A DNA stretch of 64,000 bases, taken from the NCBI GenBank assembly GCA_977020255.1, contig CDROCS010003649.1:62001-126000 (forward strand), given 5' to 3'. Source of the DNA: Obrimoposthia wandeli (taxonomy: Eukaryota). The notes beneath the pieces were generated by a model that was not told the DNA's origin, made no database searches, and saw nothing but the letters and a program-made list of their open reading frames with translations. The position numbers and the translations under genes were made by a program. Of this stretch, positions 1-64,000 are shown in pieces (positions within the stretch are counted from its first letter, which is position 1; every line of letters starts with the position of its first letter).

Positions 1-1
1 C

Positions 2-811
2 GAAAAAGCGCCAGAGCTTGCTACCATTTACGGTACCAAAATACTCATGGCATTAGTGATCTTTCTCGTTGGTAAATACATTGCCAATGTGATGAAAAAA
101 ATAACCTCGGGCTTATTAATAAAACGTAATATTGATAAAACCGTTGCGTCTTTTATTGGTAACATAGCTTGGAGTGTGGTGTTTGCTTTCACCGTGATCG
201 CAACACTAAGTCAGTTTGGTGTACAAACTGCATCACTGGTTGCTGTTATTGGTGCTGCTGGTTTGGCCGTGGGTCTTGCGCTACAAGGTTCATTATCGAA
301 TTTTGCCGCAGGTGTATTAATCGTTATCTTCCGCCCTTGTCGTATCGGTGATTACATCGAAGCTGCAGGCGTATCAGGTACCGTTGATGAAATTACTATT
401 TTCTCTACTCGTTTAATCACGCCTGATAATAAAGTAATTATTGCACCAAATGCAGCAATCATGGATGGCACAATCACTAACTATTCAGCGTTAGGTAAAC
501 GTCGTTTAGATCTTGTGGTTGGCGTATCGTATGACGCTGACATTAAGCAAACTAAAGCAATCTTAACAGCAGTAATCGAAAACAATGAATTTACTTTAGA
601 AGATCCTGAACACACTGTGGGTATTTTAGAATTAGCTGATTCATCGGTTAACTTCGCAGTACGCCCTTGGGTTAAAACTGCAGATTACTGGGGCGCTTAC
701 TTTAGCATGCAAGAAGAGCTAAAATTAGCCCTTGATGCGGCAGGTATTGCTATCCCTTATCCACAATTAGATTTGCATGTACAAGGCAACCCAACGCCAC
801 CAGCAAGCTAA
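2..811 (+). CDS. mscS: Small-conductance mechanosensitive channel MscS (5' end probably upstream of the window)
   Basis: GAAGLAVGLALQGSLSNFAAG TM3 motif; the frame is open from base 2 (EKAPELATIYGTKILM...), so the ATG at 47 is probably internal. Confidence 0.9.
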   Translation, partial: EKAPELATIYGTKILMALVIFLVGKYIANVMKKITSGLLIKRNIDKTVASFIGNIAWSVVFAFTVIATLSQFGVQTASLVAVIGAAGLAVGLALQGSLSNFAAGVLIVIFRPCRIGDYIEAAGVSGTVDEITIFSTRLITPDNKVIIAPNAAIMDGTITNYSALGKRRLDLVVGVSYDADIKQTKAILTAVIENNEFTLEDPEHTVGILELADSSVNFAVRPWVKTADYWGAYFSMQEELKLALDAAGIAIPYPQLDLHVQGNPTPPAS

Positions 812-833
812 TTGCATATAATAAATAGTGTAT

Positions 834-866
834 AAAAATGGGAGCCATTGTGGCTCCCATTTTTTT
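834..866 (+). terminator. Intrinsic terminator, probably bidirectional, between mscS and the efflux operon
   Basis: aaaaatgggagcca-ttg-tggctcccattttttt. Confidence 0.8.
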
Positions 867-888
867 ATTCACTTTTTATTAATTGCCT

Positions 889-2085
889 TTATTCAATACT
901 TTCTGATTCAGCACTCAACCTATTAGGTCTGTATAACCGCTGTTTATAATAAATCAGGATGATTGCTAATAGCCCATAACCCAATGTTTGCATTAACAGT
1001 TGCGTTTGAAAATGGCTGACCATCTCAAAACTTGCGCCCATTTGGTTTAATTGCAACAAACCTTGAATCGCAGCAGTGCTCGGGAATAATTGTGATATCG
1101 CCACCAGCCAAGTCGGGATCTCACTTATCGGCCAAATAAAACCACTGGTGAATAATACGGGCATCGAGCTAAGCAGAATAACTTGCGTCGCCGTTTCAGC
1201 TTGGTTATATAACTGCCCTAACGCCACACCCAGACAAACAACCGCCAATAAGAATGGTACTAATAACTTAAGTATATCCCACGCTGCTGCGAGTCGATTG
1301 ACCCCGTAAAAATCCAATGCAAAACCAAAATAATACAAGCTAAACACCAGATATAACCCTAGGAAAACCAGTCCCCGTGCCAGTAATAACAAGGTCGGTG
1401 ATGCAGTTAACCAATAACCCTGCTCTTTTGCCCTTGAGCGTTCATTTTGACTCGCCGATAAAATGCCGCTAACAATGAGTAATGTTTGCTGCAAAATCAA
1501 AATAAACACCGCAGGTACTACGTAATCTAAATACCCATTTACCTGATTAAATACCGGCTGTAAGTTTAACGACGCAGGTTGCCACTGCTCTTTAGCTAAC
1601 AGGATACTTTCTGTATCGACCGTTAATCTCGCCACTTTAATCTGTGCAGACAAAGTGCCACCCGCTTTGAGAATACCCGATGTGATCGTTGAGTAAGTCA
1701 TGAAATAACTGGCATCACCACCGAGTGATAAGTTCACCGGTTTTTTCATCAACAGATCACGACGAAAATGCTTAGGGATAACTAAGAAACCTTTTATTTT
1801 CCCTTGTTCAATTAACGCCTCGGCATCACGTACTGAATCAACCTGACCAGTAATGTGTGCATCTGGCGTCGCGTTCACCATACGGATCAACTCACGACTC
1901 ACCGAGCTGCGGTCATAATCAATCACCACAATTTCGGCGTCTCTTGATACCTGTTGAGAATATGGCAGCGGGTACAAGATAGAATACATAATGATGCCAC
2001 CGAACATGGTCAATAAAATACTACGATCAGCAAAAATACTTTTAATTTCGAGCACAACAAGTGCTAAGAATTTATTCATCTGCAT
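889..2085 (-). CDS. ABC-2 family permease (YbhR/YhhJ-like)
   Basis: N-terminal TM, periplasmic domain with VIDYDRSSVSRELIRMV, 5-6 C-terminal TMs, LFTSGFIWP motif. Confidence 0.85.
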   Translation of the reverse strand: MQMNKFLALVVLEIKSIFADRSILLTMFGGIIMYSILYPLPYSQQVSRDAEIVVIDYDRSSVSRELIRMVNATPDAHITGQVDSVRDAEALIEQGKIKGFLVIPKHFRRDLLMKKPVNLSLGGDASYFMTYSTITSGILKAGGTLSAQIKVARLTVDTESILLAKEQWQPASLNLQPVFNQVNGYLDYVVPAVFILILQQTLLIVSGILSASQNERSRAKEQGYWLTASPTLLLLARGLVFLGLYLVFSLYYFGFALDFYGVNRLAAAWDILKLLVPFLLAVVCLGVALGQLYNQAETATQVILLSSMPVLFTSGFIWPISEIPTWLVAISQLFPSTAAIQGLLQLNQMGASFEMVSHFQTQLLMQTLGYGLLAIILIYYKQRLYRPNRLSAESESIE

Positions 2086-3304
2086 GCCCTACTGACTTCT
2101 GATTATTCGCAACCAAGTTCTGACTATGCGCAACTAGCAATGCCTTATCACGGTGACCCTTAATACGTGCTATCGCGATCCCGAAGGTTAATGTAAACAA
2201 CCCTAGCGCCAACAATTGCGGCAATAACACCGTAAAGCTCTGACCGTAATTAACCTGGCCAATCTGTAACTGCATATAATGGGTGATAGGTAATAATGCT
2301 CGCCATATCTGCGCCAGCTGTGGCATGCTTTCAGCAGGGAATGTCACCCCGATAAAAGCAAATGCAGGGGCTGAATACGCCGCGCCCATACTAATTGCCT
2401 GCGTTAGATTCATCGTCAATGTGAAGATAAATAATGCTACAGCCTGCCCAGCTAATACGCCCATCACCAGTATCAGTAATAAATATCCCCAGTTACCCTG
2501 CATCGGCATACTCAAGTAACCGTAGAAGAAACTCAGAAACAACAAACCATGCACAACGGATAACAAGGTATAAGGTAATAATTTACCTATCACGGCACTA
2601 GTAACAACGCCATCTGCTCGCTGAAACCAACTAGCTTGGCTATTGTTTTTATATTCAGAACCAAACGCCAGTAATACTGATACCAACACAAAAATCTGCC
2701 ATAACGCCGGTACCGCCGCCATCACCAAAAATGGCACATAGTTCGTAGATACATTATAGAGAGGGTTTACTTGCGTCGAGATCGGGGCTACCGAGCCTTT
2801 AATAAGCGCGAGATGACCACCCGTTGCCAGTGTTTTTACCGCATCAATTTGGGCAGTGAAAGTAGCAAAGGTTTTCGCCATATTCGACGAGACTAATTTA
2901 CCAATTAACACATACTGCGCATTGTAAAAAGTACTGACTTCTGGCGTCATCGCCAAATAGATCTGTTTCTCGAACCCACGTGGTATTTGCACGACAGCAT
3001 AGACTTCACCACGCTGCATTAACGCTTTACCTTCGGCAAGGTTAGTCAACTGACTCGTCACAGCAAGCGCTGGATTTGCATCAATAAAACGCACTAAACT
3101 ACGTGATGATTGGCTGTGGTCTTGATCGACAACCGCCACCGCCAGATCGCGTGGAATGCCTTGCGAGAAAATAGCGTAGATCAAGAACATGCAAGCTAAT
3201 GGCAGCCAAGTCACTAGTGATAATTGCCATTTAGATGCCAATATCAACTTGTTCTCTCGTTGCCAAACAGCTTTGATTTGCTTAATGAATGAACTCATCA
3301 TCAA
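2072..3304 (-). CDS. ABC-2 family permease (YbhS-like)
   Basis: VAVVDQDHSQSSRSLVRFIDA and FAFIGVTFPAESMP motifs; same architecture as its neighbour. Confidence 0.85.
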   Translation of the reverse strand: MMMSSFIKQIKAVWQRENKLILASKWQLSLVTWLPLACMFLIYAIFSQGIPRDLAVAVVDQDHSQSSRSLVRFIDANPALAVTSQLTNLAEGKALMQRGEVYAVVQIPRGFEKQIYLAMTPEVSTFYNAQYVLIGKLVSSNMAKTFATFTAQIDAVKTLATGGHLALIKGSVAPISTQVNPLYNVSTNYVPFLVMAAVPALWQIFVLVSVLLAFGSEYKNNSQASWFQRADGVVTSAVIGKLLPYTLLSVVHGLLFLSFFYGYLSMPMQGNWGYLLLILVMGVLAGQAVALFIFTLTMNLTQAISMGAAYSAPAFAFIGVTFPAESMPQLAQIWRALLPITHYMQLQIGQVNYGQSFTVLLPQLLALGLFTLTFGIAIARIKGHRDKALLVAHSQNLVANNQKSVGHADE

Positions 3305-3310
3305 ACCAAC

Positions 3311-4309
3311 TTACTGTGCTGTAACTGACGGTGCCAGCTCGACAATAACACTCATGCCCACACGCAGATCAGCAATCGGCTTAACCGGTCTTGCTTCAAT
3401 CTCAAACGTGCGTAAATCAAAGCCTTTAGCATTATCAGTCGAACGCCAAGTCGCGTAATCTCCCATCACTGCAATATGCGTCACTTCATACTGGAAATTC
3501 GCATCACCAATCGCTGGGATACGCGCAGTTAATAGCGTGCCTTTTTTCAATCTTGGTAATAAATCTTCGCGGATATTAAATACCGCCCAACTATCGTTAA
3601 TATCGACAATACTCACCACAGGAAAACCGGTCGGCGCTAACTCACCTTCTTTCAATAAGATTTGTACTACCTCACCATCACGCAAAGCATATTGTTTAGT
3701 ATCTTTGGTATAAGATTCGACTTCCGCTACTACACCTTCAGCCATGCGTTCTTGTTCAATAGCCGCTTGCTTAGTTTCTTTACGCGCGCCTTCTTTGGCC
3801 ATTTGGTAGCCTTGATAAGCGGCATTTTGAGTATATTTCGACGCTTGCCATTTGGTATATACCTCATCACGTTTTTGCTCTGGTAATACCCCATCATTAT
3901 AAAGATTATCAACACGCTGATAGGTTTTCTCCATCAACTGTGCAGCGGCTTGCGCTTTTTTCCATTGATCTTTAGCAGCGATAATTTGCTGTTCACGGGC
4001 ACCAGTTTCAGCTTGTTCACGCATCGCGGTAGCTGCGGAACGCCCTGCTTTTGCTTGCACCAGTTTGGCATCTAATTCTGGACTCGCTAACGAAAATATC
4101 AACTGCCCTTGGCTCACTTGCTCACCTTTTTTCACATCCACAGAGGCAATACGTCCAGGGATCTTAGAAGAAACATTATATTCCTCGGCTTCAATCTGAC
4201 CTTGTAACAAAATATTTTTCGGCTCGTAGGCCTTATTGAATTCAAATACTAACCAGCCAATAACAACTAAGACGACTACCGCAATGATGCCTTTTTTAAC
4301 GTTACTCAT
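3311..4309 (-). CDS. HlyD-family membrane fusion protein
   Basis: N-terminal anchor, lipoyl-like VSSKIPGRIASVDVKKGEQVSQGQL, coiled coil, beta-barrel. Confidence 0.9.
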   Translation of the reverse strand: MSNVKKGIIAVVVLVVIGWLVFEFNKAYEPKNILLQGQIEAEEYNVSSKIPGRIASVDVKKGEQVSQGQLIFSLASPELDAKLVQAKAGRSAATAMREQAETGAREQQIIAAKDQWKKAQAAAQLMEKTYQRVDNLYNDGVLPEQKRDEVYTKWQASKYTQNAAYQGYQMAKEGARKETKQAAIEQERMAEGVVAEVESYTKDTKQYALRDGEVVQILLKEGELAPTGFPVVSIVDINDSWAVFNIREDLLPRLKKGTLLTARIPAIGDANFQYEVTHIAVMGDYATWRSTDNAKGFDLRTFEIEARPVKPIADLRVGMSVIVELAPSVTAQ

Positions 4310-5680
4310 TTATTTAACCTCGATACCATTGATTTGTAGATAGTCCATGAAGCGATCAATATCGCCACTCACAGATAATAATTGTGCCAGTGATTTTACG
4401 TAGTTATAACTTGCAGACAGGCGCTGAACTCGAATACTAGTGGCATATAGTTGTGAATCAGCCACTTCCAGTGAGGTAGATAAACCTTGGCTAAATGCTT
4501 TTTGACGCAGTACCACCGTTTCTTCAGACAATGCTTGGCTTGATGCCAATGAGTTATATTCTTCTAATGCCTGACTCATCTCGGCATAGGTTTTTTCGAC
4601 TAAAATCGATAAATCTTGCTGCATTTGCATTTGTAATAGATTGACCTGACGTACCGAACTTTTTGCGGCCACAACTTCTTGTGATGTACCAGAACGCTCT
4701 ATAATCGGAATACGCACACCAACGCCCACCATCCATTCTGGTAATAACTCACCCGTTGCAGAATCATCGGTATATAAATTATAATTACCGTATAGCATCA
4801 CCTCTGGTAAATGTTTGGCCGACGCCATATCTACCATGCCTTTAGCTTGTTCGCGCTTGGCATTTAAGATGGCGATGCCTGGATGATCGCTTAAGGTTTT
4901 AGCTAAATATGGTGTTACCGAGGTGACACTGTTATTTACAAATAGCGGTGTCGTCGGCAGTACTGACTCTTGCTGTTTGAGCATTTTGGTTAGCGCTAAT
5001 TTAGCAATTTCATAATCACGTAATGATTTTTGCGCTTCAATTTGCGCCTTGTCTAACGATACCTGCGCCATCAAACGTTCGACTTTCGCAATCTGACCTT
5101 GCTGTTCAAATTTCACCGCATGATTTAAGTGATCAGCTAACGCATCCACCGCATCCAGACGTACTTGATAGACTTGTTCTGCTAACACCACACCAAAATA
5201 ATATTGTACCAACTGAGTAAAGGTCGCTCGCGTAGCTAAATTATAATTACTTTGCGCTTCGTCTACTTGTGCTTGACGAATATCTTGCGCCGCAGTAATA
5301 CGACCACCCGTGTATACAGGTAATACCGCATTCAATGACGAATGGGCAAAGTTTTGATTGGTTAAGGGGATACCATTAGGAATTAAACCAGCTAAGCCTG
5401 CTAACGGTGTACCATTTAATTGCGCTCCCACCCCTGATGTATCTATTTCTATCGGTTTGTCAAAATGAGTATACGAACCAGTAATATCGACATTCGGTAA
5501 ATACAGCGACTTTGCTGCATCTTGTAAGGCTTCCGAATATTTTACTTCTTCTTTCTTTGCCAGCAGCGCATCATTTTTCTGTGCTACTTGATACCAAGCT
5601 TCAGAAAAACCAATCCCAGCAGCTTGCACATTACAACTCAATGCAATCGCCGTTATTACACCATAAAAAACTATTTTCAT
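4310..5680 (-). CDS. TolC-family outer membrane efflux protein
   Basis: Signal peptide, two OEP repeats (YLPNVDITGSY; HLPEVMLYGNY), first gene of the operon. Confidence 0.9.
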   Translation of the reverse strand: MKIVFYGVITAIALSCNVQAAGIGFSEAWYQVAQKNDALLAKKEEVKYSEALQDAAKSLYLPNVDITGSYTHFDKPIEIDTSGVGAQLNGTPLAGLAGLIPNGIPLTNQNFAHSSLNAVLPVYTGGRITAAQDIRQAQVDEAQSNYNLATRATFTQLVQYYFGVVLAEQVYQVRLDAVDALADHLNHAVKFEQQGQIAKVERLMAQVSLDKAQIEAQKSLRDYEIAKLALTKMLKQQESVLPTTPLFVNNSVTSVTPYLAKTLSDHPGIAILNAKREQAKGMVDMASAKHLPEVMLYGNYNLYTDDSATGELLPEWMVGVGVRIPIIERSGTSQEVVAAKSSVRQVNLLQMQMQQDLSILVEKTYAEMSQALEEYNSLASSQALSEETVVLRQKAFSQGLSTSLEVADSQLYATSIRVQRLSASYNYVKSLAQLLSVSGDIDRFMDYLQINGIEVK

Positions 5681-6094
5681 TATTTATTCCTAAGAGCACG
5701 CCGTAGTGGAATACGTTATTCATATAAATATAGCAACGAACTAAGCTATTCATATCAAATAATTAAACAGCGATGGATAATATTGTCAATAACTGCACAC
5801 AACGTCATGTTTATATTCCAACAGCCTTAATTAGAGCTTATACTCTAAAAATGGCGCAGTAAAAACGTCTTTGCGTGACCAAAACCGAATGATAGCGCAT
5901 AAATTTATCGAGAACTACGTCAAAGTTAGACTAATTTTAATAACAGCTCGCTAACAAACGCTTAATTAGAGGTCTTCATTAGACAAGGTCTACATAATAA
6001 AAACTGTAAATTTGCATTTAATTACCATTAACCGATGGTGTCTTATGGCTTAGATGCGTACAATTACGCCCACGAAATCACAGAGAGAAAATCG

Positions 6095-6976
6095 ATGTCT
6101 TGGATCCAATTAAAAATTAATGCTAACGAAGAAACAGCTGAGAAGATAGGCAACATGCTGTCTGGCGCTGGGGCAAGTGCTGTCACATTCATGGACTCAC
6201 AAGATACCCCTATCTTTGAACCATTACCGGGTGAAACTCTGCTTTGGGGTGATACCGATGTAACGGGTTTGTTTGAAGCCGATAAAGACATGCAGCCAAT
6301 CTTAGCTTTCTTAGCAAAAACCAAGGTATTAGGTCCAGATTTTCGCTACAAGTTAGAAATATTAGAAGATAAAGACTGGGAACGCGAATGGATGGAAAAC
6401 TTCCACCCAATGCAGTTTGGCGAACGTTTATGGATCTGCCCAAGCTGGCGTCCAGTACCGGATGAAAATGCGGTAAACGTGATGCTTGATCCAGGCCTAG
6501 CATTTGGTACTGGTACTCACCAAACAACAGCATTGTGTCTTCAGTGGCTAGATGGCCAAGACCTCGAAGGCAAAACGGTTGTCGATTTTGGTTGTGGTTC
6601 AGGCATTCTAGCAATCGCAGCACTTAAATTAGGTGCTAAACGTGTTATCGGTGTTGATATCGATCCACAAGCGATTCTAGCAAGCCGTGATAACGCTGAA
6701 CGTAATGGCGTTGCCGACCAAATTGAATTGTATTTACCAGCCGATCAACCAGAAGGCATTAAAGCTGACGTGGTTGTCGCAAATATCCTAGCAGCACCGC
6801 TACGTGAACTATCTGGTCTTATCGTTAGCTTCTTAAATCCAGGCGGTAAAATCGCCTTGTCAGGTATTTTGGATCACCAGGCAGCAGAATTGAACGAAAT
6901 TTATCGTCAGCACTGCATCATGGAAGAACCAACGTTACGTGACGAATGGGCACGTTTAAACGGCCAAATTAAGTAA
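6095..6976 (+). CDS. prmA: Ribosomal protein L11 methyltransferase
   Basis: MSWIQLKI start after agagag; [12 protein letters not shown] and [14 protein letters not shown] motif; next to dusB-fis. Confidence 0.97.
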
Positions 6977-7243
6977 TATTACCCATACTGTTTAATCTAC
7001 AGAAACAAATTGAAAAATGAGGCTTGTGTAGATTAAATAAGCAGTAATCACGTAAAAAACGTGCGAACGGTAATTAATCAGGCTAAAATGCAAGCTATCT
7101 CAATTTCTCACTTAACCTTGGTGAAAATTGAATAATAAGCAATTTAGCTCGGTTATCTGTTGTTATAATTTGATTTAGAGGTGTTTTTTTGACTATTTGA
7201 TGATTTCAACTAAAAAAATATTCAATAGTCTAATTATTAACCT

Positions 7244-7279
7244 TTTAACTCGGGTGAAAACTGCGTAACATACGCCGCC
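7244..7279 (+). promoter_or_regulatory. Probable stringent-type dusB-fis promoter
   Basis: TAACAT -10 followed by GC-rich discriminator acgccgcc, resembling the E. coli fis promoter. Confidence 0.5.
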
Positions 7280-7302
7280 TTAGAGCAAACGAGCCGCAAC
7301 AG

Positions 7303-8268
7303 ATGAAAATAGGTCCTTATCTTCTGGATAACCAATTATTCTTGGCTCCGATGGCTGGTGTAACCGATCGTCCTTTCCGTCAACTTTGTCGTGAATTGGG
7401 TGTGGGTATGGCCGTGTCAGAGATGCTATCGAGTAACCCTCGAGTTTGGTCTTCAGAAAAATCGCTACAGCGCATGGATCATGCTGGCGAAACTGGTATC
7501 CGTTCTGTGCAAATAGCAGGAGCAGATCCAGCGTTGATGGCAGCAGCCGCGCAACATAATGTAAAAAATGGTGCGCAGATCATTGATATCAACATGGGTT
7601 GCCCAGCGAAAAAAGTAAATAAAAAATTCGCCGGTTCTGCATTGATGCAACACCCGGAACAAGTGAAACTGATTTTAGACGCGGTAGTAAACGCAGTCGA
7701 CATCCCAGTAACACTAAAGATACGTACTGGTTGGGATCCTGAAAATCGCAACGGTGTAGAGATAGCTAGAATCGCCGAGCAAGCTGGAATTCAAGCCCTC
7801 GCGGTTCATGGTCGTACTCGCGCTTGCCTGTACAAGGGCATGGCAGAATACGACACTATAAAAGCGATTAAAGCTAGCATTAGCATTCCTGTGATCGCAA
7901 ATGGTGATATTGATAGCCCAGAAAAAGCAAAACAGGTACTTGAGTATACAGGTGCAGACGGTCTGATGATCGGACGTCCAGCTCAGGGTAATCCTTGGAT
8001 TTTTCGGGAAATAAATCACTATCTTAAAACAGGTGAAAAATTACCCGTACCAACTGCTGACGAAGTTCGCCGAGTCATTTTGCAACATGTCGAAAACCTA
8101 CACCAGTTTTACGGTGAGTTTAAGGGCGTTCGATTTGCGCGCAAACACGTTGGTTGGTACATACAACACCAGACTGATGGTGTTGAGTTTCGTAAAAGCT
8201 TTAATGCATTGGATAGTTCAGCTGAACAACACCTTGCATTAATGAAATATTTTGATGATTTAAGCTAA
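7303..8268 (+). CDS. dusB: tRNA-dihydrouridine synthase B
   Basis: LAPMAGVTD, DINMGCP, HGRTR motifs; directly upstream of fis. Confidence 0.97.
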   Translation: MKIGPYLLDNQLFLAPMAGVTDRPFRQLCRELGVGMAVSEMLSSNPRVWSSEKSLQRMDHAGETGIRSVQIAGADPALMAAAAQHNVKNGAQIIDINMGCPAKKVNKKFAGSALMQHPEQVKLILDAVVNAVDIPVTLKIRTGWDPENRNGVEIARIAEQAGIQALAVHGRTRACLYKGMAEYDTIKAIKASISIPVIANGDIDSPEKAKQVLEYTGADGLMIGRPAQGNPWIFREINHYLKTGEKLPVPTADEVRRVILQHVENLHQFYGEFKGVRFARKHVGWYIQHQTDGVEFRKSFNALDSSAEQHLALMKYFDDLS

Positions 8269-8283
8269 CGAGAAGAGCAATAT

Positions 8284-8583
8284 ATGTTTGAACAAAATCT
8301 GGCTCCTAGTGCCTTAACAACTTCTGCAACCGTGCAACAAGCTGAGCAAATTGTACAGAAACCATTACGTGATTCTGTCCAACAAGCACTACGAAATTAC
8401 CTTGCACAATTAAATGGCCAAGACGTAGAAAACCTTTATGACTTGGTATTAGCAGAAGTTGAAGCGCCAATGCTAGATATCATTATGCAGTATACACGCG
8501 GTAACCAAACCCGTGCAGCTGTGATGATGGGCATCAACCGTGGTACTCTTCGGAAGAAACTAAAACGTTACGGCATGAACTAA
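8284..8583 (+). CDS. fis: Nucleoid protein Fis
   Basis: [33 protein letters not shown], near-identical to Fis. Confidence 0.98.
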
Positions 8584-8609
8584 ACTTCATTGTCTTAATG
8601 TTATATAAC

Positions 8610-8647
8610 AAAAAGCCAGCCCTGAACTATCAGGGCTGGCTTTTTTT
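8610..8647 (+). terminator. Terminator after fis, probably bidirectional
   Basis: aaaaagccagccctga-acta-tcagggctggcttttttt. Confidence 0.85.
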
Positions 8648-8685
8648 ATACTCGAAATATAACGGTAACGCTCAAGGTTACATTA

Positions 8686-9681
8686 TTATTCCGGCGTTAA
8701 TACTTGATACACATAACCAGGTAACTCTGCATTTAACTTAACCGCGAGTCGCTGTTCTAACAATTGCTCGCTTTGTGCCGAGATTTTAAATGGCCAGCGT
8801 TTATTGGCAATGCTCTTATCACCATCCATGACATTTAAAACAATATTACCACGTAACCAATACCACGCCTGACGTTGCTCTGTCGCGCCTTTATCCAAGG
8901 TTAGTACTAATTTGTATTGGCTATCATCTTTAAGCTGTACGCCCACTTCAGCGGCGCCACTTTGCAAAGATAACAATGCTTGTTCATCCGTTGCAGACGT
9001 CGCAAACGATAATGCCGCTAAGCGTGTTTTAATCATCTGCGTTAAGGTTTCTACCGAATACACCACATTGACGTCATTGCCGGTCACAACACGCAGGTTA
9101 TTATTGTCATTTAAGCGCGTGATTTGACGCTCACGGGCACTTTCTAATGCGCTAAGGGCAATCAGTGGATTCGGTGCTTGTTGCTCAGCATACTTCACTG
9201 CGGCGCTAGTTTGTTCGTCTGCAGCTCGTATTGATTGCATGAACAACGCAGCGGCAGGTGCTTTCTTCATCACGGCGAGACTAGATTGCTGACCCGTCAG
9301 CGGATCTTGCCAGCGTTCTGCAATACTGGTGCCTTGTAATACTTGCTGGGCCTGAGTATTTACAAATCGCGATAAGGTTTGCTTGTTATCAACCTGACGA
9401 ATGGTCTTGCCGCTGACATTGCTCTGACTAATATTAGCTTCGCTAAAATCAATGCTTTCATCTGCAATTGATACTTCAAATATCTTGGCTAAATTAGCTA
9501 ATGCACGGTTATCGGCAACACTTGCGGTTTTTGCTTCACCAGAAGCGGTTAAATAAACGTTTTGAGGATAGCTAACATCAGCACCATCAAGCCAAGTTGG
9601 ACGTTCTGGTGTGCTACTACAAGCACTCAGTAAAATTGCTGCAGCAGAAATGATACTGGTGGAAAATAATTTATTGTTCAT
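8686..9681 (-). CDS. LPP20-family lipoprotein
   Basis: Likely start MNNKLFST; lipobox LLSAC; PTWL...YLTASG...ADNRALANLAKIFEV is LPP20-like. Confidence 0.7.
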   Translation of the reverse strand: MNNKLFSTSIISAAAILLSACSSTPERPTWLDGADVSYPQNVYLTASGEAKTASVADNRALANLAKIFEVSIADESIDFSEANISQSNVSGKTIRQVDNKQTLSRFVNTQAQQVLQGTSIAERWQDPLTGQQSSLAVMKKAPAAALFMQSIRAADEQTSAAVKYAEQQAPNPLIALSALESARERQITRLNDNNNLRVVTGNDVNVVYSVETLTQMIKTRLAALSFATSATDEQALLSLQSGAAEVGVQLKDDSQYKLVLTLDKGATEQRQAWYWLRGNIVLNVMDGDKSIANKRWPFKISAQSEQLLEQRLAVKLNAELPGYVYQVLTPE

Positions 9682-9766
9682 GTTGTCGAGTCCTGTAACA
9701 AACGAATAATGATGTGCCAGACCCCATCTGTGATTACGATGTTTCCTGGCAGTCATCAATAATTAA

Positions 9767-11380
9767 TTAAGGTGATAATGAGTAATAAGCTTTTTTAGCC
9801 GCACTCGAATAAAACAGTAAAACAGTGCTCCCTGGTTTTAACACCAAAGGTGCAGTACCGACAGTAGCAACGGGAGAACTAGCGATATTACTCATCGCGA
9901 CGGAATCAGAAGTCAATGCATCTACGTCAATCGCATCTGTGTCTGTCGTGCTTGTCGGGTCAGGGTCAGCAATATCAACGCCAATGGTATCTATCCCATC
10001 TGCCAGCGCTGTTTTCGACGGTGGCAAACTCAAGCCGTTATCCGTCTCACTCGCCTTACCCACCATCTCATCATTAATACTTGCAGTCGCATTGACTAAT
10101 TCAAGCGGCACTTGCCCTGATGCTAGTAACCCTGGCACCACAGGACCGATATCAGTAACAGGCGCTGTATCTGTCACTGAAAGTCCCTGTGTTAACGTCG
10201 GTTGCTGTAAGTAATACGTCCCAGCATCTAATTCTACACGTTGTACTTGAATACTCGCTGGTAACATATTCCAACTGCGTACATCAGCCATTTCACTGAT
10301 CATACTGGTAATGTTCAATAACAAGGTCGCTAATCCGTCCTCGTCTTTTTTCTTCACTTCATGCAATGCGGTTTGCTTGATAATAACCCGCGCTAATGCC
10401 GCAGCATAAATCGCGGCCGATTCAGCATCAAGATCAGCACGTGCTAATAAGTTTACATCATCAAATATTTCAGTTTCGGCGGTTTTACCCAACACAGTAA
10501 AACGCCAAGGCGTGGGCTTAACATATTTATCAGTATAATAAGGTAATGCCAACGAAATGTTATAACCCAGACTCGGTGCATAAACACTTAAGTAGCGTTG
10601 CTGCTTAGCTGAGACCACACCACCCCAATACACTAATACTAGCTGGCTTTTACTTCGATCAACTGCTTTTACGTCTCGACCAAACTCTTTGACAAATTTT
10701 TCATGTTCCGATCTAAGCCCCAACTGCTTCGACGCCAGTAATAAGCTGTCTTGCAATACATTGGGGATCGAGACTTTACTGGTCTGCATGATTTGATACG
10801 CTTGGCGATAACTGATCATGGCATTATCGGTTTCATCGCCAAGTTCATACACCAAACCACCCAAATAATAGCTACTTGATACTAATCCTGATAGCCCGTT
10901 ATCCGGTAAGCTTTTGGCCAGTTCTTGCATTTGCAATACTTCAACCCGCGCACCATCAAGATCATCCTCCATCAAATAAGAGAGGATCAATAATTGCTGT
11001 AATAACATCCGCTCACTGGCGGTACTGGTATAACTGCGTAGGGTTTCATTAACCGTGACCGCACCAATATTTTCGCTAACACTTAACGCCTGCAGTTGGG
11101 TAATTTCCGCTTTCGCAGCCTGCAATTCATTAATGCCACCAGCAAAATCACCGTTCACAGCACGCAATAAACCGAGTGTAAGTTTATATTGGGCAAGATC
11201 ACGTTCCGGGTATTCCCGTTGCGCAACTTCAGCCAATACTTGACTCGCATTACCGTTATCTAGTGTTTGCGCTAAATCATTGAGTTGATGCTGCTGCATT
11301 GAGCAACCTTGCAACAAACTAAATCCAATAATAGCGAGATAACGGCGCGAACGTAAAAATGTTAATACAGCTTTCATCAC
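9767..11380 (-). CDS. COG3014-like lipoprotein with TPR-like helices and an acidic low-complexity insertion
   Basis: Lipobox LLQGC; VGAVTVNETLRSY, DNAMISYRQAY and ADVRSWNMLPASIQ motifs typical of this family. Confidence 0.7.
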   Translation of the reverse strand: MMKAVLTFLRSRRYLAIIGFSLLQGCSMQQHQLNDLAQTLDNGNASQVLAEVAQREYPERDLAQYKLTLGLLRAVNGDFAGGINELQAAKAEITQLQALSVSENIGAVTVNETLRSYTSTASERMLLQQLLILSYLMEDDLDGARVEVLQMQELAKSLPDNGLSGLVSSSYYLGGLVYELGDETDNAMISYRQAYQIMQTSKVSIPNVLQDSLLLASKQLGLRSEHEKFVKEFGRDVKAVDRSKSQLVLVYWGGVVSAKQQRYLSVYAPSLGYNISLALPYYTDKYVKPTPWRFTVLGKTAETEIFDDVNLLARADLDAESAAIYAAALARVIIKQTALHEVKKKDEDGLATLLLNITSMISEMADVRSWNMLPASIQVQRVELDAGTYYLQQPTLTQGLSVTDTAPVTDIGPVVPGLLASGQVPLELVNATASINDEMVGKASETDNGLSLPPSKTALADGIDTIGVDIADPDPTSTTDTDAIDVDALTSDSVAMSNIASSPVATVGTAPLVLKPGSTVLLFYSSAAKKAYYSLSP

Positions 11381-11386
11381 AACCTA

Positions 11387-11989
11387 TTAATAACGTAGTT
11401 TACCGTTAGACACTAATTTCTTCAGTTTCTTCTGACCTACCCATACCTTGCGATTGTCCGCTAGGCTGATTAGGCTTAAATCAACTTGGTAATAACGTAC
11501 TTGTTCGCTATCTGCAGTGTCAATAATGGTATTGATCTGACCTTTCAAAATAAAGTCAGCACCTTGTTCTTGGCCAGCTGCGTTACGTGTTGATTCAGTT
11601 GAATTTAAATCTTGGTCAATACGTTCTTCACGGATCTCAGAACGCTCGTCACTTGATGCGACAAACTCAACTTGGCCGCTATTAATTAACTCGCGTTCCA
11701 TTTCATTAACAAAGGTCTTAGTATTGATGTGTTCATGGCTTAAGTTACGTACTGTACCGACAATCACTGACGGCGGTTGACCCGTTTTAGCAGTGAATTT
11801 GTTATACCAAGGACGTGCTAGCACATCACTGATCATTTCTTCCGCCACCATTTGTGAATCAGTATCATTCCAAGCACCGCTTAAATCTACCGTTTGACCA
11901 GCATCAACACGCTCTACCGAGGTGCTACAACCTGTCGCTAATGTCGATACTAAGATCGACCCTAATACTAATTTTAACAACTTATTCAT
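11387..11989 (-). CDS. LpoB-like / COG3417 lipoprotein (CsgG-like fold)
   Basis: Lipobox LATGC; WNDTDSQMVAEEM, VRNLSHEHINT, GADFILKGQI, YYQVDLSLISL motifs. Confidence 0.8.
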   Translation of the reverse strand: MNKLLKLVLGSILVSTLATGCSTSVERVDAGQTVDLSGAWNDTDSQMVAEEMISDVLARPWYNKFTAKTGQPPSVIVGTVRNLSHEHINTKTFVNEMERELINSGQVEFVASSDERSEIREERIDQDLNSTESTRNAAGQEQGADFILKGQINTIIDTADSEQVRYYQVDLSLISLADNRKVWVGQKKLKKLVSNGKLRY

Positions 11990-12046
11990 TGATCATTTCC
12001 TTTTAAATTTAACCATATTTAAATTCATTTATGTCTAACAAGACAA

Positions 12047-12538
12047 TTACTGTTGCGGCGCTAATGCAGTTGCACGCTTAATCGCAGCATCCAGATCAGA
12101 TAGATCTAGTTCAGCAAACGCATAGATATCGCCATTATCTGGGTTTTTCCAACGACCGATAATTCTGACGCCATTCAACGCGAGTTTGGTTTTTGATTTA
12201 ATTTCACGTTCTACATTGGCACTGACTTCACCATTTGCTGCCGCCGTGTAATCAGCCTGCATCGCATCAACAGACGTTGCTAGAATACGCGCAACTTCAG
12301 CACGTGCGCGATTATCAGCGACAGACTTTTGTAAGGATTGGTCAGCGATGCCATTAGACATGCCGACACCGTGTAATAAACGCCCAGAATCATTATCAAC
12401 GGTTTGAGTACCGATATTCACCCAATCCGGTGCGCCACTAATATCCAGATCACTTTCAATGTTAGTTTGACTAGAACATGCTGATAATAAAGCCATTATA
12501 CCCGCTGCTACAGTTACTTTTAATGCTGTTGCTCTCAT
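12047..12538 (-). CDS. LPP20-family lipoprotein
   Basis: Likely start MRATALK; lipobox LLSAC; APDWV...ADNRARAEVAR. Confidence 0.75.
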   Translation of the reverse strand: MRATALKVTVAAGIMALLSACSSQTNIESDLDISGAPDWVNIGTQTVDNDSGRLLHGVGMSNGIADQSLQKSVADNRARAEVARILATSVDAMQADYTAAANGEVSANVEREIKSKTKLALNGVRIIGRWKNPDNGDIYAFAELDLSDLDAAIKRATALAPQQ

Positions 12539-12635
12539 AATTAACCTATCCCTAAAAAGTGTTAACATAATATATCGTATTATAATTGAAAATAGTATAT
12601 TGCCAAATATGCTCGCGCTACCTAATCGCAGTTAT

Positions 12636-12669
12636 AAAAAAACCAGACTACCTACCGATAGTCTGGTTT
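12636..12669 (-). terminator. Terminator after tsaD
   Basis: Minus strand aaaccagacta-tcggtagg-tagtctggttttttt. Confidence 0.7.
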
Positions 12670-12730
12670 ATTTTGTTCAAATTTACCCATTAAAGTAAAT
12701 ATGACAACTAAAAAATCAAATAGTTATGAC

Positions 12731-13774
12731 TTATATCGCATCCATTTGATCTAATGGCCAACGTGGTCGCGCGTTGATCTCTAAGCTGTCATCACCACCG
12801 TGACGTAAACGCTGCAGACCGGCATACGCGATCATCGCGCCATTGTCGGTACAGAATTCAATACGCGGATAGAATACTTCACCGTGATGCTTAGTCATCA
12901 TCTCAGCTAACTGAATACGTAAGTATTTATTCGCACTTACGCCACCAGCAACAACCAGGCGTTTAATACCGGTTTCTTTGATTGCACGTCTTAGTTTAAT
13001 TGAAATGGTGTCAACGACAGCCTCTTGGAATGCAAACGCGATATCTGCACGCGTTTGTTCATCAACGCCATCAGCACCAGCTTCTTCTGCTAATTTCTTT
13101 TCTTTCGCAATCGTATTTGCAGCAAACGTTTTTAATCCAGAGAAACTAAAATCTAAACCAGGGCGATCCGTCATTGGACGTGGGAACTTATAACGTCCAG
13201 CTACACCATTTTCAGCGAGCGCCGATAATCTAGGACCACCAGGGTAATCGAGACCCAGTAGCTTCGCTGTTTTATCAAATGCTTCACCAGCTGCATCATC
13301 AACTGATTCACCCATCAGCGTATATTGACCAAGACCATCAACACGTACTATTTGCGTGTGACCACCCGATACCAACATCGCTAAAAACGGAAAATCAGGT
13401 GTTTGCTCTTCTAGCATAGGCGCTAACATATGACCTTCCATATGATTTACACCTAACGCAGGGATATCCCATGCATAAGCGATACTACGGCCAACAGTTG
13501 CGCCCACCATTAAGGCACCGACTAAGCCAGGCCCCGTGGTGTAAGCAATACCGTCGATATCATCTTTCGTACAGCCAGCTTCGACCAACGCCGCTTTTAT
13601 CAGTGGAATAATTTTACGCACATGATCACGTGACGCTAATTCCGGGACTACACCACCATAATCAGCATGCAGTTTTACTTGGCTATAAAGTTGATGAGCC
13701 ATTAGCCCTTGTTCATCACAATAAATTGCAATGCCAGTCTCATCACATGATGTTTCTATTCCTATTACGCGCAT
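12731..13774 (-). CDS. tsaD: tRNA N6-adenosine threonylcarbamoyltransferase
   Basis: [29 protein letters not shown] motifs; divergent from rpsU. Confidence 0.98.
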
Positions 13775-13993
13775 TTTATTTATTCACCTTAAACATGACT
13801 CGACAATAGTACCTGTGCAATGCCTTTTTCTCCAGCGCCAAATGATGCTTATTTCCCTAACGCTAAGTTATTAGTCTTTACATCTAATCGTGTTTTAGAG
13901 TACAATTCGACACCATTTTTATAGTATTGCTATAAAAATATTTTTAGGTTCCAGATAACTTGGAACCATTTAACCTATAGGTTGGAAGCAAAC

Positions 13994-14209
13994 ATGCCAG
14001 TAATTAAAGTACGTGAAAACGAACCGTTTGACGTTGCTCTACGTCGTTTCAAACGCTCTTGCGAAAAAGCAGGTATCTTATCTGAAGTACGTCGTCGTGA
14101 GCATTACGAAAAACCTACTACAGTTCGTAAACGTGCTAAAGCAGCAGCGTCTAAGCGTCTAGCTAAGAAACTGTCTCGTGAAAACGCACGTCGCGTACGT
14201 CTATACTAA
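13994..14209 (+). CDS. rpsU: 30S ribosomal protein S21
   Basis: [27 protein letters not shown]. Confidence 0.99.
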
Positions 14210-14295
14210 TCCCAGATTAGTATAAATACTGTATGCATTTAGGCTTATCCCACAGAGCAAGTCTCTGACTTAATCTGCTAAAGATAATGCCTATG

Positions 14296-14330
14296 AACAA
14301 GCCGTGAACTCCTAGAGTCACGGCTTGTTT
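14296..14330 (+). terminator. Internal terminator between rpsU and dnaG
   Basis: aacaagccgtga-actcctagag-tcacggcttgttt; an equivalent terminator is known in the E. coli MMS operon. Confidence 0.7.
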
Positions 14331-14433
14331 GCTTTTCAACGCTCATAAAATTGATTACGCTAGTCTTATAACGATCACAGCACATAACTGATTCACCCAC
14401 ACTGGAATCATTTATTTACTGTAATTGTCATTA

Positions 14434-14461
14434 TAATAGTTAATAGTTAATAGTTAATAGT
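14434..14461. repeat. Tandem heptamer (TAATAGT)x4
   Basis: taatagt taatagt taatagt taatagt read directly, ending 32 nt before the dnaG ATG. Confidence 0.9.
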
Positions 14462-14493
14462 CAATCATCTTCATACTCATTAGTTAGGTACAT

Positions 14494-16233
14494 ATGGCCG
14501 GTAGAATACCTCGCGACTTTATCGATGGCTTGATAGGTCGAGCAGATATCGTTGATATCGTCGAAAAACGCGTAAAACTCAAAAAAGCAGGTAAGAACTA
14601 CCAGGCTTGCTGCCCGTTCCATAATGAAAAAAGTCCTTCTTTTACAGTCAGCCAAGATAAGCAGTTTTATCACTGCTTTGGTTGTGGTGCGCACGGTAAT
14701 GCCATCGGATTTTTAATGGAATATGACAATCTTGAGTTTGTCGAAGCGATTGAAGATTTAGCCGGTTTTTACGGTGTTACAGTACCCAGAGAAGAAGGTG
14801 GCAATAATAACGGCCCGACAGCACCCGAGCGTAAAGATTATTATGAACTACTCGAAAGTGTCACGCGCTTTTATCAGTATCAATTAAAAGAGCATCCAAA
14901 CAAAAAAGTTGTTAACGATTATCTTAAACAACGTGGTTTAACAGCTGAAGTAATTGCTAAATATGGCATTGGTTACGCTGCACCAGGTTGGGATAACGTC
15001 TTAAAACGCTTTGGCCGTGACAAACATACCGAAGAACAACTGCTCACCACGGGTGTATTAACCGAGAACGAAAATCAATCTCGTCGTTACGATCGTTTTC
15101 GTGAACGCGTGATGTTTCCGATCCGTGATAAACGCGGTCGTGTGATTGGTTATGGTGGTCGTGTACTCGGTGATGAAAAACCGAAATACCTTAACTCACC
15201 AGAAACACCTATATTCCATAAAGGCCAAGAACTTTATGGTTTATACGAAGTACGCCAAGCATATAAAGAGATCCCACAAATTGTTGTGGTTGAAGGTTAT
15301 ATGGATGTGGTTGCATTAGCGCAGTTTGGTATTGATTATGCAGTGGCATCATTAGGGACTTCAACGTCTGGCGATCAGATGCAGACCTTATTCCGTAATA
15401 CCAACGAAGTGATCTGCTGTTACGATGGTGACAAAGCTGGTCGTGATGCAGCCTGGCGCGCACTAGAAAATGCACTGCCGCAATTACGTGACGGTAAAGA
15501 CTTAAAATTTGTGTTCTTACCCGATGGTGAAGACCCTGATTCATTAGTCCGTAATCAAGGAAAAGACGCACTTGAGCAACTTTTTAAAGATGCCCAGACA
15601 TTACCAGACTTTCTATTTACTCGTTTAAGCCAAAACATTGAAATAAATACCGATGTCGGACGCAGTAAATTAGCCAGTCAAGCCAAGCCTTTAATTGAAA
15701 AAATGCCTGACGGTTTCTACCGCGGTATCGTATTAAAGAAACTAGCGCGATTCTTAGCCTGGGATGAAGCCAAACTAAATAAGCTATTTACCTCGGTCGC
15801 AACGGCGAAACCGATTAAAAAAGCGATCCAAATAACACCAATACGTCGCGCTATTGGTTTATTATTGCAAAATCCGCATATTGGTTTTAACCTACCAGTA
15901 TTCGATGATCTACCGCAATTAAAATTACCTGGTATTAATATTTTATTAAAATTGTTAGAACAAACAAACAATAGTGATCAAATAAGTACCGCACAATTAC
16001 TAGAATATTGGCGCGAGATGCCAGAACAGAAAGCACTGATAAAACTGGCTGTTTGGGATCATGGCGCAGATGACGCCGTCGAAGCTGAGTTTTTCGATAC
16101 TTTATTTGTTCTTTCCAAGCAAGTCATCGAACAACGTTTCAGTGAACTACAATTAAAATTAGCGCAAGGTGGTTTAACACAATCTGAGCGTTTGGAGTAT
16201 AAAAGCATTTTAGATGAATTAAAATCATCGTAA
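14494..16233 (+). CDS. dnaG: DNA primase
   Basis: CPFH...HCFGC zinc finger, KYLNSPET, VEGYMDV TOPRIM, DGD. Confidence 0.99.
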   Translation: MAGRIPRDFIDGLIGRADIVDIVEKRVKLKKAGKNYQACCPFHNEKSPSFTVSQDKQFYHCFGCGAHGNAIGFLMEYDNLEFVEAIEDLAGFYGVTVPREEGGNNNGPTAPERKDYYELLESVTRFYQYQLKEHPNKKVVNDYLKQRGLTAEVIAKYGIGYAAPGWDNVLKRFGRDKHTEEQLLTTGVLTENENQSRRYDRFRERVMFPIRDKRGRVIGYGGRVLGDEKPKYLNSPETPIFHKGQELYGLYEVRQAYKEIPQIVVVEGYMDVVALAQFGIDYAVASLGTSTSGDQMQTLFRNTNEVICCYDGDKAGRDAAWRALENALPQLRDGKDLKFVFLPDGEDPDSLVRNQGKDALEQLFKDAQTLPDFLFTRLSQNIEINTDVGRSKLASQAKPLIEKMPDGFYRGIVLKKLARFLAWDEAKLNKLFTSVATAKPIKKAIQITPIRRAIGLLLQNPHIGFNLPVFDDLPQLKLPGINILLKLLEQTNNSDQISTAQLLEYWREMPEQKALIKLAVWDHGADDAVEAEFFDTLFVLSKQVIEQRFSELQLKLAQGGLTQSERLEYKSILDELKSS

Positions 16234-16482
16234 TGGCTTGAAATATGATCCATTAAGCCCCATTTAAGATCTAACAAAAAGAGCCGAATTAAATCGGTTC
16301 AGAACGCTGAGTTGAAAGTTTTCGCCTAATATAACGTGATAACCGTTATATTTACGCGCATTTTGACCACAATAATTATACCAATAAGTAGAAAAAAGCA
16401 CCGTTTAGCACTATACTGCTTTGTTTGCGCAGTGCTTTTGCGTCTGTATCTTTGAACCACGTCACCGGAGTGGAAGTATTCT

Positions 16483-18315
16483 ATGGAATCCCCTCAATCA
16501 CAATTAAAACTTCTTGTAGCTAAAGGTAAAGAACAAGGTTACCTCACCTACGCAGAAGTAAATGATCATTTACCACAAGATATTGTGGATTCAGATCAGG
16601 TTGAAGATATTATTCAAATGATCAATGACATGGGTATTCAAGTGCTAGAAACTGCACCTGATGCAGATGACCTATTGATGGCAGAAAATACATCAGCACC
16701 TGATGAAGATGCCGCAGAAGCCGCAGCCGCAGCGCTGGCGTCTGTAGAATCTGAAATTGGTCGAACTACCGATCCAGTACGCATGTACATGCGTGAGATG
16801 GGTACCGTTGAGCTATTGACTCGTGAAGGCGAGATCAAAATTGCAAAACGTATTGAAGAAGGTATCTACGCTGTACAAACAGCTGTAGCAGAATACCCTG
16901 AAGCAATTAATTCGTTACTTGCTGAATATGATAAATTTCTTGCTGAAGAAACACGCTTAAGCGACATCATCACTGGTTTCATCGACCCAAATGCGGATGA
17001 TGTTGCACCAACAGCAACGCATATCGGCTCTGAAGTTCCAAAGAAAGAAGATGAGTCTGATTCTAGCGATGATGATGAAGAAGAAGAGGAAGAAGGCAAC
17101 AAAGGGCCTGATCCTGAAGAAGCAGCTGAAAAATTTGCCGAATTACGTAAATACCATGCAGCATTACTGAAAGGCATTAAAGATGACGGTTTAGAACACC
17201 CGAAAACGCGCCTACAAGTTGAAATGCTAAGTGAAGTATTCCGTACTTTCCGTCTGATTCCAAAACAGTTTGATCGCATTGTAAATAACATGCGTGACAT
17301 GATGGATCACGTACGTGTGCAAGAACGTCTTGTTATCAAGATGTGTGTTGAACACTGTAAAATGCCAAAAGCAGCGTTCGTTGAAGCATTTGCCGGTCAC
17401 GAAACTGACAGCACTTGGTTTGAAAAAGCACAACAATCAGCAGCACCTTATGCGCAAGCATTACAACGTATCGATTTTGACGTACGTCGTTGCATCAACA
17501 AGTTAAAATTAGTAGAAAATACGACAGGTCTGACTATTTCTCAGATCAAAAACATCAACCGTCGTATGAGCATTGGTGAAGCGAAAGCTCGTCGTGCGAA
17601 AAAAGAAATGGTTGAAGCGAATTTACGTCTAGTAATTTCGATTGCCAAAAAATACACTAACCGTGGTCTACAGTTCCTTGATTTAATCCAGGAAGGTAAC
17701 ATCGGTCTGATGAAAGCCGTAGATAAGTTTGAATACCGTCGTGGTTATAAATTCTCAACTTACGCTACATGGTGGATCCGCCAGGCAATCACACGTTCTA
17801 TTGCTGACCAAGCGCGTACAATTCGTATTCCAGTGCATATGATTGAAACAATCAATAAACTGAATCGTATTTCGCGTCAAATGCTGCAAGAGATGGGCCG
17901 TGAAGCAACGCCAGAAGAATTGGCTGAGCGCATGATGATGCCAGAAGATCGTATTCGTAAAGTATTGAAGATTGCTAAAGAGCCAATCTCAATGGAAACT
18001 CCTATCGGTGATGATGAAGATTCTCACTTAGGCGATTTCATTGAAGATACAACGCTTTCTTTACCAGTTGACGCTGCTACAAAAGATAGCCTTAAAGGCG
18101 CAACAGACGACGTTCTAGCAGGCCTAACAGCCCGTGAAGCGAAAGTTCTACGTATGCGTTTTGGTATCGATATGAATACCGACCACACTCTTGAAGAAGT
18201 GGGTAAACAGTTCGATGTAACGCGTGAGCGTATTCGTCAAATTGAAGCTAAGGCATTACGTAAATTACGTCATCCTAGCCGCAGCGAACAGCTACGTAGC
18301 TTCTTAGACGAGTAA
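16483..18315 (+). CDS. rpoD: RNA polymerase sigma factor RpoD (sigma70)
   Basis: Regions 1.1-4; [29 protein letters not shown]. Confidence 0.99.
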
Positions 18316-18344
18316 TTGAATCGTTAGATACTCTTCTGCATTAC

Positions 18345-18378
18345 AAAAACATCTGATGGCAACATCAGGTGTTTTTTT
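18345..18378 (+). terminator. Terminator after rpoD
   Basis: aaaaacatctgatg-gcaa-catcaggtgttttttt. Confidence 0.85.
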
Positions 18379-18566
18379 ATGCCTGCAATAAAATGAATAA
18401 TAATGTGCCTATTTATGAGCTCTAGCAGAACACGCAGTATCTTCGATGAATAATTGAACAGTTAGTTGGTTACTTGTCTAAGTTATTGAATATGACCTAG
18501 ACACACAGAAACTATACTTATATACTTTCTGCATCTTAAAGCGTCGTAAGAGCGTTTGAAAGATTA

Positions 18567-18643
18567 GGGCCCTTAGCTCAGTTGGTTAGAGCATCCGACT
18601 CATAATCGGCAGGTCCCCAGTTCAAGTCTGGGAGGGCCCACCA
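18567..18643 (+). tRNA. tRNA-Ile2 (anticodon CAU, lysidine type), ileX-like
   Basis: GGGCCCTTAGCTCAGTTGGTTAGAGC...ACTCATAAT...GTTCAAGTC...GGGCCCACCA; sits downstream of rpoD like E. coli ileX. Confidence 0.92.
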
Positions 18644-18651
18644 AATTTTAG

Positions 18652-18682
18652 AACACTTGATGGAAACATCAGGTGTTTTTTT
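18652..18682 (+). terminator. Terminator after tRNA-Ile2, near-copy of the rpoD terminator
   Basis: aacacttgatg-gaaa-catcaggtgttttttt followed by atgtctgcaataaa. Confidence 0.8.
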
Positions 18683-18970
18683 ATGTCTGCAATAAAGTCA
18701 TCCCAGTTTATTTCTGGTACTGGTGAATCATCTTCCCTTCCTTAGTATTACCTAAATAATCAGCAAGTCCTCCTCACCATAAATACCATTTAAAAATAAA
18801 ATAAGTCTAGTGACAGGAACGTCAAACACATTAATGCTCGGTACTGCCGCCGTCAGCAACAACTCATTAATGGAAAAGATTATCTGCAGGAATAATGTAT
18901 TGGAAAATAATTTAAGGCCTGACTAATACGGCAGACCCCTGTTATAAAATTGAGGCATTAATAAATGCCC

Positions 18971-19972
18971 CTAGTTTTTTACATTTGTACTTTCTCTCTC
19001 AATAAGAATGCCAGGTTCTAGTAAATATTCTTTTTCAGCATCAATATTATTATCAATTCGATTCATTAAGTCATCAACAGCACGCGCAGATATTTTACCT
19101 ATCGGTTGTTTAATTGTCGTGAGGCTGTAACTCAACCAAGATGACATTTCGATATCATCCACAGCTATAACCGCACAATCTTGTGGAATATGCACACCAG
19201 ATGCACGCAATCCATCCATCACACCTAACGCAAGAATATCTGTTGCACAGAATATAGCATCCGGATTTTCTGGTAATTTAATAATTTCATCCGCCGCTTT
19301 TAAGCCCGCATTAAAATTATATTTCGCATTTATATAGGCTGGAGTTGATGCGCCTCTTGCAGCTAATGTCCGAGAGAAGCCTTTCCAACGATAATCACTT
19401 GTTAATGTGCCAGGCTCACCACTAACATAAACCATTTTCTTTAAACCTTTGTCTAATAAATGATTGGCAGCTTGCTCACCAGCCAATATATTATCAAGAC
19501 CAACACTATTTGCATTTATGCCTTCGACATAACGGTTGATAAGGCAAAGATGAACACCGAATTTTTCACATTGAGCAAACGCGTGACTGGTCAATCGACT
19601 CGTTGCGATAATTAAGCCATCAGCTTGATATTCAATCGCTCTATTAATTGCACCATCAAGATCACCCTTTTGTATTGGGCTTAAAATAACTTGGCCATTA
19701 CGCTTTTGAACTTCTAAGGATAACGCTCGAACCTGAGCATCATACATAGGGTTGGATTCATCATCTAACGCAATAGCAATTAACCCTGAACGATTCGAAA
19801 TCAGACTCCGAGCAATTGCATTAGGTGAATAACCTAATTTTTCGGCTGTCTCTTTGACTATCTTTCTTTTTTTGTCACTAATGCTTGCTGTAGAGCTGAA
19901 AGCTCGGGATACCGTTGATTGAGATACGCCTAGCATTTTAGCGACATCTTTAGAGGTAACTTTAGGTTTAAT
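18971..19972 (-). CDS. LacI-family transcriptional regulator (probable ATT start at 19972; first ATG at 19936 lies inside the HTH)
   Basis: KVTSKDVAKMLGVSQSTVSRA HTH, YSPNAIARSL hinge, periplasmic-binding-like sugar domain. Confidence 0.9.
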   Translation of the reverse strand: MKPKVTSKDVAKMLGVSQSTVSRAFSSTASISDKKRKIVKETAEKLGYSPNAIARSLISNRSGLIAIALDDESNPMYDAQVRALSLEVQKRNGQVILSPIQKGDLDGAINRAIEYQADGLIIATSRLTSHAFAQCEKFGVHLCLINRYVEGINANSVGLDNILAGEQAANHLLDKGLKKMVYVSGEPGTLTSDYRWKGFSRTLAARGASTPAYINAKYNFNAGLKAADEIIKLPENPDAIFCATDILALGVMDGLRASGVHIPQDCAVIAVDDIEMSSWLSYSLTTIKQPIGKISARAVDDLMNRIDNNIDAEKEYLLEPGILIERESTNVKN

Positions 19973-20021
19973 AACGATTCTCCCTTAACAATTGATTATA
20001 TTTTTACTAACATTATCACAG

Positions 20022-20768
20022 TTATTCAGTTACTTGCATTCTCTGATTCTTAAAACCATCAATGATCATCTTCTGCTCTGAAGCTAAACCAAAAAAAGTC
20101 ACACCTAAAGCTGACCATTTTGGAATTAAACTAGCGTCTGCTATAAACATTCCCACTGGTTTCGCCGATTTTTTTGCCGCATCAATTATTTTTAAACTCG
20201 CATCAAATACTCGTTCGTCATTAACCGAATCTACATTATAGGCTACAGCTAAATCTACCTGCCCAATAAATAAAGCATCAACACCGTCAATCTCTGCAAT
20301 ACCATCAACATTAGTAACGCCTTCAGGATCTTCTATTTGCACAATAACCGTTGTTTTATTAGCACTATCTTTTAAATGTGAAGCCATTGTTTTACAAGTA
20401 TATTCTGCTGCTCTACTTGAACCAGCATAACCACGACCACCTTCGCCATAATGAGAATTTTTCACGATATTTTTGGCTTGTTCGGCAGTACATACGTGTG
20501 GAACAACAATACCATTAGCGCCACAGTCTAGCGCATTTAAAATGGTCGAAGGTAATGAGTTTTGAATTCTAACTAAAGACGGTAACGCTGTTAAACGTGC
20601 AGTCATAATACATAAATCTAAGGTTGCTCGATCAAACGGGCAATGTTCCGCATCAAAAATGACAAAATCCAACCCAGACAAACTAAGTATTTCAACAATA
20701 TGTGGATGTGGGGTTTTCATAAATGTACCAATTTGTTTTTCTTGTTTTAGTTGCTCTTTAAATTCCAT
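20022..20768 (-). CDS. HpcH/HpaI-family class II aldolase (2-keto-3-deoxy acid aldolase-like)
   Basis: Likely start MEFKEQLK; FVIFDAEH, GRGYAG, VQIED and IGQVDL motifs. Confidence 0.88.
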   Translation of the reverse strand: MEFKEQLKQEKQIGTFMKTPHPHIVEILSLSGLDFVIFDAEHCPFDRATLDLCIMTARLTALPSLVRIQNSLPSTILNALDCGANGIVVPHVCTAEQAKNIVKNSHYGEGGRGYAGSSRAAEYTCKTMASHLKDSANKTTVIVQIEDPEGVTNVDGIAEIDGVDALFIGQVDLAVAYNVDSVNDERVFDASLKIIDAAKKSAKPVGMFIADASLIPKWSALGVTFFGLASEQKMIIDGFKNQRMQVTE

Positions 20769-20998
20769 TTCAATATCTCTCATTATATTTTGCACTGGAA
20801 TGCAAAACTTAACATAAAAACACATTTTATATGTATATTTAATGTGACAAACATAGCAAATAATCGTTAAAAATCTAACTAAATTAAAACAAAACAAGTA
20901 TTACTTACACTTAAGACAAACAAAAACAACAACTTAAATCAAAAGCATTGACCACCGCCTAAAACTTGATATTTGTTACAAAGTTGTTTAGTGTTTAT

Positions 20999-21014
20999 TT
21001 GCATTCGTATCCAA
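20999..21014. promoter_or_regulatory. Candidate operator for the island LacI regulator
   Basis: ttgcattcgtatccaa, an imperfect palindrome with central CG, similar to the sites at 27532 and 27887. Confidence 0.55.
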
Positions 21015-21082
21015 AACGACTTTTAGCGTTGAAAGATATCTACCATTCATCACCTAAGATTCATACAACAGAGAGTTTATAT

Positions 21083-22375
21083 ATGACATATTTTATTAAA
21101 AACGGAATTGAACCTGAAGTTTCAGCATCAAATAATGAAAATGTACGCAATATCGTAGAAAACATTTTATCGAATATTGAAATAAATGGTGATGATGCCG
21201 TTAGAGAACTTTCCGAAAAATTTGATAACTGGTCGCCAGAGCAATTCCGACTAACAGAACAACAAATCCAGTTATGCGTAGATTCATTAGATGAACAAAC
21301 ACGTATTGATATTGAGTTTGCCCAAACACAAGTCCGTAATTTCGCTCAAATTCAACGTAACTCAATGCTTGATGTTGAAGTAGAAACAATCCCAGGCGTT
21401 ATACTTGGACATAAACATATTCCAGTAAGCAGCGTTGGTTGTTATATCCCAGGTGGTAAATACCCACTGGTTGCATCAGCACACATGAGCGTTCTAACAG
21501 CAAAAGTTGCTGGCGTAAAACGTGTAATCGCTTGTGCACCACCTTTTGATGGTAAGCCTAATGTTGCAATCGTTGCAGCAATGGCAATGGCCGGTGCCGA
21601 TGAAATTTATTGCATGGGTGGCGTACAAGCCGTTGGTGCAATGGCATTAGGAACAGAAACAATTGCCCCAGTAGATATGATCGTAGGTCCTGGTAATGCT
21701 TTTGTGGCTGAAGCGAAAAGACAATTATTCGGTCGTGTTGGTATTGATTTATTTGCTGGTCCAACTGAAACCTTAATCATTGCTGACGAGATAGGTTGTG
21801 ATCCTGAGCTAGCTGCTGCTGATATACTTGGTCAAGCCGAACATGGTTATAACTCACCTTCAATCTTACTGACTAACTCAGCAGACTTTGCACATAAAAC
21901 AATTGCTGAAGTGGCTCGCCAATTAACAATTTTACCAACTGCTGAAGTTGCCGCTAAAGCATGGGAAGACTATGGCCAAGTAATCGTTTGTGATACTTAC
22001 GCTGAGATGATTGAAGTCGCTAACGACTTAGCTTCAGAGCATGTTCAAGTAATGACTGAAGACCCACAATATTTCCTAAAACATATGGTTAATTTCGGTG
22101 CTTTATTCCTAGGTAAAGAAACAAACGTGTCTTACGGCGATAAATGTATTGGTACAAACCATACTTTACCAACGAACAAAGCAGCGCGTTATACCGGCGG
22201 TCTATGGGTAGGTAAATTTATTAAAACTTGTACATATCAACGTGTAACCGAAGAGGCATCATTGATGGTTGGTGAATATTGCTCTCGCCTATGTGCACTT
22301 GAAGGTTTTGCAGGACATAAAGAGCAAGCAGACATTCGTGTTCGTCGTTACAAAAAGCAAGCTGTAGAGGCATAA
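21083..22375 (+). CDS. Histidinol dehydrogenase-family NAD+ dehydrogenase, HpsN (sulfopropanediol dehydrogenase)-like paralogue
   Basis: Start MTYFIK after agagag; [42 protein letters not shown] motifs; not in a his operon. Confidence 0.85.
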
Positions 22376-22376
22376 C

Positions 22377-23111
22377 ATGAAAAAATTAGCATTAGTAACA
22401 GGAGGCAGTGGCGGGCTTGGCGCTGCTATCTGCAAGAAGTTAGCGGCAAGTGGCTACAATGTTATCGTCACATATAACTCGAATAAAGTAGCGGCAGAAT
22501 CTGTTTTAGCTTCTTTATCGGCAGGTGAGCATTGTATACATAAGCTAGAGATGACTGACTCTCAAGCAATATCAGCACTGGCAAAGCAGCTAGAACGTGA
22601 CAATCAAGATTTAGATTTATTGGTTAATTGCGCTGGTATGACGAAGTTTGTAGCGCATCACGATCTGGATGGATTATCTGATGAACTAATGGATCAAATA
22701 TTTAGCGTTAATGTGAGAGCACCATTTGCCATGGTACGTGCATTTCAGCCTGCGCTTAAGCGCACCAAAGGTTGTGTCGTTAATATTACCTCGATTGCAG
22801 CACAAACTGCGATGGGCAGTAACATTGCTTATTGTGCAAGTAAATCTGCAGTTGAAAACATGACACGTTCATTGGCAAGAGCGCTTTCACCTGACATTCG
22901 AGTGCTCGCTGTAGCGCCCGGTTTAGTTGATACCGATTTTGTGAAAGGTTTGGATAGCGATTGGCGTAATGCACAACAACAAGCAACACCATTACAACGA
23001 TTGGCGCTTGAAGAAGAAGTTGCCGACGCGGTGTTTGTTGCTGCTGACGTGATGACGTTTTCAACGGGCTGCACGATTCCAGTTGATGGCGGACGTCCAC
23101 TCGGCATTTAG
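22377..23111 (+). CDS. Short-chain dehydrogenase/reductase
   Basis: TGGSGGLG, NCAG, S..A, YCASK catalytic motif. Confidence 0.92.
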   Translation: MKKLALVTGGSGGLGAAICKKLAASGYNVIVTYNSNKVAAESVLASLSAGEHCIHKLEMTDSQAISALAKQLERDNQDLDLLVNCAGMTKFVAHHDLDGLSDELMDQIFSVNVRAPFAMVRAFQPALKRTKGCVVNITSIAAQTAMGSNIAYCASKSAVENMTRSLARALSPDIRVLAVAPGLVDTDFVKGLDSDWRNAQQQATPLQRLALEEEVADAVFVAADVMTFSTGCTIPVDGGRPLGI

Positions 23112-23145
23112 TTGCCAGCTTTAGCTATTTAATCAAGGATTTAAG

Positions 23146-24150
23146 ATGACGTTACAAGATAAAATGAATTCGTCGCTAGTACGTTACATGGAGCTTATTC
23201 CTGGAACGAGCGCTTTCATTGACGCGAGAACACCCGGCAGCGATCGCAAAGATAACTTTTGCATCATTGGTGCTGGCGTAGCAGAAAGCACTCGCCAACA
23301 TGTACATATTCGTGAGACAGCGGGCTTTAATATTGGTGCTGCAGGGCAACCTCCAGGTATCAAAAATTCGCTGCACTCTCACCATACTGCAGAATTATTT
23401 TTAGTCTTCAAAGGTAAGTTCCGTTTTTATTGGGGCAATGAAGGCGAAAACGAAGCAATATTATCAGCTGGTGATGTTATTTCGATACCCACTAATTTAT
23501 TTAGAGGCTTTGAAGTCGTTGGTCGTGATTATGGCTTTATGTATTCAGTTCTAGGCGGTGATAATTCTGGCGGCGGTGTGATTTGGCACCCTAAAGTAAT
23601 TACCGATAGTCAGCATTATGGTTTATTTTTAAAAGCTGACGGTACTTTAATCGACACGATCGATGGTGATGCAGAAGTATCAGATGAGCAACTTATGCCG
23701 TTATTAACTGCGCACGAAATGCAGCAGTTTGACCATTACAGCGCAGCTGACATGATGGCGTTTGTAGCCTTGAAAAAAGATTACAAAGCCACGCAAAACG
23801 ATTTTTCGCAAAGCGATTATCAACAGTTTGCATTAACAGGTCATCCGCAAGCGGGTTACGATTACCAAGTTAAAAGTGCTGATGACGTCAGTATCAACGC
23901 ATATAGTTTAAGTCAGGGTAATAGCATTCCAATGCATACCCGAACCGACAAACAAGTGTTGATTAACTTTGAAGGTGATACTGAAATTAGCATCGGAAAA
24001 GACAATGAGATCGCAACGGTACTATTAACCACAGGTGATGTTTTAAATATCCCTGAAGGTGCTGCGATTAGCTTAACCAATAAACGTGGTACTAGCTTTG
24101 TGTATTATATCTTGGGTAATGATCAACCTGCTTACCCAGAGACTGCATAA
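23146..24150 (+). CDS. Bicupin-domain protein
   Basis: N-terminal cupin HSHHTAELF...GDVISIPTNLFRGF and a degenerate C-terminal cupin (PMHTR...GDVLNIP). Confidence 0.75.
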   Translation: MTLQDKMNSSLVRYMELIPGTSAFIDARTPGSDRKDNFCIIGAGVAESTRQHVHIRETAGFNIGAAGQPPGIKNSLHSHHTAELFLVFKGKFRFYWGNEGENEAILSAGDVISIPTNLFRGFEVVGRDYGFMYSVLGGDNSGGGVIWHPKVITDSQHYGLFLKADGTLIDTIDGDAEVSDEQLMPLLTAHEMQQFDHYSAADMMAFVALKKDYKATQNDFSQSDYQQFALTGHPQAGYDYQVKSADDVSINAYSLSQGNSIPMHTRTDKQVLINFEGDTEISIGKDNEIATVLLTTGDVLNIPEGAAISLTNKRGTSFVYYILGNDQPAYPETA

Positions 24151-24890
24151 TGTTAGCCAATACCAAGCAATCAATACCTTTGCTTTTGGTACCAGGGCTG
24201 CTTTGCAATGAAGCGTTATTTGAGCCTATTTATAAGGAACTACCCGCTTGGGTAGTTCCTCGGTATATGCGCCTTAATAACAGCAACTCGACCAGTGAGT
24301 TAGCCAAGCATATTCTCAGAGATGCTCCCGCTAAATTTATTTTAGCGGGTTTATCAATGGGTGGTATTTTAGCATTCGAAATTTACAGACAAGCACCTGA
24401 AAGGGTTACAGGTCTTATTTTAATGGATACTAATGCTGCCAGTGAGAAAATAGCCGCTACCGAAAAAAGAAATGCCTTGGTAGATAAAGCGCAGGCTGGT
24501 GATTTTTCATCAATCACGCCGACCATTTTAATGCCTTATCTTATCCACCCATCAAGATTGCATGACATCGCGTTAACCTCGGCTATTACGGCGATGGCTG
24601 ATGATATCGGAGTCGAACATTTTGCCGCGCATGCACAAGCTCTAGCGACGCGTTTAGATAGCATTTCATTGCTGGCAAGCATCAATGTACCGACATTAAT
24701 TATTACCGGTAGCCACGATGCGCTATGCCCACGACAAAACCACTTAACCATGGCTGAGCACATTAATACTGTGTCTATGCATGTGATTCCAGAGTGCGGT
24801 CATTTATCGACAATGGAACAGCCACAGCTCGTTGGTCAACATATCAGAGACTGGTTAAATTATCATTATGATACAAGCACTACGCTTTAA
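24150..24890 (+). CDS. Alpha/beta hydrolase
   Basis: VPGLL oxyanion loop, GLSMGG nucleophile elbow, GSHD and CGH acid/His; overlaps the cupin stop codon. Confidence 0.9.
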   Translation: MLANTKQSIPLLLVPGLLCNEALFEPIYKELPAWVVPRYMRLNNSNSTSELAKHILRDAPAKFILAGLSMGGILAFEIYRQAPERVTGLILMDTNAASEKIAATEKRNALVDKAQAGDFSSITPTILMPYLIHPSRLHDIALTSAITAMADDIGVEHFAAHAQALATRLDSISLLASINVPTLIITGSHDALCPRQNHLTMAEHINTVSMHVIPECGHLSTMEQPQLVGQHIRDWLNYHYDTSTTL

Positions 24891-24912
24891 AACATCGTTA
24901 TAATATGAAGTA

Positions 24913-24950
24913 TAAAAAAGGCCGTTAACTAAGTTAACGGCCTTTTTATT
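24913..24950. terminator. Bidirectional terminator between the two convergent island operons
   Basis: aaaaaaggccgttaac-taa-gttaacggcctttttatt. Confidence 0.85.
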
Positions 24951-24959
24951 GTCAGTAAA

Positions 24960-25916
24960 CTATGACTCTATTTGTTGTAATATTTGCTTCCATACTGCGA
25001 TTTCATCATAGAAGGCAAACTCACGTCTAATCCCCCAAGGCCCGAACTCAGCGTGACAAATACCCATCACATATACATCGGCGTTAGTTGGTTGGCCAAA
25101 TGCGCCAAAGCCCTCATGCTTACCTTCAAGGCTCCAGCGTATCGCAGCTCTTGGAGACATGTTACCGCCCTCTAAGCCGATTTGATGATGTATTTTAAAT
25201 ATAGCATTGGGAAACGCAGAGCGTAATTGCACCCAAAAATGATCGATACCTGCATGTGACAGCACATTTTTACCACCAGCATACTCACCAATACATGCAC
25301 GATCATACGCTTGATTAATAACCGCGAAATTAGCCGCCATAATCGATTCTAATACTTCCGCATATTGGCTGCCCCAAGTGCTGTCATTACCTTTATTTTG
25401 ATAAGGACCTTGGATATCGTCTTTAGGTAAGAAAACCGCTTTGCTCTTCTCTGAGCCACCTTCATCGGCAATCAACTTACGTGCAAATTCTTTTGGTGTA
25501 TAACCCGACTGGCGAGCAATTGCGCCCTGATCTCGAATTAACCATTCGTCATCAATTTGGTTATTTTTAGCATGGCAATCGGCAATAATCCTAAATTTCA
25601 ATTTACTGCCCGTTTCACAATCGGTAGCCGTCGAAATAATACGGTGCGAAGAAAGTAATCCCTCTTCGGCTGAACCACTCCATATTACATCTTCACCAAA
25701 CAGTGTTCGGTCTGGATATCTGGCTAATACTTCCATGGTTTTGTTAATCACATCATCTTTACCGACTGCGATGCCCAATGGCGTACGAACAATAATATCT
25801 TTTGCATAATAATCATGCAGGGTATGTAACCCTCTGTCTTCCCAAATTTCTTTGGTGATCCCTAAAATATAATGTGGAAAATTGTTCCACTTAGGATCAA
25901 AGCCAGCTAATTTCAT
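24960..25916 (-). CDS. Tandem SnoaL/NTF2-like (ester cyclase family) domain protein
   Basis: LRSAFPNAIFKIHH...IRWSLEGKHEGFGAFGQPT in the C-terminal domain, plus an N-terminal NTF2-like domain. Confidence 0.75.
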   Translation of the reverse strand: MKLAGFDPKWNNFPHYILGITKEIWEDRGLHTLHDYYAKDIIVRTPLGIAVGKDDVINKTMEVLARYPDRTLFGEDVIWSGSAEEGLLSSHRIISTATDCETGSKLKFRIIADCHAKNNQIDDEWLIRDQGAIARQSGYTPKEFARKLIADEGGSEKSKAVFLPKDDIQGPYQNKGNDSTWGSQYAEVLESIMAANFAVINQAYDRACIGEYAGGKNVLSHAGIDHFWVQLRSAFPNAIFKIHHQIGLEGGNMSPRAAIRWSLEGKHEGFGAFGQPTNADVYVMGICHAEFGPWGIRREFAFYDEIAVWKQILQQIES

Positions 25917-25931
25917 TCGATTTTCCTTAAT

Positions 25932-26948
25932 CTAACGTGAAAAGTTACGATAACGTGCTTTATTAAACTCTCTCATTCTTGCTAATACATCGACGCCTAA
26001 CTGCTGATAAACGTCAAGAATGTCGACCAATACCCAGTTCTCTCGAATGACATTACCTTCACAGCGCCAAAAGTCTAGGCTTCGCATCGTGATTTTTTGA
26101 TTGGATGGCGCAATACCCAACCAACCTCCCCCTGAGACTGTCATTTCCATGCCAGGCCAAGCGGTAAAGGCAACATAATTATTATCCGAAAACAGATAAC
26201 CATTTCCTTCTTTGACTCTTCTGTTTGGTAGTGCATTTAAAAATGGTATTTGATGCCAGTTTCTAAAGCCACTAATACCACGGCAAGTACCAATGCCTGC
26301 AGGCCCATACCAAGTGCTATGTGGGTGCCAATATTGTTCTAACTGCATCGCTTCAACACCACCATTTGCATAAGCAGACAGTCCTGTAAGCATATTAATA
26401 ACCGTGTCTGAACTTGCCGCCGATAAGTCTGCAGAGCGAGATGTGTTTATACCATCTAAAGTGGCAGGTCCAGGGGCATGGCATTCACGTCCTAAACTAG
26501 GACTCATTGGCCATGCATTTGCCTGCATCATGACTTCTGGAATATCCCACAGCGATTGTATTTCAACAACCTGACCATCTTCAATATTGTAGAATTCATG
26601 AAAACGCATGAAAACTTGATGTCCTGTCGGTGGAATATCTAACCAAGGTTCTAAAAATGTACCGGTATAATAACCCGCACACCCAACCCAGTTTTTACCA
26701 TTAGCATGTCCTGATGTACGAATGTATGTACGTTTTTCCAGATCCGGTATCGCCATCAACAAAGGTTTATATACTGTGTCTAATAACGCACTTCTATCCG
26801 CTAACGTTTCAAAAGGGTAAGACATTTGAATTATCGCATCAGCACTTATATTTGCATCTATAAATGCCCTGATTGCAGCCTCATCAAAGTTATACATCAA
26901 TTCATTTAACTTATTAATTAAGCAATGATTGTTTAAATAATCAGACAT
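25932..26948 (-). CDS. Tandem SnoaL-like ester cyclase domain protein
   Basis: Likely start MSDYLNN; WLDIPPTG...FHEFYNIEDGQVVE and WLGIAPSNQKITMRSLDFWRCEGNVIRENWVLVD repeats. Confidence 0.8.
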   Translation of the reverse strand: MSDYLNNHCLINKLNELMYNFDEAAIRAFIDANISADAIIQMSYPFETLADRSALLDTVYKPLLMAIPDLEKRTYIRTSGHANGKNWVGCAGYYTGTFLEPWLDIPPTGHQVFMRFHEFYNIEDGQVVEIQSLWDIPEVMMQANAWPMSPSLGRECHAPGPATLDGINTSRSADLSAASSDTVINMLTGLSAYANGGVEAMQLEQYWHPHSTWYGPAGIGTCRGISGFRNWHQIPFLNALPNRRVKEGNGYLFSDNNYVAFTAWPGMEMTVSGGGWLGIAPSNQKITMRSLDFWRCEGNVIRENWVLVDILDVYQQLGVDVLARMREFNKARYRNFSR

Positions 26949-27483
26949 CCTTACCACCTTGATAAAGCGGGTTTTCCATACTGTCTTTGTGTTCCCAGCC
27001 ATGCCCAGAGAAAGGGTCTAAACCAAGTTGCATCATGACACTTGGAAAATCCACCATGACATAATTATCCACAATTTTACCGTCGACAACTTTCCAGAAA
27101 TCCATATATCGAATGATTACTTTTTTACCGGTCGGCGCTAATCCCATAAATGCACCACTGTGTATCGCTTCTTGACGACCAAATGCAGCGCACCATTCAC
27201 CTTCAGTTAACCTAGCTTCATCGATACAAACCTTATCAGAAAAAGCATCTTGGAAAGGTTGTTGCCAATTATTTTGAAATTCACTGAGATCTTTCTTAAA
27301 TCCACAACCTGCATTACCCATCCAACGAAATGATTCAGAAAAAAATCGGCCCATGCCGGCAATATCATGATCATTCAACCCATCAACCATTGAATCAATC
27401 ACCGCAATCGTTGCTGTGGTTTTGGTTAAATCATTGTTATTAGTAAGTTCGCCTTGCATTGGGCGGCTGTTTTTAAGATCCAT
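26941..27483 (-). CDS. Single SnoaL-like ester cyclase domain protein
   Basis: Start MDLKNS after GGAGGA; HSGAFMGLAPTGKKVIIRYMDFWKVVDGKIVDNYV. Confidence 0.85.
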   Translation of the reverse strand: MDLKNSRPMQGELTNNNDLTKTTATIAVIDSMVDGLNDHDIAGMGRFFSESFRWMGNAGCGFKKDLSEFQNNWQQPFQDAFSDKVCIDEARLTEGEWCAAFGRQEAIHSGAFMGLAPTGKKVIIRYMDFWKVVDGKIVDNYVMVDFPSVMMQLGLDPFSGHGWEHKDSMENPLYQGGKDV

Positions 27484-27531
27484 TAATCCTCCAGTGATAT
27501 ATGATTTTAATTTATTAACACCAAAACCACA

Positions 27532-27547
27532 TTGCATTCGAAGTCAA
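27532..27547. promoter_or_regulatory. Candidate LacI-family operator upstream of the SnoaL operon
   Basis: ttgcattcgaagtcaa. Confidence 0.45.
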
Positions 27548-27611
27548 AAGTGGTTTGGAGTTGTAATCTAGCAATTTTACATCATAAATAGATAATCAAA
27601 TCGCTTGGTTA

Positions 27612-27627
27612 TGTGATACCAGTCAAA
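27612..27627. promoter_or_regulatory. Candidate CRP site in the divergent SnoaL/symporter promoter
   Basis: TGTGA-taccag-TCAAA against consensus TGTGA-N6-TCACA. Confidence 0.5.
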
Positions 27628-27885
27628 ATCATTTATAGAAATAGTGATATCGACAATAAAACTTTCAGTTATTTAATCTTTAAAATTAAAAAAATCTTAT
27701 TAAAACATGCTTAAAATTGATAAACATCATTAAAACAGTCATTTTTCGAGACGGATGTATCATAAATGTTAAATAAAACAGATTCAACACCAAAAATAGA
27801 AACAATTAATTGACATATCTTCCCTGTAATTCAATTATCACTGTGCATTATTCATCACGACATGCTTTGTTGACCCAGTTTTGAT

Positions 27886-27903
27886 TTTGAATACGTATTC
27901 AAA
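27886..27903. promoter_or_regulatory. Perfect 18-bp palindrome, candidate LacI-family operator upstream of the symporter
   Basis: tttgaatacgtattcaaa. Confidence 0.6.
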
Positions 27904-27957
27904 TCACAGCAAAACGTTTGGCGATGAACTTATATCAAATATAAAGGATTGTAATAT

Positions 27958-29694
27958 ATGTATGAGTTTGGAATTTTAAATTGGAGTGTTCTTGGCGGTT
28001 ATATCGTCTTGACCCTTATTTTAGGGGCTATTGTCGGTAAGAAGGTCTCTTCCGCTGGTGAGTTTGCATTGGGTGATAAAACCATACCTTGGTGGGCGAT
28101 TGGTATATCCGTCGTGAGTACTTATGTAAGTGCGATGTCTTTTTTAGGTGGCCCAGCATGGTCTTATAAAGAAGGTCTATCTGTTATTGCAATACACCTG
28201 AATTACCCTCTGGTTATTCTATTTGTTGTCGCTGTATTTATGCCCTTCTTTTACAATACCGGCCTCACGTCCATTTATGAATATCAAGAACGACGATTCG
28301 GTAAAATATCTCGCTTAACTCTTTCAATTATATTTTTAATTAAGCAATCAATTAGCTCTGCAGCGGTACTTTACGCAACAGCCTTGATTCTTGAATTTAT
28401 CACCGGACTCGATGTTGGTTACTGTATTCTGATTGTAACTGTAATTGCCCTTGCATATACCATGATGGGCGGTATCGCGGCGGTAATTTGGACCGATGTA
28501 CTGCAAGCCGGCATTCTATTTATTGGTGCACTGATCATCTTCTACGCAGTCTGGAACGGCATGCCTGCGCCAATGACAGATGTAATGGCACAACTAAAAG
28601 CTGAAGGCATGACCCAAGCGTTAAATACCTCGATGAATTTAAGCGAAGTAACAACGGTTTGGGCTGGTGTGATCGCAATGACCATGTTCCATACGACTGT
28701 TTACGGTGGCAACCAGATGATGGTGCAACGCTGTATGGCAGCTAAAAACATGGGTGATGCGAAAAAATCTATGTTGATGATGGGTTATGTAGCCTTCTTT
28801 ATTTACTTTGTATTTATCTTATTAGGCATCTTCTTTAATGCTTATTACGAAGGTAAACCGTTTGATAATGGCAATACGATCATCCTAACTTATGCGAGTG
28901 AATATGGCATGCCAGGTTTGATGGGTATCATTGCAGCTGCAATCTTAGCGGCAAGTATGTCTAGCCTTGATTCTGCCTTCAACTCGATGGCAACGGTTTC
29001 GGTAGAGGATTTCTATAAGCGCTTCTACAAACAGAATGAGTCAGATGCACATTACTTAAAAGCATCAAGAGTATTTACATGTATTTGGGCAGTTCTGGTT
29101 ATCGTGCCAGCACTCATGTTTGCTTCGAGCACAGGTTCTGTTCTGGAAGTATTAAGTAAAGCTGGTTCGTACTTTGTAGGCGCTGGTTTCTGTATGTTTG
29201 TATTAGGTTTCTACTCTAAACATATTACCGAAAAAGGTTTGTTAACAGGTGTAGCAGCAAGCTTCTTTGCCATTATGTTTGTAGCAACAACAACAGACGT
29301 ATCATGGCCTTGGTACTGTGCCGTAGGTGTAATGGTTAATACTGTTGTAGCTTATGTTGCTAGTCTAGTATTAACGGGTAAGCAAACTGAAATGCACCTT
29401 TACACTGTAAAAGGTCAGCAAGCTGAATATGCTCGATTAAATAAACCAACAATGGAAAATGGTTGGTATTTAATTCCGGGTAAAATAGACAAAGCAAGTT
29501 ATGGTTTAATCGTTATGTTCTTTATGTCGTTGCTATTCTTATACGGTATTAATGAATTTGCAGACCAACCAGAAAACTTAATTCTCTTTGCTCAAGTTTC
29601 TGTATTTATTTTAGTTTCAACGGTAATTTCGTATTTTGTTAAGGTGTTCTTAAGCTCAAAAGAAAAAAGAAATCTGAGCTACGTAACAAAATAA
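27958..29694 (+). CDS. Sodium:solute symporter (SSS) family transporter
   Basis: WWAIGISVVSTYVSAMSFLG, YEYQERRFG, GGIAAVIWTDVLQ, AASMSSLDSAFNS motifs. Confidence 0.93.
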   Translation: MYEFGILNWSVLGGYIVLTLILGAIVGKKVSSAGEFALGDKTIPWWAIGISVVSTYVSAMSFLGGPAWSYKEGLSVIAIHLNYPLVILFVVAVFMPFFYNTGLTSIYEYQERRFGKISRLTLSIIFLIKQSISSAAVLYATALILEFITGLDVGYCILIVTVIALAYTMMGGIAAVIWTDVLQAGILFIGALIIFYAVWNGMPAPMTDVMAQLKAEGMTQALNTSMNLSEVTTVWAGVIAMTMFHTTVYGGNQMMVQRCMAAKNMGDAKKSMLMMGYVAFFIYFVFILLGIFFNAYYEGKPFDNGNTIILTYASEYGMPGLMGIIAAAILAASMSSLDSAFNSMATVSVEDFYKRFYKQNESDAHYLKASRVFTCIWAVLVIVPALMFASSTGSVLEVLSKAGSYFVGAGFCMFVLGFYSKHITEKGLLTGVAASFFAIMFVATTTDVSWPWYCAVGVMVNTVVAYVASLVLTGKQTEMHLYTVKGQQAEYARLNKPTMENGWYLIPGKIDKASYGLIVMFFMSLLFLYGINEFADQPENLILFAQVSVFILVSTVISYFVKVFLSSKEKRNLSYVTK

Positions 29695-29700
29695 TATATA

Positions 29701-29738
29701 AAACCCATCAACATTAGGTCGCTAATATTGATGGGTTT
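29701..29738 (+). terminator. Terminator after the symporter
   Basis: aaacccatcaacattag-gtcg-ctaatattgatgggttt. Confidence 0.75.
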
Positions 29739-29867
29739 ATTATCGATAACAAACAAGTTCGCGACCCAGAAAGTACATAGGCAACTACTGCCATTTTTTG
29801 GGTTCCACTTATGAAATCCATGAATCGTATGTAACGTCTTAAACAAATTGTATTTTATGGACTAAGT

Positions 29868-31103
29868 ATGCGAAGTTATAATAAATATATGTTCATTAAA
29901 AAAAATAATGTTGTTCATCCAGTAGTTGTTATTATTAGCATTCTACTTATAGCGAGCTGTCTTCGTGGGCCTATAACAAGTATTGCCCCAATTTTAAATA
30001 CTATATCGAACAATCTAACATTATCAGCAACAGAAGCAGGAATGCTTACGACACTACCACTCATTATCTTTGCTTTGTTTTCACCTCTAGCATCTAAATT
30101 GGCTCGAGAAATAGGCCTTGAGTCATCTTTAATGCTGGCTTTATTTACCATTGCGATTGGTATTTCAATACGCTCCGTAGGCTCAGTTTTTACTTTGTAC
30201 TTAGGGACCTCTGTCATCGGTATTGGCACTGCGATAGGTAATGTATTACTGCCTAGCTTTCTGAAACGTGACTTTCCTCATAAGCTCCCAACGTTAACTG
30301 CCACTTATGCATTAACTATGGGTATTGTCGCCACATTATGTGTAACGACCATGATACCAATGCTTAATCTAGCGGATAGCCTAAATATTACGATTATTCC
30401 AAATTGGGCATTCGCATTAACAGGAACGATCATACTGCCAATAATCGCTATTTTAATTTTGTTACCGCAACTATTTCATCAAACCAAGCCAGCTTCAGAG
30501 ATCCACAAAATAAGTAATAATAGTTATATCTGGTATTCTGCTGCGGCTTGGCAAGTTTCTGGTTTTTTAGCTTTTAACTCATTCATTCTATATGCGTTCA
30601 TTGCTTGGTTGCCAAGCATCTTAGTGAGTTATAACTATTCAGCTCATCAAGCAGGTTACATTCATGGCATTTTTCAATTAGCCTCAGCGGTTCCGGCCAT
30701 CGCATTAATCCCATTAATGGCGAAAGTCAAAGATAAGCGCCAGTTGAGTGTAATCATTACTCTACTTGCATTCATTGGAATAATAGGATTACTCTCGATG
30801 CATCAGCACGCTATTGTTTGGGTGTCTTTACTTGGGTTTAGCTGTGGTGGCGGATTTATTCTTGGATTATCATTTGTTGGATCATGTAGTCATAATGCTA
30901 ATCAGGCTGCTGCATTATCTGGTATGGCGCAATGTGTTGCTTACTTATTTGCAGCTACGGGGCCAATTATTTTCGGCTCATTATATGAAGTAACAAATAG
31001 TTGGGATATTCCATTAATACTTACTATAGGCATAAGTATTATTTGGGCTTATTTAGCAACTCAAGTAGGAAGAGCAATTTTGCATGCACCTTCCCTACAA
31101 TAA
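29868..31103 (+). CDS. MFS transporter, CynX/YeaN(NimT) family
   Basis: ASCLRGPITSIAP, GNVLLPSFLKRDFP, AAALSGMAQCVAYL motifs; about 12 TMs. Confidence 0.88.
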   Translation: MRSYNKYMFIKKNNVVHPVVVIISILLIASCLRGPITSIAPILNTISNNLTLSATEAGMLTTLPLIIFALFSPLASKLAREIGLESSLMLALFTIAIGISIRSVGSVFTLYLGTSVIGIGTAIGNVLLPSFLKRDFPHKLPTLTATYALTMGIVATLCVTTMIPMLNLADSLNITIIPNWAFALTGTIILPIIAILILLPQLFHQTKPASEIHKISNNSYIWYSAAAWQVSGFLAFNSFILYAFIAWLPSILVSYNYSAHQAGYIHGIFQLASAVPAIALIPLMAKVKDKRQLSVIITLLAFIGIIGLLSMHQHAIVWVSLLGFSCGGGFILGLSFVGSCSHNANQAAALSGMAQCVAYLFAATGPIIFGSLYEVTNSWDIPLILTIGISIIWAYLATQVGRAILHAPSLQ

Positions 31104-31273
31104 TACACAGACCTCTAACCGTCTCAGGAATCATAGTCCAAATTAAAACTAAAATCAGGCCTAATATCTAAGTCTGATATACACACATACAATAAAGCGT
31201 CTATCACATTTATCTTGAATTTAAGGTACACTCCTTCGCCTATCATATTTGTGTTTTAACGAGTTTCGAACCT

Positions 31274-32221
31274 ATGTCTACTGTCCGCGCTGCCCATGCA
31301 TCTCATATCGTATTACCAGAACACGTAACAGATAAGCCCACTGTATTTAGTTTTCTAAGCGATCACTTTAAACAGATTGATGCTTCGGTCTGGCAGCAGC
31401 GTATCATCGATGGCAAAGTACATTGGCGGGACGGTCGTTTAATTACCCTAGATTGTGCATATGTGCCACGAGAACGCGTGTATTATTACCGTGAAGTGGC
31501 TGTTGAGAAGAAGGTGCCTTTTGCCGAAAGCGTTATTTACGAAGACGACAACATCATCGTTGCTTATAAGCCTCATTTTTTAGCAGTAAGTCCTAGCGGT
31601 CAATTCGTGAATGAGTGTCTGGTTAACCGTCTAAGAATAAAAACAGGTATCGAAACACTGGTAACAGCGCATCGTCTTGACCGCGCCACAGCAGGACTCA
31701 TGCTGCTATGTAAAATCTCTGAGCAACGTAGTATCTACCATGACTTATTCAAACATGGCAATATCACCAAACACTACCACGCTATCGCTCGATTAACACC
31801 CGAGTTAAAACAACAGCATGATGAAGACAATCTGCAGCTACCGCTTAACTGGACAGTGAAGAACAGAATTGTTAAAGGCGATCCCACATTCACAATGCAG
31901 ATCGTAGAGGGGGAAGCAAACAGTCACTCGACCATCGAATTAATTGCTATTAAAGGGGAGTTTGGGTTATTCAAATTGTCGCCAATCACAGGCAAGACCC
32001 ACCAACTGCGTTTACATATGACCAGTTTAGGCATGCCATTGGTGAATGATCGCTTATATCCAACGCTGTTAGACCGATGCGACGATAACTTTCAGCAGCC
32101 CTTGCAGCTATTAGCCCAACAACTGAAATTTACCGATCCGGTCACGGGCATTGAACATGACATAACGACGAAAGCACTTGATATTAATGCGCTAATTAAT
32201 GGGACCGTCGATATTATCTAA
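31274..32221 (+). CDS. RluA-family pseudouridine synthase
   Basis: AYKPHFL, HRLDRATAG catalytic Asp, TGKTHQLRLH. Confidence 0.92.
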   Translation: MSTVRAAHASHIVLPEHVTDKPTVFSFLSDHFKQIDASVWQQRIIDGKVHWRDGRLITLDCAYVPRERVYYYREVAVEKKVPFAESVIYEDDNIIVAYKPHFLAVSPSGQFVNECLVNRLRIKTGIETLVTAHRLDRATAGLMLLCKISEQRSIYHDLFKHGNITKHYHAIARLTPELKQQHDEDNLQLPLNWTVKNRIVKGDPTFTMQIVEGEANSHSTIELIAIKGEFGLFKLSPITGKTHQLRLHMTSLGMPLVNDRLYPTLLDRCDDNFQQPLQLLAQQLKFTDPVTGIEHDITTKALDINALINGTVDII

Positions 32222-32626
32222 TTAGTTTACAGTGGAGTTTAAACCTTTCGCCTCTCTGGCTTTCTCTAAGCAACGAGATATTTTCATTTTAGAGACAGGT
32301 TTAACGAGATAATCAGTCGGCTGGAGTCTAATCACTTGCTTAACAGTGTTGATATTATTCTCACCCGTGACAATAAAAACAGGGGTGTTTTGTTGCTGTT
32401 TACGGACATACTCTAATACTTTTAAACCGTCGAGTTCTTCACGTAGGTTAAGATCTAGAAAGATATAATCAAATTGTTGTTTTGATAATAAATTCAGTGC
32501 CAGTGGGACATTATCCGCATACGTGACATTATCGCTATCCGCGTAGCATTCAATCGAAATCTTACGTACTAGCTGCGCAATTATTTGTACGATAACCTTA
32601 CTATCTTCAACAATCAGACATCTCAT
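32222..32626 (-). CDS. Single-domain response regulator (receiver only)
   Basis: CLIVED, FLDLNL phospho-Asp, VTG, YLVKP. Confidence 0.88.
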   Translation of the reverse strand: MRCLIVEDSKVIVQIIAQLVRKISIECYADSDNVTYADNVPLALNLLSKQQFDYIFLDLNLREELDGLKVLEYVRKQQQNTPVFIVTGENNINTVKQVIRLQPTDYLVKPVSKMKISRCLEKAREAKGLNSTVN

Positions 32627-32719
32627 TACTACCTCTTTTTGATTGTTATCAGAACATTAGCTCAGTATAGGTGCAAGTCAGTTAAAATGGGCTTTAATCT
32701 ACGCTATTTAATTCGAAAA

Positions 32720-32735
32720 TATGAAACTGATCACA
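32720..32735. promoter_or_regulatory. Candidate CRP site upstream of the receiver gene
   Basis: TATGA-aactga-TCACA. Confidence 0.4.
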
Positions 32736-32867
32736 TTTAAAATCAACATCTTAATGCTTTAAGCATAGCCCATATACTTTGCTTATTAAAAATCAATTAA
32801 ATAATATAAAAACGAATAAATCGACAGGCCTTCGACTGCAGAAGACCTGTACTAAACAGCAGATGAA

Positions 32868-34304
32868 TTATGCTTTAGTAATGGCTGGCGTTTGTAGTAA
32901 TCGATGCACAACAAGCATGCACATCGCCGAAATAAATAATGCTGGCACAATCGGATGGACGCCAAACATGGCAGGTTTAAACCATAGCAACAGTAAATAA
33001 CTAACAAGGCCACTGAGCATCGCCGCTAAAGCCGCATTACCTGCAATTTGTGGCCAATATAATCCAGCTAAAATAGGCCATAAGAATACCGCCTGTAATG
33101 CACCAAACGCAGCAAGGTTAAGCCATACGATCATACTAGGTGGCTCAATAGCACAATAGGTCGCAATGAGCGTTACCAGCACCATCGCTACACGCGTCAA
33201 ACTTACTTGCGCGTTAGCCGTTAATGATGGATAACAACGAACAACACCATCTCGCACCAGACTAACAGCAGATTGCAGCAACATTGAATCGACCGATGAC
33301 ATAACTGCGGCTATCGGTGCAGCTAATAATACGCCAGCCCAGAACGGGTCAAAAAGACCTGTAATCAATGTTGGCATTATCTCATCTGGTACAGTCAAAT
33401 CAGGATATAAAGCCCGACCTAATACACCACTTAAATGCGGTATCAGAGTCATTAAGAAACTAATAATCGTTCCCCAGATCATGCCTCTCTTTAGTGCATT
33501 AGTATCTTTCACTGCCAATAAACGCACTACCGTATGTGGTAATCCTAAGGTGCCAAAACAAATTAACATCCAAAACGACAGCATCATTGGCCAACCTAGT
33601 TGCCCATTATTACCTTGTGGACTTAATAATGTCGGCGATTGGGTGCTCACTTCTGTCATTAATGCGGTTAAACCACCTTGCGATAATAAGGTGATAAAAA
33701 TGACTAATACACCAATAATCATCAAGATACCTTGAAACGCATCCGTGATCACGACAGCACGAAAGCCACCGGTCAGCGTATACGCTAGTACCGTGATAAC
33801 AAATAATCCCAAACCGAGCTCATAACTGATACCACTCACGCCCGAGAATAAACGGGCACCACCAATGAACTGTACCGATATCATCGCAATAAAACCGACG
33901 ACTAGGCTGACCAAGGCTAATTTAGTTAACCAACTGTTTTGATAACGCGCGTCCAACCATTCAATCAAGGTAGCGTGCTCAGCTTTACGCTGCGCGAGTA
34001 GTTTGGGACCTAGAACACCTAAAGTGAGCATAGCAACAGGTACTTGGATCAACGCCAACCAGACCCAACCTAAACCAATTTTATACGCGGCGCCGGGGCC
34101 ACCAATAAATGAACTTGCACTGGTATAGGTAGCTACTAACGTCAGAGCTAATAAAGGGCCATTAAGAAAACGTCCACCAATAAAAAAGCGTTTAGCTTTG
34201 TCTTGATATAACTCCCCAGCTTGTTTTGATTGACGGGCACTCCACCAACGTGTGATCAGTAAACTAGCGATAAGGTAGATAAAAATAGGAATGAGATTAG
34301 TCAT
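32868..34304 (-). CDS. panF: Sodium/pantothenate symporter PanF-like
   Basis: TYTSASSFIGGPGAAYKIGLGW and GLPHTVVR motifs; follows yhdT. Confidence 0.85.
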   Translation of the reverse strand: MTNLIPIFIYLIASLLITRWWSARQSKQAGELYQDKAKRFFIGGRFLNGPLLALTLVATYTSASSFIGGPGAAYKIGLGWVWLALIQVPVAMLTLGVLGPKLLAQRKAEHATLIEWLDARYQNSWLTKLALVSLVVGFIAMISVQFIGGARLFSGVSGISYELGLGLFVITVLAYTLTGGFRAVVITDAFQGILMIIGVLVIFITLLSQGGLTALMTEVSTQSPTLLSPQGNNGQLGWPMMLSFWMLICFGTLGLPHTVVRLLAVKDTNALKRGMIWGTIISFLMTLIPHLSGVLGRALYPDLTVPDEIMPTLITGLFDPFWAGVLLAAPIAAVMSSVDSMLLQSAVSLVRDGVVRCYPSLTANAQVSLTRVAMVLVTLIATYCAIEPPSMIVWLNLAAFGALQAVFLWPILAGLYWPQIAGNAALAAMLSGLVSYLLLLWFKPAMFGVHPIVPALFISAMCMLVVHRLLQTPAITKA

Positions 34305-34491
34305 GATAAGTAGATTTAATCATTAGAATAAGAAAAAAGATAAGCAATAAAGGTGCAAACAGGCAAGAGAACCAAAACCAAATAGGCAGTCCCCACCAAT
34401 TACCTTGGTCTGCTAGTAATAGCGGCCCTGCACACCACAGAACGAAGTAGCCTAATGTCAGTAACAAGGATTTTGTTGAAATTAAGTGCAT
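34297..34491 (-). CDS. yhdT: YhdT/DUF997 small membrane protein
   Basis: GLPIWFWFSCLFAP motif; overlaps the panF start. Confidence 0.8.
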   Translation of the reverse strand: MHLISTKSLLLTLGYFVLWCAGPLLLADQGNWWGLPIWFWFSCLFAPLLLIFFLILMIKSTYHD

Positions 34492-34658
34492 AGTTAAGCC
34501 TAAAATAAATATGGCCTAGAATATAACGCATCGGAATAGAGAAATAACTCTAATCAGATGAATGCCCTAGCCGTTTTAGTGTTTTAAGCTGAATTATATC
34601 GCGATAATACCAGTACATCCAAATAATGTTTTATTAAAAAATAACAGGTGATATTTTA

Positions 34659-35243
34659 TTATACGACGGATTCGTCAAATGAAATTAGCGTATCGCCAAT
34701 AATAGAATCAATATCATCAATATAAACCCCCGCACCATAAGTCCAACCCCATGCAGAAAAGCGTTTGCTGTATGAGATCTTACGTACCGTTTCACCACCA
34801 ATAAATAATGGGAAACAATAACTGACAAAGGTACCTTCGATGAGTTTACCGGCTTGTTCGTGGATTATTTGGTAGGTGAAATGACCGTCCGAATCTTGCA
34901 GCATTTTGACATTTTCGTGTTCACTATCGAGACCACCTAAAGACGCGAGGAGCGTATAATTATCATCGAACACAAAAATATAATTATCATCCAATAAAAT
35001 AACACGCTTTAAGGCCTGCTTTTGAGCGTCATCAAGTGATAATACACCAGATTGATAATACAGATTATAACGCTGAAAAATTGCTTCAGTTTTATCGATG
35101 ATATTAACTAAACGTGATTTTCGTTCAGTAAGTATTTCTCCGCGCAATATAGATAAATAACCCAAAGCGATAGACATCAGGCTCATAACGCTAACGACAA
35201 TAACGATAGTGATTTTATAGGTAACAGAATAACGACGGCACAT
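34659..35243 (-). CDS. Stand-alone single Cache (sCache_2-like) domain protein with one N-terminal TM
   Basis: LDDAQKQAL, YIFVFD, QDSDGHF, KISYSKRFSAWGWTYGAGVYIDDI; no cytoplasmic domain. Confidence 0.75.
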   Translation of the reverse strand: MCRRYSVTYKITIVIVVSVMSLMSIALGYLSILRGEILTERKSRLVNIIDKTEAIFQRYNLYYQSGVLSLDDAQKQALKRVILLDDNYIFVFDDNYTLLASLGGLDSEHENVKMLQDSDGHFTYQIIHEQAGKLIEGTFVSYCFPLFIGGETVRKISYSKRFSAWGWTYGAGVYIDDIDSIIGDTLISFDESVV

Positions 35244-35484
35244 GACGGCCTCTACAACACAACAAAAGAACGTGACGGCATGCTAACACAAAAAAACATA
35301 AACGACTGTAAACAATGACAAAACTACAATAAAAATCTACTTTAATAGCAGTTATACTATCCATCAATCCATTGTATATATTTATAGCTTTATTTTATTT
35401 ATAAGATTGTAATCAGTTTCGGCAGGAAATTAACGATAAACATACAACTGCAGCCCATCGTTAATAATTTTCGATCAAAAGACC

Positions 35485-35889
35485 TTATTTAGCTACAATT
35501 TCATAGCTAGACGTAATTTCTGCGGCCTTCTCGAGCATTTTAGCAACAGAGCAATATTTCTCCATCGATAACTCAACAGCACGTTTTACTTTTTTCTCAT
35601 TTAGGTCTTCACCAGAGACAATAAAATGCGCATTAATTTTAGTAAATACACGCGGTGGTTCTTCGGCTCTTTCACTGGTTAAATCAACCTCACAACCAAG
35701 GATGTTTTGACGACCCGTTTTAAGAATATCAACCACATCAATAGAGCTGCACGCGCCCATTCCCATCAGTACAACTTCCATTGGGCTTGCCGCAATACCG
35801 TTACGATCACCGTCCATTAACAGGCCGTGACCCGTTTCTGACGTACCCATTAATTGCATTTCTTGGATCCACTTCACATTTGCTTTCAT
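35485..35889 (-). CDS. yhfA: OsmC-family protein YhfA
   Basis: SPMEVVLMGMGACSSIDVV and KYCSVAKM; divergent from crp. Confidence 0.92.
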   Translation of the reverse strand: MKANVKWIQEMQLMGTSETGHGLLMDGDRNGIAASPMEVVLMGMGACSSIDVVDILKTGRQNILGCEVDLTSERAEEPPRVFTKINAHFIVSGEDLNEKKVKRAVELSMEKYCSVAKMLEKAAEITSSYEIVAK

Positions 35890-36173
35890 AAAATACCTAG
35901 TTTATGTCTAATTCAAAGGAATTGAACAATATTAAATACCTAAATAATGGTATAACACTGTCTCATATCCCAAATATAGTCTAAAGTCACAAATAAACAG
36001 CAAGTCAATATTCAAAAAATGATATATTCACGTTGATATTGAACTCAGATCAACTCAGTTCTTGCTTATTAGTGTTATTGTCTCTTATGCTATCAAGTCA
36101 TTAATAATAATAAAATTAAAATATCGCAATACGGACATAATTTGCGATTATAATAACTTACAGAGGAATACCC

Positions 36174-36815
36174 ATGGTTGTTATCGGCAAGCCACAATCC
36201 GACCCTACTTTAGAATGGTTCTTATCTCATTGCCATATTCACAAGTACCCTTCAAAAAGTACTTTGATCCATGCTGGAGAAAAAGCAGAAACTTTATATT
36301 TTATCGTTAAAGGTTCTGTGGCCGTTCTAATCAAGGACGAAGAAGGTAAAGAAATGATTCTTTCTTACCTAAATCAAGGTGACTTCATGGGTGAATTAGG
36401 CCTATTTGAAGATACTGAAGAACCTGTGCGTAGCGCATGGATCCGAGCTAAGTCACCATGTGAAGTAGCTGAGATTTCATATAAGAAATTCCGTCAGTTA
36501 ATCCAAGTTAACCCTGAAATTCTAATGCGTCTATCAGGACAAATGGCAGAACGTTTACAAACGACAAGCCAAAAAGTGGGCGATCTAGCATTCCTAGACG
36601 TTACAGGCCGTATTGCACAAACATTACTAAGCTTAGCAAAACAGCCTGACGCAATGACTCACCCAGACGGTATGCAAATTAAAATTACGCGTCAAGAAAT
36701 TGGTCAGATCGTGGGTTGCTCACGTGAAACTGTTGGCCGTATCTTGAAGATGCTTGAAGAACAAGAGCTTATTTCAGCTCATGGTAAAACGATTGTGGTA
36801 TTTGGCACTCGCTAA
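36174..36815 (+). CDS. crp: cAMP receptor protein
   Basis: [22 protein letters not shown]...[21 protein letters not shown]. Confidence 0.99.
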
Positions 36816-36838
36816 TTCAATCATTTTATTAAGCTAAT

Positions 36839-36882
36839 AAAAAAGCGCCTGACATGTTATTAACAAGTCAGGCGCCTTTTTT
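36839..36882 (+). terminator. Terminator after crp, probably bidirectional
   Basis: aaaaaagcgcctgac...gtcaggcgcctttttt. Confidence 0.75.
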
Positions 36883-36911
36883 ATTCACGACCGTTTATTC
36901 GTTCGCGTATA

Positions 36912-37778
36912 TTATGATTTCTGTAATCGTTTAATTAATACAGAGGTATCACTACGCTGCTCACCAGCATCTTGTAATTCAGCATAAAACCCATCGACTA
37001 ATTTAGCAATCGGTACCAAAGAGCCATTACGCTCAGCCTCTTCAAAACAAATACCCAGATCTTTTCGCATCCAATCGATAGCAAAACCAAAATCAAACTT
37101 ACCTTCAGCCATGGTTAAGGTACGATTCTCTAACTGCCAAGACTGTGCAGCACCATTGCGTAATACATCCAGTACCACATGTTCGTCTAAGCCTGCATTT
37201 TTGGCAAAATTAATACCTTCAGCTAAACCTTGTACCAAACCCGCTATGCACAGTTGATTAACCATTTTACATTTCTGTCCGGCGCCTACATCACCAACTA
37301 AGGTAACTTTCTTCGCCATGATATCCAACACAGGCAAAGCACGCTGATATATGCTGGATTCACCACCCGTCATAATCGTTAACAGGGCATTCTCAGCACC
37401 CGCTTGTCCACCCGACACTGGCGCATCTAGAAAATGAATATTGGATTTTAGACAAGCAGCTGATAACTCTTCGGCTAATAATGCCGATGTAGTGGTATGA
37501 TCGATCAGTATCGTATCGGCTTTCATTGCTGACAATACGCCATCATCACCGTAAACAACGCTACGCACGTCATCATCATTACCAACACACATAAGTACTA
37601 AATCAGCATTGATTGCAGCGAGATGCGGTGTAGAGGCACGTTCACCGCTATATTTATCCACCCACACAGCAGCTTTATTCTCTGTGCGGTTAAATACCAC
37701 AACGTCATGCCCAGCATTCTGCAGATGACCAGCCATTGGATAACCCATTGCACCCAAACCAATAAATGCTATTTTCAT
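36912..37778 (-). CDS. NAD(P)-dependent beta-hydroxyacid dehydrogenase (3-hydroxyisobutyrate dehydrogenase family)
   Basis: FIGLGAMG, DAPVSGG, KMVNQ, FAIDWMRKDL. Confidence 0.9.
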   Translation of the reverse strand: MKIAFIGLGAMGYPMAGHLQNAGHDVVVFNRTENKAAVWVDKYSGERASTPHLAAINADLVLMCVGNDDDVRSVVYGDDGVLSAMKADTILIDHTTTSALLAEELSAACLKSNIHFLDAPVSGGQAGAENALLTIMTGGESSIYQRALPVLDIMAKKVTLVGDVGAGQKCKMVNQLCIAGLVQGLAEGINFAKNAGLDEHVVLDVLRNGAAQSWQLENRTLTMAEGKFDFGFAIDWMRKDLGICFEEAERNGSLVPIAKLVDGFYAELQDAGEQRSDTSVLIKRLQKS

Positions 37779-37823
37779 TTTCTATTCCACCTTATTCCAC
37801 GTCATTTATAATGACGTTCTAAG

Positions 37824-39044
37824 TTAAGCTGCTAACCATTTTTCAATCGCTAAATTCAATTTTTTCATCCCAGTATGAATATCTTTCTCTGAAATATTCA
37901 GCGCTGGTGTGAAACGTAATACATTCGTGCCAGCGACTAAGATTAACAAGCCAGCTTGAGCTGCGTGATTCATGATCGCGATGGCCTGACCTTGATATTG
38001 TTCCGTTAATTCAGCACCTAACAATAGACCTTCACCACGAATATCAGAGAAAATAGCATATTGGTCATTTATCTGCGCTAAAGCCTCTTTGAACAAGGTC
38101 GATTTGACTTTAACTTGCGCTAGAAAATCGGCATCACTAATAGTATCAACAACAACTTCAGCAACGCTACAAGCAAGTGGGTTACCGCCATAAGTACTGC
38201 CATGCGTCCCAACACTCAGACTCTTAGCAATGCGATCTGTCGTTAGCATCGCGGCAATAGGAAAACCTGCACCAAGCCCTTTTGCCGACGTTAAGATATC
38301 AGGTTTAATATCAGTGTGTTGGTAAGCATAAAAACTGCCCGTACGACCAACGCCTGTTTGTACTTCATCAAATATCAGCAGCGCATTGTATTTATCACAC
38401 AACGCACGAACACCAATCATAAATTGCTGACTAGCGGCATGGATCCCGCCTTCACCTTGTAAAGGTTCCATCATAATAGCGCAGGTTTTATCACTCATAA
38501 GCGATTCTAAAGCAGCTAAATCATTAAAATCAACATGGTCAATAGCACCCGGTTTAGGACCAAAACCATCAGAATAAGACGATTGACCACCAACGGTTAC
38601 GGTGAAGAAAGTTCTGCCATGAAAGCCTTGATTAAATGCGATGATCTGATCTTTACCTTCACCAAATTTATCTAGCGCATAACGGCGAGCTAATTTTAAA
38701 GCCGCTTCATTAGCTTCAGCGCCAGAATTGGCAAAAAATACTTTATCTGCAAACGTCAAATTCGTCAGTTTACCGGCAAGCCTTAACGCGGGTTCATTCG
38801 TCAATAAGTTACTCACATGCCATAGTTGCTGACTTTGCTTTTGTAGGGTTTTAACTAAAGGAGGGTAACAATGGCCTAAACAACTGACAGCAATACCTGC
38901 AGCAAAATCAATGTACTCATTGTCATCTTGATCCCAAACACGTGAACCTTGACCTCGTACAGGGATCATCGCTGCCGGAGCATAGTTTGGCACCATGACA
39001 TTATCAAAATCTTCCCGAGTCACACCTGTTACGTTCTTGGTCAT
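37824..39044 (-). CDS. argD: Acetylornithine/succinylornithine aminotransferase (class III PLP)
   Basis: [42 protein letters not shown]; ARG box upstream; could equally be annotated astC. Confidence 0.85.
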
Positions 39045-39097
39045 ATTCCTTCCCTCTTAATAAACATCAATGTCTAAATAATTAAACGCCAGTAAAC

Positions 39098-39115
39098 AGC
39101 GAATATATATTCACT
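39098..39115. promoter_or_regulatory. ARG box (ArgR site)
   Basis: Minus strand agtgaatatatattcgct fits WNTGAATAWWWATTCANW. Confidence 0.65.
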
Positions 39116-39193
39116 ATATATAGATATTTAATCAAAGGTCAAGTCCAATATGTCATAACAGCGTAGAAAACTGATTAATATTTTAAGATCTAA

Positions 39194-39775
39194 TTAATGC
39201 CTTAAGAGAAAATTATTTAATAGCTCCTTTCCCTGCTCAGTCAAAATGCTTTCAGGATGAAACTGTACGCCTTCTAAAGCCAAATATTTATGCTTAAACG
39301 CCATTATTTCATCAAATTCACCATTATTATTTTCAGTCCAAGCGGTGATTTCAAATTCGTCACTGAGAGTCAGCGTTTCGACGATTAAAGAGTGATAACG
39401 AGTAACTGTTAACGGATTCTTTAATCCAGTAAAAACGCCCTTACCGTTATGTTTTATCTCTGAGGTTTTTCCATGCATTACTTTTTTGGCTTTAATGACA
39501 TTTGCACCAAAAACTTGCGCGATAGACTGATGACCCAAACACACACCTAAAATGGGAATTGAACCAGCAAACTGCGCTATAACTGATAATGAAATACCAG
39601 CATCATTGGGGGTGCACGGACCAGGAGATATAACGAGATAATCAGGAGATAATGCAGCTATTTGCGCTAGTGATATTTCGTCATTGCGTTTAACGACAAC
39701 CTCTTGTCCAAGTTCAGAGAAGTACTGAAATAAATTAAACGTAAAACTATCGTAATTATCGATAATAAGTAACAT
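39194..39775 (-). CDS. pabA: Aminodeoxychorismate synthase component II
   Basis: [28 protein letters not shown]; pabA-argD order. Confidence 0.92.
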
Positions 39776-39955
39776 GAAAGATTAAAATTCTAATGAGGAA
39801 ACTGAGCGAATAATATCATAGCTAGAAATTGGTTTCTAATAATGAGTATTTGTAATAAACCTATACCCGTTAAATATTATTTACATTTAAGGAAAAAACA
39901 AAAAAGCCCAGCAAATGCTGAGCCCTTTAATTAATAAATAATGATTAATTTTTCT

Positions 39956-61851: not shown

Positions 61852-62397
61852 TTACTTATCTAATTGTTTTAGGGCAAGTAATAATGCACAAATAGCACGA
61901 GATTCTGTGATCTCATCATTATCAAGGAGTTCACTAGCTCTCGCTAATGGCCACTTTATAATTTCGAGCGGTTCTGGTTCATCCCCTTCGCGTGATTCAG
62001 GGTATAAATCTTGCGCAAGGTAAATCTGCATATGAGCAGAAAAATAACTAGGGGCTAAATTAATTTCTTTAAGTAGCGTTAACGATTTAGCGCCAAACCC
62101 TATCTCTTCCATTAACTCTCGATTAGCAGCAAATAATGCGCTTTCACCTTTATCGATTGCGCCTTTCGGAAAACCAAGTTCATAGCGCTCAGTACCAACC
62201 GCATACTCACGGATCAAAATAAGATTATTGTCCGCATCAACAGGGACCATCATCACCGCGCCGTAACCACCGCCTTTCATTCTTTCGTAAGTACGCTCAA
62301 CACCATTAGAAAAACGCAATGCAACGGATTCAATTTTAAATAATCGACTTTGAGCAACGATGTTCGTGTTTAATATTTCGGGTTTTTGATGTGTCAT
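61852..62397 (-). CDS. nudE: ADP-compounds hydrolase NudE
   Basis: LRFSNGVERTYERM; Nudix box GAIDKGE...ANRELMEEIG. Confidence 0.93.
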   Translation of the reverse strand: MTHQKPEILNTNIVAQSRLFKIESVALRFSNGVERTYERMKGGGYGAVMMVPVDADNNLILIREYAVGTERYELGFPKGAIDKGESALFAANRELMEEIGFGAKSLTLLKEINLAPSYFSAHMQIYLAQDLYPESREGDEPEPLEIIKWPLARASELLDNDEITESRAICALLLALKQLDK

Positions 62398-62443
62398 TTT
62401 AATTTTGCATCCTTGTCATAACGCCACGCACTACATAACAATA

Positions 62444-63199
62444 TTATATCCGTCCGGCGTAATTAATCTTATATTCGCCTTTGGTATTTTCTTTACCAAT
62501 ATAGCGTAAATTACTGCGTAATGATTGAGGTAATTCGTCACTTGGTACTAATACAGCTGAAAGCGTGTACTTGCCTTTATTTTCTAATCTGGCGACACCA
62601 GATAGTTTTAACTGATTCGAGCTTTGCTTAATGTTAGCGACAATAGCACCGCCATCACAACTTAAAGTCGCAACCGCAGAATCGATCATTACGGTTCCCA
62701 ACAAAGATTCAACCTCTGCGTTAGACCAGCTTAATTGTCCATCTAGCTGCTGACACCAAGGTTGCCCCTGCTGATAATCTGCAATCGTTAATTTAACATT
62801 ACCTTTAGTCGTCACTGGCAATGGGACATTACTTGCATTCACAAGCCATTCAGAACTCGCTGTCGCGGTAAAATCTTGTGCATATACACCAGTGCTTGAA
62901 TAGCCGAGTTCACCATGACCACGTAAGCTATTTTTACCTCGCCCGAATTCAACGTTCACTTGAGCAGATCCTGTTAACAATGCTAATACTGAGGTATTCC
63001 AACGCACATCTTCTATGTCAATCTGGTTAAATGATACCCGTTGAGCCTCACCTCGCCATACAGTCCCTTCAACCTGGCTTATCGTCAGATTGGCGGGTAA
63101 CGGGACATAAGATAATGCGAATGACGCAGGTAGTGTACCAACAAGAAAGGTGCCATAAGCAGCGGTGACAAAACCTAACATTAAGAGTTTACTTCTCAT
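62444..63199 (-). CDS. gspN: Type II secretion protein N
   Basis: TLPASF...VEGTVWRGEA, CQQLDG, LSC; follows gspM. Confidence 0.88.
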   Translation of the reverse strand: MRSKLLMLGFVTAAYGTFLVGTLPASFALSYVPLPANLTISQVEGTVWRGEAQRVSFNQIDIEDVRWNTSVLALLTGSAQVNVEFGRGKNSLRGHGELGYSSTGVYAQDFTATASSEWLVNASNVPLPVTTKGNVKLTIADYQQGQPWCQQLDGQLSWSNAEVESLLGTVMIDSAVATLSCDGGAIVANIKQSSNQLKLSGVARLENKGKYTLSAVLVPSDELPQSLRSNLRYIGKENTKGEYKINYAGRI

Positions 63200-63669
63200 G
63201 TTCTTTTTCCTAACTGTAAGCGACGTACTTTAACCATGCCTTTCGTATCAGAGACACTCAAATCGATATTTTGGATCTCTATCGCATATTGCTTATTTAA
63301 CTTCTCTAGCCATGCAGTCAGTTGATTAAAATCGACATCATCAATCCATACTTGCAATGAGTCTGTTTTAGCTTGAATACGCGAGATCGCAATTTTATTA
63401 CGCGCTGCACTGCGACTAACAAGTTGATTCAAATCGCCGGTTTCAACACGAGCAACTTGCCCACCCTGTAACTCTGTAATTTTTTGCCCTAGCACTTTAA
63501 CGTCTGCTAATGTTTGGGTCTGTACATTCACTTTGCGCTGAGTATTCACAATATTATCTTGTAGCGGCTGCCACAGTAGCCAATAGCCACCAGCAAGCAG
63601 TAAAGTAGCGATTAATATGCTAATAAGTTGCTTTTCTTTTTGCTCTAATTGTTGCCAATGTGCTTTCAT
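63196..63669 (-). CDS. gspM: Type II secretion protein M
   Basis: WQQLEQKEK, YWLLWQPL, VWIDDVDFNQLTAWL. Confidence 0.92.
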   Translation of the reverse strand: MKAHWQQLEQKEKQLISILIATLLLAGGYWLLWQPLQDNIVNTQRKVNVQTQTLADVKVLGQKITELQGGQVARVETGDLNQLVSRSAARNKIAISRIQAKTDSLQVWIDDVDFNQLTAWLEKLNKQYAIEIQNIDLSVSDTKGMVKVRRLQLGKRT

Positions 63670-64000
63670 TTTTTACCCTTTATATCAAGCGTCCCCTGAA
63701 CGCGGCCATCACGCTGGCTTAGCGTCCCTTGATCGACTATAAACTGTGTTGATAGTGATGATTTAAATTTATCAAAAACTTGAAAATCGGTAGCACTAGC
63801 TTGTAATCGTAAAGAACCTTGCTTGGTATCAAATCGAACAGAAATAGGCTGAATACCCACGTTCTGCTTAAATGTAGGAGTTAATTGACTCAGCATCACT
63901 AAGAAACCCGTATTATCACCACCGCCACGTAAATCATTTAATCGGCTTTGCATTTGTTTTTTAACTAAACGTGTATTCAAACGCATTTTTTTCGGTTTAA
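63666..64000 (-). CDS. gspL: Type II secretion protein L, C-terminal part (continues beyond the window)
   Basis: Periplasmic domain FD...GSLRLQASATDFQVFDKFK; frame open to the window edge; overlaps the gspM start. Confidence 0.85.
   Translation of the reverse strand, partial: KPKKMRLNTRLVKKQMQSRLNDLRGGGDNTGFLVMLSQLTPTFKQNVGIQPISVRFDTKQGSLRLQASATDFQVFDKFKSSLSTQFIVDQGTLSQRDGRVQGTLDIKGKK

Follow-up and report, generated by a model that had tools for sequence, protein, structure and literature searches.

The window analyzed, a 64,000-nucleotide stretch of DNA, lies on a contig from the marine bacterium Moritella within a 1.35-Gb assembly. It contains an island of ten open reading frames, all of which gave the expected domains in Pfam/NCBIfam searches. 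These are organized in four transcription units, as the initial annotation had proposed: aldolase-lacI, hisD-like-SDR-bicupin-hydrolase, three SnoaL/NTF2-like genes, and a sodium:solute symporter (SSS) gene. The gene content of that first map was thus confirmed, while its gene order and starts required partial correction, as the outermost minus-strand gene is lacI and the aldolase gene lies inside. The lacI gene (18971–19972, minus strand) encodes a 333-amino acid LacI-family repressor (Pfam LacI and Peripla_BP_3) from a conserved ATT start behind a strong Shine–Dalgarno site; the same ATT is present in Vibrio and Photobacterium. An ATG at 19936 was rejected as start because helix 1 of the HTH, encoded in the upstream frame, would be lost. 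The adjacent gene (20022–20783, minus strand) codes for an HpcH/HpaI class II (metal-dependent) pyruvate aldolase of 253 amino acids (PF03328, 93.7 bits) with GarL, HpaI, and YfaU as closest solved structures.

The divergent plus-strand operon starts with the gene for a HisD-family, HpsN-like four-electron alcohol dehydrogenase (21083–22375, 430 amino acids), for which the ATG at 21083 replaced a TTG at 20966 as start. It is followed by genes for a short-chain dehydrogenase/reductase (SDR; 22377–23111, 244 amino acids, Pfam adh_short, no NCBIfam model at its cut-off), a bicupin (23146–24150, 334 amino acids), and an alpha/beta-fold hydrolase (24150–24890, 246 amino acids). The latter was PcaD-like below cut-off in Pfam/NCBIfam searches and gave an esterase as top solved-structure match; judged from sequence, it is probably an esterase or lactonase. 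In the N-terminal barrel of the bicupin, cupin motif 1 is intact, with His77, His79, and Glu83 invariant across 61 sequences and Arg120 replacing the fourth metal ligand.

On the minus strand, two of the three SnoaL genes code for tandem two-domain proteins, dSnoA (24960–25916, 318 amino acids, two Pfam SnoaL domains) and dSnoB (25932–26948, 338 amino acids from the corrected start at 26948, assigned by Pfam). The third encodes the single-domain SnoC (26941–27483, 180 amino acids, assigned by Pfam), with a Shine–Dalgarno site and ATG at the corrected start 27483. Amino acid sequence identities amounted to 48–67% across 24 orthologues of dSnoA, 47–66% to alphaproteobacterial orthologues of dSnoB, and 64–74% for SnoC in Alphaproteobacteria and a Pseudomonadales MAG. 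The symporter gene (27958–29694, plus strand) encodes 578 amino acids (Pfam SSF, TIGR00813 above cut-off), and the closest solved structures were SiaT, SMCT1, and SMVT, before vSGLT. None of the enzymes of the island reached an NCBIfam equivalog cut-off.

Both divergent promoter regions contain LacI-type operator-like palindromes. The predicted operator TTGCATTCGTATCCAA (20999–21014) lies upstream of the hisD-like operon and is identical in eight Vibrio loci; a perfectly palindromic predicted operator, TTGAATACGTATTCAA (27887–27902), is located 56 nucleotides upstream of the symporter gene, and an operator-like inverted repeat, TTGCACTGGAATGCAA (20790–20805), is found at the aldolase start. 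In the window taken alone, shared palindromes of this kind occur at chance level. Comparison with relatives nevertheless upheld the earlier proposal that they are genuine, since they are conserved within diverged intergenic DNA: the operator core TGCATTCGTA does not vary among seven taxa including Endozoicomonas, and the intergenic DNA around TTGCATTCGTATCCAA is otherwise 51% identical. At the site equivalent to TTGAATACGTATTCAA, upstream of the SnoaL/SSS operon, Vibrio and Photobacterium carry TTGGTTACGTATCCAA; the counterpart of TTGCACTGGAATGCAA, TTGCAAAGGTATGCAA, is conserved in Vibrio loci. In Vibrio sp. EJY3, the same operator also precedes an extra dSnoB and ABC unit. The bidirectional intrinsic terminator previously noted in the middle of the island was recovered between the two convergent operons (24915–24947) as a 15-bp perfect hairpin that has a U-tract on either strand (folding energies −20.7 and −20.5 kcal/mol, z −6.2 and −7.0); no shuffled sequence folded as well. 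A further terminator hairpin (29701–29738, −19.8 kcal/mol, z −6.3) follows the symporter gene.

Alignment to Moritella sp. F3 revealed a clean 12.6-kb insertion between a tRNA(CAT) and a pseudouridine synthase gene. The inserted segment (18697–31270, 12,574 bp) is missing at the syntenic site of that strain and comprises the ten genes and one MFS transporter gene (29868–31103, plus strand, Pfam MFS_1); the latter had no homologue among 82 related loci and does not accompany the cluster elsewhere. By blastn, positions 14000–18696 of the left flank matched 9527–14186 of the F3 locus at 93%, and positions 31271–35000 of the right flank matched 14289–18017 at 91%. At the left edge, a tRNA gene (18567–18643, plus strand) directly follows dnaG-rpoD and is conserved in Moritella sp. 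F3. The initial annotation had placed the island next to tRNA-Ile2. Adjacency to a tRNA gene holds; as to its identity, ARAGORN called Met(CAT), and the place after rpoD and the anticodon arm presumably fit tRNA-Ile2 (ileX), so that an ileX-like tRNA-Ile2 is probable. No integrase, mobility genes, att-like repeat, or direct repeat of the tRNA 3′ end was found at the insertion, and the G+C content resembles that of the flanks. The proteins of the island are 74–86% identical to Vibrio proteins versus only 55% for DnaG, which points to acquisition by horizontal transfer. Among 201 Vibrionaceae species genomes, 16 contained the cluster.

Hundreds of further aquatic bacteria carry related gene sets, among them Vibrio (including strain EJY3), Photobacterium, Endozoicomonas, SAR116, Planktomarina, Oceaniovalibus, and many Rhodobacterales and Hyphomicrobiales. 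In a sample of 82 loci fetched through the bicupin, the set recurred together across two proteobacterial classes (LacI in 60 loci, dSnoA in 59, HisD-like in 57, SDR in 44, dSnoB and SnoC in 42 each, hydrolase in 41). This co-occurrence, the common regulator site, and the insertion beside a tRNA gene support the view that the ten genes form a real functional unit. Several components are exchanged between loci: the transporter may be of the SSS, TRAP, or CUT1 ABC type, Gammaproteobacteria have an HpcH aldolase and 27 alphaproteobacterial loci an RraA-like one, and the hydrolase is either of the alpha/beta-fold or an amidohydrolase_2 lactonase-like protein (at one locus, L012). Such functionally equivalent replacements support the proposed uptake, hydrolase, and aldolase steps.

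Whether the Moritella island is complete, as initially annotated, is uncertain, because alphaproteobacterial versions have an additional, highly conserved gene for a MetE-like Zn-thiolate alkyltransferase (HxC...C motif). It lies beside the bicupin gene in 45 loci, is replaced by a corrinoid protein gene in one, and is not present in the Moritella or Vibrio versions. The gamma- and alphaproteobacterial versions may thus have related but different substrates. Their SDR, LacI, and hydrolase proteins are only 28–38% identical and may not be strictly orthologous. The initial designation as a marine route does not cover the full range of the cluster: relatives also exist in Hyphomicrobiales MAGs from lakes and soil and, in reduced form, in a Bacillus. 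Marine metatranscriptome contigs 97–99% identical to the island span five of its genes, bearing in mind that RNA-library contigs can contain DNA.

The HisD-like protein scored 395 bits versus HpsN from Cupriavidus (approximately 50% identity) and 270 bits versus HisD, with high scores also to a marine R-DHPS dehydrogenase. Together with the neighboring LacI and SDR genes and the conserved Lys353, this would be in line with a hps-type pathway for 2,3-dihydroxypropane-1-sulfonate (DHPS) or another sulfonate, whose core the island was said to resemble in the initial annotation. The enzyme retains the S-E-H and G-D-K motifs with catalytic and zinc residues. HpsN is characterized by the signature G-R-Y-A/S-H, of which His126 binds the sulfonate (PMC11382572). 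At this position, the Moritella enzyme has G-K-Y-P-L, and all 47 orthologues have G-K-[YF]-P-[LM]. The true HpsN motif was encountered at one locus (L035), in a protein only 44% identical to the Moritella enzyme. Furthermore, a domain search of the island revealed no SuyAB, Xsc, CuyA, or sulfite exporter. The likeness to hps clusters is thus superficial, and with the sulfonate-binding His missing in the enzyme and all orthologues, we consider sulfonate degradation highly improbable.

The AF2 model of the bicupin (pLDDT 93) had oxalate decarboxylase as top structural neighbor, followed by quercetin, salicylate, and gentisate dioxygenases (Z 20–22). A role in aromatic ring cleavage of a substituted phenolic acid (gentisate, gallate, or protocatechuate 4,5 type) would assign ring cleavage to the bicupin and the subsequent steps to a lactonase and a CHA/HpaI-type aldolase. 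The gentisate and salicylate 1,2-dioxygenases among the fold neighbors (Z 20–21), the PcaD-like hydrolase, the possible demethylase, and the HpaI-like and RraA-like aldolases typical of meta-cleavage routes would fit to it. However, the bicupin was unmatched by the NCBIfam gentisate dioxygenase model and has an Arg in place of the third His, and the LacI-family control, the CUT1 sugar-type ABC transporters, and the SSS speak for substrates resembling carbohydrates. The alcohol required by HisD-type enzymes, moreover, has a vicinal hydroxy or amino group and is not benzylic. An aromatic substrate is therefore very unlikely.

For dSnoA, the AF2 model (pLDDT 94.7) revealed a tandem NTF2 architecture resembling Lsd19 and MonB. 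The structural neighbors Lsd19, IdmH, and SdnG are biosynthetic cyclases, and the Pfam name 'SnoaL-like polyketide cyclase' likewise suggests a small biosynthetic cluster of the polyketide type. But the island lacks a PKS, NRPS, or tailoring set, and it encodes an uptake transporter, a repressor of the sugar type, and a pyruvate aldolase. Conservation of the gene set across classes, with uptake systems exchanged between loci, also argues against ten chance neighbors; either reading is extremely unlikely.

We consider it reasonably probable that the island was acquired horizontally and forms a LacI-repressed set of operons for the uptake and degradation of one specific small organic compound other than DHPS. 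Most likely, this compound derives from a carbohydrate and is a polyhydroxy acid, lactone, or cyclitol with a -C(OH)-CH2OH end. The best reading is a LacI-repressed pathway from a carbohydrate-derived acid or cyclitol to pyruvate, taken to be non-phosphorylative because there is no kinase in the island. It is supported by the gene content and operon layout, the co-occurrence, the conserved operators, the conserved S-E-H/G-D-K residues, the GarL/HpaI-like aldolase, the bicupin motif and folds (C-C-cleaving dioxygenases, oxalate decarboxylase), the insertion, and the marine metatranscriptome contigs. Against it, fold searches returned only generic neighbors for the bicupin and the NTF2 proteins, and none of the enzymes was assigned by an equivalog model.

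Without substrate, the LacI protein would bind the three palindromes and keep all four units off. The compound would be imported by the Na+ symporter, and the three NTF2/SnoaL-like proteins may catalyze cofactor-free acid-base steps (such as ring opening/retro-aldol cleavage, isomerization, or hydrolysis/dehydration at a carbonyl). The bicupin, with its 2-His-1-Glu metal site and conserved Arg, may perform a metal-dependent C-C cleavage or rearrangement to a 2-oxo acid skeleton, and the hydrolase may open an ester or lactone. The HpsN-like dehydrogenase, with its conserved catalytic residues, would oxidize a primary alcohol next to a carbinol to the carboxylate with 2 NAD+, the SDR would adjust one hydroxyl/keto group, and the class II aldolase would cleave a 4-hydroxy-2-oxo acid to pyruvate and a small oxo-acid or aldehyde. 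The order of these steps is guesswork, and the reaction sequence of the initial annotation is likewise an inference.

A four-carbon or related sugar acid (L-threonate or D-erythronate from ascorbate/sugar oxidation), or a larger sugar acid/lactone yielding one, would be a specific substrate, though an unlikely one. The HpsN-like enzyme would oxidize the tetronate, a carboxylate isostere of DHPS, to a dicarboxylate. This fits to the retained Lys353 and the lost sulfonate-specific His; by chemical reasoning, the main difference between DHPS and trihydroxybutanoate or 3,4-dihydroxybutanoate is a COO− in place of SO3−. In Bacillus sp. REN10, bicupin, hydrolase, HpcH, and TRAP genes are accompanied by a gene of the four-carbon acid-sugar kinase family. 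Among solved TRAP binding proteins, the closest to the cluster-linked one are 4p47, 7bbr, 4pdh, 4p9k, and 4pdd, several of which were reportedly crystallized with sugar acids including D-erythronate. The relation of the SSS to anion carriers, of the bicupin to oxalate decarboxylase, and of the hydrolase to an esterase is also consistent with a sugar acid. On the other hand, the five NTF2 domains and the MetE-like enzyme would be left without a role, and the carboxylate-binding Arg135 of SiaT aligns with a Ser in the Moritella SSS.

A role for each gene that is sensible on chemical grounds would be given by methoxylated C7 cyclohexenone cyclitols (mycosporine-like amino acids, 4-deoxygadusol, or gadusol), which we regard as quite improbable substrates. 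Here, removal of imine/enamine substituents or ring opening would fall to the NTF2 proteins, removal of the O-methyl group to the MetE-like enzyme in versions that have it, and cleavage of the resulting reductone to the bicupin. The HisD-like enzyme would convert C(OH)CH2OH to C(OH)COOH, and the aldolase would split a product like 4-carboxy-4-hydroxy-2-oxoadipate into pyruvate and oxaloacetate. The alkyltransferase or corrinoid protein genes next to the bicupin gene are in line with this proposal, as is the RraA-like aldolase, whose family includes the tertiary-carbinol-cleaving CHA aldolase (a weak match). The cluster is borne by bacteria of the photic zone and by associates of algae or corals (SAR116, Planktomarina, V. 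coralliilyticus, Endozoicomonas), and literature searches found no catabolic pathway for such compounds. The proposal is purely deductive, however; Moritella and Vibrio lack the MetE-like gene, and the LacI regulators, CUT1 ABC transporters, and sugar-acid-like TRAP binding proteins would suit plain sugars or their acids equally well.

In literature searches, no described pathway matched the gene set, in agreement with the initial view of an undescribed route, and these protein families were mentioned together nowhere. If the carbohydrate-derived reading is true, the island represents a degradation route not described in the searched literature and spread over many aquatic bacteria.

Like known tRNA-linked genomic islands, the Moritella segment is a 12.6-kb insertion specific to its strain, directly follows a tRNA gene, and carries an accessory metabolic trait of patchy spread and foreign affinity; unlike them, it has no integrase, tRNA 3′-end repeat, or mobility genes, and its G+C content is that of the flanks. 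With the hps clusters of Cupriavidus pinatubonensis and Ruegeria pomeroyi (hpsN/hpsO/hpsP and regulator), it shares an HpsN-type four-electron dehydrogenase followed by an SDR, a nearby regulator, and the equivalents of the catalytic Glu/His, Asp352, and Lys353. It differs in the missing His126 motif (throughout the orthologous group), the missing desulfonating enzyme, and the additional three NTF2 proteins, bicupin, hydrolase, and aldolase. The protocatechuate 4,5-cleavage/gallate pathway (LigAB, LigI, LigU, LigJ, LigK) has a comparable sequence of dioxygenase, lactone hydrolase, isomerase/hydratase, and an aldolase giving pyruvate and oxaloacetate, with an RraA-like aldolase in the alphaproteobacterial versions of the cluster (27 bits to the LigK model, far below the cut-off of 304); the enzyme families differ except for the aldolase, and regulation and transport of the cluster are of the carbohydrate type. 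The non-phosphorylative sugar-acid routes (L-rhamnose LRA1-4; glucarate/galactarate GarL) share the combination of dehydrogenase, lactonase-type hydrolase, and class II pyruvate aldolase, the Moritella aldolase being closest to GarL, HpaI, and YfaU, and are likewise kinase-free with a sugar-type regulator and transporter. In contrast to these routes, the Moritella island contains a HisD-type enzyme, and NTF2 proteins and a bicupin stand in the place of the enolase-superfamily or IlvD-type dehydratase.

The ten genes that the initial annotation had placed at 18971-29694 were all recovered by an ORF listing and family scans. They encode a LacI-family regulator, an HpcH/HpaI aldolase, a histidinol-dehydrogenase-family (HisD-like) protein, an SDR, a two-barrel cupin (bicupin), an alpha/beta hydrolase, three SnoaL/NTF2-like proteins, two of them tandem two-domain proteins (dSnoA and dSnoB) and one with a single domain (SnoC), and a sodium:solute symporter (SSS). 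Several start positions of that map did not hold and were corrected to 20783 for the aldolase gene, 21083 for the hisD-like gene and 26948 for dSnoB; SnoC starts at 27483 and is preceded by a GGAGGA site. The lacI gene (minus strand) starts at 19972 with an ATT codon, six bases past the strong Shine-Dalgarno (SD) site AAGGGAGA; a start at the first ATG would omit helix 1 of the HTH domain (VTSKDVAKM...), for which the frame 5' of that ATG codes. The same SD-ATT arrangement (19970-19990, minus strand) is kept in the Vibrio and Photobacterium orthologues, which are annotated from an internal ATG and consequently with a truncated HTH. The ATT start may keep translation of the repressor low. Gene spacing supported the proposed four transcription units, i.e. 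aldolase-lacI (minus), hisD-like-SDR-bicupin-hydrolase (plus), SnoC-dSnoB-dSnoA (minus) and the symporter gene (plus). The bidirectional terminator proposed in the middle corresponds to a perfect hairpin (24915-24947) with A and T runs on its flanks that is common to the two convergent units; its folding energy is about -20.6 kcal/mol for each strand, a value that no sequence in a set of 200 shuffles matched. A second strong hairpin is located 3' of the symporter gene.

The assembly holding the window comprises 1.35 Gb in 6,912 contigs, and the window itself is plainly bacterial, containing dnaG, rpoD, tRNAs and an rRNA operon. Its DnaG shares 97% amino acid sequence identity with that of Moritella sp. 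F3 versus about 55% with those of Vibrio. Thus, the window represents a Moritella contig within a eukaryote-sized assembly, originating from a symbiont, commensal or contaminant. DNA nearly identical to the window also occurs in food and marine metagenomes. The corresponding locus of Moritella sp. F3 has the uninterrupted order rpsU-dnaG-rpoD-tRNA-pseudouridine synthase-response regulator-SSF, and blastn analysis against it gave 93% identity for the left flank up to 18696 and 91% for the right flank from 31271. As only the flanks match, the region 18697-31270 (12,574 bp) is an insertion that replaced about 102 bp; it contains the ten cluster genes and an MFS gene without counterpart in the related loci. 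The G+C content of the insertion is 0.39, and the flanks have 0.42 and 0.39. Sequence identity between the cluster proteins and Vibrio proteins is 74-86%, far exceeding the value for DnaG, and of the 201 Vibrionaceae species genomes that were sampled only 16 contain an orthologous bicupin. The insertion, the Vibrio-like protein identities and this patchy distribution together indicate an accessory block spread by horizontal transfer. The description as an island next to a tRNA stands in a loose sense, as an insertion relative to a sister strain that adjoins a tRNA gene; neither an integrase gene nor att-like direct repeats of the tRNA end were found at the insertion. ARAGORN calls the adjoining tRNA Met(CAT), and its position directly after rpoD and its anticodon arm presumably resemble those of E. 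coli ileX. A near-identical terminator hairpin with tail occurs twice, after rpoD (18345-18395) and after the tRNA (18646-18696), and both copies are present in Moritella sp. F3. Outside the insertion, a second, unrelated SSF-family symporter (32868-34304) that does not belong to the cluster is conserved in Moritella sp. F3 and is followed there by a DUF997 gene; at 43251-43342, beside a tRNA-Asp, ARAGORN made the odd call of a 92-nt 'tRNA-Cys (aca)'.

The cluster is no curiosity of one strain. A word search retrieved 5,151 bicupin relatives, none of them named beyond 'cupin', and a scan with one genome per species found a bicupin relative in at least 593 genomes, from which 80 loci were fetched. 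The expectation that the genes would co-occur elsewhere was borne out by the neighbourhoods, in which genes of the set recur across 82 loci from several genera. When the ten window proteins were compared with these 82 loci by tblastn, matches were obtained for LacI in 60, dSnoA in 59 (48-66% identity in orthologues), the HisD-like protein in 57 (61-86% identity), dSnoB in 42, SnoC in 42 (identity up to 74%), the hydrolase in 41, HpcH in 13 and SSS in six loci. An SDR was present in 44 loci according to family clustering of ORFs, in which spurious antisense ORFs from loci of high G+C (family 7 and others) were disregarded. Two layouts emerged from the gene maps: the genes lie in a single compact cluster in, among others, SAR116 (Puniceispirillum), Planktomarina, Marinovum, Roseibium and Oceaniovalibus, and they have a Vibrio-type arrangement in Vibrio, Photobacterium and Endozoicomonas. 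Abundant groups of the surface ocean (SAR116, Planktomarina and other Rhodobacterales) carry the full gene set, as do Vibrio, Photobacterium and Endozoicomonas associated with algae or animals; this breadth in abundant marine bacteria is one reason why the finding matters.

Around the conserved set, individual genes are exchanged. Pyruvate-aldolase families are interchangeable at the end of the cluster: Gammaproteobacteria have HpcH, and 27 alphaproteobacterial loci have an RraA-like aldolase. Uptake is assigned to an SSS, a TRAP or a CUT1-type ABC system; and in a Pseudomonadales MAG an amidohydrolase_2 protein resembling fuconolactonase replaces the alpha/beta hydrolase. In 45 loci a 377-aa MetE-like protein with an HxC...C zinc-thiolate motif is encoded directly 3' of the bicupin gene (54-82% identity to the SAR116 copy, most >70%). 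No orthologue of it was found in the window's assembly or in three Vibrio/Photobacterium genomes, where only weak matches, probably to the ordinary metE gene, were obtained. One Rhodobacter locus (L079:8431-9835) is devoid of the MetE-like gene and has genes for a corrinoid (B12-binding) protein and a 269-aa ORF directly upstream of the bicupin gene. A Gram-positive variant in Bacillus sp. REN10 (L091) keeps the bicupin, hydrolase, HpcH, LacI and TRAP genes, with four-carbon acid-sugar kinase family and FBP-aldolase-family genes in place of the hisD-like and SnoaL genes. In five alphaproteobacterial loci (L013, L020, L028, L069 and L077) a second HisD-family paralogue, about 46% identical and with the motif G-G-R-[FY]-P-L-L-S, is encoded near the cluster; it directly adjoins an amidase-signature enzyme in at least L013, L020 and L028, and the amidase occurs in eight loci.

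Palindromes had been described as shared by both promoter regions. In the window alone they were at chance level (five matches to a 14-mer with ≤3 mismatches versus 4.7 expected), but the comparison with relatives did reveal conserved sites. The sequence TTGCATTCGTATCCAA, at 20999 in the window, recurs letter-identical in eight Vibrio loci; in Moritella and in these loci it lies 60-95 nt upstream of the hisD-like gene. An alignment of the intergenic region 5' of the hisD-like gene from Moritella, four Vibrio species, Photobacterium and Endozoicomonas had a mean column identity of 51%, yet the operator core TGCATTCGTA was invariant. A perfect palindrome, TTGAATACGTATTCAA (27887), precedes the symporter gene and has a counterpart, TTGGTTACGTATCCAA, 5' of the SnoaL-symporter operon in Vibrio and Photobacterium; a third operator-like site (20790) overlaps the aldolase start. 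The regulator carries Pfam LacI and Peripla_BP_1/3 domains typical of the LacI/GalR family, with a complete HTH if the ATT start is used. As judged from sequence, the sites at 20999 and 27887, palindromes of 14-18 bp with a central CG at the target promoters and conserved across taxa, are typical LacI-family operators, to which this protein is predicted to bind. In Vibrio sp. EJY3 the operator motif is additionally found 5' of a unit made up of a separate dSnoB gene and a CUT1 ABC transporter, which is therefore probably part of the same regulon. The further tandem SnoaL gene beside that transporter (L001:15836-20996, 5 kb from the main cluster) is the true counterpart of the window dSnoB, with 60% identity. 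The conserved operator and its repressor provide a ready biosensor and hence a direct handle for finding the substrate.

The cluster had been likened to the hps genes for the degradation of 2,3-dihydroxypropane-1-sulfonate (DHPS). This likeness holds for the fold, the affinity to the DHPS-3-dehydrogenase HpsN and the catalytic and Zn-binding residues, but not for the sulfonate-binding His motif and the desulfonation neighbours. The HisD-like protein scored 395 bits to the HpsN structure 8v35, with about half of the residues identical, versus 270 bits to the best HisD. Its S-E-H aligns with the catalytic Glu318/His319 of HpsN, and its G-D-K, invariant in the orthologues, with the Zn-binding Asp352 and Lys353. 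HpsN is characterized by the motif G-R-Y-A/S-H, the final His126 of which binds the sulfonate, and HisD carries G-S-A-P-L at this position (PMC11382572). The window protein has G-K-Y-P-L instead, and G-K-[YF]-P-[LM] was found in all 47 cluster-linked orthologues; in one locus, a protein with the true HpsN motif is only 44% identical. Genes for sulfolactate desulfonation (SuyAB, Xsc, CuyA) were absent from the island and its flanks. Because the HpsN motif is replaced in all orthologues while the catalytic residues are kept, the HisD-like proteins form a separate specificity group, predicted from these alignments to oxidize a primary alcohol next to a carbinol to the acid as HpsN does, without a sulfonate pocket.

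The bicupin was modeled by AF2 with a pLDDT of 93. Its N-terminal barrel contains cupin motif 1, G(X)5HXH(X)3-4E(X)6G (G71...H77-S-H79...E83...G90), with His77, His79, Glu83 and Gly90 invariant in 61 sequences. At the motif 2 position of the fourth-ligand His there is an invariant Arg120, and the predicted metal site is therefore of the 2-His-1-Glu type; the C-terminal barrel has no conserved ligands. The nearest fold neighbours were oxalate decarboxylase and quercetin, salicylate and gentisate dioxygenases (Z 20-22), followed by HEPD and MPnS (Z 19). The dSnoA model (pLDDT 94.7) consists of two fused NTF2 barrels, and the protein has many invariant Arg, Asp, Glu and His residues; the Moritella protein lacks seven residues (25590-25620) in a loop after ...ATDC that are found in 24 of 24 aligned orthologues. 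The Pfam SnoaL domain and the NTF2-like fold, the latter in the AF2 model and the fold matches, assign these proteins to the SnoaL family. The protein atlas match of dSnoA was only a 'putative ester cyclase / NTF2 family' protein, fold searches with the bicupin and dSnoA models returned only generic bicupin/NTF2 neighbours without functional assignment, and a sequence search of solved structures with bicupin and dSnoB gave nothing useful.

The predicted class II aldolase carries an HpcH/HpaI domain (93.7 bits versus a Pfam cut-off of 25), with every equivalog model far below cut-off, and its nearest solved structures are GarL and HpaI. The hydrolase most resembles a bacterial esterase and has weak similarity to PcaD. 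The best matches of the SSS are SiaT, a carrier of sialic acid, and the carriers of monocarboxylates and vitamins, with vSGLT ranking behind them. When the carboxylate-binding Arg135 of SiaT was used as a test for an anionic substrate, it aligned with a Ser in the cluster SSS, so this residue lends no support to one. For the cluster-linked TRAP binding protein of Oceaniovalibus, the closest solved structures are a group of TRAP binding proteins that were solved with sugar acids.

The genes form a co-inherited, co-regulated set with an uptake system and a repressor, from which a putative route can be drawn. The imported substrate would undergo cofactor-free acid-base steps at the three NTF2 proteins, metal-dependent C-C cleavage or rearrangement by the bicupin, the opening of an ester or lactone and one SDR step; a terminal -C(OH)-CH2OH would be oxidized by four electrons, and aldol cleavage would yield pyruvate and a small acid or aldehyde without phosphorylation. 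The lactonase swap, control by LacI and the use of CUT1 and TRAP systems speak for an acid, lactone or cyclitol of carbohydrate origin, and the MetE-like/corrinoid module argues for a transferable alkyl (methyl) group, at least on the alphaproteobacterial substrate. Tetronate-type sugar acids, the carboxylate isosteres of DHPS, are candidates that fit parts of the evidence. Methoxylated C7 cyclohexenones are candidates that also fit parts of it and allow a role to be assigned to every gene; mycosporine-like amino acids, gadusol and 4-deoxygadusol are abundant sunscreens of this type in algae, corals and cyanobacteria. With such a substrate, the NTF2-fold enzymes would strip amino-acid substituents or open the ring, the MetE-like enzyme would move the O-methyl group to a thiol, the 2-His-1-Glu bicupin would cleave the reductone, and the HpsN-like dehydrogenase and a CHA-type aldolase would lead to pyruvate and oxaloacetate. 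Reading the cluster as the first degradation pathway for these sunscreens is nevertheless a long shot. Irrespective of the candidate, the wide spread and the recruitment of three different high-affinity uptake systems point to a common environmental compound.

Metatranscriptome contigs with 97-99% identity, from two marine runs of one study, span the end of the SDR gene and the bicupin, hydrolase, dSnoA and dSnoB genes. They are compatible with expression at sea by a close relative; such libraries can contain DNA. Among the raw RNA reads of 'organism B' (X22, X23) none fell on the stretch, which speaks neither for nor against expression. Searches of the full-text literature gave no described pathway that matches, in line with the proposal of an undescribed route: no paper named the cluster families together, none of about 8.4 million contained both 'SnoaL' and 'histidinol dehydrogenase', and a 2026 cyclitol review had no passage on C7 cyclitol catabolism. 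The recently described hom operon for homarine was excluded as a match, its enzyme families being different.

Catabolic islands under repressor control are ordinary as a kind; what appears to be undescribed is the pathway itself, together with its enzyme combination and the HpsN-like specificity group. The SnoaL proteins share domain and fold with the SnoaL polyketide cyclases, whereas the setting of the latter in aromatic polyketide biosynthetic clusters is absent here, with no PKS genes in the island or related loci. The two-barrel NTF2 architecture of dSnoA is common to the polyether epoxide-opening enzymes Lsd19 and MonB. The bicupin has motif 1 in common with 3-His-1-Glu cupins such as quercetinase and oxalate decarboxylase, whereas the motif 2 His is theirs only. 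The cluster would give catabolic roles to NTF2/SnoaL proteins and to a 2-His-1-Glu bicupin. With HpsN, the HisD-like protein shares the HisD fold, S-E-H and G-D-K, whereas G-R-Y-A/S-H is HpsN's own, and the cluster adds a new specificity class to the HpsN/HisD family.
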